Positions 1 through 64,000 of a DNA stretch of 64,000 nucleotides are shown here, piece after piece. The notes under the pieces are model-generated. The model was given only the letters and a program-made list of their open reading frames with translations. It searched no databases and had not been told where the DNA came from. Both the position numbers and the translations under genes were made by a program. Source of the DNA: Spironucleus salmonicida (Eukaryota). How positions within the stretch are numbered: the first letter of the stretch is position 1; every line of letters starts with the position of its first letter. The stretch covers positions 1,054,001 to 1,118,000 of the forward strand of contig NC_090598.1 of assembly GCF_000497125.1 (NCBI RefSeq), written 5' to 3'.

Positions 1-182
1 TGCTCCTGCCTCTGCAGCTTCGCAGCGCGCTTCTCGGCCTCCTGCACCGCGAAGTCCTCGTAGAAGGCCCTATTCTGCTTCTTCAGGGCCGAGAGGGAGA
101 GCGTGGCTGGGCGCTGGAAGGACTTCATGGAGGACTTGAGCGTTGGTGTGATCGAGGTTGCGAATGGGTTGGATGAGTTCAT
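1..182 (-). CDS. hypothetical protein, 5' part only (runs off the window start)
   Basis: ATG at 182; open frame MNSSNPFATSITPTLKSSMKSFQRPATLSLSALKKQNRAFYEDFAVQEAEKRAAKLQRQE with GC3-rich codons. Confidence 0.65.
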   Translation of the reverse strand, partial: MNSSNPFATSITPTLKSSMKSFQRPATLSLSALKKQNRAFYEDFAVQEAEKRAAKLQRQE

Positions 183-595
183 AATGCGATGCGGCAAGTA
201 TCCCGCCCTCGGTATAATAATACTCCAAAATGCAGTGAAATGAAACGCTAGCGCTGGGACATGTTGCTAGCGTCAGGCAGGGTCCGGCCACTGCCTGGTG
301 GTGTTTGCGTACGACCTTGGTCACCAGAGGCGGCCGCTTAGTAGTCCACGTCCACGCTTATAGAATGCGTGCGACGCGCGTGCCGATGCGAGTCGTATGC
401 TCGTAGCAGTACTTTTGCGCTACGATTTTGCGGAACGCGCGCGAATTAGCATCTTTGGTATTTACGGCAAACGGCCACTCACAGATGAGCGTTTACTTGC
501 GCATTGCGAATGCAAACTGGCATGTCGGTTTTGGCGGTTGTACTAGCCCCGAATACTCGCAACCTCAAGTACGCTCGATAAAGAAATTAACTCTG

Positions 596-3064
596 TCACT
601 TCTGGTCCGCGTTGAGCACTCCAGAGCTATGCTTTACAAGGAAAAATAGCTGCTTAAACTGGACAAATCGCTTCAAGCGCACTGGGAACACCAATTCTAC
701 ATGGTACATGATTGCATCCTCCCACGTAATCTGTCTGTCGTAAGATGATTGGTGCTATTTGAACATTCTGCCATCCTTGTAATAATACGTCATCTTAATA
801 TTCAGCCCTAAATAGTACTTCAATCCCGCCCTCAAGACAAAACTATCGATATTCAAGTGTGATAGCTGTTCGGGGTCATACGACGCGGATTTGGCGACTT
901 TAATGCTATTGATATATAAGTACTGTATAGATTTCATTTTTATTAACTACTCGAACTAGGAAACACAGCTTTTTTGAATCTTGACCCCTACAATTTTCAC
1001 GTACTTGATGTCTAGCAAAACAGGTACCGACAACGTTGAGATCTAAATATTATCAAGTGATATCTTCTTAAGAGTGTTGACGATGTACAATTATATAAAA
1101 TTTACATTATTGTGCACCATGTATCTCGAGATCGAGAGTTCTTCCAAAACCTCGCAACTCTGTAGCGCTGTAGACAGAAGATCCTTGTCAATGAACGTCT
1201 CCAGCATGCGCTCATGTTTGGTCTGCGGGTCTTCATTGCTGTGTAAAGCAGCAGATTTGCGGTCCAGAACCACAATACCCGGCATCCTATTAGCCTCTCC
1301 AGACGCACCCACAACCGATTCAGATTCAGCATGCCCTGATGCGGAATCCGCGATAGGTTCATAAATTTCAGTTTCGAACAAGTTCAACCGTTTCATGCAT
1401 TTTGGGAGCGAAAAGCTGTGCAAAATTTGGCAGTGATAGCTCTGCTCCACCAACTCTGTCTTCTCTGTATCAATTACTGTGAGATTCCCAATGAGGCTGA
1501 AACTGTGCTGCACCTCGGTGAAAATGTGCTCAGGAACGATCAGCTAGTCGACTTTCACAATGGATATAAGTTCAAAGGTTTACCTGCAAAACGTATCAAA
1601 TATACGCTGGCTTTATTCCCCGCTCAGCAGGACTTCCTCTAGGGACAATCTAACCAAGCCCTCACAATACGGAACGCAATCCAGTAGGAAGCTGTCGTGC
1701 GGCGCCATCGCCTTACACTGCTACTGACTGTAATTGTAAAAATCTGATTTTAGAGTTAGCCCCTAAAAACTATCGGGGAAGGCATATGAAAAATTCCCGA
1801 TGACCACATTGTTAAGGACGTAGTTCTGGACTTTGCACAGAATTTCCAGGTTAAGAATTGCGTAAAAGCTGATTTCAAGATGCTCCAGGCACTGTGTATG
1901 CTCTCCTATGACAAATTTTTCCATTGATTGCTTTGTAGAATACCTTTTGCTGAAGAACCGCCCTGGATCCAATACAAGCTTTTTTAGATCGGCTATCTAG
2001 TTGACTCCCGCAAAGATATCCATAAACTTAGAGCATTTATTCTGCTCCGTATACATTATCATCTCCTCTACAGTGCTACCGCTAACAACAACACTACTTA
2101 TGCTGGTTGTTGCATTGAGCTTTAGCACAGAAACTTTTGATTCCCGTAATTCTAAGGCCTCTATCGTGTCTCTTTAGGCGGACTCAGGCCTGGTCAAGTC
2201 CAAACTGTTAGTGTCTACGTTTATCTGAATCTAGCCTTCGAACTCAGTAACTAGAGAATTTATCGCCTGCTCAACGACCTAACAAACTTAACTCTTATGT
2301 TTTATAGATATAAAGCTATTTTCGCGAATATTAAATGGAAGATTAGCAGATATATTAAGTTATTCAGCTTAATAAAAGTTAATACTGTTGAACTTATCGC
2401 TAAAAATTGCATTCTCTATAATATTTAGCTACAGTTCAGCAGTAGCACATGCATTTTCCAGAATTCGTTTTGAGTTGCTTGGGGTAGAATCTGCGCATAT
2501 AATCTATATGCAATACGCCAAAAACAGGTTAGGAAACAGATCAAGCTGCGCGTCGGTAATATTTATTTTCACTGGCTGTATTGGGTACTGCTCAAATACC
2601 TTATTGTCAGCTATTTAGTAGAGGTAATTGAACATCACTTTAATGCCATTAATGAGTAAAGTTTGAATATGTTGTGCCTCCGTGAGCCAAATTGCAGAGA
2701 TTGCGTTCAGTTCGCAAACCAAAACCTTAGGCTTTAGCAGGATGAACTGCTTGTTGCTATAAACTTATATGTTATATGCTGTAACTATATCGTAGTATGC
2801 TAAAGTATCAACTTTGCAACCAGATAAGTTAACTAAAGTATTTTCACCTCCTGTTAACTTTAATTTAGATTCTTCAATCAGCAGTTCAGTGTTGCTGACA
2901 GCCTAAAAATATTTGTTATTTGTTATATGCTTGTACTTTGAAGAGTAAGTAACAGAGAACTTTACACTCTCAGCATTTACAATACTTACACATTTATCAT
3001 CATCATGAAGTTTTACTGTTTTACCGGTGTAGTCGCATACATTACAATCATAGCTTACCTCCAT
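596..3064 (-). CDS. hypothetical protein, ~822 aa, LRR-like/beta-solenoid character
   Basis: ORF fragments 1763-1972, 1091-1513 and 755-937 share one frame with ATG 3064 and are separated only by TAA/TAG; ends AAG TGA. Confidence 0.75.
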
Positions 3065-4379
3065 TTAGAAAATATTAATAGGTACTATTATACTATGCTA
3101 TGTAAATAGGGAGCGTAACCTGATATAATGTTTTATAGTAGGTGGGTGCAATATTGCAATATACTTGTTATATTCATTATAGCAAAAGTGGTTTATGTAT
3201 ATTAACATGTATAATAATAGGGTATGTGAAATTGCTGATTGCTGGTAATATATAATTATTTGTGCGGACTAGGCTTGAGTAGGTAGCTCACGGCGCTGTC
3301 CATCAATGCTTTTATCTGGTCTAGCGGGCTGGACCAGAACCGAGTTAATATGGTAATCAGCACGGATAATCTAAAACATTAAATAGTAAACTCGAATAGT
3401 TAGAAATTTCTCCTGCACGTGTGAGCGCAAACAATGCAGCCTGCATATCAACTCTGCATAACTAATGCGCATAAGGGTGGTATCCTGCTCGCCTAAAAAA
3501 TGTATTTGCAGTATTACTTTACGGTGCGCCGCACTCATATTTAGCTATAACTAATAAGACGCGACAATACCGTATACAAGCACCAATAAAGCTAAAACTA
3601 AGACGATAGCAAAATATTCTAAGCCCAACCGAGCATTTCCTAACCAAAAATTTGAAACACCGTGTCAGGCCTGCAAATCTGAACTACCATGCGCGCAATT
3701 TGTAAACGCTACTGCATGTGGGAGCGGACACTGTTAATTTCAAGATCTGCAGTATAAAAGCCTAGCATGAAACTACCACCCACTTACTTCAAACCATAAA
3801 TATTAGAATAAAACTGGCGTAGTGCTCCTGAAATCATAGATGACATCACACCATTACTAGACTTTAACAATAATTATAGTCTAGCTAATCTCCACAATTT
3901 TATTCAATTCGAATAGAGGAACTATACTAATGAAATTGACCTTGCCTTTATCAGTGGGTGTATCGATGGAGACTAATGGGTTTTTCCTGGCGAGCTAGCA
4001 AGATGGGGATGGTACGAATTTATAGCTGGTACAAAATGTGGTTACAATTATTTAAAGACGATTTGGAACGTGAAAGATGCGGGCTACTATGAAGATCTAA
4101 AATAGATACATTTAGACTATATAACCTGTTTAATATAGGTTAAAAAGCTTCATAACAGTGATATAACTGCTTAAGAACGACTATAGAGATTGTCCATCAA
4201 ACTAACAAGATCAAAACTGACCCACATCCACGACACTAACCCCATTTAAACCCCATTCCCCTAGTATTATTATGTCTTAATTTTCATTATTACTACTAAA
4301 ATGAAAATTTTAGATTTCGGATTAAATGCTAATACGATAAATACTGTAAAATACCAATCAGCTAAATCACACATAAACA

Positions 4380-4913
4380 TCAGCATTTATAGTACTTCTT
4401 CAGCTGACTGTACTCCTCGTATTCTTCCCTACCAAAGACGCAAAAAACTACTTCCCCTTCGAACTCGCTTCTCAGGACTGTTTGAAATGCAATTTCGGCA
4501 GCTTCCGTAAGCGGGAACTGATATATCCCGCACGATAAGCACGGAAAGCTTACAGATCTTATTTTAAGCTTTTTGCACATCTAAATGACATTGTTGTAGC
4601 AGCTGGTAAGGATTTACGATCTGTTTTCGTTATCTCGCGTGCGACAGTCAGGACCCACTGTGTGAATAATAAACTCCTGGGCCAGGTTGAAGGCTGGTGT
4701 AGCTACTGCTGATCCTGACTCGCAGAATCCTATTTGTTCGGTAGCGATCTAGAGGTCTGGACCTGCAGCTTTATAGATCGCGCCACAGACACCACCTCCT
4801 GGGTAAAGCTACTTGTTTGCTGCGTTAACTATGGCTTAAGTATGCTGTTATGTTATTGAATCTTTTGATAACGAGATTTTAAGTTTCGAGGAAAATGGAA
4901 TTGGTTGATTCAT
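4380..4913 (-). CDS. macro-domain protein (MacroD/YmdB-type ADP-ribose/O-acetyl-ADP-ribose hydrolase family), 177 aa
   Basis: Motifs AIVNAAN, GGGVCGAIYKAAG, IIHTVGP, FPCLSCGIYQFP once TAA/TAG are read as Gln. Confidence 0.92.
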
Positions 4914-5152
4914 TAATAATAGGAAAGAGTAATATATTAATATTATATAACATTAATTATGTAAGTTAGAATAAACGAAATGTAACTTACTTTAAGTAAA
5001 ATTCATTATCAGCATACGTTTATAAAGATACTGATATTGAAAAATATTTCTACTATTAAATAATATATAAATTTAATATATTATATTTTCCTTTATGAAT
5101 TACTTATTTGAGTATTTATATACAATATAGTTAAATAATTACTTTCTGATCA

Positions 5153-5980
5153 ATGGATAATAATACCTATGATGACCCAAATAGGTATCTTTTAGCAATA
5201 GCGTAATATGTTTCGAAGATTCATACTAGTTTACCGTCAGTTTAACTATTAATGTCCAACCATAGTCTACTACATTAATATGTTTAGTCAATTAAGGTTG
5301 ATTGGCATAAAATCGCATAGGATCTTTAAATTAATAGAAATAAAATATACCACTGGTACTATGAGACATATCTAAGACACGTTACACAAGATAAAATAGA
5401 GAAAGAAGATAAGGCAGAAATGACTCAACTAATTGTTGAAGCAATTATTTCGCGACGAATTCTTGACCCTACGTTTTAATAATAATTAAAAAGTGAAGTA
5501 TTTGGTGATAGAAAAGTTCATCGCGCTGACTTTTCTATGACGTATAATAATATAATAAGAACCAAAGTGGTTAAAGAGATGATTTAAAAACATAATTTAC
5601 AGCTTCCTGGAAAGAGAACGGGTTAGTCAAACTTCTAATCACGAGCAATTTCGCCAGGCCAATCTTTCATTGCTGATGTAGTTCCAGTTCCGGCATAGAG
5701 CTATATGGTTTCACCGCCATAGTTTCCAAACATTATCATTCCCAATATACCGATATAACAATAAAATCAGCAATTTGCAGCATTTAACGAAAGATACAAA
5801 TTTGAACCATTCAAAGACGAGGAAGTGCAATATTTTTTAAATAATTGCCCTAGTCCGCAGTTGGAGACTAGGGACCTAAGCATTGAACCGTAAAGCTTTG
5901 AATTTATGACCTTTCAAGACGAGGCCAATAACTTTCCTTGGGACCAACTTACTTACAAGCTCGAAGTTCTCAAAAAGTGA
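5153..5980 (+). CDS. Myb/SANT-like putative DNA-binding protein, 275 aa
   Basis: ATG 5153 to AAG TGA; DWHKIAQDLQINRNKIYHWYYETYLRH resembles Myb-like helices; Q/P-rich C-terminus. Confidence 0.7.
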
Positions 5981-6041
5981 GTTTTATTGAATATGCATTA
6001 TTATACGTTATATATCAATATTTCCTAAAAATACAAATTTT

Positions 6042-7535
6042 ATGTTCGACCAGACGCGCTACGACCGCACCCTCCCGAAGTCCATAAACGACCGCAGACG
6101 CCAGGAAACTCATTTTCTATCCTACGAAGCCTACATCTCGACGCAGGAGTTCAACGCGCTGCGGGCGCGAAAGCTGTCGAAACCGGCGCCGAAAGCGCGC
6201 GCCGTTTCGCAGGCCGAGCTGGGGCTCCGAATTCGGTCCCGCGAGGCCGCGAATCGCGCCCTGCTGCGCCGCCTCTTCGACGCGGAGCTCGCGGGCTACG
6301 ACGCGGCGCTGGCCGCCCTGGCGCCTTCTGAGGACCAGATTTTGGCCGAAAACGAGCTCCGCGCGGCCGGAATTCGCGCGGATAAAAACGCCGAAACGCG
6401 TCATTTCTGCGCCCAGAAACGCGCGCAGCAGCTAGAAAACAACTGCGACGAACTGAGAATCCTGAAGCACGAAATGCACGCCAAGGCATCACGGCTCACG
6501 CTGGACTACCAGGTTCAGGCAAAAAAGGAGCGGAACGAAAAGGAGCGGAAAATCGAATTGTAAGTCGATTTGATGGTCGTCGCGGATCACCGAAAATTCG
6601 TTTCTGAGCAGCAGGCGAATTTTGCTCTCAAAAAGTGCGAAATTCAGCGCAAAAAGTGCGAAATTGAAGCGGAAATCGACCTTAAGAGCCAGCTGAGAGT
6701 CCGCCAGCAGGCAGAGCGGCTGATCGAGGCCCAGAAAGCGCAGGAGCTGAACGCGCAGCGGAAGGTGTTGGATCAGCTCGAAAATGACGTAATTTTCGAG
6801 TAAAAAATGGCAAATCGCAAGAATTTGGAGTGTTTAATCGCCGTAGAAAACGCAAAAAAAGCCGTAGAAAACGCGAATTAAATCGTCGAAGAACGGACTC
6901 AAAACGACGAAATTAACGCCGAAATTCGCTAGTAGGCGCTCGAAAATTTAGCGCAAAAAGAGCTCCTGCGCGACTAATAAGCCGTATACTGCGAGCTCGT
7001 GAACTACCGAAAAGAAGTGGTGCGGAAAGAAAATTTAGTTATAGATAATATATATTATTAATAAATTAAAAATGGAGTGGGAGCGGAAAATCTGCGAAAC
7101 GAAAACGAGCGCGCGCGTGACCGGAAAATCAGCCAAATTTGTTTTGAGTACAACAAAGGAGTGGAAAATCGAAATTAAAGTGAAATCTAGCAAAATTAAT
7201 AACAGAAACTCCTAGAAAATTAATAACACCTCCAGGACCTCCAAATTCTCGAGGAGGAGCGGCTCATAAACTACCAAAAACAAGTCGACCAGCAGCTCGA
7301 ATACGTCACTTTCCTGAACTTCTAAGAAACTGAGGCCGCCGCAAAAGCGAATTCGCTGCGCCGCGAGGACGAAAAAATACTCGAATTTCAGCAGAAAAAA
7401 CTCGATTTTGAGGCCGTTTAGCAGTAGAATTTCGCTGAGAAACTCCGTAAGAACATCTCGGAAATTGTGCACAACTTCGCTCCACCGGAAACGAAGCGGG
7501 GAGCGCTAAAACGGCGCCAGTGGTACAACGTGTGA
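6042..7535 (+). CDS. CFAP53/CCDC11-like axonemal coiled-coil protein, 497 aa
   Basis: ATG 6042 in frame with TGA 7533; RRLFDAE...QQLENNCDELR segment resembles CFAP53; long E/Q/R/K coiled coil. Confidence 0.72.
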
Positions 7536-7545
7536 CGTCCTGTGC

Positions 7546-8235
7546 TCACTCCATGCGCCATTCCCACTCGTCCAGCCACTCGTCGTAGAGGTCACGTTTT
7601 CCGGCCGTTTTTAGCGGCCGCGTGACCGTAAAAACAGGGTATTCGTACACTACAACATCCGCCAAAAGTCCGGACAAATTTTCCTGCAAATCGACTTCCA
7701 GGGCGTTGAATTTGCAGCCGTCGAGTTTCAGGAACATTTCGGTGTAGGAAGCGCTGTACTGCGCGTTGAAATCGGCCAAAATGCGCCCCGCGGGGTCGTC
7801 CCAGCGCAGCGCTGAGCGCATTGCCGTTCTGCCGTCGAGCAGCTCGCAAAAAATCGTTTCCGGCGTCGAGAGGTTTTGCGAGGCCTTCTGCGACTGATTC
7901 GGCAGGAAAACGACGCGCGACGAGCGCTCGTCGTAGGCCTTGTAGAGCAGTTTTTGCGTTTTCGTGTACGCCTTGTACGGGGCGAGGCGCTTCAACATTT
8001 TCAGGCTGGATTGCGTTTTCTCGGTCAGGCAAGCGATTTTCTGGACGTCTGACTTCAAATTGGCCGTTGTGTAGTCTTTCATGTCCACGTGGTCGGAAAA
8101 CTCGCCGTCGCAGTCTGCAACTTCCTTGTGCAGAACGCAGCATTCTAGGCTGCAGGAGCAGGTCTGGCACGATGGGCAGGTGTATATCGACTTCTTCTTG
8201 CACTTCCAGCAGCGAAATCTAGGCAGAGAAAGCAT
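7546..8235 (-). CDS. HIT zinc-finger box C/D snoRNP assembly factor (BCD1/ZNHIT6-like), 229 aa
   Basis: CWKC..YTCPSC..SCSLECC..HK...CDG zf-HIT domain; C-terminal VVYEYPVF motif typical of BCD1. Confidence 0.82.
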   Translation of the reverse strand: MLSLPRFRCWKCKKKSIYTCPSCQTCSCSLECCVLHKEVADCDGEFSDHVDMKDYTTANLKSDVQKIACLTEKTQSSLKMLKRLAPYKAYTKTQKLLYKAYDERSSRVVFLPNQSQKASQNLSTPETIFCELLDGRTAMRSALRWDDPAGRILADFNAQYSASYTEMFLKLDGCKFNALEVDLQENLSGLLADVVVYEYPVFTVTRPLKTAGKRDLYDEWLDEWEWRME

Positions 8236-8334
8236 TCGGAAGGGAAAAATGAATATAACGATTTTTAATATATAATAATTATAATAGTCATTTTTTGTAG
8301 TTTGCTGTCGATTTTCAGCGAAAAAACATCATTT

Positions 8335-8826
8335 TCAGACGCACGGGCCTTTGCCCTCCACGGCCGTGCATATAAGCTCGTACTGTACCTGGCTGACCTG
8401 TCGTGCCTTCGCGCAAACTTACAGGACCTCTTCCTCGCAATTTTGGGAGTATTTCGTGCCCAGGAACTCCAATATTAGCCGCCGGTCTATGTAGCCGTCG
8501 AAGTCGTAGTCCAGCCAGCAGAATTCGCTGGCGGTATCGGAAACCGCCCGAAAAACGACGTAGGCGATCCCCAGAAAGTCCTTCTCGTTCAGCTCTACGT
8601 TTTCGGATAGTTTGTGGAACTGTTGCTCGATCTGTGCCGGCTGGACGGAAAGAAAGTGTGCGAGCCGCGACGCCGCCTTATGGAGCGACAACGTGGACGT
8701 CGTTAGGCGGCGGAACTGAAAGCGGAAAAGTTCCAGCGGGAAGCGCGGTGGTTCCGGTGTGGACAGTTGCGAAATTTTGGTCTGAAGCTCCGTCACGTCA
8801 ACGAAGCAAGACTGGATGTTGCCCAT
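8335..8826 (-). CDS. EF-hand protein with possible N-myristoylation (MGN...), 163 aa
   Basis: Starts MGNIQSC; EF loop DYDFDGYID; reads through TAA at 8419 to TGA 8335. Confidence 0.65.
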
Positions 8827-9463
8827 TCTGGAAGAAAAATGGTGGGGATATTATTATATAAGAAAATTTTTTATATTTATTTGGTGAGGTGGATGTGATA
8901 TGAAGGGAACTGAAATAGAAAAATTTTGTATCTAAACCTAGTAAAATACAAATACATATATAATAAATCACTTAAAATTTTACATGTAGATCAGTTACTT
9001 TGAAGCAAAAATAGTTGTTTTCTAGCTCAGGATTTCTAGTAACTTTTAATGGTGTTCTTATGCGTACTTCATTCTTATGTTAACTTGATCAAAGTTAAAA
9101 ACTGCGGAGGAGTATATCCCTTTTTTATATTTCAAGATATCTTACTGAGAGCCTAGCTATTAACTTATCTCTACTATTTATATATTTAGTTAAACTTATA
9201 CTTCTTAAATTTTAGTCTTAAGATAATTTAGTTAGGCTTCTTACTAACATAAAGATTCTGAATGCTCAATTAATGAAGAGCTTAACATTATATATTTAAC
9301 AATATTGTATGTATAATAATTTGATTTATTTATATTTTAAAAAGCAGTAGTATATCTACCCTATAATATTATATCTATATAATTATGTATATTTTTTATT
9401 AAAAGCTATATATTTTATAACATATAATATAGTATACTATACTGGTCCATTTCATTTTAAATC

Positions 9464-10477
9464 ATGGATCCTTTTGATATATTCGATGCAGCGCCTTAAG
9501 ACACTGGTGAAACTAACACTTATCCTAACGATTAAACATAGTAATAAGATTATGATGTTTTTGGCTAAGAATAGCAAGACTTAAATTAAGAAGAGTATTA
9601 ATAATAGCAAGAATAATAGGAACCTACTCCAGAATAACCAACTGAAGAAGTTAAGGAAGTCTTATAAGAAGAAGAATAAGTTGTTGTCGATGAGCCTTAA
9701 GAAGAGGATAAGATAGATGTATAAGTTGCTGAATCTGTTGAATCTAAATAATCAACTGATGAGCATATCTCAAATAATACTCCCAATGAAGCACCAACGT
9801 CGGATATCTAGTAAAATGAGTCTGAACCTAAAGTAGAAGACGAATTAGATGATATTATATAGGGAGAGGAGGCACTTAAATAGGAATCGTAACCTGCTGA
9901 TTAATTAGACGATTTTTTAAATATAGAATCAACTACATAAGCAGAATAGCCGGAGGAAGATATGGAGAATTTCTTTGGAGATCAGCCAGAAGAATAATAG
10001 TCTGAAGAAGACGTTTATAACAATGGTGAATGTATTGAAGAAGAAATAGCCTCTGAAGATATCACCAATCCAACAAAAATTGCCGAAATTTAGAGAAAAC
10101 ACGATCTCCACTTAGAGTAATGCATAAGTTAATAATAATAGGCATCTAAAGGTCTTACTGACCAGGGAGATGAATATCGTTCTGAGTAAAAGAATAGAGA
10201 AAAGGGTAGAATAGAGGCGCTTAAAGATCAGCAAGAGGAAGAAATTAAGAGGACTACTGAATTTATGACTGGAAAAGGCAGCAAATGGCTTAAAGTTAAA
10301 TAGCTTATGGGTGCACTTCCAGAAGGTAGGATTGGAGAAGTATTGAAGTTTAAATTCGAAGATGAAGAAGAACTAGAGAAACAAAAAGCTGAAGAGAGCA
10401 GTGAATCTGAAAAGGAACCCGTAAAAGCAACCAAAAATAAGAAAAAAGGTAATGTTGAACCTGAGGAGAAGAAGTGA
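9464..10477 (+). CDS. acidic low-complexity protein, candidate clathrin light chain, 337 aa
   Basis: Acidic N-terminus with DPF/DVF/DDF/FFG motifs, helical middle, GSKWLKVKQLM...RIGEVLKFK; ends AAG TGA. Confidence 0.6.
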
Positions 10478-11454
10478 AGCTGGGAAGGTTTTATAAACTT
10501 TTTAAATTATATCGCATAATAATGTTTAATTTTTATTTACCAATATATTAGTACATTGTTTGAGTAACATAAACCTAAATTATTTGTACTATTTATAAAG
10601 ATTTTTAAGGAAAATATTATTTAGCGTCTGATATTTGATTTCTAATAAGCAGTAGTATTTATCTAGTCTACTTATCAATATCAATTTAGTACTAAAGTCA
10701 CTCTCATTCCTAGAGATGCATTTTATTTCATGCTCTATTTCTATAATCCAAAACTACTAGCATCTTATTGTTGTTAAGTTTATAAAACTAACTAATAGCA
10801 CACCAATATTTTACTATTTCACACTTACATTTATTGACTTAAAAGTATATAATAGAAATATTATATTATGTAGTAATGTTACTAAACTAACCTAATTCTC
10901 GAAATTAACTAGATATCTCAATAAAGTTAATTTTTTTCAAAGTTAATAAACAAAATTTTATTCAAAATTATTAGCTAATTCTTTCTAAAATTAAAAAGTA
11001 TATCAAAAATATTTTTTAATTTCTTGGTATAACATTAACATCTCTCACAATTTACTATAATGAATAGTCCCAATTCATTAACTATAAAATTAAATAATCA
11101 ATACGTATAGAAATTTAATATAATTGTAAGATTAATTATTTATAGATTCTATTTTCGATTAGTTGGTAAGTAATAAATTTTTAATACTCATTCATATTTA
11201 ACTAAAATCTATGTTATAGCCACAATAATTAATTTTTAATTATAAATATAAAATATAATATATTTAGATAATTCTGAATAATCATAAAAATTTAAAATGA
11301 TTTTATAAAAAATAATTCTTTTAAATTATATTATCCAAAATCTATAACTAATAATACCTTTAAAATACTAAATATTTATTAGGTTACATTACAAAAAAAA
11401 CTAAAACCATGATCATTATTTACTCAGATTTTAATAACTCTTACATATTCCAAA

Positions 11455-12960
11455 ATGTACTTGATAATCATTGCTTTTTATAGTGCTGTTTCTGGTATGG
11501 ACTGTTATTCATAGAGTTCACAGTTGAACCTTTTCGCAGACTATCTCGAAATTAATCTTAGAAAACATCCTGGTACAAAATGTAACTTTCCATCTGGTGT
11601 GATGGTACAGCTACAATTTCCAGATCCTACCTTGAATATAGCATAAATTTTTACAGATTTCATCTACGAAAATACCACTTCTTTGATCATTCGCTGTGGA
11701 GCTAAATGTGCGAAATATGATGAAATAATTTCAAGTACAGTTCTAATCGACTCTCCGGAATTGACAACAGTTTTCAGTATTGGTAGTGTCCTAAATGTGC
11801 GGAAAAACAAGGAAAATAACGTATAAGATGTCCATTTAACAGTATCTGGAGATCAGATCTGCGTGATCATAAATAAGGAAAATGTAGCCAAGGACCTCAC
11901 TGCAAAATAGGTCTAATTAATTATACACTCAGACCGAGAGACTAAACTTATATTTGATACTCCTGTTGAAAAGTATGAAAAGGATTAAACATCTTTCTGC
12001 TACACTGGCAAGTTCTAGGTCCCGTTCGTGGATATGGCAGTTTTGACGATAAATGGAAAGGAAAAAGGCATTACGGTTTCATAAAATTACACAACTTTTG
12101 ATATAAAAGTTTTAAATTAACCCGATATTTTCACAGATCTAGGCACAATTGTTTTCTCGTCGTATCTTTCACTTGGATTTGGAAGGAATAAAGATAAACT
12201 AAAAACTTTTGTAGACTCAGCAGACTTCTCGAAGGCTAGTTTTGATGCTAAAATTAGGATTGATGATAAATTTTATTACATTTCAGGAATTTTTACTAAA
12301 GTACTATTTGAGAGTAATGGAAATATAGTATGTGCCTTAACTAACAACGAAGAGGAATGTAATCGGATTCTAACATTAGTTTAATAGCTACCAGCTTAAG
12401 AACAGTTTATAGTGTTCTATTTTTAAGTCGACACGTAGTTAATTATCTAAGAGGTGACAACTTTCAGGCCTTCGTGTTTTACTGATATGGAAATTATAAT
12501 TTTTAGCGATAATATAGAATTTGATTTTCAAAAAATCACGCAATAATGCCTTCTAGAATTAAATAAAGACTATACATTTAAACTAGGATATTTTGATAGT
12601 CCATAAAATTTTGCAATAGGGTCTGTTATTATTAAGACGGTTTTTGAATTTTAATAAAAATTTGATAATACAAAAGGTTAAATTATCGAAAATATAAATT
12701 AAAGTCAACAAGATGTCCTTTAAATATTAAGGACTCAATAATACGTACTTTTTTATGTTTTTAATGAAAACGAAGAATTTTTGGACTAAATTATTTCTCG
12801 TTCAGTTGGAGTTCATTTAAGACTTTAACTAGTTTTTTACTGTTCTATCTCAGTATTATTCAGTGGTTTAATAACCGTAACGATGTTTTTAGTTAGTATA
12901 CATCCACGCCCTTAAAGGATAAACCACAAAAAGCTTAAAATGACTTAGGAGGAAATTTGA
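11455..12960 (+). CDS. type I membrane protein (signal peptide + C-terminal TM), ~501 aa
   Basis: MYLIIIAFYSAVSG leader; hydrophobic LVFYCSISVLFSGLITVTMFLVSI followed by a basic tail; ATG and TGA in frame. Confidence 0.78.
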
Positions 12961-14088
12961 AGTTTATTATTATTCTGCATCATTCTCGTGTGGTAATAAT
13001 TATATACTTAAGATTTATGACGTAGTGATAATATGTATATTACTATAATAAGACTAATTAAAGATAAAACCAATAAACAATATTCTAACAATAAGTTAAA
13101 TGATAAAAGATTTTGTATATAATAATAAAAGTATCTTTTATATTAATTAAATAGTTAGTAATTTAAAATAAAACATATACTTTAAAAATGTAGGTTTAAC
13201 TTTCATTTTTTTATAGATAAATATTTTTCATATACGTTATGATAAAAAACAAAATTGTATATAATTTTCAAGTTTATCTTTATAATTAAGAAATTATCTA
13301 ATCATTAATATCTAGTATTTAAGTTGAAGATCTATTTATTTATACGATAATTCGAATATTTATTATTTTAATAAAATAAACATCCGTTTCATACTTATTC
13401 ATTTAATCAGTAAATATCAAAAAAATAATATTAATTATACCTTAAATTTAAAAAGATAATAACAATAAATTAGATTTATTCATCTATACTATATTAATTA
13501 CTTAATCATAGTATTTATTCGAATTCTAGAGAAGTATAAAGTCACAATTAGTATGTTATATAGATACAAAATTTTAATATTGTTGAGATTAATCTATATA
13601 AGTTATGTATTTCTTTTACAATTTATTTGTTTTGTATATAAATATCATAATGGACATAAAATTTCTTTCACTTTAGGATCTCGTAGTATGAATATAAGTT
13701 ACAGAATGATAAAAAAGTTTGATATTTCATTTTTTTAAGACAATGTTCTAAAATTGTAGCTGGAATAAAACGCTAAAATTATTTATTAACATATTCATTA
13801 AAATATTACTTCAATAATATTGATACTAATTAAGGAGGTATTATGCTGATTATGAAAAATATTACATTATAATTTTTAAAGTTGATATTATTATTTCATC
13901 AAATAACTATTAAAATTTACTTTAAATTAAACAAATTTACTGAAATCTGTCAATCCGGCTGCTGACTATGATAATAAGATATCTATGAATTTTAAAAATC
14001 AGTATAATTTATTACTAGTCTTTAAATAATACTTTATTTTTGTATAATATATTATTTTTAATAATTTATATATATTAAAGTAAAGTAA

Positions 14089-14960
14089 ATGAAAAATGAA
14101 ATCCTGTTATTTAAATAGTTACATGACAACTTAATAAATAGCTTCTAATAATTTACCAAATGCTGTGAGTAGATATACTGAGGCTAATTTTCTAATATAA
14201 ACAAGGTAAATATATCAAATACTATTTGTAGGTAGTGTCGAACAATGATTTAATTGGTGATTCTATCAATATTAAGGGTAGGATAATTAATCTTACTGAT
14301 TATTTCTTTAATGTAGTTTGAAATAGTGAAAATATCATTAACTATCATAAAGATTAAGCTGGAAGCATCATAGATCTAACCATTAGCAATATTGTTCATA
14401 TACAGATATAAAAAGATGCTGTTAATATTAATTATTTGAATATATAATTTGTAAATTATAATCTATGGATTCTTGCTAATATTATTAAATTAAATATACA
14501 GCAATCATAAATATCTAATTTTAATTGCGATCACATACTCCTATCAAGTATTACGGATATATTTATTCATAAAGATATTACTGATAGTTCAGTTAACTTC
14601 TTCTTAATCTAATCAATAAATATAGTTGCCTATTAAATTTTTATATTTGTGGAAATCAATAATATTATTATGCTCATAATACCATTATTGATTCTGATTA
14701 ATATGGTGACTCAGATAGTGTTTATAATGATACTTTGATAGTTTAAAATTTTTAATAAACAATTCTAGCAGATACACTAGAAACTTTCTACATTGAAAAT
14801 GTTAAATGCTCACTAAGTATTAACTAGGCTATTGTTGAAATAAATGTAAAGCAAATGGAAGTATTAAATTTTTCATGAGGAAATTAAGTTTTTCTAAATT
14901 TGAGAGAAATATTTATTTAAGATGGAATTCTGCCTCTAGCAACGTAATCACCATCATAAG
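14089..14960 (+). pseudogene. decayed paralog of the LRR-like gene at 16005-17090
   Basis: NYHKDQAGSIIDLTISNIVHIQIQKDA aligns with TYHEDQLRSILNLTIRNSVYVQIQKDA; several in-frame TGA; boundaries approximate. Confidence 0.65.
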
Positions 14961-16004
14961 CTCAACTTTAGTGTATCAGTAATTATTACCCCTTGCGATT
15001 AGCCTGCCTTAGCGGCAAAACAGTCCAATTTCCCTTCTATTGCCAATCAGCGCTAGCAACAATTAGAACTCAGAACCGCTAGAGCACGGTTCCACACAAT
15101 ATTACAGCCTGTATCTAGGCTATTTTGCATGCAATCGTGCACGTTCTGCACCAGTGCCAATAGGGTGAACTCTGCGCCGGTAGGTGCGTTACATACGCAA
15201 TTTTTGGCCCTATTCATAGCGTTTGCTTTGCCGTTATTGGGTTGGCTGATGGCTTAGCTATTAAGGGTAGATTTTAGCAGTTTTATGCCAGTTCAATCTA
15301 CGTTTGAGTTGTTTATAGGCCAGTTCTGGGTTCCGGCCATTTTCCTCGTATCTTTATCAGTATCAGCATGGCTGCCAGTATTCGCTTAAGATGGGCTGGG
15401 AGTCTTGTTGGGCCGATTTTGATTAATTCTTACCGCTCAAAATTACTTTTATACCAGCTCCAAACTATCTGTAAAGTCTATTGAAGCAGTGCTAGGCTGA
15501 TTTCCAAGAATGTTTAAACTAGGTTTAGGTGCAGAATAAAGGAACTTTGGTCCGTTCTAGAAAGGTTCTATGACAGTTGAAATCATTTCTGGAGTAGAAA
15601 TAAACCAGATTTAATCTATATAATGTTCCAATCTCCATAAAGTAAATTTTGCCCACAAAAAAAGTGATATACTTTTAAAAAATCACAAAATTTTATTGAT
15701 TTTCGTTTTTAAACGTGCAAAAACGCTAGTTTCTCCACAACTAGAGGTAATGCAGCACGTCGCGGGGACAATTTCATTCAGAACTAAAATGTTCTCAGGC
15801 GAGAAAATTGTCTATTAAGGGCTGCAATCGCCGTTTGGAAGTTTAAGTTAACTGTCCAAGAATGTAGTTATTGAGTTTAGTTTTGGAAAACTAATATAGC
15901 GTGGCAGAGGGCTTAACATACTAGTTAGGTACTTTATTTCTAGGATTCGAAATTTGGAAATGTAAAACTGATAGTCATTATATAATATTAGTATTAGTAT
16001 TTAA

Positions 16005-17090
16005 ATGAACAAACAAAATAGTTTGAGTATTTAGGCAAACAAGAATGAGGAATGGCAGCCCGATGGTGAAGCATAAGCTATGTTATGTTAATAGGAGAAT
16101 TACGCTTAGTTGGAGTTTGAGAGCAGCGAAAGTTGTAGTGAGAATTCTGATAAAATGGTTCTTAGTAATGGTAAAAATATAAATTCTACTAAGATCGATT
16201 CAAATATGGGTGAAATATCTACTTTTATGTAAGATATCGTTATAGATAATGAAAATGATCTTACCTATCATGAAGATTAACTTCGCAGCATCCTAAATCT
16301 AACTATTAGGAATAGTGTTTATGTGTAAATATAAAAAGATGCAGATAGGATTCAACATCTTACCATCATAAATGCAATCTGTGAAATCGAAATTCACCAA
16401 AGTATCATTTCACTGATTATACAAAATTCTTAAGTAACAGTATTACATTGCAGGCACGATTGTCTTCCGCATATGAAAGAAATTATCATTTATAACAGCA
16501 TTAAATAAGAAATATCACAAGTATTTTGTGAAATTATAAAAAAATGTGTTAATCTGGAAAAATTATCAATATAAAACAACTAAATTTTACATTTAGATCT
16601 ATCAGAACTTCACATCCCATAGTCTTTAAATATTTTAGTAATTTCTTAAATAACTGTTGAGTAACTATTCTTAGCTAAAAATTTGAATCTTAAATAACTA
16701 AAATTAAACAATGTAAGAACTTTTGACAACTAAATACTCATATTTTAATAATTGATAAAACTACGATCAATAACAAATCTATATATTAGTTCTGAAAATA
16801 TTTTTATTTACTAAATTGTTAACTCGATACTGTTATATCTTAAATCATTTATCATCAGAGAAGGCCTAGATTTTTATCTGAATATAAACATTAACTAACT
16901 ATACGCTTAACGTGGTAAAACTACTTATACTTTAAACTTTAGTAAAGGCTAATTCATCACATCTGCTACTTATCTTGACTTAATTACAGAAGTTACCTTA
17001 CCGAAATAGCTATTAGACTTTATTTTCCCAAAAAAATAGGCGTTTTTGCTCAATGAATTATTCGGCGAATTTTAAAAACTAGCCGATTGA
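16005..17090 (+). CDS. LRR-like hypothetical protein, 361 aa
   Basis: Open frame ATG 16005 to TGA 17088; LxxLxIxN repeats (NLEKLSIQNN, NLKQLKLNNV). Confidence 0.78.
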
Positions 17091-17344
17091 ATTAGCTCAC
17101 ATTACAAGTAAAAACAATCATATTAAGCCAATAACAGCATTATAACCTGCGAAAATCGATCCCTAAAATAACGTAATTTCACACCCAAAATCGACTAAAA
17201 ACTCACCATGTAAATTTTTACATTCCACAAATCATTCTAAGAGCTGAACTAGCAAACCCTTATCAGCCCAATCGCTCTTAGCATCTTTTTCACATATTAT
17301 TGCTAAAACGGTTTATTCGTAGAATCGTTCTGAATATGTTGTAT

Positions 17345-17371
17345 GTATATATATATATATATATATATATA
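17345..17371. repeat. (TA)n microsatellite
   Basis: Run of about 13 TA units. Confidence 0.9.
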
Positions 17372-17423
17372 CAAAATTTCACTTCAGCGCAGTCCAATTT
17401 TCGACCAATTAAGTGCCATTGTC

Positions 17424-17639
17424 ATGACCAGCGCGTTGCTCTTTCAGGCGTTCTTTTCCGGCGCCGACAGCGCTACCAAAGAGCGTTTCCTGCGCGAATT
17501 GTCGAGAAACTATCTCCTTTCCACGAAATTTTAGAAAATTTTATATCGGAATTGGCGCGCGAATGAGTTTAAATTGCTGCAAAATTCGCTATTTGGCGAT
17601 AATTTTTAGCTAAAACGCGCAAAAAGCCTTTCGTTCTGA
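17424..17639 (+). CDS. possible small hypothetical protein, 71 aa
   Basis: ATG downstream of the AT run with coding-like codons; the antisense frame is also open, so the strand is uncertain. Confidence 0.3.
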
Positions 17640-17754
17640 TCGATTTTCCAGTTTCAAATAAGCATTTTCTAGCTACAGAAATTCTGCGTAACTAGTACAT
17701 ATGCTAATCAAAATTCGTTATATCACCACTCCTTTACTCCCTAATTTAATCCAG

Positions 17755-19314
17755 TCACTTCATTAGCATAATCCCTACGCAATTTTTGAACAAATTTTTG
17801 AGCAAATCTCGGACGATCAAGTACATGTCATTATTATTTAATTCCTGAACGTATTTTTCCAAAAACGAAAATTCTACGAGAATTCGCTCATTCGAAATCG
17901 AGCAATCTGCGCCGGCGCAGCGTCGTTTTGAGCCCTCAAAGATCATCCCAAAAAGCTGATTTTTGCACTCGGAAAAGCGCGTTCTGGCGGCGCGCAAAAC
18001 GGCTTCCGAGCTGTCCTCGAACGTCATTTTGACGCGAATTTGGCGCATAATTTCAGCCTCCACCGGCTGGCACGTCGTTTTCACGACTTTCAGCCGCTTT
18101 TCAAATACAAATTGATTTTCCACTCCTTCTGTCAAAAATTTTTCTAATACGTTGATTTTCACGCCTGTGCACTCAGATTCCTCCTAGGACACGTCTGTGA
18201 CGAGATCCCAGATGTCAATTTCATCCTCAAAATACTCGACGAACTGCGTCAAATACGACGAATAATGGCCGTAAATCGGCCTGTAGACGTCAGATTCGAC
18301 GTGGAAAACGCGCACTTTCGGCGCTGCGAATGCCTTGAATTGGTGCGGCAGATTCCTGGTCTCCAGCGCGCAAATCGACTCCTGCGCGACCTCCGCAAGC
18401 AGCCGAATCTGCTTCTAATCGGCCAGGCAGTACATCGCGCGGCCGAATCCGACCGCCGTTGGCACGCGCAGGCCGCCGGAGACGCATATTAGCTCCAAAT
18501 CGACCGCTACGGCGGCGTCGCACGCGCCCCAGTTTTTCTGGATTTTGAGCAACTCCAGACGCTATTTCCGCACCGCAGCGAGCGCTCCCAGCTGCTCCAG
18601 CAGCACCTCCACGACGTCGTCGCAGTCGCCCTGCAGGAACTGCTCGAAGGCGTATTCCGCTGGCGGCGCCTCGCGGTTTATGAAGATTTTCGGGCACTTT
18701 ACCATCAGCGGAATCTGGTTCACGGGGCCGACGCGGAGGCTCGTGCCGGCGACGATGAGCAGGTCCGGCGCCAGCTAGCTGATTTGCTGCGGGGTGATGT
18801 TCACGTTCTCGCCGAAAAAGACGATTCCGGGCTTCACGACGCCGCCGCAGACGCAGAAACTGACGGCGTCGTCGACGGCGGCCGCTTTTATGTTTATTGT
18901 CGGGAAACTTCGCCCGCAGGAAACGCATTTCGCTGGCGACATGAAGCTCCCGTGCACCGGATTTGCCACCGCGCCGGCCTGAATTTCCAGGTCGTCGATG
19001 TTTTGCGTCAGGATTTGCGTCTGCTTCGTCTTCTGCAGGTACGCGAAAAACGCGTGCGTGACGGTGTGCTGGAACTCGGTGGAAGGAAAAATCGACTTTG
19101 AGAGGTGGAAAAACGGGCGCGGCCTCTTCGGGAAGTAGGCGATGTCAAAAATCGAGGTCGGGGTCGGCAGTTTGTAGTGGGCAAGCTGATCGTAAATTCC
19201 GGTTTTCGGGGACCGAAAATCAGGAATTCCGGCTGAAACGGAGATTCCTGCTCCTGCTAGGATCAGTATGGAGCTTGCATCCCGAATCAGCTGAACGGAG
19301 TCTTCTATGGACAT
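17755..19314 (-). CDS. SIR2: NAD-dependent deacetylase (class I sirtuin) with long C-terminal extension, 519 aa
   Basis: GAGISVSAGIPDFRS, TQNIDDLE, HGS, CVSC..CVC, KPGIVFFGE, GTSLRV; the frame continues through TAG 18775 into ORF 17755-18162; ends AAG TGA. Confidence 0.92.
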
Positions 19315-19486
19315 TTGTGGAGTGAGAAAATTAATGTATATAATAGTATAATAATGAATTATTAAACTTCAATTCTCTAGAAAAATTCGCAACGAGAGCG
19401 CATCAGCTAACGATTCACGACCCTTTGAGAATTTGTAGGTCTACTTAGCCAAATTTTCACGGAAGTTCATCAAGTGAACAAGCCCC

Positions 19487-20845
19487 TCACATCGCATTCT
19501 GCGCCATCGTCCCCAGGCTCAGATAGCGCTGTAGTGCCTCGCGTAGCTCCCTATTCTCGCGCTCGAGCAGACTCTGTTCTTTCTGTAGCGCTAGTCGATC
19601 GATTGTTGCGTTGCTGAGCTTCTTGTGGACGTGGTTCAACTCCTTAACGGCATCGATGATCTCCACCTCCGCCTCAATCTGCTGATTCGGGTCGATTTCA
19701 CCCGGTTTCACAGCGCTGCGCAGCGTTTCTTGCCGCGAATGCATTTCGGCAGCCTCACGCTCAATCTCGCGCCGCTGCTCCACATCGAGGCGCTCGACCT
19801 CGTTAACGCGCTCTGCTTCGGTCTCCAGGCGCCCGCAGAGCTCTGAAAGCCGAATTATACGGTCAGCTTGCTCCTTCAGCGCCTGAATTTTGTCCTCCGC
19901 TTCATGAGCTGCGCTGACAAGCGTCTTCATGCGCTCCTGCTCACCGTTACGGTAGCGATTCAGCTTGCCCTTGAGCTCCGAGAACTCCTTGTAGCACTCC
20001 TCTTTTTCCTGTAAAAGCAGCAGGTTTTTTCCCTTAAACTCCTCGCTTGTGGACTGGATTTTTGCGCGCCAGTGGATCAGAAGCTTGCTCAGACGCTCGA
20101 TCCGGGCCTTCTGGCGCTCGATCGCGTGCGACGACTGCTGGTCCTTGAGGAGCAGAATCTTGAACTGGTGCTGCTTCGTCTCCGTCTGCAACTTATAATT
20201 TTCGTGCGACTCGAGAAGATGGCGCTCTAGCTCCGTGTTCTGCTCCTCGAGGTTGAGTTTGCAGATATTACACTGCTCCTGGTTGTAGTTCTTGGCCTCC
20301 AGGAGCCGCGCTGCGTAATTCGAGCGCAAGTTGCTTAGAAGCTGGCTCTGGACCTCCTCCGTAGCGAACTACATCTGGCCCAGTGCGGTCTTGCGGATGT
20401 CGTAGACGTTTTTAAGCGCCGATAGCTCCGTCTGGAACTGCTGGTCTAGGCGCGAAATGTCATTTTCTGCGTCATTTGTGAACGTCGTCATGCGATCGTT
20501 AAGCGTAAAATTTAGCTCATTGAGCGTCTGCTGGTGCGCGGAAATGGCCTTTTTACGCTGGTTTTCAGCTAGCTCCGTGTAGCGGTTCGTGAGCGACAGG
20601 AGAGCATCTTTGCGGTCGAAAGCGCGCTAGAAGTCGTTCGAGATCTCCTCGAGGAATTTGAGCATCTGCGGTCGCTTCTGCTGCTGGATTTACTGCTTGA
20701 AGAGCTGCTGGACGCGAGAACGGTTTAGCTGTGCCGCTGAGGCATCCGATGCAGCGAGAGTCTGCAGTGCGTTGCGGTGGGTCGCGAGCTGCGTTGCAAC
20801 GCGCTCTTGGGCCAGCTGGCGCTTCAAATCGGGCTGTGCGGACAT
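19487..20845 (-). CDS. dynein regulatory complex subunit 2 (DRC2/CCDC65)-like coiled-coil protein, 452 aa
   Basis: FQRAFDRKDALL...AISAHQQTLNEL, IIRLSELCGRLETEAERV and ENRELREALQRYL resemble DRC2; ATG 20845 in frame with ORF 19487-20329. Confidence 0.78.
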
Positions 20846-20982
20846 TGTTTGAATTATGGAGTGGATTTTTAATATACTAATATTATATATAAAACAAGAT
20901 TATATATTTTAACTACAAAATTAATAGTATTATTATATATAAATTTAATAATATTAAAAAAGTCCGCTCCTATTTACCAAAA

Positions 20983-21657
20983 ATGCTGGACTACAAAAAC
21001 ATGTCCCGCGCCCAGGTCCTCAGCGCAATCGCCGTGGAGGAGTTCTATGCGAATTTTTAGGACCTTCTAGTACTCTCTGCGACGCTCCTTTAGAGCCTCA
21101 CGCACCTCCGCGCGCTGCGCGACGTATCCAAATCGCTATCCGCCTCCTACCTGGATATGACAACCCAAGATATTCGTCAGAGCCTCATGGAGAAGCAGTC
21201 TCTGCGTAAAATTTGCTATAAATAGCTACCCGTCGATATGGCTACTTTTGTCTCGCGCCGCGCCGAATTTGAAAAGGTCGTGGAACAGAGCCTCGCAAAA
21301 TACGACCAGGAAGGGGAATGTCCAACTCCCTTCCCCGCAGACTTCATATGGACGCAGGTGTAGCCGGACTCCGTTTCTATTATCTAAGACATCGTCGCAG
21401 AGGCTCCTCCCGCGCTGCTCAAAAACTTAAAGATGCAGCTTTCTGAAAAAGGCGTGAAATGCGAGGTGATCGCCCCGTTTCTCGATGCCGCAACGCGCTC
21501 CGTTGCAGTTGCACCTACGGAAGAATTGCTAAAATCGCTCGCGGTTTGCAACGAAAAACTCGCTAAAAGTGTCAGCAGGAGCAAGGGGCTTAACGGAAGT
21601 ATGACAGGTAGCATCAGGGTCAGTGGGCTGGTTGGAAAGGGCTAGGGAAAAGTGTGA
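20983..21657 (+). CDS. hypothetical protein, 224 aa
   Basis: ATG 20983 to TGA 21655, divergent from DRC2 across an AT-rich spacer. Confidence 0.75.
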
Positions 21658-23817
21658 GGGTTGGTTTTTGTTCAGACAGAAAGTTACGTATAATGTTTCA
21701 GTGCTGGTGCGTTTCGAAGCTGAGTTTCGTTAGAGATTTTATAAGCCTTCATCGTTCTTCAAGTCATGAATTACGACAGCTAGCTTGGCAGAAGGTAGGA
21801 GGGAAGTTCCAATGGTGAGGAAAGAAGCGAATTAACAGAATTGTTTTAGAACTTAAAATATGTTTGAGTTTAGTTTTGGGTTATCGTATAGTAAAAATGG
21901 GATTAGAACTCTAAATTTAGCCATACTCAACTGGTATTGCTGATGTTAATTGAATTTTTGTAATGGATAGTATGTTAAGAGCGCTAAATCTCATTCAGTA
22001 AGCAGGATTTTAGGCAAATTGGTTTGCCTGATAAACATCATTAGCATGGGTTATAGATCTTAAAATAATGAATTTATTCAGATTCCAAATTATCTTCACG
22101 TTTAAATTAGAAAATGATACTAGTCGGCCTTGAATTGCAGCTGGTAATAATAAATAGTGACTTAATGTAATTATTTTCAATAATATTACGTTTTCAAGGA
22201 GTAAAGTATTATAATTTTTCAGATATTAACTTCTAGTTTAGTTAAAAGGATAAATATTAAATTACGGCAGGTAATCGTTTCTTGTTAAAAATTATTCTCA
22301 GGGTTAGAGTGATATATTATTCTTCAATAAAGATCAAGAGATTTGCTATTAATTATAACCAAAATATATTGTTATTTTCTCAGCATAGTTTATATAATTT
22401 TGGTCGATTATTAGTTAATTCATTTCTCGTTACAAGTTAGCCTAAACTTTATAATTATCAACATGAGAAAAAGGAATTGATATTGGTACAATTATTTTTT
22501 AGCAGTATTAATACAATAAAACTTTTTACTATAACATAAATGTTATAGATAAACTTCTTATTATATTAAGTATTATATAAATTTAATAAGAACTATACGT
22601 CATTATGTATATTTTAAATAATAAATTAGTAATAGTTTTCTATAATAATATGCTTATTATTATAATTTTTTTACTTATTATTTATAGGTGACAATGTATT
22701 TCGTTCATCGAATATCTAAATGATATTATACTTTATATACAAAATTTTACCTATTATAATGATATCTACTGATATAGTAAACTATACTATAGAGTTATAA
22801 TCATTTAGATGTCAAATTACCGTTTTTCTTGAATTTTCTTGATTTCACTTTAATCATCTCCTGTTATTACTGATTCATCTTACTCTTGCCATTTTTTAAA
22901 TTATGTATGACCTTAATATTAATATTAAATTGTTATAGTATATATTATAAACCTGATTATTTTATGCAAAAAGTTTAACTTACTTAAATACTATATTTTA
23001 TAGCATGCGTGGTGAATTATAAGATCAACTGTAAGCTAGTTCCTAATATTATAAGTATAAATTTTATAGTTTAAGGTTTATTACTTACTGCAGCTTTTTT
23101 AGCCGAATTTAAATTGTCCTACAAAAGATACACTTTGATTATTTAAAATTATATTTTTAAGAGTGAATTTTTCCTTAGTATAAAATAATATATTAGTATT
23201 AGTGTCATTTAATCTAATAGCTTTGTGTATTTAGTGCTCTGGAAAATAAAATCAAAGAATTTAGTCAAAATATGGGTTTATAAGCGCGAACACCTAAATT
23301 CATGTTTAACTAGTGGAAAAGTAACATATATTAGAATCAGGGAAACATCATAATAAAAAACCAGTTGTTTCAATCCTTGGAGTTGATTATGATATCATAA
23401 TTTTCAACACTGAATATTTATATTGGCAGTAGAATTAATGCTAAGGTTGAATGATTTCCTACTCAAGAATTTTATTTTTAACCAATAACACATAAAGTAA
23501 AGATTTGCTATCATCTAGTACTGAAAATTAGTAATTTTAGTTCATTAATTAATAGCTCGACATACTGTGTTAATGCATAATAGTTAAAGTTATTATATAC
23601 GATACGAAGAAAAAGCTACATAACAATTAAGACTTCAACTAACATTCAATGGTATTTCTTTTAAAAATTTACTTGCTTCATATTCAATCGTTTATATCGT
23701 GTTTTACATATCGGTTGATAGACTCTGTCATAATAATCCATTTATAAACAGTAAAACTAGATTTGATCATTTTATATAAACTTATTATATATAATATTTT
23801 CACTCCACATTTCTCTT

Positions 23818-24252
23818 TCAATAACAAATACACAAAACCTCTGCGAGCTGATTGAGCTATAGACTGGTGAATTTCGGCTGCTTATTGAGCTACCGGCCGA
23901 TATAAATACGTAGCTGCTATGTGTGAAATTTTGCTGAGGTGAGTCCGGCCAGTTTCTCAGCGACGGCACTGATCAAATCGCTCTTCGGTATTCCCTCAAC
24001 CACCTCAAAAATAAGCTCTCGGACGAGGTTCTCATATACACGAGGGTTGGAATAGAATTGTCGTGTCCAGGTGTTGTGGTAATAGTCGGCAACGACTCGC
24101 TAGGATAATCCGATTTCCATACCAACTCGTGACCAAAGTCCGTATTTCTTACTGTTCGAGAGTGTTGTAATTTTAGAAAACTATATTTACATTGGGTATG
24201 GGAAAATTCCATCTAGGGATGTCTAAAAGTCTTTTTTTTCGGCGAGGTTCAT
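23818..24252 (-). CDS. Myb-like putative DNA-binding protein, 144 aa
   Basis: GLWSRVGMEIGLSQRVVADYYHNTWTRQF; open frame ATG 24252 to TGA 23818. Confidence 0.72.
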
Positions 24253-24930
24253 TATGAATAAATTTTATTTTTAAAATGGTATGCTTATATGCATATAAAT
24301 GAAGTATTATGTTATGTACAATTGTATAATAAAGCGGACAGTTATAAGTGATTAATTTTATATAATAATTATATAAAATAAAAATTATACAATTGTATAA
24401 AAATAGTTTATATTACATGCTATTACTCAGTAAATAAAATTATTATCAATACAAAATTAAAATGTAAAAAACCTTGTATGATTATTATATAGTATAGTGA
24501 CTCTAACATAATTCACTATTTATTGAAAAAGAGAATGAGAAAATATCAAGTTTCTTTGAGTATTAATTATAATTTATGAAAATACACTGTTTATAATTGT
24601 ATGAAATTTACTCGAAATAAAAAAGTTAGTATAAATAAAGTTGTAATAGTAATTATTTATATTTGATTAGTTATCTTGAAACTTTTTATAAAATTTTTAA
24701 AGACTCATTCTATTAAAAATAAGAGTTATATATGATTTAATATTTAAATATCACATAACTATTTTCTAACCCAAAAAATACTGAAATATTGTATCAATTT
24801 GAAATAGACAATAGTTGGATCAGTTTGATAGTAACTGTCTGATTATCTCAGAATAATAACCACAATTTGTAGTAAATTTATCACTAACTTATCTACGTAT
24901 TTGACTCGCACTAACAATTTTGAATACAAA

Positions 24931-26310
24931 TCATCGAGCTTTCCACTTAGTCCACTCCTCTCTCCATCCTCCACCGACTCTATTCCAGCTTACACCTCCT
25001 CCTTAACCTAAATATTCTTCATTTTCGACTAAAAATTCAGTAAATGCTCCAATTAGAAGTAAATCTTTATACTTGAACTTGCTAGGTAAAATATCTATGT
25101 TCTTAACTTACTAGCTTAGTTTGTTTCTATAATATGTGTTATTCCACTTAAAGCTTAAACAATAAATACCAATTGAATTTCGATTTTCTATTCCTTTTTT
25201 CTTAAAAACCCATCTGGGCGATTGGTACTCTAATATGAACTATAGTGCAATAAGCCACTAGTTACCGGAAAATCTGTCACAATTCCTTTCTACGCTAATT
25301 CTTTAACTCGCAACTACGCCTATTATATGATCAAAAACGTTTAAAACGTTCTTCAAGCAAATGAAACTCTCAGGCATTCGCGAAAGACGATTTCTGATTT
25401 CAAAATTACAATTATTAATTTTTACGTAAAAATTTTTTTAATCCTATTATTATACAATATTATTGAATATCCCAAAATTATATACTTTCAAGTTTATCCT
25501 TCTCCAGCTAAAAACGCTCTATCGCTGAGCTTCCGTCAAATCCAACGAATTGACTTTAAAATCAACATTCCGCTTCATTTCGCGAAGCAAGATTGCATTT
25601 TAATTTACAATTTTCGCTTCGTCAATTTCGTCAAAAAGCTGCTTCAAAAAGCTCTAATTTGATGGCAAAGTGATGTCAGAAAAATTCGTCGCGGCTAAAG
25701 AAAGCGTTGAATGGGCAATCACTACTTCAAATTTTTGCTCACAAATTTGTTAGTTTGATACTAAAGCTGTAAATTCCAATAACAGAAAATTGTATTATTA
25801 TATAATATTAGAACGAATTAGTAATTCTGTACTGTTAAAAGAGTATGGTGCGAATTTGTTGCCCTTTGCAGTCAGCGGAAGCTCTTGAAATTGCTTAAAA
25901 TCTGAAGATATTTGGATGTAAAAACTATTTGAAATTGGTTTGATTTTCAGTTCGTTATTTACATTTAAAATGGTACAAACAGCTACACGCAGCGCAGGAC
26001 GTTCGAGGATGTTGCCAGGTCGATGCGATTTTAATAAATTAAACGATTGTGTTAAGTCGGGAAGTTGGATTTTGAGGGAAAAACATTGTGAGAGTTATGG
26101 TTAAACACGTAAATTAGATTAAGCGTCAATATACTGAAGCGTTGCAGCACATCGTCTATATAAATCTGATGATTGATTAAATATGCTAAAAATAGAAGGT
26201 GATTACCTTGCCAAAAATGATATAGCTGTTGGTAAATTTAGACGTAAAAATTAAATATCGTGATCAGCGAATGCTGTGGCGAAAAACTTCCAAAATATTT
26301 TCTATGACAT
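24931..26310 (-). CDS. hypothetical protein, 459 aa
   Basis: Continuous TGA-free frame from ATG 26310; Trp/Gly-rich C-terminus. Confidence 0.7.
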
Positions 26311-26381
26311 TTCAGTTATATTTTGGAAAGATTAGTAATACTTAAGAACATATAATATAAGTATAATTTTATTAACTAAAA

Positions 26382-29177
26382 ATGAACTTAAGTTAATATA
26401 TCACAAATTTTAAAAAGTACTCAACTCATACTACTAAAACGCATGATATTCAGATATTTCTAGACACAATTAATGAAAATCTAGTTTTTTAATTAATGAA
26501 TCGGTATTTTTATGATACAATATGGTCACTGCGTAATTATTATATTAAAAAGTGGCTGAAAACTTTTCACAAAATAATTAACTAACTTTTATTAATTAGA
26601 AACGATCAATATTATTCATTAATTTAAGATATTATATCTTTGACTTTGCATGATTGTAAATAAATTTAACACCATTATCTCTAAGATTATGTGTATTACA
26701 ATCTTGAAATATAAGTTTTATTATAACTAGGTCCTACTATAATTTCTACCTTATTAGAGTAAAATAAATTAGACTAAATATTACATTTAATAGAAAATGC
26801 ACAATTAAGTATAAATCCAAATATTATGGTTTTTAATGATTATGTAGTATACTTAGCATTAAATACTTAATTATTATAACAAGTTTTTGATAAATCTCTG
26901 TGTTTATCATTATTTAAACTATCTGGAACATGCATACTTATAAATAATTTATCTGGCAAAAAAATGTAAAAATAATCATCAGATAATGGATTTCTATGTG
27001 ATGAAATACTATTTTACTAAGATTATTAGGAAGCTGTTAAATATTGGGAAGGTAAATATGAATTTTAACCGTTAAGGGCTCCAGGAGTAATATTTGAATA
27101 GGAAATTATATTTCCTATTTTTGATTTAGATTTATCTTAACTTTCTGCGTACATTGCGGCAATATTAGAATAGTTTAACATATTTTTAGAGATTCTTATA
27201 TAAGATTTATAAGATTTAGTAGTTATTGATTATGATAACGTCAAAAATACTATTATTTAGTATGCAAATTTGTTAAAGAATGAGAATTTAGTTAAATTAT
27301 ATCCTCCGTTATCATAGTTATTGGTATTACTTATTTCAGAAATATACTAATTAAATGAATTAGAGGTTTCAGCAAGAAAGAAAGAGAAAAAATATGAGAA
27401 TATTATTTTAATTTAAAGTTAATACTAATATCTTATGAAATCTAATTAGCTTTCATTTTAATTGCCAGATTTAACTTATATCTAAATTTTCTAATCTGAA
27501 ATTTAATACTAAGAAAATTTAAAGAATAGTATGAGAATTCTTTAAGGAAAGTAATAATAAAATAGCCAAATTTATGAGGACACTGAAATGAAAGGAACTT
27601 CTCATGTATTCTCACAATCGTCGAATCCTCATTAAATATTTAAAATTCCAGCATGCAAAAACAAATTAATAATACTGTCAGCCTTGGCAAAACTTATTAT
27701 GCTTAATAAAAATGGAGATGAAATGTTAGATGAAATGGATCTTTCAGTTGGGATGGTTAGATTCATAGTAGCATCTATTTTTTAAAATGAAAACTATAAT
27801 AATACGCTCAGAAATAAAGTTTCTCATAAATTAGAGTTTTAAAATAATAATCTTGATGTAAGTTATGTTATTTATCCAGCAGCAGTATAAAGCAATATAT
27901 TTCACTAATTAAACAATTCGCTTAACATTTCCAGCTGTTATCCCCTTTCTCTTTTAGACTTAAAAACTAGTATTTAGCCTCTTCCACGTATTAAAAAGTT
28001 GTCTACTTTTGTGAAAAACCTTCAAAGAATTTAAAATAATTCAGGATATGAATTTATAGGACTGTATGAACATTCATCACTAACATTACATTAATTTTGT
28101 ATACCATTTGATTTTAAGGATTACCCACTCAGAAACCTTTTATCACTACTTAAATCTTCATCGTGTATAATTGTTTACATATTTTAACCTTCAATTAGTT
28201 TACTACTATATAGCATTATATCACAAACACCGAAAAAATAATTAGGTTTAAATATTCTTAAATTGATAAGTAATGAGATATCTAAAAACCCTTTATTATG
28301 CAAATAAGAGGTTATCCTTTTGTTGCTGAGAAGTTTTTGCATTATTGGTTAAACTATGCTTTAAAGAAATCTAAAAATTGATGAAATAGTATTAGATTTT
28401 ATTAATATTTTCATCAGTATAATTCCTATAACAGAACTAGCTATATTAATTATGGATGTTTCATCAGAATATTAAGAAGATACAGTTCCCGAAACATTAG
28501 AGAAACGTTTTACAGATTGTAATAATATTATTGATATACAATATGGAAATAAATATGCAGTACATCCTTAGTAACTTAATAGACTTAATTATATCGTTGA
28601 TTTTTTATTGTTTTGTCGTGATTCTTATTTATAAAATTTAGAAATTTAAGATACTATTACATCTAATCACGTAACAACACTGACTAATTAACTAATTATT
28701 TTTAGGTTTGCAGATAAAGGATATATTACAAAACTTTTATAAACAGCAAATATAATTATTAGCAAAATTGATATTAAGTCTATTTTTCGAAAATAGGATA
28801 TGTTGTAGCTATTATTATAACGCAAGTAATAATTAATATCCTTCCTTATATAAGTTTAAGATTTTGCAGAAGCTACAGGTTTTACTGACCCTAGAATCAT
28901 GGTACTAGATATAAATATGTTATTCTTTATTGAATTAAGAAATGATTATTATAGTGAACGAATACACAGAACGGGTAATAAATTAATGCATTGCTTCTAG
29001 GACTAAGTACTTAAATTGTAAAGTTTGGTTGAATAATCTATTTAGAACTCTAAGTTAGAGTTTTTTGCACCACTTTTGGCGGATCGATTATCAGTAGCTA
29101 TGGTGCTGTGCGGAACACCTTAATCATAATTTAGCTAATAGTATTTTAGTGTATCTTCACTTTGCTTAGATGATTGA
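26382..29177 (+). CDS. large hypothetical protein, ~931 aa
   Basis: ATG 26382 in frame with TGA 29175; divergent from the 26310 gene; interior not checked codon by codon. Confidence 0.65.
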
Positions 29178-29440
29178 TTACTTGATTATATTTTATCATG
29201 TAAAACTAAAGTTATGTTTTTATAAGTTTAAGTATTACTAAATAATCATAAATAACATTGCATATATTATAAATATTCAATTTTATATAAAAATAAATCA
29301 GTTATTTTACTATAATCTGGACAATTAGATAACAATTAGCTTAATATTATCAATAACCTCTTCATTTTTAAACATTGTAAATATATTAACGTTAAATAAC
29401 CTGATAAAATTAGTATATTTGGCATTTGAGGTTAAATTAA

Positions 29441-30733
29441 CCAGGACAGTACGCCACTTGCGACGACGAGTGGGCTGGAGGGGCCCTGCTCCCTCCGCCG
29501 GGTGAGCTTCCCTCTTCTGGCTCATTATCAGCTGCAATGCACTATTTATTACATACGATAATACATCTGCGGTTTCTGCCGTGGCCAATACTGCGCGGTA
29601 ACCGCGGGGAAGTCCGCCCAGCAGGAAGTGCAGGCTCACTTCCAGCCCTGCAGCAAGCACCCGGTCGTGATCACGTTGGTTGCCTGCCCACGCTCCTGGC
29701 GCCGGCCTAGTGGCAAAATTCCACACTCCACAATGAACTTCGGGCTCTGCGCTTCCTGCGGCGGACACATGGAGATCGTCTACTGCGACGGGCACTGCTC
29801 GCGGGCGTTCTGCGAGCCCTGCATCAACCGAGCGCTGGGCGGCAACCTGTCCCCCCTCTACGCTAACACCGACGCCGAGTTCCTCTGCTACTCGTGCCTG
29901 CGGGGCGAGAAGCGGTGCTGGCTCTGCGGCAGCGGGACCAACCAGCGCGGCGGCTTCGGCATCTTCACCTGCCGGGCGTGCGGCGCCAGGAGTGAGGAGT
30001 GCGGCACGTGCGAGTCCGACGCGCCGGTGGTCACCTGCTACTTCTGCCTCGCCTCCTTCCACACGGCGTGCTCGGAGGGCGTGCAGCTGGACGACAACGA
30101 GGGCGACCTGGTGGTGGGGATCTGCCAGGCCTGTGCGGGGGCGGCTGGCACGGACTTCGTCGGCGACGGGACCCTCCGCGCGGACCTGCACTGCTACCAG
30201 GGCCTGATCGTCCGCGGCTCGCTGTTCGGGGAGTTCTGCGCCGAGTTCTGGCCGGAGATTCAGCGGGTCCCCTTCGACGCCGCGCGGCAGCGAGAGATGT
30301 GCGACCTGATCAGCCTGGACCGGGACGCCGCGCTGCTGGACACGGTGCCGGACATCCTGAACTGCCTGGGCCTCCGGAACTACGACCTGGACTTCCTGGG
30401 CTGGCTGGTGATCGCGGTCAGGGGCGTGTTCGAGGCCCTGGCGGCCGACCAGTGCTTCTACGACGTGGTGGAGGCGCGGCTGGAGCCCCACAAGAAGAGC
30501 GCTGCCGAGCTCGCCAGGCGGGCTGTCCGGGTGGTGCACGACGACTGAGCCCTGGCGCCTCCCCTGGGCGTTCTTTCCCTTCCACTCCCGCATTCCATTG
30601 CGCGCATATACGAGCGTCCACCTATGCTCTCTGCAACTTTCCGGGAGAAACCGGCGCGAAGAACCACATCCCGCATTCGGAGCATCTGGGCCCCTCCAGC
30701 CCACTCGTCGTCGCAAGTGGCGTACTGTCCTGG
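29441..30733 (+). mobile_element. 1293-bp TIR cassette (putative non-autonomous TTAA-specific DNA transposon), copy 1
   Basis: Perfect 46-bp inverted repeats 29441-29486 / 30688-30733 (CCAGGACAGTACGCCACTTGCGACGACGAGTGGGCTGGAGGGGCCC), TTAA on both sides, GC-rich island in AT-rich DNA. Confidence 0.75.
29733..30548 (+). CDS. tandem PHD/ADD-like zinc-finger protein, 271 aa (cassette cargo)
   Basis: CASCGG..YCDGHCSRAFCEPCI...FLCYSC..CWLC...CRAC..CGTC..CYFCLASFHTAC..CQAC; C-rich motif before ATG. Confidence 0.82.
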   Translation: MNFGLCASCGGHMEIVYCDGHCSRAFCEPCINRALGGNLSPLYANTDAEFLCYSCLRGEKRCWLCGSGTNQRGGFGIFTCRACGARSEECGTCESDAPVVTCYFCLASFHTACSEGVQLDDNEGDLVVGICQACAGAAGTDFVGDGTLRADLHCYQGLIVRGSLFGEFCAEFWPEIQRVPFDAARQREMCDLISLDRDAALLDTVPDILNCLGLRNYDLDFLGWLVIAVRGVFEALAADQCFYDVVEARLEPHKKSAAELARRAVRVVHDD

Positions 30734-31824
30734 TTAATTTTACGACAAATATTATATAGGTTAAGAAAATTAAGCATAAAATTTATTCTAGTATCGTCAG
30801 AATCTGATATATAAAAAATACTATATTAAGCTAAGAAATTACAAAGTTTACTAAGCAAACCGTAGATGCAAACGGAACTAAACCTAAATTCTACCAATTA
30901 GCAAAACTAAAATATCTTACTTTGAGTAACATTAATCCGTTAATCAAGTAATTAAAAATTAATAGTGGATAAGCAAAATAAGAGTTGATTTAAACAGATA
31001 TTTCGTAAATTATCTGTTAACAGTCGGTAAATCTGCTTGCATTAAACTTTAACTTAAAACAACTAAAGAGATCTATAAAATGTAATTACCGAATGTACAG
31101 TATTAATAAAACTATAAGTTTGTTACCAGTAAATTCAACAGGTTGTCAACTTTGATTTTTCTAGACTAAAAAATTGATTTAGGTGAAAATAAGTCTTATG
31201 TAAGCTGACCGTAAACCTTAGCATAAAATATTGAACTAGTTATCTACCTATCGCATTATCTGCAAATACTCCACCTAAAATTGAATTTGCTAATTCAAAT
31301 TCAGCTTCACAACGGCAACAGACTCAAATAATTAATATAGCACTGTTTCAAGTAAGCTCGATATAGTAGGAATAGTTTAGCGCCATCAGCCAGGCTATGT
31401 TCCATGGTATGAGGATTTTGCAGCTGACCCTATCACCGAAACAAATCAAAACTGCACGGTGAGTGACTACACTATCAGGGCGCATATCTAATTTCCGGGA
31501 TAGCTGTGGGTGAACCTGCAAGTGATAAATGTGGACTCATTGGACTTATCATCATTAGGTGCAGAAATTAACCGATATGATGTGACGAACCAGCAGCTGC
31601 GACGGTCCTAAATATGTGGGACTGCTGACGGTACTTCAGAACCGCGAATTCGCTTGTCAATGGCAGGAAACTGCTGTAGTCGTCATCGTGTCCTGCATTT
31701 TGCAAGCACTGAATATGCTAGACCTGTGTTACGTGGAATATCTTGACTGACTGTGGTACGGGCTTACAACTGGTCAGATTTTTTAATTTCGCCGCATCAG
31801 GCGTGTAAATTGCTACTCAGCTCC

Positions 31825-32454
31825 TCACTCAATCGCTAACTCTCTTCTGAACTACGCCACTGCCGCTAATTCCTAGTCATTCAAGTACACTACACAGGGC
31901 CAGTTTCTGCCGTAGCCGTTGCAGTCCAGGCCGTATCCCAGCAACCAAATGTCGGGGAGGCTGGCATTCCCCAGAAATTTGACAGTGCCGACGGCTCCCA
32001 TGTCCTTCGCAAATGCGACGCATATTTCTCCGCCTTTCAGCAGCTTCTAGACCGCCAGAACGGAGTTTCCGGTGTCCCAGAGTTCATCAACGATTAGCAC
32101 ATTTTCGGCACTTCGTATTTCATCTGTAACACCCGTGATCTTCGCATCTTGCTACTCGGTCCCCTGATAGGAAGACACTTTTATGAAGGAAACGCGAACT
32201 GGAATGGAAAGACGTCTTGTGATATCAGATACAATGTGGTAGGCACCGGTTAGGAGTCCTACGATGTACAAAGGGTTGGATTCCGTTACTATGTCTTTGT
32301 AGTGATTTTCAATATTTCTTGCTAGCTTTTCGACGATAAACTGGACCTCTTCTATAGTAAGAAGCAGATGAGCATTTGACTTAAGGTTATATTGTGCTCT
32401 TATCCCAGCCGTTATCTCAGAGATTGGCCGGTTTGTTACCTTGCAGGTCGACAT
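31825..32454 (-). CDS. hypoxanthine/guanine phosphoribosyltransferase, copy 1, 209 aa
   Basis: GLLTGA, KVSSY, PRPP loop VLIVDELWDTGNS, WLLGYGLD; ends GAG TGA. Confidence 0.9.
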
Positions 32455-32772
32455 TATTAAATGAATGTTAAAAAATGATAATAATATAATCGTTTTTATA
32501 TGTAAATAGATAAAAAGAAATAACAAACCACAAAATTTGAACCACAAAACATAAATAAAAATGATATAAATATATATGTTTAGTATGTAACTTTTAAGTT
32601 AATTCTGAGTACTAGATGAAAATTACTAGTATTCAACCTGAGTTTTCAATAATGATAATGATATTTGGGGCATAATAAGTATATATATCTTGGGAACCAA
32701 TTTTCAGAACCACAAATTTCATCATGTAGATCTACTAAAATACGTATATATAAACCGAGTCCCACCCCCAAA
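32455..32772. promoter_or_regulatory. putative bidirectional AT-rich promoter (phosphoribosyltransferase / CofE-like)
   Basis: 318-bp AT-rich spacer between divergent ATGs; TATATATAAA then CCCACCCCCAAAATG. Confidence 0.55.
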
Positions 32773-33945
32773 ATGCTAGGCGTTGTGTCCCGCGGCATCC
32801 GCGCCCCGATCATCAAGCAGGGCGACGACCTCCGGGCCATCGTGGTCGATACCGTGCTCAAGGCGGCCCAGGAGAGCTCCGTGACCCTCCAGGACCGCGA
32901 CGTGGTCTGCATCACCGAGTCCGTCGTCGCCCGCGCCCAGGGCAACTACGCCTCCACGGCTGCCATCGCGGCCGACGTCCGCGCCAAGACCGGCGGCGGC
33001 ACGGTGGGGCTGGTGTTCCCCATCATGTCCCGGAACCGCTTCTCGATGCTGCTCAAGGGCATCGCGCAGGGCGTGGACAAAGTGGTCATCCAGCTGTCCT
33101 ACCCTGCGGACGAGTAGGGTGATGCCCTGTTTCCGATAGAAGAGTTGCTCGCGAAAAATATCAACCCCCACTGCGACAACTTTACCGAGGTGGAGTTCAG
33201 GAAGCACTTTCCATCCACAGTTTTAAAGTATACCGGCGTGGACTACATTAACCTCTACAAAGACATCGCCGGCCCCAACTGCGAGATAGTGCTGAGCAAC
33301 GACCCCGCGCACATCCTCGCCTACACCGACGTCGTCATCGCCGCGGACATCCACTCCCGCGGGCGCACCAAGCAGCGCCTGCTCAGCCAGGGCGCGCGGA
33401 CCGTGCTCTGCCTGGACGACCTGCTCACAGCCAGCGTGGACGGCTCCGGCTTCCAGCCCCAGTTCGGGCTCCTCGGCAGCAACCTCGCCCGGGACGACCA
33501 GGTGAAGCTCTTCCCCCGCGACTCGCAGGCCCTGGTCGAGCAGATCCAGGCTGACCTCCTGGCCCGCACCGGCAGGACGCTCGAGGTCATGGTCTTCGGC
33601 GACGGCGCCTTCAAGGACCCCGTCGGCGGCATCTGGGAGCTGGCGGACCCCGTGGTGAGCCCCGGCTTCACGGCGGGTCTCGGCGGGCTCCCCAACGAGA
33701 TCAAGCTCAAGTACGCCGCGGACAACGAGCTGGACGGGCTGCGCGGCCCGGAGGCGGAGCAGGCCATGCGCGCCCTCATCAGGCGCAAGAGCGCGGACCT
33801 GGTGGGCAGCATCGCCGCGCAGGGCACCACGCCCCGGGCGCTGACGGACCTGCTCGGGAGCCTGGCGGACCTCACCACGGGCAGCGGCGACAAGGGCACC
33901 CCGTTCGTGCTGATCCAGAACTACTTCAAGAGCTACGCCGAGTGA
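32773..33945 (+). CDS. F420-0:gamma-glutamyl ligase-like (CofE family, bacterial type), copy 1, 390 aa
   Basis: SRGIRAPIIKQGDDL, ITESVVARAQGNY, GDGAFKDPVGGIWELADP, SLADLTTGSGDKGTP; one internal TAG (33115) read as Gln. Confidence 0.85.
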
Positions 33946-34003
33946 CGTTTTCCTGCTTATCGCGAGGTGCCGCGGGAGACGACCCGAGTGACACGAAAGA
34001 AGC

Positions 34004-34318
34004 TCACGGAATACCGGCCAGCCCCACGAACAGGGCGAACACCAGGTTGCTGATGACGCCGAAGAACACGCCGACGCGCAGCTCCCCGGGCATGCTGTCG
34101 TGCAGCACGAAGGGGAACGCCAGGACGTTGAACACGAGCCCCACGAGGATCCCGCACACGATCGTCAGCATCTTCTGGAAGCTGCTCATGACGCGGTTCA
34201 CCGGCTGCACGGCGTTCCCCGGCCCCTCCAGGTTCCTCTCCCGCGCGAGCTGCCACAGGTTCTGACCGTTCTGGCCGTCGCTCTGCCACTCCACCTCCAG
34301 CTTGAGCGGCGTCAGGGG
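34004..34318 (-). pseudogene. 3' fragment of the DSC3-like gene (full copy 51946-52947)
   Basis: Matches the C-terminal ~105 codons, then switches to unrelated sequence at 34319; 9-bp deletion. Confidence 0.85.
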
Positions 34319-34371
34319 AGTGCGGGCCGCAGCTAGGGGCTGTCTGCGCTCCTTTTCCGCTCGCACCAAAA

Positions 34372-35862
34372 ATGACAGATGGTGCGCGCGCGGCAGACCG
34401 CGGCGGGGATGCTCCCCCAGAGTCCCAGGGCCTCCTGACTGCCACGCTGCCGGCCGCAGCCGAGCTTCCCGATCCCTCCGTAGCGCACCTCTCGCTCGAC
34501 GGCAGGTGGGACGCCGCAGTGCGCCTGGACGCTCTGACCAGCCTGGCCCTCGCCGATATGGACGGGACGGAGCCGCTCAGGTGCGCGGAGAGCGTGCGCG
34601 ATCTGCGGCTGGAGCGCGTGAGCGGCAAGATGGATGTCGGCCCCGCCCTCGCCAGGCTCACCATCGTCGACTCGCCCATTGTGTGCCGCAACCCCCACGG
34701 CGGCGACCTCCCGAACCTGACCGAGGTGGTCATATCATGTACGTCAAAGGAGTTTTCAGAACCCTGCGAATTGGCCAGCAACTGGCAGCCGCTGCTCAAC
34801 ATACTATAGGGGGCGAAATAGCTGAAGAACATGACACTGAATCGTAGCGGTACGCCTTACGCTAGTGCGCCGGATATGTCCGGACTTAGATAGCTGGAGA
34901 TGCTAGCTCTCAATGGAATAACTGGCAGTATCTACTTTCCCCCCAGCCTGCGGAGCGTCACCCTCACGAAGTGTACCGATTCGGTCTTCTAGTGCGATGC
35001 CGATTCGCTACCGGACCTCCGATATATCTGTCTCGACCTTATAAAGTGTGATTAATTATCCTTGGATAGAATATTGGGAAGGGCGAACGGGTTACGCAGT
35101 CTGACGTTGACATATAACGATTCATTTTACTATGATTATGTAATGTGTCCACCATAAATATCTAGACTGAAATAGCTTGAGACGCTGGTACTTGATGGAA
35201 TGAAGGGCGATATCTACTTTCACCCCAGCCTGCGGAGCGTCACCCTCACGCAGTGTTCTGTTAATAAATTCTACTGCGATGCCGATTCGCTGCCGGACCT
35301 ACGAGATATATTCCTGAGCCACGTGACCTATGTAAGCACCTCCATGGCCAGGGTGCTGTAGCTAGCACACGGGCTCCAGCGGCTTATCGTGCGCGGAACC
35401 GCTGAGAACAGCACCACGGTCTTGGCGCTCTACCTGCAGCCCTCGGTCGTGGTGCTGGAGCTCGATAGGGTGCGTCTGGGCCGCCTGGTCCTGGTCGGTG
35501 CCCCGTGCGTGGAGCGGCTCCGGCTCTGCAACATCCGCATCACGCCGGACCAACTGCCGGCGCTAGCCAGGCTGGTGAGGGTCAGGACGGTCATGCATCT
35601 GAACGTTAGCCACATTGGGGCGGGCTCCGGGCAGCAGGATACCGCCAGCCTGTAGCAGTTCGCGCTCCCGGCCTTCATCCGGAGGCCTGGTGTGGACATT
35701 GAGCTGGCCGTCCAGGTGGGGCAGCGGTACGTCCAGCGGGGCAGCATGGTGTACCAGGAGGACGATTCCCAGCCGGTGGCGCTGCCAACGCGGCTGGCGG
35801 CGTTCGTGTACCGGCAGAAGATCGAGCCGCTGGGCGTCCTGTGCGGGGCGCTGGTGGAGTGA
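34372..35862 (+). CDS. leucine-rich repeat protein, intact copy, 496 aa
   Basis: Continuous frame under table 6; LxxLxL repeats; internal 282-bp tandem module (YFPPSLRSVTLT..C....F.CDADSLPDLR); ends GAG TGA. Confidence 0.85.
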
Positions 35863-35887
35863 GCCGCTTCGAATCGCTCCGCTCCCA

Positions 35888-36466
35888 ATGCGGCCCTTCT
35901 CGCGGCCCCTCGCAGCGTACGACCAGCGCCTGCGCTCGCGCCAGCCCACGCAGCCCTGCCGGCCGCTCTTCGGCTACCTGCTGTGCGAGTACTTCGCGCA
36001 CGTGCAGCAGCGGCACCGCGGGCTCCCGGCGGACGAGTACATCACGGCGTGCGAGCAGCGCCTGCAGGCCCTGGGCGTGGAGGCCGGTGCGCGCCTCTGG
36101 GAGCAGTTCTGCCTGCGCCGCCTCGAGAGCACGGACCGCGGTGTGCGCGCGCCCCTCGACCTCGGCTCGGCCCAGGACGTGCTGAACGCCGTGCGCGCGC
36201 CCTTCTGGGCCTTCCTCTTCGGCGAGGACGAGCGCCGCGACGTGCAGCAGCTGCGCCTGAAGGACAACAACGGCTTCTACCTGATCGAGCGCGAGCCCGC
36301 CACCGACCAGTACATCTCCTTCCCCCGCGACTACTCCGGCATCCAGCCCAGCGCGGTGCTCAGCGGCGTCATCCGCGCGGTCCTCGGCTGCTGCGGCTTC
36401 GAGAGCGCCGTGAAGGTGTTCCTGAGCGAGGGCCTCACCTACTACGAGGTCGTCCTCCACGAGTGA
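35888..36466 (+). CDS. TRAPP complex subunit Trs31/TRAPPC5-like, copy 1, 192 aa
   Basis: LFGYLLCEY, RLQALGVEAGARL, FWAFLFG, LIEREPATDQYISFPRD, GVIRAVL..CGF. Confidence 0.85.
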   Translation: MRPFSRPLAAYDQRLRSRQPTQPCRPLFGYLLCEYFAHVQQRHRGLPADEYITACEQRLQALGVEAGARLWEQFCLRRLESTDRGVRAPLDLGSAQDVLNAVRAPFWAFLFGEDERRDVQQLRLKDNNGFYLIEREPATDQYISFPRDYSGIQPSAVLSGVIRAVLGCCGFESAVKVFLSEGLTYYEVVLHE

Positions 36467-36481
36467 TTTCCGCTCCCCACA

Positions 36482-37183
36482 ATGCGCTCCCTCACCGCCG
36501 CCCAGCTCCGCGCCGCCATCGGGCTCGTGCCGCTCATCCCGCCGCCCGAGTTCGAGGCAGCCGTACGCACCAGGCGGCCCGCGCTGTTCGTGACGCCCGG
36601 GGCGTACCAGCTGCTGTACGACGCCGTCACCGCCCTGCCCAAGCAGCTGGTGCTCGCCGCCGCCCGCCACACGCTCGTCGTCGGCCAGGACACCGGCCCC
36701 GAGCTCCCCGACGAGACGCTCCGCACGCTGCAGGCCGCGGACCGGCATGCGCTGTGGGTCCGCGCCGGCGTGTCCAAGGTGCAGCTGCAGGCCATGCTCG
36801 CGGCGGACTTCCCGGGGCGGCGCGCGAGGCCCGTGACGCTGACGATGCGCGGGCAGCAGGGCGGCCAGGCGCAGGCCAACCTGGTGTTCCTGGCCGCGCT
36901 CCGCCCCGCGCTGCCCTTCTGCGCCCGCGAGCTGTACCCCACCGGCGGGATGGGCGGCTACCCCGGCAGCCAGGCGCGCACGCACTTCGCCGCGAACTTC
37001 TGGCTGCACCTGCTGCTGCGCGGCGAGCTCTCGGGCCAGCTCGCGGCGTCGCTCCCCGAGGGCCGCGCGCACGGGGGCCAGGCGGAGTACCCCTCGGACA
37101 AGACGCCCCACGTGGCGGCCCTGCAGGAGCACCTGGAGCACGTGGTGCACGCGCGCGTGGCGGCCTTCCTGGGCTCCGAGTGA
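36482..37183 (+). CDS. hypothetical protein, copy 1, 233 aa
   Basis: C-rich motif + ATG, strong GC3 bias, ends GAG TGA. Confidence 0.72.
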   Translation: MRSLTAAQLRAAIGLVPLIPPPEFEAAVRTRRPALFVTPGAYQLLYDAVTALPKQLVLAAARHTLVVGQDTGPELPDETLRTLQAADRHALWVRAGVSKVQLQAMLAADFPGRRARPVTLTMRGQQGGQAQANLVFLAALRPALPFCARELYPTGGMGGYPGSQARTHFAANFWLHLLLRGELSGQLAASLPEGRAHGGQAEYPSDKTPHVAALQEHLEHVVHARVAAFLGSE

Positions 37184-37191
37184 CCGCATGC

Positions 37192-37560
37192 TCACTCCAC
37201 CAGCGCCACCGTCCGTCCGGCGTACTCCAGTAGCATCTGGGCCGGCCCGCTGTCCGGCGGCCTGCGGTGGAAGTAGGTCACTTGCAGCAGCGCGCCCGGT
37301 CCGGTAGGGCCCAGTGCCCGCAGGATGCCCGCGCAGCTCGCCTTGCTGAGGTGCTCCAGCTCGGCCCTGCGCTGCCGGCTGCGGGTCTGCACCCAGAACC
37401 GCGGCGCGGGCGGGCGGAGGCGCAGCGGCTGCAGGGCCGTCCAGAGCGCGCGGACCAGCCCGTCCACCAGCACCTGCCGCCCCAGCTGCAGCCTCAGCAC
37501 GCGGTACGGCTGCCTCCCCCCGACCCTGACCGTAAGCTGGGCGTGCACCATTTCGCTCAT
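37192..37560 (-). CDS. hypothetical basic protein, copy 1, 122 aa
   Basis: MSEMVHAQLTVRVGG...; GC3 bias; ends GAG TGA; start at the edge of the duplicated arm. Confidence 0.65.
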   Translation of the reverse strand: MSEMVHAQLTVRVGGRQPYRVLRLQLGRQVLVDGLVRALWTALQPLRLRPPAPRFWVQTRSRQRRAELEHLSKASCAGILRALGPTGPGALLQVTYFHRRPPDSGPAQMLLEYAGRTVALVE

Positions 37561-37615
37561 TTCAGAGGCACTACTATTAGATAATATTAGTGGCAAATTT
37601 CCATTAGTCCCAAAA

Positions 37616-40048
37616 ATGAGCACGCCAGAGCTGCAGTCAGAGATCATGAAGCATCTGCTGTCACTCGGCGGCGTCTACCTACCATCAAGCACCATAATTT
37701 CGCAGACGCGGCTCCCGGCGTCCGTCCAGGCCCCCTGGGACTTCCTCACCTTCGACTCCACGCTCAACCACGCCGAGGAGGCGCAGGATGTACCCGAAAA
37801 TGAAAAATTCACACAGCAGCAGCCGAAATTGAAGAGCACGATCTTGAAGAGCACAGCGCCCAACATTTTGAACCTCTTCACCCCGGAGCCGCAATGTTCA
37901 AACTTCACGTTCAACGTATCAGAATACGCGCTGTACGTCGGCCAGCAGCTGAACCAGCAGCTTACGCAGAAGCTCCCGAAGGACACGGTGTTCCACTACC
38001 TGGTGTCGCTGGCCCAGAAGCCGTTCCAGCACTGCAAGGCCGCGAAGTCCGACATCGCCTTCGACGCGAAGTTCGAGTCCTCAAACCTCTTCCAGGTCTT
38101 CAAATTCGCGGGGACGACCACCTACGAGCTCTACCTGTTCCCGGACTACCGGCAGATCAGCGGCGGCTTCTGGTGGTTCTTCGGCGTCCAGGGCGGCGCG
38201 AAGGGCGCGAAGTACCAGTTCCGCATCAACAATTTCAGCCAAATGCGCCTCCCGAACGGGTACCGGATGCTCGTTTTCAGGGAGGGCGCGGGGTGGCACA
38301 GGAGCGCGTTTTGCGGCGTCAGCGGCTCGGCGAGCCGGATGCTCAAGACCGCTGAGTACTACGAGAACATTCTGAACGAAAACCGGAACCAAATCGTCGA
38401 AAAAGTCGTCAAAAACGCGAAAAATGCTAACGTGGAAAAGGCAGCTTACAGCTTCATTTTCGACGTGGAAATGGACCAGGAAACGCTGTATTTCGCGAGC
38501 AACTATCCCTACACGTACACGCAGTACATCAACTACGCAAATTCGCTCAGGGAGTTCAAATTCATCAAACTGAAGAAGCTGACGAACTCTGAGTGCTTCA
38601 ATCAGGTGCCGTTTATCGAAATCGACCGGACGCAAAATCCGAAATACGTGATCGTCATCTCAGCCAGAATCCACAGCCAGGACACAAGCGGCAACTACGC
38701 GATCGAGGGCTTTATCGACTTCTTGCTGGGCCGAAAGGACCACATTTTCGAAAAACAGTGCGAGATGATCACCGACGAGGACGAAAAAGTGCGCTACAGG
38801 CAGTTCATGAAGCAGCTAACGAACTACCAGCAGCTGATCCTGAACAATTTCGTTATCGCCATTTTCCCGCTCGTGAACATAGACGCGGTGATCCTCGGAA
38901 ATTCTACCAAAAACTTCGACGGCGTAAATCTCAACAAAGCCGAGCCGATTCTGGCGCAAAACCAGACGTTCAGGGCCATGGGTGCCCAGATTTAGAAGTA
39001 CGTAGACCAGAACCTCCAAATAACGCACTCTTTCGACTTCGCGGAGTCGATTTCGAGCCCGGAAATCAAAATTCAGACCTTCGAAAAGGTGTCCAATACG
39101 GCGCTAACCTAGAAGTTCTGGCAGACGGCCGGAGCCGCAGGCTTCCTGCCGTTCGTGGACTCAGCACAGCACCTGCAGAGCTACTTCGACGAGGAGTCGG
39201 TGAGCCGCGTCGAGCAGGACGGCGTATCGACGGATAAGCTCAAAGGCGATCAGGAGCATGTCGCAGCTGCGCAGTAGGAGGTTGTGGCAGAGCTCAAAAC
39301 ATTTGAGGCCGAGAACGGCGCCCTGGGCGAGTTCGTGCTGCCGGCGCTGATCGCACAGTTCAGCCGCCAGATTATGCAGAAATACGAGTTCAAATTCGAG
39401 CATTTGTCGGTAGTTTCGGCGGTGGAAAAAGAGGGCTTCGGCGCGATTTTGAGCAAGAAATACGGTTGCAGGTTCGCTTTCAAGGTTTATTTGAGCCAAT
39501 TCTACGGAAAAACCGATAAAAGCGATATTTCAAAATGTAATTATTTCGATATATAAGACTATTAAAATTTTGGAATTACATTGGCAGCTTCGATCGCTAG
39601 GCAGGTTAAAGATGATTTTGAGCTTTTCGACGAAATATTAGAGGATCTATAGGCCTAGTACGCGAACTGGCTCGGTGAGTCTCTCAAGATTGCGGTTACG
39701 CGCTAGGGCACACTATCGCTGCTGAAATCGAAAGATCTGGGGCCCTCATGCCAGAAAATGATGAAATTTAAACTCTGGGCGCTTGCGAAGAAGTCGGACA
39801 TTCAGTTGAAGACACTGGACAAGATCAACCATGCGATCGACCTGAACCTGATCTTCGACCTCAGGCAGGAGCTGAAGCTGTTGACAGATTCTGAGGAGGA
39901 GTGGGACGTTGATATCGTAATTGATCCGGAATAAGTAAGAGATGACAAACTCAAAATGAGCGATATCATAAAGTAATGGTACCCTGTGCCGGAAAAAAAG
40001 AAGAAAAAAGGTAAAAAAGGTAAAAAAGGAAAGAATACCAAAAAGTGA
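37616..40048 (+). CDS. cytosolic carboxypeptidase (M14D/CCP/Nna1 family) homolog, probably inactive, 810 aa
   Basis: FDAKFESSNL, WWFF, NYPYTY, ISARIH, FPLVNIDAVILGN; Lys-rich tail; ends AAG TGA. Confidence 0.85.
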
Positions 40049-40538
40049 GCTGATCTGGTTTCTGTATTGGAGAAAGCCTATTATGATAGGAAGGAGCTAC
40101 CAGCTACCACTACATGGTGTAATATCCAAAATATGATATGTTTCGGCGTATGTGAGTCTATTCCGAGCGTTTCTTCGGTTCAGTTATTGAACATTATTTC
40201 TAGCAGCCTGCACTGCCTGGTGAACCTTGGATGTAACATATTATCAATATCCGATAATATAATACTAGAACTGTTTAAACAACACTAAACTGAGGATTGC
40301 GGTGAATGTACAATTAGCTTAGTCTAGCTGTAGTTGGGTGGTGGCCTGATAAAATATAGCAGTTATAGACAGGAAATTTTGCAATTCTGGAGCATCGGCT
40401 CGGTAATTTGGAGTAGAATTACCTATATTTATCTTCAAGAATCAATTTTTTTGCCAGTCCATCCTATGCTGCAAAAATAAAGTTATTGAATTTAAAGTGC
40501 ACAATAGAATATATAATAAGTGTAAAATTTTCACTGAA

Positions 40539-40907
40539 ATGAGCGAAATGGTGCACGCCCAGCTTACGGTCAGGGTCGGGGGGAGGCAGCCGTACCGCGT
40601 GCTGAGGCTGCAGCTGGGGCGGCAGGTGCTGGTGAACGGGCTGGTCCGCGCGCTCTGGACGGCCCTGCAGCCGCTGCGCCTCCGCCCGCCCGCGCCGCGG
40701 TTCTGGGTGCAGACCCGCAGCCGGCAGCGCAGGGCCGAGCTGGAGCACCTCAGCAAGGCGAGCTGCGCGGGCATCCTGCGGGCACTGGGCCCTACCGGAC
40801 CGGGCGCGCTGCTGCAAGTGACCTACTTCCACCGCAGGCCGCCGGACAGCGGGCCGGCCCGGATGCTTCTGGGGTACGCCGGGCGGACGGTGGCGCTGGT
40901 GGAGTGA
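40539..40907 (+). CDS. hypothetical basic protein, copy 2, 122 aa
   Basis: Inverted copy of 37192-37560 with 3 aa differences. Confidence 0.65.
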   Translation: MSEMVHAQLTVRVGGRQPYRVLRLQLGRQVLVNGLVRALWTALQPLRLRPPAPRFWVQTRSRQRRAELEHLSKASCAGILRALGPTGPGALLQVTYFHRRPPDSGPARMLLGYAGRTVALVE

Positions 40908-40915
40908 GCATGCGG

Positions 40916-41617
40916 TCACTCGGAGCCCAGGAAGGCCGCCACGCGCGCGTGCACCACGTGCTCCAGGTGCTCCTGCAGGGCCGCCACGTGGGGCGTCTTG
41001 TCCGAGGGGTACTCCGCCTGGCCCCCGTGCGCGCGGCCCTCGGGGAGCGACGCCGCGAGCTGGCCCGAGAGCTCGCCGCGCAGCAGCAGGTGCAGCCAGA
41101 AGTTCGCGGCGAAGTGCGTGCGCGCCTGGCTGCCGGGGTAGCCGCCCATCCCGCCGGTGGGGTACAGCTCGCGGGCGCAGAAGGGCAGCGCGGGGCGGAG
41201 CGCGGCCAGGAACACCAGGTTGGCCTGCGCCTGGCCGCCCTGCTGCCCGCGCATCGTCAGCGTCACGGGCCTCGCGCGCCGCCCCGGGAAGTCCGCCGCG
41301 AGCATGGCCTGCAGCTGCACCTTGGACACGCCGGCGCGGACCCACAGCGCATGCCGGTCCGCGGCCTGCAGCGTGCGGAGCGTCTCGTCGGGGAGCTCGG
41401 GGCCGGTGTCCTGGCCGACGACGAGCGTGTGGCGGGCGGCGGCGAGCACCAGCTGCTTGGGCAGGGCGGTGACGGCGTCGTACAGCAGCTGGTACGCCCC
41501 GGGCGTCACGAACAGCGCGGGCCGCCTGGTGCGCACGGCTGCCTCGAACTCGGGCGGCGGGATGAGCGGCACGAGCCCGATGGCGGCGCGGAGCTGGGCG
41601 GCGGTGAGGGAGCGCAT
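40916..41617 (-). CDS. hypothetical protein, copy 2, 233 aa
   Basis: Protein identical to 36482-37183. Confidence 0.72.
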   Translation of the reverse strand: MRSLTAAQLRAAIGLVPLIPPPEFEAAVRTRRPALFVTPGAYQLLYDAVTALPKQLVLAAARHTLVVGQDTGPELPDETLRTLQAADRHALWVRAGVSKVQLQAMLAADFPGRRARPVTLTMRGQQGGQAQANLVFLAALRPALPFCARELYPTGGMGGYPGSQARTHFAANFWLHLLLRGELSGQLAASLPEGRAHGGQAEYPSDKTPHVAALQEHLEHVVHARVAAFLGSE

Positions 41618-41632
41618 TGTGGGGAGCGGAAA

Positions 41633-42211
41633 TCACTCGTGGAGGACGACCTCGTAGTAGGTGAGGCCCTCGCTCAGGAACACCTTCACGGCGCTCTCGA
41701 AGCCGCAGCAGCCGAGGACCGCGCGGATGACGCCGCTGAGCACCGCGCTGGGCTGGATGCCGGAGTAGTCGCGGGGGAAGGAGATGTACTGGTCGGTGGC
41801 GGGCTCGCGCTCGATCAGGTAGAAGCCGTTGTTGTCCTTCAGGCGCAGCAGCTGCACGTCGCGGCGCTCGTCCTCGCCGAAGAGGAAGGCCCAGAAGGGC
41901 GCGCGCACGGCGTTCAGCACGTCCTGGGCCGAGCCGAGGTCGAGGGGCGCGCGCACACCGCGGTCCGTGCTCTCGAGGCGGCGCAGGCAGAACTGCTCCC
42001 AGAGGCGCGCACCGGCCTCCACGCCCAGGGCCTGCAGGCGCTGCTCGCACGCCGTGATGTACTCGTCCGCCGGGAGCCCGCGGTGCCGCTGCTGCACGTG
42101 CGCGAAGTACTCGCACAGCAGGTAGCCGAAGAGCGGCCGGCAGGGCTGCGTGGGCTGGCGCGAGCGCAGGCGCTGGTCGTACGCTGCGAGGGGCCGCGAG
42201 AAGGGCCGCAT
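41633..42211 (-). CDS. TRAPP subunit Trs31/TRAPPC5-like, copy 2
   Basis: One aa difference (VQQL vs VQLL) from 35888-36466. Confidence 0.85.
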   Translation of the reverse strand: MRPFSRPLAAYDQRLRSRQPTQPCRPLFGYLLCEYFAHVQQRHRGLPADEYITACEQRLQALGVEAGARLWEQFCLRRLESTDRGVRAPLDLGSAQDVLNAVRAPFWAFLFGEDERRDVQLLRLKDNNGFYLIEREPATDQYISFPRDYSGIQPSAVLSGVIRAVLGCCGFESAVKVFLSEGLTYYEVVLHE

Positions 42212-42236
42212 TGGGAGCGGAGCGATTCGAAGCGGC

Positions 42237-43735
42237 TCACTCCACCAGCGCCCCGCACAGGACGCCCAGCGGCTCGATCTTCTGCCGGTACACGAACACC
42301 ACCAGCCTCGTTGGCAGCGCCACCGGCTGGGAATCGTCCTCCTGGTACACCATGCTGCCCCGCTGGACGTACCGCTGCCCCACCCGGACGTCCAGCTCAA
42401 TGTCCATACCAGGCCTCCGGATGAAGGCCGGGAGCGCGAACTGCTACAGGCTGGCGGTATCCTGCCGCCCGGAGCCCGCCCCAATGTGGCTAACGTTCAG
42501 ATGCATGACCGTCCTGACCCTCACCAGCCTGGCTAGCGCCGGCAGTTGGTCCGGCGTGGTGCGGATGTTGCAGAGCCGGAGCCGCTCCACGCACGGGGCA
42601 CCGACCAGGACCAGGCGGTCCAGACGCACCATATCGAGCTCCAGCACCACGACCGAGGGCTGCAGGTAGAGCTCCAAGATCGTGGTGCTGTTCTTAGCGG
42701 TTCCGCGCACGATAAGCCGCTGGAGCCCGTGTGCTAGCTGCAGCACCCTAGCCAAGGAGGTGCTTACATAGGTCACGTGGCTCAGGAATATATCTCGTAG
42801 GTCCGGCAGCGAATCGGCATCGCAGTAGAAGATCGAATTGATGCAATCCGTGAGGGTGACGCTCCGCAGGCTGGGGCGAAAGTAGATATCGCCCTTTATT
42901 CCGACAAGGACCAGCGTCTTCAGCTATGTCAGTCTAGATATTTATGGTGGACACATTTCATAATCATAATCATCATCTTAATATGTACTTATAGATTTCA
43001 ACGTCAGGCTCTGCAACCCATGAGCCATATTCAATAGTCTATTCAAGGAACGTTAATCATACTACACATCATCGAGGAAGATCTCTCGCAGGTCCGGCAG
43101 CGAATCGGCATCGCACTAGAAGTTATTAACAGAACACAACGTGAGGGTGACGCTCCGCAGGCTGGGGGGAAAGTAGACACTCCCAGTTATTCCATTGAGA
43201 GCTAGCATCTCCAGCTATCTAAGTCCGGACATATCCGGCGCACTCGCGTAAGGCGTACCGCTACGATTCAGTGTCATGTTCTTCAGCTATTTCGCCCCCT
43301 ATAGTATGTTGAGCAGCGGCTGCCAGTTGCTGGCCAATTCGCAGGGTTCTGAAAACTCCTTTGACGTACATGATATGATCACCTCGGTCAGGTTCGGGAG
43401 GTCGCCGCCGTGGGGGTTGCGGCACATAATGGGCGAGTCGACGATGGTGAGCCTGGCGAGGGCGGGCCGACATCCATCTTACCGCTCACGCACTCCAGCC
43501 GCAGATCGCGCACGTTCTCCGCGCACCTGAGCGGCTCCGTCCCGTCCATATCGGCGAGGGCCAGGCTGGTCAGAGCGTCCAGGCGCACTGCGGCGTCCCA
43601 CCTGCCGTCGAGCGAGAGGTGCGCTACGGAGGGATCGGGAAGCTCGGCTGCGGCCGGCAGCGTGGCAGTCAGGAGGCCCTGGGACTCTGGGGGAGCATCC
43701 CCGCCGCGGTCTGCTGCGCGCGCACCATCTGTCAT
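42237..43735 (-). pseudogene. LRR protein copy 2, 1-bp frameshift near 43465, divergent central repeats
   Basis: GGCCCGCCCTC versus GGCCCCGCCCTC in copy 1; downstream frame is open; may be a homopolymer sequencing error. Confidence 0.65.
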
Positions 43736-43788
43736 TTTTGGTGCGAGCGGAAAAGGAGCGCAGACAGCCCCTAGCTGCGGCCCGCACT

Positions 43789-44112
43789 CCCCTGACGCCG
43801 CTGCGGGCGCTCAAGCTGGAGGTGGAGTGGCAGAGCGACGGCCAGAACGGCCAGAACCTGTGGCAGCTCGCGCGGGAGAGGAACCTGGAGGGGCCGGGGA
43901 ACGCCGTGCAGCCGGTGAACCGCGTCATGAGCAGCTTCCAGAAGATGCTGACGATCGTGTGCGGGATCCTCGTGGGGCTCGTGTTCAACGACCTGGCGTT
44001 CCCCTTCGTGCTGCACGACAGCATGCCCGGGGAGCTGCGCGTCGGCGTGTTCTTCGGCGTCATCAGCAACCTGGTGTTCGCCCTGTTCGTGGGGCTGGCC
44101 GGTATTCCGTGA
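43789..44112 (+). pseudogene. 3' fragment of the DSC3-like gene, copy 2
   Basis: Same junction as 34318; V-to-D change in a TM helix. Confidence 0.85.
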
Positions 44113-44170
44113 GCTTCTTTCGTGTCACTCGGGTCGTCTCCCGCGGCACCTCGCGATAAGCAGGAAAACG

Positions 44171-45343
44171 TCACTCGGCGTAGCTCTTGAAGTAGTTCTG
44201 GATCAGCACGAACGGGGTGCCCTTGTCGCCGCTGCCCGTGGTGAGGTCCGCCAGGCTCCCGAGCAGGTCCGTCAGCGCCCGGGGCGTGGTGCCCTGCGCG
44301 GCGATGCTGCCCACCAGGTCCGCGCTCTTGCGCCTGATGAGGGCGCGCATGGCCTGCTCCGCCTCCGGGCCGCGCAGCCCGTCCAGCTCGTTGTCCGCGG
44401 CGTACTTGAGCTTGATCTCGTTGGGGAGCCCGCCGAGACCCGCCGTGAAGCCGGGGCTCACCACGGGGTCCGCCAGCTCCCAGATGCCGCCGACGGGGTC
44501 CTTGAAGGCGCCGTCGCCGAAGACCATGACCTCGAGCGTCCTGCCGGTGCGGGCCAGGAGGTCAGCCTGGATCTGCTCGACCAGGGCCTGCGAGTCGCGG
44601 GGGAAGAGCTTCACCTGGTCGTCCCGGGCGAGGTTGCTGCCGAGGAGCCCGAACTGGGGCTGGAAGCCGGAGCCGTCCACGCTGGCTGTGAGCAGGTCGT
44701 CCAGGCAGAGCACGGTCCGCGCGCCCTGGCTGAGCAGGCGCTGCTTGGTGCGCCCGCGGGAGTGGATGTCCGCGGCGATGACGACGTCGGTGTAGGCGAG
44801 GATGTGCGCGGGGTCGTTGCTCAGCACTATCTCGCAGTTGGGGCCGGCGATGTCTTTGTAGAGGTTAATGTAGTCCACGCCGGTATACTTTAAAACTGTG
44901 GATGGAAAGTGCTTCCTGAACTCCACCTCGGTAAAGTTGTCGCAGTGGGGGTTGATATTTTTCGCGAGCAACTCTTCTATCGGAAACAGGGCATCACCCT
45001 ACTCGTCCGCAGGGTAGGACAGCTGGATGACCACTTTGTCCACGCCCTGCGCGATGCCCTTGAGCAGCATCGAGAAGCGGTTCCGGGACATGATGGGGAA
45101 CACCAGCCCCACCGTGCCGCCGCCGGTCTTGGCGCGGACGTCGGCCGCGATGGCAGCCGTGGAGGCGTAGTTGCCCTGGGCGCGGGCGACGACGGACTCG
45201 GTGATGCAGACCACGTCGCGGTCCTGGAGGGTCACGGAGCTCTCCTGGGCCGCCTTGAGCACGGTATCGACCACGATGGCCCGGAGGTCGTCGCCCTGCT
45301 TGATGATCGGGGCGCGGATGCCGCGGGACACAACGCCTAGCAT
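44171..45343 (-). CDS. F420-0:gamma-glutamyl ligase-like (CofE family), copy 2
   Basis: Translated fragments identical to copy 1. Confidence 0.85.
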
Positions 45344-45661
45344 TTTGGGGGTGGGACTCGGTTTATATATACGTATTTTAGTAGATCTACATGATGAAAT
45401 TTGTGGTTCTGAAAATTGGTTCCCAAGATATATATACTTATTATGCCCCAAATATCATTATCATTATTGAAAACTCAGGTTGAATACTAGTAATTTTCAT
45501 CTAGTACTCAGAATTAACTTAAAAGTTACATACTAAACATATATATTTATATCATTTTTATTTATGTTTTGTGGTTCAAATTTTGTGGTTTGTTATTTCT
45601 TTTTATCTATTTACAAATAAAAACGATTATATTATTATCATTTTTTAACATTCATTTAATA

Positions 45662-46291
45662 ATGTCGACCTGCAAGGTAACAAACCGGCCAATCTCTGAG
45701 ATAACGGCTGGGATAAGAGCACAATATAACCTTAAGTCAAATGCTCATCTGCTTCTTACTATAGAAGAGGTCCAGTTTATCGTCGAAAAGCTAGCAAGAA
45801 ATATTGAAAATCACTACAAAGACATAGTAACGGAATCCAACCCTTTGTACATCGTAGGACTCCTAACCGGTGCCTACCACATTGTATCTGATATCACAAG
45901 ACGTCTTTCCATTCCAGTTCGCGTTTCCTTCATAAAAGTGTCTTCCTATCAGGGGACCGAGTAGCAAGATGCGAAGATCACGGGTGTTACAGATGAAATA
46001 CGAAGTGCCGAAAATGTGCTAATCGTTGATGAACTCTGGGACACCGGAAACTCCGTTCTGGCGGTCTAGAAGCTGCTGAAAGGCGGAGAAATATGCGTCG
46101 CATTTGCGAAGGACATGGGAGCCGTCGGCACTGTCAAATTTCTGGGGAATGCCAGCCTCCCCGACATTTGGTTGCTGGGATACGGCCTGGACTGCAACGG
46201 CTACGGCAGAAACTGGCCCTGTGTAGTGTACTTGAATGACTAGGAATTAGCGGCAGTGGCGTAGTTCAGAAGAGAGTTAGCGATTGAGTGA
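45662..46291 (+). CDS. hypoxanthine/guanine phosphoribosyltransferase, copy 2
   Basis: Inverted copy of 31825-32454. Confidence 0.9.
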
Positions 46292-47382
46292 GGAGCTGAG
46301 TAGCAATTTACACGCCTGATGCGGTGAAATTAAAAAATCTGACCAGTTGTAAGCCCGTACCACAGTCAGTCAAGATATTCCACATAACACAGGTCTAGCA
46401 TATTCAGTGCTTGCAAAATGCAGGACACGATGACGACTACAGCAGTTTCCTGCCATTGACAAGCGAATTCGCGGTTCTGAAGTACCGTCAGCAGTCCCAC
46501 ATATTTAGGACCGTCGCAGCTGCTGGTTCGTCACATCATATCGGTTAATTTCTGCACCTAATGATGATAAGTCCAATGAGTCCACATTTATCACTTGCAG
46601 GTTCACCCACAGCTATCCCGGAAATTAGATATGCGCCCTGATAGTGTAGTCACTCACCGTGCAGTTTTGATTTGTTTCGGTGATAGGGTCAGCTGCAAAA
46701 TCCTCATACCATGGAACATAGCCTGGCTGATGGCGCTAAACTATTCCTACTATATCGAGCTTACTTGAAACAGTGCTATATTAATTATTTGAGTCTGTTG
46801 CCGTTGTGAAGCTGAATTTGAATTAGCAAATTCAATTTTAGGTGGAGTATTTGCAGATAATGCGATAGGTAGATAACTAGTTCAATATTTTATGCTAAGG
46901 TTTACGGTCAGCTTACATAAGACTTATTTTCACCTAAATCAATTTTTTAGTCTAGAAAAATCAAAGTTGACAACCTGTTGAATTTACTGGTAACAAACTT
47001 ATAGTTTTATTAATACTGTACATTCGGTAATTACATTTTATAGATCTCTTTAGTTGTTTTAAGTTAAAGTTTAATGCAACCAGATTTACCGACTGTTAAC
47101 AGATAATTTACGAAATATCTGTTTAAATCAACTCTTATTTTGCTTATCCACTATTAATTTTTAATTACTTGATTAACGGATTAATGCTACTCAAAGTAAG
47201 ATATTTTAGTTTTGCTAATTGGTAGAATTTAGGTTTAGTTCCGTTTGCATCTACGGTTTGCTTAGTAAACTTTGTAATTTCTTAGCTTAATATAGTATTT
47301 TTTATAGATCAGATTCTGACGATACTAGAATAAATTTTATGCTTAATTTTCTTAACCTATATAATATTTGTCGTAAAATTAA

Positions 47383-48675
47383 CCAGGACAGTACGCCACT
47401 TGCGACGACGAGTGGGCTGGAGGGGCCCTGCTCCCTCCGCCGGGTGAGCTTCCCTCTTCTGGCTCATTATCAGCTGCAATGCACTATTTATTACATACGA
47501 TAATACATCTGCGGTTTCTGCCGTGGCCAATACTGCGCGGTAACCGCGGGGAAGTCCGCCCAGCAGGAAGTGCAGGCTCACTCCCGGCCCTGCAGCAAGC
47601 ACCCGGCCGTGATCACGTTGGTTGCCTGCCCACGCTCCTGGCGCCGGCCTAGTGGCAAAATTCCACACTCCACAATGAACTTCGGGCTCTGCGCTTCCTG
47701 CGGCGGACACATGGAGATCGTCTACTGCGACGGGCACTGCTCGCGGGCGTTCTGCGAGCCCTGCATCAACCGAGCGCTGGGCGGCAACCTGTCCCCCCTC
47801 TACGCTAACACCGACGCCGAGTTCCTCTGCTACTCGTGCCTGCGGGGCGAGAAGCGGTGCTGGCTCTGCGGCAGCGGGACCAACCAGCGCGGCGGCTTCG
47901 GCATCTTCACCTGCCGGGCGTGCGGCGCCAGGAGTGAGGAGTGCGGCACGTGCGAGTCCGACGCGCCGGTGGTCACCTGCTACTTCTGCCTCGCCTCCTT
48001 CCACACGGCGTGCTCGGAGGGCGTGCAGCTGGACGACAACGAGGGCGACCTGGTGGTGGGGATCTGCCAGGCCTGTGCGGGGGCGGCTGGCACGGACTTC
48101 GTCGGCGACGGGACCCTCCGCGCGGACCTGCACTGCTACCAGGGCCTGATCGTCCGCGGCTCGCTGTTCGGGGAGTTCTGCGCCGAGTTCTGGCCGGAGA
48201 TTCAGCGGGTCCCCTTCGACGCCGCGCGGCAGCGAGAGATGTGCGACCTGATCAGCCTGGACCGGGACGCCGCGCTGCTGGACACGGTGCCGGACATCCT
48301 GAACTGCCTGGGCCTCCGGAACTACGACCTGGACTTCCTGGGCTGGCTGGTGATCGCGGTCAGGGGCGTGTTCGAGGCCCTGGCGGCCGACCAGTGCTTC
48401 TACGACGTGGTGGAGGCGCGGCTGGAGCCCCACAAGAAGAGCGCTGCCGAGCTCGCCAGGCGGGCTGTCCGGGTGGTGCACGACGACTGAGCCCTGGCGC
48501 CTCCCCTGGGCGTTCTTTCCCTTCCACTCCCGCATTCCATTGCGCGCATATACGAGCGTCCACCTGTGCTCTCTGCAACTTTCCGGGAGAAACCGGCGCG
48601 AAGAACCACATCCCGCATTCGGAGCATCTGGGCCCCTCCAGCCCACTCGTCGTCGCAAGTGGCGTACTGTCCTGG
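47383..48675 (+). mobile_element. 1293-bp TIR cassette, copy 2, at the centre of a long palindrome
   Basis: TIRs 47383-47428 / 48630-48675, TTAA both sides; at least 4 SNPs versus copy 1 outside the CDS. Confidence 0.75.
47675..48490 (+). CDS. tandem PHD/ADD-like zinc-finger protein, copy 2
   Basis: Protein identical to 29733-30548. Confidence 0.82.
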   Translation: MNFGLCASCGGHMEIVYCDGHCSRAFCEPCINRALGGNLSPLYANTDAEFLCYSCLRGEKRCWLCGSGTNQRGGFGIFTCRACGARSEECGTCESDAPVVTCYFCLASFHTACSEGVQLDDNEGDLVVGICQACAGAAGTDFVGDGTLRADLHCYQGLIVRGSLFGEFCAEFWPEIQRVPFDAARQREMCDLISLDRDAALLDTVPDILNCLGLRNYDLDFLGWLVIAVRGVFEALAADQCFYDVVEARLEPHKKSAAELARRAVRVVHDD

Positions 48676-49766
48676 TTAATTTTACGACAAATATTATATA
48701 GGTTAAGAAAATTAAGCATAAAATTTATTCTAGTATCGTCAGAATCTGATATATAAAAAATACTATATTAAGCTAAGAAATTACAAAGTTTACTAAGCAA
48801 ACCGTAGATGCAAACGGAACTAAACCTAAATTCTACCAATTAGCAAAACTAAAATATCTTACTTTGAGTAGCATTAATCCGTTAATCAAGTAATTAAAAA
48901 TTAATAGTGGATAAGCAAAATAAGAGTTGATTTAAACAGATATTTCGTAAATTATCTGTTAATAGTCGGTAAATTTGCTTGCATTAAACTTTAACTTAAA
49001 ACAACTAAAGAGATCTATAAAATGTAATTACCGAATGTACAGTATTAATAAAACTATAAGTTTGTTACCAGTAAATTCAACAGGTTGTCAACTTTGATTT
49101 TTCTAGACTAAAAAATTGATTTAGGTGAAAATAAGTCTTATGTAAGCTGACCGTAAACCTTAGCATAAAATATTGAACTAGTTATCTACCTATCGCATTA
49201 TCTGCAAATACTCCACCTAAAATTGAATTTGCTAATTCAAATTCAGCTTCACAACGGCAACAGACTCAAATAATTAATATAGCACTGTTTCAAGTAAGCT
49301 CGATATAGTAGGAATAGTTTAGCGCCATCAGCCAGGCTATGTTCCATGGTATGAGGATTTTGCAGCTGACCCTATCACCGAAACAAATCAAAACTGCACG
49401 GTGAGTGACTACACTATCAGGGCGCATATCTAATTTCCGGGATAGCTGTGGGTGAACCTGCAAGTGATAAATGTGGACTCATTGGACTTATCATCATTAG
49501 GTGCAGAAATTAACCGATATGATGTGACGAACCAGCAGCTGCGACGGTCCTAAATATGTGGGACTGCTGACGGTACTTCAGAACCGCGAATTCGCTTGTC
49601 AATGGCAGGAAACTGCTGTAGTCGTCATCGTGTCCTGCATTTTGCAAGCACTGAATATGCTAGACCTGTGTTACGTGGAATATCTTGACTGACTGTGGTA
49701 CGGGCTTACAACTGGTCAGATTTTTTAATTTCACCGCATCAGGCGTGTAAATTGCTACTCAGCTCC

Positions 49767-50396
49767 TCACTCAATCGCTAACTCTCTTCTGAACTACGCC
49801 ACTGCCGCTAATTCCTAGTCATTCAAGTACACTACACAGGGCCAGTTTCTGCCGTAGCCGTTGCAGTCCAGGCCGTATCCCAGCAACCAAATGTCGGGGA
49901 GGCTGGCATTCCCCAGAAATTTGACAGTGCCGACGGCTCCCATGTCCTTCGCAAATGCGACGCATATTTCTCCGCCTTTCAGCAGCTTCTAGACCGCCAG
50001 AACGGAGTTTCCGGTGTCCCAGAGTTCATCAACGATTAGCACATTTTCGGCACTTCGTATTTCATCTGTAACACCCGTGATCTTCGCATCTTGCTACTCG
50101 GTCCCCTGATAGGAAGACACTTTTATGAAGGAAACGCGAACTGGAATGGAAAGACGTCTTGTGATATCAGATACAATGTGGTAGGCACCGGTTAGGAGTC
50201 CTACGATGTACAAAGGGTTGGATTCCGTTACTATGTCTTTGTAGTGATTTTCAATATTTCTTGCTAGCTTTTCGACGATAAACTGGACCTCTTCTATAGT
50301 AAGAAGCAGATGAGCATTTGACTTAAGGTTATATTGTGCTCTTATCCCAGCCGTTATCTCAGAGATTGGCCGGTTTGTTACCTTGCAGGTCGACAT
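49767..50396 (-). CDS. hypoxanthine/guanine phosphoribosyltransferase, copy 3
   Basis: Direct copy of 31825-32454. Confidence 0.9.
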
Positions 50397-50714
50397 TATT
50401 AAATGAATGTTAAAAAATGATAATAATATAATCGTTTTTATTTGTAAATAGATAAAAAGAAATAACAAACCACAAAATTTGAACCACAAAACATAAATAA
50501 AAATGATATAAATATATATGTTTAGTATGTAACTTTTAAGTTAATTCTGAGTACTAGATGAAAATTACTAGTATTCAACCTGAGTTTTCAATAATGATAA
50601 TGATATTTGGGGCATAATAAGTATATATATCTTGGGAACCAATTTTCAGAACCACAAATTTCATCATGTAGATCTACTAAAATACGTATATATAAACCGA
50701 GTCCCACCCCCAAA

Positions 50715-51887
50715 ATGCTAGGCGTTGTGTCCCGCGGCATCCGCGCCCCGATCATCAAGCAGGGCGACGACCTCCGGGCCATCGTGGTCGATACCGTGCT
50801 CAAGGCGGCCCAGGAGAGCTCCGTGACCCTCCAGGACCGCGACGTGGTCTGCATCACCGAGTCCGTCGTCGCCCGCGCCCAGGGCAACTACGCCTCCACG
50901 GCTGCCATCGCGGCCGACGTCCGCGCCAAGACCGGCGGCGGCACGGTGGGGCTGGTGTTCCCCATCATGTCCCGGAACCGCTTCTCGATGCTGCTCAAGG
51001 GCATCGCGCAGGGCGTGGACAAAGTGGTCATCCAGCTGTCCTACCCTGCGGACGAGTAGGGTGATGCCCTGTTTCCGATAGAAGAGTTGCTCGCGAAAAA
51101 TATCAACCCCCACTGCGACAACTTTACCGAGGTGGAGTTCAGGAAGCACTTTCCATCCACAGTTTTAAAGTATACCGGCGTGGACTACATTAACCTCTAC
51201 AAAGACATCGCCGGCCCCAACTGCGAGATAGTGCTGAGCAACGACCCCGCGCACATCCTCGCCTACACCGACGTCGTCATCGCCGCGGACATCCACTCCC
51301 GCGGGCGCACCAAGCAGCGCCTGCTCAGCCAGGGCGCGCGGACCGTGCTCTGCCTGGACGACCTGCTCACAGCCAGCGTGGACGGCTCCGGCTTCCAGCC
51401 CCAGTTCGGGCTCCTCGGCAGCAACCTCGCCCGGGACGACCAGGTGAAGCTCTTCCCCCGCGACTCGCAGGCCCTGGTCGAGCAGATCCAGGCTGACCTC
51501 CTGGCCCGCACCGGCAGGACGCTCGAGGTCATGGTCTTCGGCGACGGCGCCTTCAAGGACCCCGTCGGCGGCATCTGGGAGCTGGCGGACCCCGTGGTGA
51601 GCCCCGGCTTCACGGCGGGTCTCGGCGGGCTCCCCAACGAGATCAAGCTCAAGTACGCCGCGGACAACGAGCTGGACGGGCTGCGCGGCCCGGAGGCGGA
51701 GCAGGCCATGCGCGCCCTCATCAGGCGCAAGAGCGCGGACCTGGTGGGCAGCATCGCCGCGCAGGGCACCACGCCCCGGGCGCTGACGGACCTGCTCGGG
51801 AGCCTGGCGGACCTCACCACGGGCAGCGGCGACAAGGGCACCCCGTTCGTGCTGATCCAGAACTACTTCAAGAGCTACGCCGAGTGA
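50715..51887 (+). CDS. F420-0:gamma-glutamyl ligase-like (CofE family), copy 3
   Basis: Direct copy of 32773-33945. Confidence 0.85.
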
Positions 51888-51945
51888 CGTTTTCCTGCTT
51901 ATCGCGAGGTGCCGCGGGAGACGACCCGAGTGACACGAAAGAAGC

Positions 51946-52947
51946 TCACGGAATACCGGCCAGCCCCACGAACAGGGCGAACACCAGGTTGCTGATGACG
52001 CCGAAGAACACGCCGACGCGCAGCTCCCCGGGCATGCTGTCGTGCAGCACGAAGGGGAACGCCAGGACGTTGAACACGAGCCCCACGAGGATCCCGCACA
52101 CGATCGTCAGCATCTTCTGGAAGCTGCTCATGACGCGGTTCACCGGCTGCACGGCGTTCCCCGGCCCCTCCAGGTTCCTCTCCCGCGCGAGCTGCCACAG
52201 GTTCTGACCGTTCTGGCCGTCGCTCTGCCACTCCACCTCCAGCTTGAGCGCCCGCAGCGGCGTCAGGGGCAGCGGCGTGTTCGCGTCGACGAAGGCAAAA
52301 TCGGCAACGCGAAACTCGTCCTGGAGGCGCTCCGGAAGCCCGGCCTCCAGCATCATCAGTGCGAAGGAGACGGGCGCTAGGAACTCCGGCTCGTAAACAG
52401 CGTCCGTGGGGGCGCCCTGCGGGACGTACAGGGGCCGCACCACGAACAGGTCGCCCTCGCGCTCGCAGACCTCCTCCAGCACCGAAATGAAGATGGCGCG
52501 GATCTGCTGCACCTTGGGGGCCGTGTAGCCGCGCGGGGGCTGCAGAATCGCCCCGTTCAGGTACAGGATCTGGAGCTGCTCCTGGGAGAGGTAGCCGGTG
52601 CGCGCCAGGAAGCCCAGGCGTGAGCGTATGACGTCGGCGCGCTCCACGCCGCTCTCGAGGAGCTTCTCGTAGCCCCCGCGGAAGGGGCCGAACGCAGCCT
52701 GGCTCGGGGCGCTCAAGGGCGCCGCTGTGGGCAGGAGCACCTGAATGACGTCGTTTGGCTCGATTTTGAGCGATTGGAAGGTCTGGAAATGGTCCAGGCG
52801 CCTCCCCTGGAACAGGAAAACGGCGGTTTGGTTTTCCTGAATGTGCTCCACCAGGAGTGGCAGGAGCACTGAAACTTTGTCGTCCAGGCTCACTTCCGTC
52901 TCGAACTGGATTGGTTTTGTTGCGAATTTGAGCTTTATGGGAATCAT
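51946..52947 (-). CDS. ubiquitin-like domain + C-terminal TM protein (DSC3-like), intact, 333 aa
   Basis: N-terminal Ubl (FLFQGRRL, IEPNDVIQVL); GGYEKLLESG resembles the Dsc3 GFDRLL motif; two C-terminal TM helices. Confidence 0.75.
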   Translation of the reverse strand: MIPIKLKFATKPIQFETEVSLDDKVSVLLPLLVEHIQENQTAVFLFQGRRLDHFQTFQSLKIEPNDVIQVLLPTAAPLSAPSQAAFGPFRGGYEKLLESGVERADVIRSRLGFLARTGYLSQEQLQILYLNGAILQPPRGYTAPKVQQIRAIFISVLEEVCEREGDLFVVRPLYVPQGAPTDAVYEPEFLAPVSFALMMLEAGLPERLQDEFRVADFAFVDANTPLPLTPLRALKLEVEWQSDGQNGQNLWQLARERNLEGPGNAVQPVNRVMSSFQKMLTIVCGILVGLVFNVLAFPFVLHDSMPGELRVGVFFGVISNLVFALFVGLAGIP

Positions 52948-53057
52948 TTTTAAGTATAGAGGTTTTTATATATATTAATATAATATGTTAATAATCAGTT
53001 TATTGTAAAAAATTATATACACATTATTATACAAATTAATAGTAATTCCAATTCTTC

Positions 53058-55763
53058 ATGGACGTCTCGGGCCAAAAGGATAAAATTCTAGACCTCATTA
53101 TCAGTGCCCAAACGCAGAGGCTGGTGCAGATCGAAGAATTCCTGCGTAATAGACCGTTCTATCTCCTGAACGAACCTCAGCTCGGCTGCGACGGACTCAC
53201 AGATCACCTGAACCCCAAATTTCTCACGCCGCTCTTCGCCAACCTCCTAGCAAATAAAACAGCGTTTGCTCACCACGAGGGTGTTGCGGCTATTTTTCAG
53301 TCGATCCAGGATTCCGTCGACGCCGCGGCTGCAAGCTGCGCCCGGAACGCGAAGGCATAGAACAACGAAATAGATGCACTGAAGGCCCAAATTGGTTCAC
53401 AGAATGACCATATCGCGCGAATTTCGAAGCAGCTTGGCGCCTTCCAGGCACATGCCAGGAAGCTCTAGCAGTAGAAAAGCGAGCAGGGCCACCAGCAGCG
53501 CATCATCGGAAAAATCTACCAGACAGGTGGCGGCTAAGATTCTGGCGAGCAAGGGTGGGAGAACAGGCAGATCCCTGGCGTACGCAAGACAACTGAACTG
53601 AAAAACGTACGAAATATAATGTAAAATGGCACCGAAGAGAGGTATTTGTAGACAGATAACTGGGAGGTCAGCAATAAGGGCGTGTAGTCCGATAATAGAT
53701 ACGAAAACTCTCTAAATACGTCAAGTTTGCAGGCACAGTATTCGCAATTTAGCGTTTTTTAAGCTTAAAGCGCTCAAAATCAACTGCTTAATCAGTAGTA
53801 ATTTGCAGATAATTTTGGAGTTTCTGGACAGGAAACTAACGCAAATGCGGATCAGTTGCCGACGGATCTTATCATGCATCTCGGCTAACTTAGTTCAGAA
53901 CACCAAGAAGCTATCATGAATATTGTTAAAAAACTTAATAGTGATTAAAATAACGACAGTTAACTGCTATAAATGCTCAATTTTTTGACTAAATCTGAAG
54001 GTTTGCAGTTAACAAATAATATTGTAAACGAATAGTTTGCTGATTTCAAACGTTAAAAAGTACCAATATATGGTAGCGAGTAGATACAGAATACGAATTA
54101 GTATTATTAGATATTAAATAATTAAAATAACTGCTAAACTTTTTCTAACAACAAGCCGTTAAATGAATAAAATGGAATGCAAAATACGTAAAATATTGAT
54201 CATAATTGGCAAGCTTTCGATCCACCTGGCACTGTTAAGACCATCAGTTAAAATGGTGAACGAAATCATGTCAATTAAATCATTGATTTAGCTGCAAACA
54301 ATAATTTTTAAAACAATAGCATTTTTTAATGCTCTTTTGGGCAGCAGTTTCCAGATATTTAATTATCTCTGTCTAAAAACTCAACAACCTACCCAGGTAG
54401 CCCTCTAAAATCAGGAAAGTAATCTTCACAACGAAATAAATTAACTTAGCAGTAGAAAACAATCAATTTAGTAGAAGAAGCACTTAAATAGGAGCCATAT
54501 GATTGTTTGAAGTCTGATAATCATAATAATATTACACCTGAACTTCTTAATAAGTTAAAGGCTTAAAATACTATTAAAACTAAGTCTAGCAGCAACATAA
54601 CTTTACAACGCGAATCTCTGATGAACATACCTTTTTTAGAGCAAATCATCATATAAGAGGAAAGTTTAGACAATGTTAGAGAAAAGTAAAATTTAAATTT
54701 AACTACCGTTCCAAATTTAACATCTAGAGTAAAAATTGATGATGAAAAATCTGAAATATCAAAATCTGTAATTGTACCTGTATCTAAAATTAAAAAAGTA
54801 GAATCGAAAATTAACGTTTTGTTCGATAATGATCCTACAATTAATACTGCTAGATTGCTCTAATCTGTTAGTAAGTCTCCATTTAAACCTAAATAAGCGC
54901 AGACAGTTGCCGTGCTAAAGGAAGCATAGAAGGTATAATAAAAACTATCATTAAAGGAAGCGTAACCAAAAGAAATTATTACTATTTATAATGATAAAAG
55001 TAATAAAAATTAGGCTTTGAAAGAGACTAAAAATATACTAAACTAGTACGCAGATCATAATAAAGATAAATTGAGATAAATTATTTCTCTTATTAAAGAA
55101 TAAGGGAATACTGATGAATCTTATCTTTCAGCACAAATTAATTTAGATAGTTAATGTAATAATTAGGATATTATATTAGAAATTGAAAATTAACATGTTT
55201 AACATTAAGGTACTAATTTATAAGATTATTCTAGTAGTATAAAATAATCAAATGATTTGATTAATTAATAAAATAATTAATATATAGCAGTAGATGATAA
55301 CCATACGGAAATGTTAACCCAATAAGATCACCTAAATAGTGATTTTACAGTGGAATAATTATTAATAAATCAGGATTTAGTAATTAATATTAAAAATAAT
55401 TAGTATGAGTCTTCATCAAATACATAGAATAACCTCTAGTAAAATGATGAAAATATTATAATTTATTCAGATAAACCCGGATTTAATACCTCATAATCTT
55501 GTTAAGGTAAGTAAAAACCTAAAATAAGATTACATTCTACACAACCTTATTACAATATTGATGATAATTAAGTTGATTTATAATCAATATACAAAACCGT
55601 TAATATTAAACCAGATGATCTTAAACCGCTCACAATTGATAGTGCAATTAATCAAAATTTACCATCTCATCAATTATAAAATTATGAACCCAAAAAAAGT
55701 ACCCATCAAAAGAAAATAAAACAAAAAAGCAAATACTAAGATTATTCTAATTTAATAAAATGA
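53058..55763 (+). CDS. large Q/N-rich hypothetical protein, ~901 aa
   Basis: ATG 53058 in frame with TGA 55761; abundant in-frame TAA/TAG; N-terminal coiled coil. Confidence 0.72.
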
Positions 55764-56928
55764 TAATATATTAGCACTACCGACCTTTAATTATTAAGTG
55801 GGATATTTATCTTATATTTGAATAGAAGCTTATTCAATTATTTTACTCTTGTATAATTTGGCCTTATATTCACATATTCTTAAGGCGATATTAACATATC
55901 ACAATATTTCAATCTTTACAACCTTGAAAATAAAGATATATTTAAAATCTCAATCAATATCAGTTTAACATAAGTATTATTAAACAAATTGTTAATTTTA
56001 CTTTAGATTATAAAAGCTTAATACCTATCTCATATCAGGAGTAAATTTACACACTTAAAGATAAATAATTTAGTATTATCAAGATTTAATATTGTTACAC
56101 GGCAATTTAGTATATATTTCATTTAATAAATAATACATATTAATTGATAGACTATTATTCAAAGTTATATTATCTCGTAGAAGTATGATTTGATTCGTCA
56201 GTAAAGTTCTTAAACTTTTCATTCCTCATTAGTCAATTAATTTACATTCAACATCAATTTCATTTATACTTGATACAAGTAATATTAGTATTCTGTAAAT
56301 ATATTTTATGATGTTAATTCAGATTTTAATATTGATTTTAGTTAATTTGTGATTTATATTTAATCATATTTTTATACTTTCAAGACAAATATAAAATTAA
56401 TTGAGCTCTTAATTTACTATAAGAGATTAAAACATATATACCTAATACTTCATAATTATTTTTATTGTAAATATATAACGGTTTTCAACATAAATTTTAA
56501 CAATTAATATATACTATAATTTAGTAATTATTATTTATTCCTGTTTTATTTTAAAAGTTATCATTAAATTTAGTTATGTGTTTAACATAACAAATTATGT
56601 AGATTATATAAAAATAATCAGTTTGAAGGGCAAATATTATGTATATGAAAAATGTTTGCCCTATGCTGTACATAATAGTGGACTAATATATTAAAACTTA
56701 ATACATTTATTGCAAAAAAATCTATTCTAAATTTAAGAAAAACAATCATTTTATATCTGTGTAATAGTATAATATAATAGAGATAATTCCTGATTAGTAA
56801 TATTATTTTTGAACTATTAATAAATATTAATATAATCACTAAATATAAATAGACCGTACTATGCTCTATTCTAACACACAAATTATTTAAGCAATTATAA
56901 TTGCATTGTAGAATAACTTTTCTTCAAA

Positions 56929-58029
56929 ATGTTGTTGATGGTCTTGCAATCCTTTAAGGATAACCTGCCTACTGAGTATGACCATACAGAAGCTCCCGTA
57001 CTCCTTGACTTCTAGCCTATCTTTAACATTAAATATGACGATATATCTAACTATACTGTTTATCAGCTAGTATTTAATATTCCTATTGTTGGCGGTCTCC
57101 CAGAAGAATTTTTTGCCCATCCAAGCCGTGGAGTCCCTATTAAAATCGATAATGTTGGGAATTTAATTAGATTATCCTTTAATAATGGCACTGACGTTCA
57201 CCAAATTCAGTATTTCGGTTCCTCAATCAAATCTAAGCTGAATAGTCTCCCAGCCCCAGCTTTTAATGTGCTTATCTATTATCGCCTTGATAATGCTAAT
57301 TAAGTAGCATGGGAAAAGGAGAGTGTAAGATTAACGATCGAATATCGCGCTAAAAATCGGTTACAACCATGGTTGGCCTCTAAAAAACTTAATTAGATGT
57401 CTCGGTTGAAAGCTATAGATATGGCAGCGAATGATTATGAAAGTAAAGTATCTCCGATTTACGGCGATCTATCTGCACTGACTGGGGCTTTTGCAACACC
57501 TTTTTCTAGGATTGACATGCTCTGGGTAATAAATGATGTGCATTTTACGCCACAAGAGGCGTTTGATCATTGGATAGACTACTATGTATTCAACTCCCTC
57601 ATGCTATCCACTGCATGGTATACTTCTGTTGGTGCCGGTTACGTCGTGCAAACTCCGCTGGGTGCGCATTGGGTCTAAATTATCTAGGGCTATAATTGCG
57701 GGTTGGAAGACTCTTTCTACTATGGCGAAGATTTAGTTTTGCAACCACCCTACATAATCACCGATGACAGCAATGAAGGTGGTAGTGGAAATGGTAACGG
57801 GGACGTAAACGAAGGCGGCAGCGGTGATTTAACACAAGATCCTACCTTAAAATCTGGTCTTAGCGTGGCAGCTATCGTAGGTATAGTTGCTGCAATTGTC
57901 GTGCTTTGCCTTAGTGTTGGTGGGGCTATTGCATTCGTTGTAATCAGGCACAAAATTGTTAACGCATCCACTAAATCTCCTGGGATTTAAGATATTGAAA
58001 CTTCAAATGTTTTTAAAGATGCTGAGTGA
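56929..58029 (+). CDS. surface protein with CAP/SCP domain, Gly/Asn linker and C-terminal TM anchor, 366 aa
   Basis: EKESVRLTIEYRAKNRLQP...SRLKAIDMAANDY..VSPIYG...YTSVGAGY...HWVQ; KSGLSVAAIVGIVAAIVV TM; ends GAG TGA. Confidence 0.78.
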
Positions 58030-58285
58030 TATAGTTTTAAAAATTAATCTTTCTGTCTCTATAAAAATTATATCATCAAATCTTATTTTGTAATTATAGC
58101 GTTAAATGGCAACTAGGGATGTTTATTAGCTAAATTTTGATCCATGGCTAATTTAATAAAAGTACTTCAAGTATTTAATTTTAAACAGTTTCTATTTCAC
58201 TATATTCACGTTTATTTTAACCTAACTTTAGCTATAAATAATATTAGACTAATTTCCATCAAATAAAGAGAAAGTACAAAGATGT

Positions 58286-59845
58286 TCACTACCAAAACTG
58301 TGTCACAAACTCTTAGTAAATATCAAAGGGTGTTAGACTACCAAAAGAATCGTATGTATAGGTCATATCATGCTCTTTAAATTTTTAAATTAATTTATTT
58401 GAGTCATAATCTGAGCAAATTACATCTAATAATTCGTTATCATCTAAAGCACTGATTACTGGGAAGTCAAAATACTTAGAAAACCCTTCCATACCACCCC
58501 TTCCATTTATTTCTTTATAGCAACGTTTTAAATCTATAGCTTTTACATTTCTGAATACAAAAAACCACTCCTCCTTATACGGAATAGTCAAATAAAAATC
58601 ATTCTTAAAGATTTCACCTTTAACAATATCACTTGGGAAAAATGATGTGCCTAAAAAATGAACTGGTTTATTATTCAATTTATCACTTTTATAAAGAACT
58701 TTAGGAACCATTTCTGTAAACCAAAGATTCCAAATAGAAGATGAATCATTAATGTAGTTTGGATTTAGCATTTTATATTCCATTGGGGCATTACCTACAA
58801 CTTTCAATAAATCTAAACGTTTTACTTCGTCAAAAATAGTAGTATTTAAATCCTTTTCAAACTAATTTAAGAATTGGTCGGTTGTAATGTTTTAAATAGA
58901 AATAAATTCGGCTTAGTTTGTCAACTACTCGACAAACTTAATAGATTTAATTATTTTAGATCCAGTTGGAGTAGTATAATCTTCAAAATCAATATCTATT
59001 AAAGATATATTTCTAAAATAATTTACAGTTTCAGCATATACAAAGTTTTTATCAAAATTTTATGTAAAAATATTCTTCCAATTTGTATTTACTTCTTTAT
59101 TAAATTTACTTAATTTAGCATTAATTTTAGATGTACTTATCTCATAATCATAAACTGTCTAATGTTCATGTCCTCCTAATATTATAACTGGGCAATCTGT
59201 ATATTCTCTTATTGATTAATACATATAGTATGCTGTTTCAGGATGCTAATGGTAACCTGAATGAACTAATATAGTAATAAAATCTGGTTTTTCATTTTTC
59301 AACAACGATTAAAAGAATTGATCTTCATCAAATATTAATTTTAAATCTCTTATAATAATTGGATCTTTAGATTTAAATGGATACATAAAACCTGCAACTA
59401 AAGTAGTCAAGTTTCCATTTTTTACTCTTCTCCATCTCTATCCTGGTGAATGTTTTTCATTTTAAAACCATGAATTGGTAGTAGTTGAATTGAAAACAAT
59501 ATCAGATTCATAAAGAACATATTTAAGGGAATCTGCTAACATAAAATCATGATTGCCTAATGTTATAGTATCGTAATAATGACCACCTTTAAGCGCCTTT
59601 TCCCACATTTTATAAACAAATTAACCTGTTGGCACATCATTATCAGCATCTGATAAGCCATTACCCATAATAAAATCACCAGAATCAAATACAAATGTCT
59701 ATGGATTAATAGTTCGCTAATGCCTGATAAAAGCTAAAATACCAGAAAAACCAGCATTTATGGATGGTTAATGTGGATCACCCCATAACCATCCATGAGT
59801 ATCTGATGAGTGTATGATCCGAAGTGACATCAAAGCAAGCATCAT
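58286..59845 (-). CDS. calcineurin-like metallophosphoesterase, 5'-nucleotidase family, 519 aa
   Basis: HSSDTHGW, DSGDFIMGNGLSDA, LGNHD, ILGGHEH; ends TAG TGA. Confidence 0.88.
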
Positions 59846-59964
59846 TGATTTATTGAAGCGAAATATTATTACATTATAATACTATAATAAGCTTAATTTT
59901 TTCATCTAGTTCCATTTACTTCGTACTTTATCTATTATATATAATTAATTTAATCCGCAGAAAA

Positions 59965-60432
59965 ATGCAGCTTCCAATACTACTCCCAATGCGCTATATC
60001 CAAAAGCCTACACAGTACGGATCTCCGCTTTACTAGTATTTTGATGGTAATGTACGCCATACTAAATATACCTGTCCGATTTCATCACTGAACCAGCATC
60101 CATCATCGCCCAGCCTCCTGCCGACCAACTTCTTCCTTCAGCACTGGAACGACCCTTTGATCTCCGAGTACTCTGGTCTTAAACCGATGAAAAAACGTAA
60201 AATTTAGATCAGTTCTAACCTGAATATGGAGGAGCTGCGGAACATCCAAATCCGTCGCGAACAGTTTTCGGAGTCGACAGTCGTCGCAAACCAGTGTATG
60301 ATCGACTGGGTCAAAGGGAACGGTTCGATTCCCACAAAGTAGAACACTGATGACAAGCTGCCGGACTGGGTCCTACGCTAGAAAGTAGGCCAGCGGCGGC
60401 GGAAGCTCTGTCTGGATGAGGTGGCGAAGTGA
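59965..60432 (+). CDS. hypothetical protein, 155 aa
   Basis: ATG 59965 to AAG TGA, divergent from the nucleotidase. Confidence 0.68.
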
Positions 60433-60732
60433 GTACGTGGAATAGTAAATTTTTGGTAATGAATTGTAGGATTATATGTTGAGAAGTGTTAAAAATTTGT
60501 TTTTTAATTTTAGGAAAATCGAGCAAATACTGGAAAATCACAGTACAAGTTCATTTTCACATGCATTGGAACATTTTAGAGCTGCATGTAATCCTGTTGC
60601 TAAATTAGTGAGTGTTTAATGAAATAGGGAAACCGGAATTGGCCAGTTTCCGATTAAGGCAGAATATGGCTCGTGAGACTAAAATTTTTTATTAAGTAAT
60701 TTTTGAGTTTTTCACATATTATACACCTATTA

Positions 60733-62298
60733 ATGGCAATTTTATTCAACAAACTACCTATAAGATTAAATATTATATCAATTGAATAAATTACACTCTG
60801 GAAAAGTTATGAATCAGAATATCTTTTCGAATCTATTACTGCAGTATATTGTAATTCGCTGATTTTCCTGCAAGAGGCGCAGATTCCGGCGGAGGCGACG
60901 CAGAATTTCACTGTGCAGCTGTCGGTACGCGCATACCGGGGCCAGATCTTACAGCAGAGCACTTTCTACACTTCGGAGCACATCAGCCTCGCGGAGCAGC
61001 GCACAGAGCTGCTGTTAGCGGAGGACCTGAATCTGGACATCACAATCGTGAGATCTGACAAGTATGCACAGTTCACTACGCTCCCCAACCTGTTAGTCTA
61101 GCTACCGTTCCAGGTGCAGCTCACCGTGCAGATCCAGTGCAACTTCTATGCGTTCGAAACGGAGCTGGTGGCATGTGGAGACAGCCTGTTCGCGGTAAAC
61201 CGGTCGGTAATTATCCCGTTTTAGACCTCTTTCCGGGTTTGCATATTTTCCACCCCGAGGGGCTAGATGAAGATGAAAGTAGCCTCATTTAGCGTTACCT
61301 ATATCGAGGCGCATAGCCAGTTGATCACCCTGAACTTTGCAGCCAAGTTCAGCGAGGAGATGGTCGCACAGGCCACAAACTCGCAAATGTTTGCCTGCAT
61401 GGGGCTTATTGAAGTTAACGATGGGTTTTAAGAGTTTCTTCCAGAGGAGAAGGTCATAAACAAGAACTACAAAAGCATAAAGAAGCTCAAAAAGATTGAT
61501 GACGTCCAAGGATAAATGCGGATAATTGTTAACAATACAAATTTACTGCATAAGGTTAACATCGCCAAGATCGAAAATTACGCTGAACAGTAACTGACTG
61601 GATCAGCAATGCTGTATAACTTTGAACCGTGTACCTATTTGGCTAATTCCTGGCTCAACTTACAAAATAGCGATCAGAAGGTTCAAAATAAAGTTTATCG
61701 GATTCAGAGTATGGGAACGCTCAACCTAAAATCTTTCGATTATAGCGGCGTGGTTGCATTTTATCGGTAGGGTGGCCAAATATATAACTCAATCCCTTAA
61801 TATTACGATTTTGGTGTTGAGGTTCGAGTGGCCAATCGACTATAGAATATTCTATCCCAATAACTGTTCATAATTGTAGTGTTAAATGAGAAGCAGTTCT
61901 TTAGACTCCCAATAGACTTACAAGAGTACAAAGAGAGTGTGTATAATAGTATTTTGAATAATAACCTGTATAAAATAATTCTTGAGGTAAAATTTTAGGA
62001 AGTTTAACTAGATCTAACATTTAATTTTTAAATATTTGATCAAGAGCTGAAGCAGTATTTGGTAGAGAAAGATGAACATACTCATCGGTAAATGCGTGAA
62101 ATTTAAAAAATTGAAGAGGAGAGATAAAAAGATTTGGATGAATTATAAAAAGGGATGCAAGACATTGCAGGAGATGAATATGAAAAAAAGAGAAAGAGGA
62201 AGAGAGTCAAAAAAATCGGGCATACCTGCGAAGACCATCCTAGTAGTAGCTAGACGGTATGTACACTTCCAGAGATGTCCAGTCCTAGTAATTTTTGA
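60733..62298 (+). CDS. hypothetical protein, 521 aa, charged C-terminal coiled coil
   Basis: TGA-free frame checked from ATG 60733 to TGA 62296. Confidence 0.75.
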
Positions 62299-62605
62299 TT
62301 ATAAGCATCATTTTAAAGTTTATTGACTGTCATATAGCATTATCAACTATCATTACTATAAGTATGCGGGCCATTTTTGCACTGCAACGCAATAACTATC
62401 GAAAAGTAATAATAATATAGTATTAAATATTATGTATAAATTTAATAACAGATTAGTTTAGATTATACACAGAGAATTGATCTACATTAAATACATCTTA
62501 AATTCATGATTACGTAATCAAAGCGAAAGAAATGTAGGGTAGGTAACATTTTGCCTAAATTTCATTATTTTATTATAATTAGTAAAATATTTTTAAATCG
62601 TCATA

Positions 62606-63199
62606 ATGAGTGATTAAGAAGAATCGAATTAAGAAAATTTAAGTGAATATTTCACTTGCCCTATTTGTTTGGATATTCTTAATTATCCAGTAATGATTTC
62701 ATGTGGACATTTAACATGTTTTTCGTGTTTATAACATACCAATGAAAACTCTGAGAATATATCTTGTCCAGTTTGTCAATGCCCAATAAAGCCAAAAGAA
62801 GTAAAAGCTGCATTTATAGGAAAATAAGTGGGTGAAGATACTAGAGGTGATATTGTCAAAGGGTTTGAAGATGCTGATAAGCTTAGAAAAGAAAGAGCTG
62901 CACAAAATGTTTAAAATCAAGGAAATTTCAGATTTTAGTTAGGAATGGGAGGTTTAGGTCTTATGGGAGGAATTCCAGGTTTAAATATTAATATTAATGG
63001 TTTCCCTGGTGGGGTTCGTATTAATCAAGGCCCATAAGTCCCTGCTGAACCATTGACTTTTAAGTAAAAGTTAAATAAGTTTACAAAAAAAGTTGGTGCT
63101 ATCGCTTTATTTGGTCTTGTGATTTATTTATAAATAAAAGAATCAGTTAATGAATTTAAAGTTGGTGGTTAAAAAGTTGTTTATTACCATTTTCCATGA
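62606..63199 (+). CDS. C3HC4 RING E3 ligase with C-terminal TM (RNF5/RMA1-like), 197 aa
   Basis: CPICLD..PVMISCGHLTCFSCL...CPVC; Gly-rich linker; VGAIALFGLVIYL. Confidence 0.85.
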
Positions 63200-63298
63200 T
63201 GATTAATGATTACTTTTACAGATTTTTATAAGTTTTTACTTATTTTCAGTAATTATAATATAAAGTTATAATAATATAGTATCCAAATAACTTTCAGT

Positions 63299-64000
63299 TC
63301 AAACTTAACTACTAATAGCTAGATCTGCAGTTTTTTCTTCTTTTGTTTCCTCGTCCTAAAAGCTAGGATTGTTTTTAGACGGAGTAAATTTTCTATAATA
63401 TACAAATTATGCTAAAATAACAGCGTCTAAACAAGCTGGAACAATAGCTGCAATATAGAATGCAATTTAGTCATAGTTAACTTCATTAGGAGAATTAATC
63501 TTAGTATTAATAGTATCAATTAATAATGTAATAAATTAAGTAACATTAGCTAATAATGCAATGATAAACATTACTATGCTAAGCCCTTCGACAGATCTCC
63601 TTTTATAATTTTTATAAATTTGAAACGGCCGCGTCATAATGTAAAAGGGTATAGCTGTATAAGATAGTATATTGCCAAAAATACGTCTCCAATTGGATAA
63701 AGTACCTTCAGAACAAGTAGAATATTTTGTTGGCTAAACTTTAAATAACTATGCTTATAAAATACCATAAATAACGATCGAAATTATAACAGTTGAGATT
63801 ATCAACAAATATATAATAATTTCCAAAGGTCTTAGTTTAATTGAAACACCAGTATTCTTCGAATTTCTAAAAAATATCTGCTAAAACACCAAAACAATGT
63901 CAGTAGTGATCCATATAACAGCTAAAATTTTCTATGTGAAAAGCAAATCTAAAATAAAAACGGAAACTAAATTTAAAAAATCAGCCCCTAACCACTGAAA
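63299..64000 (-). CDS. PQ-loop repeat transporter (PQLC2/Ypq-like), 3' part only
   Basis: QWLGADFLNL, QIYKNYKRRSVEGLSIVMF, multiple TM helices; start lies beyond the window. Confidence 0.85.

What the first reader, a model, noticed from the sequence alone, without database searches (positions are those of the whole stretch)
34930..35270. Hypervariable, apparently module-swapped LRR core inside near-identical duplicated arms
Seen: the two LRR copies (34372-35862 and 42237-43735) lie in arms where neighbouring proteins differ by 0-3 aa, yet about 115 central codons differ by roughly 37 substitutions plus a 3-aa indel (hand count). Framework blocks (PSLRSVTLT, CDADSLPDLR, MCPPQISRL) are invariant and changes cluster between them. 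The CSVN(K/N)F segment is in repeat 2 of copy 1 but repeat 1 of copy 2, while CTDSVF/CINSIF shows the reciprocal placement. Inference: segmental gene conversion or shuffling between LRR modules using conserved DNA anchors, plus diversifying selection. This is analogous to variable LRR receptor systems and is a candidate recognition or antigenic-variation repertoire.
Basis: partly seen in the sequence, partly recalled or inferred. Interest (0 to 1): 0.85.

Follow-up and report, generated by a model that had tools for sequence, protein, structure and literature searches.

The report
Recombined repeat modules in duplicated LRR genes
Two mirror-image copies of a leucine-rich-repeat gene in the salmon parasite Spironucleus salmonicida differ in their middle because their 94-residue repeat modules were reshuffled by ordinary recombination, not because the middle is a specially hypervariable recognition site.

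Summary
The window is Spironucleus salmonicida DNA (TAA/TAG = Gln). Two inverted LRR genes lie in 6.9-kb palindrome arms that differ by about 0.2-0.4%. A ~306-nt core differs by about 26%: 33 amino-acid changes and a net 3-residue indel in 113 codons. A 27-nt anchor is identical in all four modules. The 24-nt patch behind it shows 7 'swapped' site patterns against 18 'positional' ones in the lead (Fisher p = 9e-6). Both cores occur, with no differences, in contigs of four public runs.

Synonymous divergence in the core is ten times that of the flanks (dS 0.29 vs 0.02-0.03) and dN/dS is 0.75. That points to different ancestry, not diversifying selection. Paralogues carry 1, 2, 3, 4 or 7 modules and every combination of lead, patch and tail types, so modules recombine at the anchors. 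The simplest path is two different one-module deletions from a three-module ancestor.

The proteins show no signal peptide or membrane segment, and the family is small. A second duplicated pair differs by 1 residue in 946. Verdict: ordinary LRR module shuffling; an antigen-receptor-like repertoire is not supported.

The parts
34372..35862 (+). LRR gene copy 1, intact, 496 codons under table 6; modules A (34870-35151) and B (35152-35433)
   Evidence: Pfam PF24758, 40.1 bits (cut-off 27)
42237..43735 (-). LRR gene copy 2, frame shifted after codon 90 by a C run one base shorter (~43467); modules A (43238-42948, 97 codons) and B (42947-42666)
34942..34968 (+). anchor 1 (PSLRSVTLT), copy 1 module A; identical 27 nt also at 35224-35250, 42849-42875 (-) and 43140-43166 (-)
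   Evidence: 0 of 9 codons differ synonymously, against 6 of 13 in the lead
34969..34992 (+). patch of copy 1 module A: KCTDSVFQ (type I)
35251..35274 (+). patch of copy 1 module B: QCSVNKFY (type V); 20/24 nt identical to the copy 2 module A patch
43116..43139 (-). patch of copy 2 module A: LCSVNNFQ (type V, in the position where 3 of the 3 other genes with an L1-type first module have type I)
42825..42848 (-). patch of copy 2 module B: DCINSIFY (type I, in the last module, where 4 of the 4 other genes have type V)
   Evidence: a read variant at 42839 would give D for N
34993..35009 (+). anchor 2 (CDADSL...), copy 1 module A; also at 35275-35291, 42808-42824 (-) and 43099-43115 (-)
34592..35801 (.). 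zone of raised divergence between the copies: flanks at 2.4-3.5% around the ~26% core (34969-35274)
30688..37565 (.). left palindrome arm (PRTase, F420-ligase-like, LRR, TRAPP-like, one more ORF)
40534..47428 (.). right palindrome arm, the reverse complement of the left arm
37566..40533 (.). unique spacer holding a gene with weak, below-cut-off matches to M14 carboxypeptidase
48630..52269 (.). third copy of the outer 3.64-kb unit; it carries no LRR gene

Best explanation
The two genes belong to a small Spironucleus-specific family of LRR proteins that are probably intracellular. Their middle is a tandem array of 94-residue modules. Each module forms about four LRR turns and has the layout lead, anchor 1 (PSLRSVTLT), 8-codon patch, anchor 2 (CDADSLPDLR), tail.

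Modules recombine with each other at the anchors. This changes module number and creates mosaics. The 'hypervariable core' is mostly an in-register comparison of modules that are not orthologous.

The most parsimonious path assumes an ancestor with three modules: L1-I-T1 | L2-V-T2 | L3-I-T3. Each palindrome copy lost one module through a different unequal recombination. Copy 1 recombined between the anchor 2 sites of modules 2 and 3, giving L1-I-T1 | L2-V-T3. Copy 2 recombined between the anchor 1 sites of modules 1 and 2, giving L1-V-T2 | L3-I-T3.

The rest of the arms stays nearly identical, most likely through arm-to-arm gene conversion. Conversion is impeded at and near the heterologous core, which leaves a 2-3% halo.

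Shown: the mosaic pattern, the anchors, the module-number series and the raised synonymous divergence. Inferred: the three-module ancestor, arm-to-arm conversion and the intracellular location. I put about 0.8 on 'recombination between modules at the anchors' in general. The confidence given below is for the differential-deletion path.
For: Site patterns. The 75-nt lead has 18 positional and 0 swapped sites. The 24-nt patch has 7 swapped and 1 positional. Fisher p = 9e-6.

Predictions of the deletion path that are met:
- c1B and c2A patches match at 20/24 nt and share a Ser codon that the paralogues lack.
- c1A and c2B are both type I but less alike (17/24).
- Lead A matches at 73/75 nt, lead B only at 67/75.
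- Tails B match at 38/42 aa, tails A only at 17/42.
- At lead position 7, c1B has K, as do all 3 internal (neither first nor last) modules of the paralogues. c2B has T, as does the last module of SS50377_27753.

Tail tree. c1A groups with 27753 module 1 (support 83/85). Forcing c1A and c2A together costs 14.1 lnL (p-AU 0.055). The terminal tails of c1 and c2 are sisters.

Divergence. Core dS is 0.293, against 0.029 and 0.019 in the flanks; core dN/dS is 0.75.

Module numbers. Family members have 496, 590 and 684 aa with exact 94-aa periods, and a 946-aa member has 7 modules.

Combinations. L1/L2 x I/V and I/V x T2/T3 each show all four combinations.

Anchor 1. It is identical at 27/27 nt in all four modules. 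None of its 9 codons differs synonymously, against 6 of 13 conserved codons in the lead.

Context. The genome paper reports that 19.2% of the genome is duplicated at >=95% identity. It gives GC of 44.7% in duplicated regions against 30.7% elsewhere, and it suggests gene conversion (PMC9509377, whole text read).

Assembly. Both cores are present in contigs of 4 of 4 runs.
Against: - No family member with a type I patch in its last module was seen other than copy 2, and no three-module I-V-I gene was seen.
- The codon after the patch is position-specific: TAG in both A modules and TAC in both B modules. The copy 1 junction would therefore lie in only about 5 nt of identity, or that codon was later overwritten by conversion from the 3' side.
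- The c2A tail has no close relative; the best is 21/42 aa.
- The AU test against a c1A+c2A tail clade is borderline (p = 0.055) on 43 columns.
- The GC3 drop starts near codon 106-121, well upstream of the divergent core, so composition does not simply track the non-homogenised zone.
- Paralogue DNA could not be fetched, so all family-level evidence is from proteins.
- Arm-to-arm conversion is inferred, not observed.
Confidence: 0.5

Rival explanations
1. Serial short-tract gene conversion. Both copies began as canonical two-module genes (I then V). Copy 2 then received at least three separate conversions bounded by the anchors: a V patch into module A, an I patch into module B, and a T2-type tail into module A. 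Donors were its own modules, the other arm paired out of register, or paralogues on other chromosomes.
For: - The patch lies between two stretches identical in all four modules, which suit heteroduplex formation.
- The position-specific codon just 3' of the patch fits a tract confined between the anchors.
- The c2B patch DCINSIF is one residue from the DCIDSIF of module 1 in SS50377_27753 and 27770.
- SS50377_27770 module 2 carries a hybrid patch, DCIVYNF.
- Contigs of 4 of 4 runs carry a variant at 42839 that gives DCIDSIF in the c2B context. This shows a near-identical second sequence or allele.
Against: - It needs three or more events and donors, against two deletions.
- No donor for the c2A tail was found; the best match is 21/42 aa.
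- It does not by itself predict that lead B (67/75) is more diverged than lead A (73/75).
Confidence: 0.3
2. Diversifying selection or targeted hypermutation. After a recent duplication, point substitutions accumulated fast in the core because new binding specificities were favoured.
For: - In the 8-codon patch of module A, nonsynonymous changes dominate (nd 8.5 vs sd 1.5; ratio 1.68).
- If c1B and c2A are orthologous, their 4 differences include 3 nonsynonymous changes.
- The C-flank has 13 nonsynonymous and 3 synonymous differences (ratio 1.66).
Against: - Core dN/dS is 0.75, and core dS is about 10 times the flank dS.
- The patch types and tail types already exist in paralogues, so they were not newly created.
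- The 13:3 count in the C-flank is close to the neutral expectation from 426 nonsynonymous and 162 synonymous sites.
- Nine of the 13 C-flank changes are unique to the frameshifted copy 2, 3 are unique to copy 1 and 1 is ambiguous.
- The duplicated pair SS50377_25207/25175 differs by 1 of 946 residues.
Confidence: 0.07
3. A programmed recognition or antigenic-variation repertoire. LRR cassettes would be copied into expressed genes as a regular process, as in lamprey VLRs or parasite surface-antigen families.
For: - The architecture is modular with conserved anchors.
- Diplomonads do use recombination among surface-antigen genes (PMC7641422, passages read; PMC9509377).
Against: - The N-termini are hydrophilic (KD -1.0 to -1.7). 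The highest 19-residue hydrophobicity is 1.2-1.7 and falls inside LRR strands.
- The window holds no cassette array; the anchor occurs only 4 times in 64 kb.
- Only 5 representatives at E<=0.001 were found among 1.8 billion proteins.
- Copy 2 is frameshifted.
- The second duplicated pair is nearly identical.
Confidence: 0.03
4. Assembly artefact. One divergent core would belong to another family member and have been placed into a collapsed or chimeric palindrome arm.
For: - Short-read contigs break at the anchors, so none links a core to its flanks.
- At 34863, only contigs carrying the copy 2 base were laid, in the 3 runs that cover the site.
Against: - Both cores exist, with no differences, in 4 of 4 runs.
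- The assembly used PacBio reads with an N50 of 14.6 kb, optical maps and Illumina polishing (PMC9509377).
- The annotated paralogues do not match either core.
Confidence: 0.03

Closest known systems
Unequal crossing-over and gene conversion in LRR arrays of plant resistance genes (Cf-2/Cf-5, Cf-4/9, RPP5, Xa21 families; recalled, not read here)
   Same: Tandem LRR units recombine at conserved framework sequence. Paralogues differ in unit number. Blocks are mosaic.
   Different: Here the unit is a 94-residue super-module of about four LRR turns. The family has only about 8 close genes. The proteins lack any sign of secretion or an NB-ARC domain. No excess of nonsynonymous change was found.
Palindromes kept alike by arm-to-arm gene conversion (human Y-chromosome ampliconic palindromes; recalled)
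   Same: Inverted arms are about 99.6-99.8% identical around a unique spacer. The arms are GC-enriched (55-69% GC here, against a genome mean of 33.5% in PMC9509377).
   Different: The arms are far smaller (6.9 kb). One internal segment has escaped homogenisation because its module content differs. Conversion is inferred, not shown.
Giardia VSP gene pairs and segmental gene conversion (PMC7641422, passages read)
   Same: Diplomonad genes occur as identical head-to-head or tail-to-tail pairs with other genes between them. Recombination or segmental conversion among family members has been proposed.
   Different: VSPs are cysteine-rich surface proteins with a signal peptide and a membrane anchor. 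The LRR proteins here have neither.
Lamprey/hagfish variable lymphocyte receptors (recalled)
   Same: LRR modules are joined through short stretches of identity.
   Different: VLRs are built somatically from hundreds of flanking cassettes into an incomplete germline gene, and the products are secreted or anchored. None of these features was found here.

Membership tests
Leucine-rich repeat proteins of the F-box-associated LRR type (Pfam PF24758 LRR_At5g56370) | Profile match above the curated cut-off | tested here: met
   Copy 1 scores 40.1 bits (cut-off 27). The copy 2 reading downstream of the shift scores 50.3 bits. P0002 scores 73.8 and P0006 88.2.
Leucine-rich repeat proteins of the F-box-associated LRR type (Pfam PF24758 LRR_At5g56370) | LRR solenoid fold | tested here: met
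   The AF2 model has pLDDT 85-95 over residues ~170-400, with regular short strands. Foldseek gives 230 PDB matches at E<=0.001; all those listed are LRR proteins such as TLR8, LRRC8 and LIC11098.
F-box proteins (SCF substrate adaptors) | An F-box domain N-terminal to the LRRs | tested here: not met
   No F-box family matched at E<=1 in any of the 4 family proteins or the copy 2 reading that were scanned. The N-terminal 37 residues are modelled at pLDDT <50.
BspA-like / TpLRR surface proteins (Pfam LRR_5) | LRR_5 profile match and, for the surface forms, a membrane anchor | tested here: not met
   LRR_5 is not among the hits at E<=1. No membrane-like segment was found.
VLR-like somatic LRR assembly | Arrays of donor LRR cassettes flanking an incomplete gene | tested here: not met
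   The anchors occur only 4 times in the 64-kb window, all inside the two genes. The rest of the genome could not be searched.
VLR-like somatic LRR assembly | Secreted or membrane-anchored product | tested here: not met
   Hydropathy scan of 7 family proteins. This is a crude method; no dedicated signal-peptide predictor was available.
Diplomonad variant surface families (VSP/CRMP) | Cysteine-rich ectodomain, C-terminal membrane segment and conserved tail | tested here: not met
   The sequences show no CXXC-rich region and no C-terminal hydrophobic segment.
Palindrome homogenised by arm-to-arm gene conversion | Inverted arms near identity around a unique spacer | tested here: met
   Arms are 30688-37565 and 40534-47428, with a 2,968-nt spacer. 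There are 8 substitutions in ~3.6 kb of outer arm and 7 in ~1.7 kb of inner arm.
Palindrome homogenised by arm-to-arm gene conversion | Direct evidence of conversion (tracts, or comparison across strains or species) | not testable with these tools
   No second isolate or outgroup genome was available. The only indirect support is GC3 of 0.8-0.97 in the gene flanks and the GC excess of duplicated regions reported in the paper.

The most novel reading that the evidence does not exclude
The palindrome and the anchors could form a standing device for diversifying an intracellular LRR sensor or adaptor family in a diplomonad. Out-of-register pairing of the inverted copies, or pairing with paralogues, would regularly swap the strand-forming patch behind the PSLRSVTLT strand. 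Clonal populations would then carry many module combinations. The read variant N/D inside the copy 2 patch at 42839 might be a trace of this.
Probability: 0.05. Interest if true: 0.75.

Novelty: new member of a known kind. Interest (0 to 1): 0.3.

Why it matters
This is a clear small-scale example of how tandem LRR modules are reshuffled at short conserved anchors in a diplomonad. It also shows how a palindrome can stay nearly identical except where module content differs. For annotators it is a warning: a 'hypervariable' stretch between near-identical duplicates can come from comparing non-orthologous repeat units. It defines a Spironucleus-specific LRR family with 1 to 7 modules and unknown function, which has not been described in the papers I could search. 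It does not open a new kind of biology.

Tried and rejected
- Whole-genome search for anchors and donor modules: no genome is held for this window. Paralogue DNA could not be fetched, so GENECONV/RDP, per-module DNA trees and site-wise dN/dS were not run.
- Metagenome scan for the 27-nt anchor: 0 hits.
- Expression: no listed holder is on record as RNA. Two runs guessed to be RNA hold contigs of both cores, but this shows nothing firm.
- The frameshift could not be confirmed or refuted from contigs. No indel row appears at ~34641 or ~43467, but cover of those places is not shown.
- Contigs break at the anchors, so they do not link the cores to the arms.
- GC3 as a marker of the non-homogenised zone: rejected as a clean argument, because the GC3 drop begins about 250 nt upstream of the divergent core.
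- Pseudogene decay of copy 2 as the cause of the halo: rejected. Neutral decay cannot exceed the arm background of 0.2-0.4%, and synonymous sites are raised too.
- ESM Atlas: only generic LRR neighbours, plus an FNIP-repeat lead at 0.88, below the level to trust.
- Literature: searches for 'Spironucleus salmonicida' + 'leucine-rich repeat' (6 papers) and 'Spironucleus' + 'gene conversion' (10 papers) found no description of this family or locus. Supplementary tables were not opened, including the LRR counts in PMC11437800, and they might list these genes.

Full report
**What the window is.** Genes read through TAG and TAA as glutamine and end in TGA. GC-rich genes sit in AT-rich DNA. The copy 1 protein is held, letter for letter, on a 1,815,816-bp contig, and its named relatives are all from Spironucleus salmonicida. 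This is a diplomonad that infects salmonids and uses genetic code 6.

**The locus.** Arms 30688-37565 and 40534-47428 form a palindrome around a 2,968-nt unique spacer. The spacer holds a gene with weak, below-cut-off matches to M14 carboxypeptidase families.
- Each arm carries a phosphoribosyltransferase, an F420-0:gamma-glutamyl-ligase-like gene, the LRR gene, a TRAPP-like ORF and one more ORF.
- The outer 3.64 kb occurs a third time at 48630-52269, without an LRR gene.
- Outside the LRR gene the arms differ at 8 positions in ~3.6 kb and 7 in ~1.7 kb.
- Neighbouring proteins differ by 0-4 residues.

**Checking the observation.** Copy 1 (34372-35862) is intact at 496 codons. Copy 2 (42237-43735, minus strand) has a C run one base shorter, which shifts the frame after codon 90. 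The shifted frame stays open to the same stop. No copy 2 protein appeared in the protein search, and the genome paper lists 194 pseudogenes.
- Divergence is about 26% of alignment columns in 34969-35274. It is 2.4-3.5% in a halo from 34592 to 35801, and 1 difference in the first 220 nt of the gene.
- Codons 187-300 hold 33 amino-acid differences and a net 3-residue indel.
- The 27-nt and 17-nt anchors each occur four times and never in shuffles.
- The patch swap is real at the DNA level. In the 75-nt lead, 18 informative sites group modules by position and none by swap. In the 24-nt patch, 7 group them by swap and 1 by position. Fisher p = 9e-6.
- Contigs from four public runs of two studies match each core without a difference, so both cores exist outside this assembly. 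The contigs break at the anchors and do not link cores to arms.

**What the protein is.** Pfam places it in an F-box-associated LRR family (PF24758) above the cut-off, but no F-box is found.
- An AF2 model on an 8-sequence alignment is confident (pLDDT 85-95) over residues ~170-400.
- Each 94-residue module shows four solenoid strands plus two extra strands and a helix. PSLRSVTLT covers strand 195-199, and the patch forms the next strand, 202-207.
- Foldseek returns only LRR solenoids.
- The N-termini are hydrophilic and no 19-residue window looks like a membrane segment. I infer an intracellular protein. This rests on a crude scan.

**The family.**
- Close paralogues on a 1.07-Mb contig have 684, 590 and 489 residues. 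They carry 4, 3 and 1 canonical modules at exact 94-residue periods.
- More distant members are a 586-residue protein and two 946-residue proteins with 7 modules. The two 946-residue proteins differ from each other by one residue.
- Only 5 representatives reach E<=0.001 among 1.8 billion proteins. One of them, P0008, is an unrelated weak hit.
- Remote relatives lie in the window itself at 16005-17087 and 596-3538.

**Why the core differs.** Three results argue against fast point-mutational diversification.
1. Synonymous divergence in the core is 0.293, against 0.029 and 0.019 in the flanks, and core dN/dS is 0.75.
2. The segment types are old and shared.
 - Patches fall into type I (C[IT][DN]S[IV]F) and type V (C[STI]V[NY][NK]F).
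 - Tails fall into T1, T2 and a terminal T3.
 - Leads fall into a first-module type (L1) and a later-module type (L2).
 - The copy 1 module A tail is nearest to module 1 of SS50377_27753 (28/42). It matches the copy 2 module A tail at only 17/42.
 - In a tree it groups with that paralogue (83/85). Forcing the two window tails together costs 14.1 lnL, p-AU 0.055.
3. All four combinations of L1/L2 with I/V, and of I/V with T2/T3, occur among 12 modules. Under a four-gamete argument, this requires recombination in or near each anchor.

Anchor 1 is identical at all 27 nt in the four modules. None of its 9 codons differs synonymously, while 6 of 13 conserved codons in the lead do. This suggests homogenisation at the DNA level.

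**Most parsimonious path.** Assume an ancestor L1-I-T1 | L2-V-T2 | L3-I-T3 that loses one module in two different ways.
- Recombination between the anchor 2 sites of modules 2 and 3 gives copy 1 (L1-I-T1 | L2-V-T3).
- Recombination between the anchor 1 sites of modules 1 and 2 gives copy 2 (L1-V-T2 | L3-I-T3).

This accounts for the apparent reciprocal swap without any reciprocal exchange. It also predicts the following, all of which are observed:
- The two V patches are near-identical (20/24 nt) and share a Ser codon.
- The two I patches are only loosely alike (17/24).
- Lead A (73/75) is closer than lead B (67/75).
- Tails B are orthologous (38/42) and tails A are unrelated (17/42).

Points against this path:
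- No I-V-I gene was seen.
- The position-specific codion after the patch needs a very short junction or later conversion.

It remains plausible at about 0.3. The copy 2 module B patch is one residue from the paralogues' module 1 patch, and a variant at 42839 in all four runs would make it identical to that patch at the protein level.

**The halo and the arms.** The 2.4-3.5% halo is not bounded by the gene: the first 220 nt of the gene hold a single difference. Synonymous sites are raised too. I read the halo as reduced arm-to-arm conversion next to a heterologous core. This is an inference.
- The genome paper reports that 19.2% of the genome is duplicated at >=95% identity. Duplicated regions have 44.7% GC against 30.7% elsewhere, and the authors suggest gene conversion (PMC9509377, whole text read).
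- Within the gene, GC3 is 0.81 and 0.89 in the N- and C-terminal parts and 0.58 in the module region, falling to 0.33.
- Glutamine codons switch from CAG (13 of 15) in those parts to TAG/TAA (8 of 9) in the module region.
- The GC3 drop starts upstream of the divergent core, so I do not use it as proof.
- Of the 13 C-flank replacements, 9 are unique to copy 2, 3 are unique to copy 1 and 1 is ambiguous. This fits relaxed constraint on a frameshifted copy but is not significant.

**Comparison with known systems.**
- The behaviour matches unequal crossing-over and conversion in LRR arrays of plant resistance genes, and palindromes kept alike by arm-to-arm conversion (both recalled).
- It also matches the paired, recombining VSP genes of Giardia (PMC7641422, passages read).
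- It fails the tests for a VLR-like or surface-antigen system. There are no cassette arrays in the window, no secretion or anchor signals, and the family is small. The second duplicated pair shows no divergent core.
- Two literature searches found no description of this family. Supplementary tables were closed.

**Verdict.** This is a real and statistically clear mosaic, explained by ordinary recombination between repeat modules. It is a new member of a known kind, of modest interest.

Noticed in passing
window 30688-34326, 43790-47428, 48630-52269: A 3.64-kb unit carrying a phosphoribosyltransferase and an F420-0:gamma-glutamyl-ligase-like gene (Pfam E = 7e-53) is present three times. The ligase-like proteins are identical. 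This family is unusual in a eukaryote, so the gene may have been acquired from prokaryotes.
   Followed up: partly
window 16005-17087 (+), 596-3538 (-), 14259-14603: AT-rich distant relatives of the LRR family (21-35% identity in tblastn) share its C-terminal part. The broader family therefore has members of ordinary genome composition close to the GC-rich palindrome.
   Followed up: partly
window 42839: In all 4 runs, contigs carry both T and C here at similar depth, with the variant 31 nt from the contig end, like a bubble. On the gene strand it changes N to D inside the copy 2 module B patch (DCINSIF to DCIDSIF). It is either an allele or a further near-identical family sequence.
   Followed up: no
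window 34863: Only contigs with G (the copy 2 base) were laid here, in the 3 runs that cover the site; none shows the assembly's T. Contigs can drop variants, so this is only a flag for a read pile-up.
   Followed up: no
window 34372-35862: Codon usage changes within one gene. GC3 is 0.81 and 0.89 with CAG glutamine codons in the N- and C-terminal parts. It is 0.58 (minimum 0.33) with TAG/TAA glutamine codons in the module region.
   Followed up: partly
window 34304 / 43803-43811: A 9-nt indel lies at the junction between the triplicated outer unit and the inner arm. Copy 2 and the third copy agree with each other here against copy 1.
   Followed up: no
window 40049: A contig of one run guessed to be RNA ends one base past the stop codon of the spacer gene (37325-40048) and runs straight into Illumina adapter sequence. 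This fits a very short 3' UTR.
   Followed up: no
P0006 / P0009 (SS50377_25207 / 25175, on another contig): Two 946-residue, 7-module family members differ by a single residue (M438L). This duplicated LRR pair has no divergent core.
   Followed up: yes
window 43000-43030 (copy 2 module A tail): The extra 3 residues of copy 2 lie in a run of GAT/TAT-rich codons (DDDYDY). That looks like replication slippage rather than recombination.
   Followed up: no

What the first reader, a model, noticed from the sequence alone, without database searches (positions are those of the whole stretch)
43789..52269. 8.5-kb palindrome whose centre is exactly the TIR cassette
Seen: 43789-47428 is the reverse complement of 48630-52269, and the cassette TIRs are the innermost 46 bp of the arms. 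The flank that follows the right TIR in both cassettes (TTAATTTTACGAC...) is here also joined to the left TIR, replacing the flank seen at 29431. Inference: the inversion breakpoint lies in the TIR, through fold-back or template switching at a short inverted repeat, TIR-TIR recombination, or aberrant transposition. The cassette would then act as a seed for gene amplification.
Basis: partly seen in the sequence, partly recalled or inferred. Interest (0 to 1): 0.75.

Follow-up and report, generated by a model that had tools for sequence, protein, structure and literature searches.

The report
Inverted triplication seeded by short repeat
In the fish parasite Spironucleus salmonicida, a 3.6-kb gene block sits in three copies, one of them flipped, and the flip is joined at a short inverted repeat that survives unamplified next door; this fits a known way of making inverted duplications and is probably not a transposon.

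Summary
In detail: 43789-47428 and 48630-52269 are 3,640-bp inverted arms (7 mismatches) around a 1,201-bp spacer. It is the right half of a larger structure, L-a-c-a'-A-B-S-B'-A'-a-c-a'-A-R (block A three times, cassette c twice), in Spironucleus salmonicida. The short repeat is 53 bp perfect and 63 bp with 3 mismatches, so the junction can lie anywhere in 47376-47428. Public short-read contigs show c at 1.3-2.0 and A at 2.5-4.0 times single-copy depth and carry both variant sets of c, but none bridges the junction. The inner 2 kb of the arms is AT-rich and about equally diverged in all three copies, so that part is young. Best reading (0.6): a homology-driven template switch at a pre-existing short inverted repeat, as at junction 1 of DUP-TRP/INV-DUP. 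The cassette has piggyBac-like ends (TTAA|CC) but no transposase and no sign of further copies; it carries an unannotated ADD/PHD-like gene. A mirror-ordered paralogous block on another contig suggests repeated amplification without dispersed cassettes. Earlier scan notes report other GC-rich palindromes in this genome, not this repeat. New member of a known kind.

The parts
29424..29486 (+). a1: left short inverted repeat of the unamplified cassette (perfect 29434-29486; GC-rich core 29441-29486 preceded by TTAA)
29487..30687 (+). c1: cassette interior, first copy (4 differences from c2)
   Evidence: variants of c1 seen in contigs of X2, X3, X5
29733..30548 (+). Cys-rich ADD/PHD-like ORF, 271 aa, GC3 0.96; not in the protein collection, no homologue found; 29562-29732 may be a decayed in-frame N-terminal finger
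30688..30750 (-). a'1: right short inverted repeat (core 30688-30733 followed by TTAA)
30751..34319 (.). A1: first copy of the triplicated block: AT-rich inner 2 kb with a phosphoribosyltransferase gene (31825-32454, -), GC-rich outer part with F420:gamma-glutamyl ligase (32773-33945, +) and the 3' part only of a Dsc3-like gene
34320..37565 (.). B1: GC-rich arm of an older inverted repeat (LRR gene, TRAPP subunit, two orphan genes)
37566..40533 (.). S: single-copy spacer of the 6.9-kb inverted repeat, cytosolic carboxypeptidase-like gene 37616-40048 (+)
40534..43788 (-). B2: inverted copy of B (7 differences in 1,703 bp outside the LRR gene; LRR gene patchily diverged, with a 1-base gap)
43789..47365 (-). 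A2: inverted copy of block A, left arm of the reported palindrome
47366..47428 (+). a2: recombinant repeat; the inversion junction lies within 47376-47428
47429..48629 (+). c2: cassette interior, second copy, same orientation as c1; spacer of the palindrome; ADD/PHD-like ORF 47675-48490
   Evidence: all 4 c2 variants in one contig of X1
48630..52269 (+). a'2 + A3: right arm of the palindrome, third copy of block A
51946..52947 (-). Intact Dsc3-like gene (ubiquitin-like N-terminus, Dsc3_C), crossing the outer edge of the right arm; marks A-R as the ancestral adjacency

Best explanation
A real, chromosomal inverted triplication. SHOWN: the layout L-a-c-a'-A1-B1-S-B2'-A2'-a-c-a'-A3-R; c twice in direct orientation, A three times with the middle copy inverted; the inversion junction inside the 53-bp perfect repeat; the Dsc3-like gene whole only across A3-R. 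INFERRED: the 53-63-bp inverted repeat around c existed first (as still seen at 29424-30750). A strand copying block A backwards reached the repeat, paired with the other repeat copy 1.2 kb away (fold-back, template switch, or annealing of two repair strands), and went on forwards through c and A into R. This made the AT-rich inner 2 kb of the arms and the second c in one relatively recent event. The GC-rich outer parts (F420 ligase, Dsc3 3' part, B) are older duplicates. The repeat acted as a passive homology substrate, not as a transposase-bound end. Likely effect: extra dosage of the phosphoribosyltransferase, F420 ligase and ADD/PHD-like genes; whether selected is unknown. The origin of the short repeat itself is not explained.
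For: Layout and variant tables. Private variants in the inner 2,010 bp are 3:3:2 for A1:A2:A3, and c1-c2 differ at 4 of 1,201 sites against 3.2 expected at the same age: one event fits both. The 3 differences in the outer 10 bp of a1 cannot have arisen since that event (0.03 expected), so they are older or junction homeology. Inner arm GC 37% and PRTase GC3 0.53 against 66% and 0.93 for the outer part. Contig depth relative to L in 3 of 3 DNA runs laid: c 1.54, 1.27, 1.98; A 2.48, 3.96, 3.14; S 0.82, 1.09, 0.96 (the tool warns that depth is no copy number, and the three runs are one sample). Contigs break exactly where a 53-bp repeat and the 37565 arm edge predict, and both variant sets of c are present. 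Only one new, homology-based junction is needed. Precedent: junction 1 of DUP-TRP/INV-DUP lies in an inverted repeat pair (PMC11293582, passages); Leishmania makes inverted duplications at repeats a few kb apart (PMC4256157, passages).
Against: No contig bridges A2-a-c2; the junction rests on the window itself plus depth balance. B, expected twice, shows 1.18, 0.58 and 0.91 times L; it is 73% GC, which may explain this but was not tested. The structure does not collapse to one reference in two switches, because the third copy runs into R while B and single-copy S lie only in the middle, so older events are needed. A 53-bp repeat is far shorter than the human substrates (Alu to >10 kb) and the Leishmania ones (>200 bp). 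The order seed-then-palindrome is inferred by parsimony; no outgroup was available.
Confidence: 0.6

Rival explanations
1. Reverse order: the long palindrome formed first (fold-back with c as spacer), and repeat a at 29424-29486 is just the innermost 63 bp of an arm, left when a second copy of c-A was joined to L by microhomology or a one-sided conversion tract. The 'TIR' would be a product, not a seed.
For: Identity runs 17 bp beyond the GC core into AT-rich flank, 10 of 13 matches beyond the TTAA (P = 0.008 in 100,000 ungapped shuffles), then stops: this is how a homeologous junction looks. A 6-bp match follows a 3-base offset on the inner side. Yeast inverted triplications are secondarily trimmed to spacers of 1.1-34.9 kb in 5-10% of cases (PMC10766186, passages).
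Against: Needs two new non-homologous junctions at about the same time instead of one homologous switch. With gaps allowed, the outward match is not significant (7% and 27% of 300 shuffles) nor is the inward one (16%). The ORF that spans L-a-c-a'-A on the minus strand is held by more sources than the one spanning the palindrome centre, which says the first arrangement is well supported but not that it is older.
Confidence: 0.18
2. The cassette is a non-autonomous piggyBac-like DNA element that captured an ADD/PHD-like gene; a transposase acting on ends on sister chromatids joined the left end to the right-hand flank at TTAA and made the inverted duplication (alternative transposition).
For: TTAA directly outside both ends, and the first six bases fit the piggyBac terminal motif given in PMC5381638 (passages); TTAA plus that motif occurs at 0.09% of positions in the AT-rich parts of the window. 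GC content drops exactly at that edge. RepeatMasker lists 29 DNA transposons in this species (PMC11787283, passage).
Against: Both ends are the same sequence, so this is one observation at a boundary chosen afterwards. Identity continues beyond the TTAA. The ORF has no transposase family and no homologue. The interior is one unbranched 1,261-nt contig at 1.3-2.0 times L in 3 of 3 DNA runs, and laid depth over the repeat allows at most 3.8-4.4 times L (weak, short contigs may be filtered). A 46-bp TIR is long for the family (mean 14 bp, one case of 50). A diverged relative of the ORF elsewhere is joined at 29706 to carboxypeptidase-like sequence, not to the repeat.
Confidence: 0.12
3. Assembly artefact: fold-back reads or unmerged haplotypes produced the junction at 47366-47428.
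For: No contig bridges it. Copy differences (0.14-0.33%) are of the same order as the allelic heterozygosity published for this species (0.15%, PMC3916229; 0.09%, PMC9509377). The ORF spanning this junction is held by fewer sources than the one spanning L-a-c. No genome or raw long reads were available.
Against: A fold-back read gives identical arms and no directly oriented second spacer; here arms differ at 7 sites and c2 at 4, and c2, A2 and A2/A3 variants are seen in short-read contigs. A at about 3 and c at 1.3-2 times single-copy depth require a third A to meet the repeat from the left of c.
Confidence: 0.07

Closest known systems
DUP-TRP/INV-DUP inverted triplications (human MECP2, PLP1 loci; PMC11293582 and PMC10766186, passages read)
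   Same: Triplicated block with the middle copy inverted, flanked on one side by a directly duplicated segment that lies between an inverted repeat pair; that junction falls inside the repeat.
   Different: Repeat is 53-63 bp instead of Alu-size to >10 kb; the other side is an older 3.2-kb inverted repeat around a single-copy spacer, and the structure does not collapse to one reference in two switches; present in an assembled protist genome, not a patient allele.
[quoted passage not shown]
   Same: A pre-existing inverted repeat becomes the centre of a long inverted duplication and its spacer is kept; Leishmania uses repeats 3-10 kb apart.
   Different: Here the product is interstitial and low-copy, not a free linear amplicon or programmed rDNA; no break site or selection is known.
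ODIRA (yeast SUL1; PMC10766186, passages)
   Same: Interstitial inverted triplication with junction at an interrupted inverted repeat.
   Different: ODIRA junctions use about 5-nt repeats 40-80 nt apart; here 53-63 bp, 1,201 bp apart. Origin not testable.
piggyBac-like elements (PMC5381638, passages) and alternative transposition (maize Ac/Ds; PMC4270019, PMC3744419, search listing only)
   Same: TTAA outside both ends; terminal hexamer fits the family motif.
   Different: No transposase, long repeat, identity beyond the TTAA, no dispersed copies seen.
GC-rich gene-converted palindromes (primate X; PMC8981503, abstract only; AI notes on other palindromes in this genome)
   Same: B arms and the outer part of A are GC-saturated (GC3 0.93-0.98) up to the 37565 edge.
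   Different: The inner 2 kb of the reported palindrome is not GC-enriched, and its two arms are no more alike than each is to the third copy.

Membership tests
DUP-TRP/INV-DUP | Triplicated segment with the middle copy inverted | tested here: met
   A1 forward, A2 inverted, A3 forward
DUP-TRP/INV-DUP | One junction inside a pre-existing inverted repeat pair, segment between the pair duplicated | tested here: met
   Junction in 47376-47428; c duplicated in direct orientation. That the pair is older than the event is inferred.
DUP-TRP/INV-DUP | Two junctions in cis that derive the whole structure from one reference, duplications on both sides | tested here: not met
   Third copy continues into R (intact Dsc3-like gene); B and single-copy S occur only in the middle; at least three non-reference junctions
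DUP-TRP/INV-DUP | Second junction with microhomology or blunt ends | not testable with these tools
   The parental sequence on the B side of 34319/34320 is not in the window; no genome held
ODIRA amplicon | Junctions at about 5-nt inverted repeats 40-80 nt apart | tested here: not met
   53-63 bp, 1,201 bp apart against PMC10766186
ODIRA amplicon | Replication origin inside the amplified segment | not testable with these tools
   No origin data
Short-repeat-seeded palindrome (Tetrahymena/yeast/Leishmania type) | Repeat and its spacer kept at the centre of the long inverted duplication | tested here: met
Short-repeat-seeded palindrome (Tetrahymena/yeast/Leishmania type) | DNA break next to the repeat; free or high-copy amplicon | tested here: inconclusive
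   Break not testable; contig depth suggests about three copies of A, no high amplification
piggyBac-like element | TTAA on both sides | tested here: met
   29437-29440 and 30734-30737
piggyBac-like element | Terminal six bases fit the family motif | tested here: met
   motif is permissive
piggyBac-like element | Inverted identity ends at the target duplication; TIR of about 12-19 bp | tested here: not met
   46-bp core; 3 further perfect bases and 10 of 13 matches beyond TTAA; family mean 14 bp, one case of 50
piggyBac-like element | DDD transposase encoded (autonomous form) | tested here: not met
   No transposase family for the + or - strand ORFs; no homologues
piggyBac-like element | Dispersed copies with unrelated flanks, or an empty site | tested here: inconclusive
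   Both window copies share the right flank; depth suggests no more but no genome-wide search was possible
GC-biased arm-to-arm converted palindrome | Arms GC-richer than flanks to their edges | tested here: not met
   Inner 2,010 bp 37% GC, intergenic part 23-31%; outer 1,559 bp 66%; private variants 4 S>W, 2 W>S in the inner part
GC-biased arm-to-arm converted palindrome | Arms more alike than other copies | tested here: not met
   A2-A3 7 substitutions; A1-A3 5 plus one indel; A1-A2 8 plus one indel
ADD (ATRX-DNMT3-DNMT3L) domain, for the cassette ORF | Significant similarity to the GATA-like plus PHD finger | tested here: inconclusive
   ATRX ADD chains match at E 0.84 and 0.49 with the PHD cysteines aligned; Atlas feature hits are PHD families at 0.76-0.80, lead level; model pLDDT 36.9 unusable

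The most novel reading that the evidence does not exclude
The 1.3-kb cassette is a TTAA-targeting, piggyBac-like non-autonomous element, of a kind my searches did not find described for Spironucleus, that has captured an ADD-type chromatin-reader gene and whose ends actively trigger palindromic amplification of neighbouring metabolic genes; it would then be caught with seed and product side by side and would supply the birth step for the many GC-rich palindromes of this genome.
Probability: 0.08. Interest if true: 0.7.

Novelty: new member of a known kind. Interest (0 to 1): 0.3.

Why it matters
Inverted duplication at a short inverted repeat is an established route to gene amplification; this is a clean natural example in a diplomonad, with the probable parent structure preserved 18 kb from the product. 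About 19% of this species' genome is duplicated and GC-richer than the rest (PMC9509377), and how those duplicates start is not described in the passages I read. The locus offers a time-zero control: 2 kb of palindrome arm that is 99.8% identical yet still AT-rich, next to GC-saturated older arms, which is what a gene-conversion explanation of the GC islands predicts for a young palindrome. It also exposes a likely annotation error: the public gene set holds the antisense frames across the cassette and misses a codon-biased, Cys-rich ADD/PHD-like gene.

Tried and rejected
No whole genome is held, so no genome-wide search for the repeat. No RNA holder listed as on record; X5-X8 are guessed RNA. 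In X5 the cassette contig starts at 29507 and no listed piece covers the left repeat; a part without cover proves nothing. Rfam: 0 matches in the window at gathering score and 0 in 29200-31900 at E <= 5; no tRNA. The 53-bp repeat has no unusual fold of its own (z -0.23). A 22-nt piece of the core: 0 exact matches in metagenome contigs. Cassette ORF: 0 homologues in two large searches; antisense frame finds only itself; single-sequence structure model too poor for a fold search (pLDDT 36.9), so none was run. Idea that the repeat is the 5' coding part of the cassette gene (the arm supplies an in-frame ATG at 47339, 383 aa): rejected as likely incidental; 29442-29561 shows no codon bias (P 0.21), 47339-47383 scores poorly, and ATG 29733 has the C-rich context of neighbouring starts; a language-model look-alike check of that longer reading stayed open. 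Decayed longer repeat outside the 63 bp: none seen. Dsc3 remnant peptides were not in the protein collection, so the gene between F420 ligase and LRR on the other contig stayed unidentified. Earlier scan notes: nothing near this place or like these sequences; one search gave 8 unrelated notes. Literature searches for this locus or for piggyBac/palindromes in Spironucleus or Giardia gave nothing on it. Supplements of papers were not read; repeat tables there could bear on the transposon question.
Full report
1. Observation. A self-comparison of the window confirms that 43789-47428 is the reverse complement of 48630-52269: 3,640 bp, 7 substitutions, no gaps, with 1,201 bp between the arms. The same comparison shows that this is part of something larger: 30688-37565 pairs with 40534-47428 (98.2%) and 29424-34308 repeats directly at 47366-52250 (99.75%). 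Alignments give the layout L - a c a' - A1 - B1 - S - B2' - A2' - a c a' - A3 - R, where a/a' is the short repeat, c the 1,201-bp interior, A 3.57 kb, B 3.25 kb and S 2.97 kb. In the first cassette the repeat is perfect over 53 bp (29434-29486 / 30688-30740) and 60 of 63 over 29424-29486 / 30688-30750. The junction that makes the palindrome can therefore lie anywhere in 47376-47428, not specifically at 47382/47383.

2. Organism and genes. Long frames open under table 6 and give Pfam matches: phosphoribosyltransferase, F420:gamma-glutamyl ligase, LRR, TRAPP subunit, a weak carboxypeptidase match, and a ubiquitin-like/Dsc3_C protein. Cluster members of these proteins are named Spironucleus salmonicida. 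The Dsc3-like gene is whole only across A3-R (51946-52947); A1 and A2 hold its last 105 codons joined to B. So A-R is the ancestral adjacency and A-B is derived. No whole genome is held.

3. Is it real? I laid 4 of 8 listed runs (X1-X3, one sample, DNA guessed; X5, second sample, RNA guessed) on 25534-40533. All are contigs, and the tool warns that depth is no copy number. Relative to L, depth in X1, X2, X3 is 1.54, 1.27, 1.98 for c; 2.48, 3.96, 3.14 for the inner part of A; 0.82, 1.09, 0.96 for S; and 1.18, 0.58, 0.91 for B. The first three fit 2:3:1; B does not fit 2 and is 73% GC, a possible but untested cause. Contigs end at 29463, 29457/30717 and 30711, as a 53-bp repeat predicts, and at 37565, the B arm edge, in 3 of 3 DNA runs. 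X1's cassette contig carries all 4 variants of c2, while X2, X3 and X5 show those of c1; an A2-only variant (31036), two A2/A3 variants and the 9-base A2/A3 state at 34304 are also seen; X2's B contig has 7 other letters, the number of B1-B2 differences there. X5 bridges c-a'-A. No contig bridges A2-a-c2. If A is present three times next to the repeat and c twice, one A must meet c from the left, which is the reported junction; that is an inference. Copy differences are of the order of published allelic heterozygosity (0.15% and 0.09%; PMC3916229 passages; PMC9509377 passages and first third of the text), so an assembly error is not fully excluded (0.07).

4. Age structure. Private variants in the inner 2,010 bp of A are 3:3:2 for the three copies, and c1-c2 differ at 4 of 1,201 sites against 3.2 expected at that rate: the inner arms and the second cassette fit one event. 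The two palindrome arms are no closer to each other (7) than to A1 (8 and 5, plus one indel). The inner 2 kb is 37% GC with a PRTase GC3 of 0.53; the outer part of A is 66% GC, and F420 ligase, TRAPP and the two orphan genes of B have GC3 0.93-0.98, with GC falling at the 37565 edge. Earlier AI notes on this genome (unchecked leads) tie GC-rich islands to old, gene-converted inverted repeats, and PMC9509377 reports duplicated regions at 44.7% GC against 30.7%. On that reading B-S-B' and the outer A are old and the AT-rich inner arms young. This clock is an inference: the single-copy N-terminal half of the Dsc3-like gene is GC-rich too, so GC does not track duplication perfectly.

5. The block is amplified elsewhere. 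F420 ligase paralogues at 93-94% identity and LRR paralogues at 64-80% lie on another, 1.07-Mb contig. Their accession order is LRR 785, F420 787, F420 799, LRR 801, LRR 827, F420 829 (one further F420 accession was not shown), which suggests alternating orientation; gene order from accession numbers is an inference. The PRTase cluster has one member only. Contigs show a diverged relative of the unit with deletions in B and a join from carboxypeptidase-like sequence (38260) to 29706, just before the cassette ORF and inside the left repeat, in 3 of 3 DNA runs. So repeated amplification follows the F420-LRR block, and at least one relative of the cassette gene is not preceded by the repeat.

6. 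Is the cassette a transposon? For: TTAA lies directly outside both 46-bp cores and the first six bases fit the piggyBac terminal motif (PMC5381638, passages); that combination occurs at 0.09% of AT-rich positions. Against: the two ends are one sequence and the boundary was chosen afterwards; identity continues beyond the TTAA (10 of 13, P 0.008 ungapped; 7% of 300 shuffles with gaps); no transposase family on either strand; interior unbranched at 1.3-2 times single-copy depth; laid depth over the repeat at most 3.8-4.4 times L (weak because short contigs may be filtered). The two genome papers contain no 'transpos', 'invert' or 'palindrom' in their main text; PMC11787283 mentions 29 RepeatMasker DNA transposons without naming them.

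7. The cassette gene. The + strand ORF 29733-30548 (271 aa, no TAA/TAG) has GC3 0.96, the best codon score of six frames, a start context like its neighbours, and 0 differences between copies in 816 bp against 4 in 385 bp of flank (Fisher P 0.010). It has no homologue at E <= 0.001; ATRX ADD chains match weakly (E 0.84; 0.49 with the upstream frame) and Atlas hits are PHD families at lead level. The collection holds the antisense frames (544 and 521 aa) instead. The in-frame stretch 29562-29732 keeps some codon bias (P 0.003) and lines up with the ATRX GATA-like finger, but all 3 copy differences there change the residue, so it looks like a relic. ADD-like is a lead, not a result.

8. Mechanism. 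Shown: layout, position of the junction within the repeat, intact gene across A3-R. Inferred (0.6): the repeat came first; a strand copying A backwards met the repeat, paired with its partner 1.2 kb away, and went on forwards through c and A. Fold-back, template switch and annealing of two repair strands all leave this same sequence and cannot be told apart. The three outer mismatches of a1 cannot have arisen since the event (0.03 expected). Rivals: the repeat is the stump of an arm in a later copy (0.18); transposase-driven joining at TTAA (0.12); assembly error (0.07).

9. Comparison. [quoted passage not shown] It is not a textbook member of DUP-TRP/INV-DUP (it does not derive from one reference in two switches), nor of ODIRA (repeat and spacer far too long), nor shown to be a piggyBac element. 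GC-biased arm conversion (PMC8981503, abstract only) fits B but not the inner arms. Sharp GC shifts in this genome are in print (PMC1805757, passages). My searches found no paper on this locus; supplements were not read.

10. Verdict. Real with high probability, mechanism of a known kind, one event. Interest 0.3: a tidy natural seed-and-product pair, a useful young control for the GC-island question, and a missed gene. The transposon reading (0.08 in its strong form) would deserve 0.7.

Noticed in passing
window 29733-30548 (+) and 47675-48490 (+): Codon-biased Cys-rich ADD/PHD-like ORF is absent from the protein collection; the antisense frames 29298-30932 and 47309-48874 are held instead, probably a strand error in annotation.
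   Followed up: partly
window 29708-29723, 37588-37603, 47650-47665: A 16-bp motif (15 of 16 identical) lies just upstream of both the cassette ORF and the carboxypeptidase-like gene; 4 matches with up to 2 mismatches against 0.06 expected. Promoter element or trace of an old fusion; the paralogous join at 29706 falls right beside it.
   Followed up: partly
window 29430-29442: The L|a edge holds a 13-bp perfect palindrome; two of the three differences from the arm version are those that perfect it, which would fit local quasi-palindrome correction or hairpin opening. Post hoc, untested.
   Followed up: no
window 43851-43896, 34220-34265, 52162-52207: The 46-bp core matches the Dsc3-like coding region at 27-28 of 46 positions, including 11 in a row; probably chance in GC-rich DNA.
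   Followed up: no
window 34372-35862 and 42237-43735: The two LRR copies differ heavily in an AT-richer middle (about 34860-35270) but little at the GC-rich ends; the second copy has a 1-base gap near 43467 that breaks its frame.
   Followed up: partly
window 47339-48490 (+): The inverted arm supplies an in-frame ATG, giving a 383-aa reading through the repeat into the cassette ORF; the first copy has a stop at 29427. Probably incidental.
   Followed up: yes
window 30751-31824: About 1.07 kb without a convincing ORF between the repeat and the PRTase gene, GC rising from 25% to 50%; triplicated; no Rfam match.
   Followed up: partly
window 14311-14429 and 16234-16352: A 119-nt direct repeat at 75% identity; 596-3538 and 16005-17090 read like further LRR-type proteins sharing a C-terminal pattern with the B gene (by eye).
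   Followed up: no
window 29142-29297: Contigs of three DNA runs show a single-copy-depth joint 29297 to 29142 with 39 other letters, suggesting a relative of the end of the L gene elsewhere.
   Followed up: no
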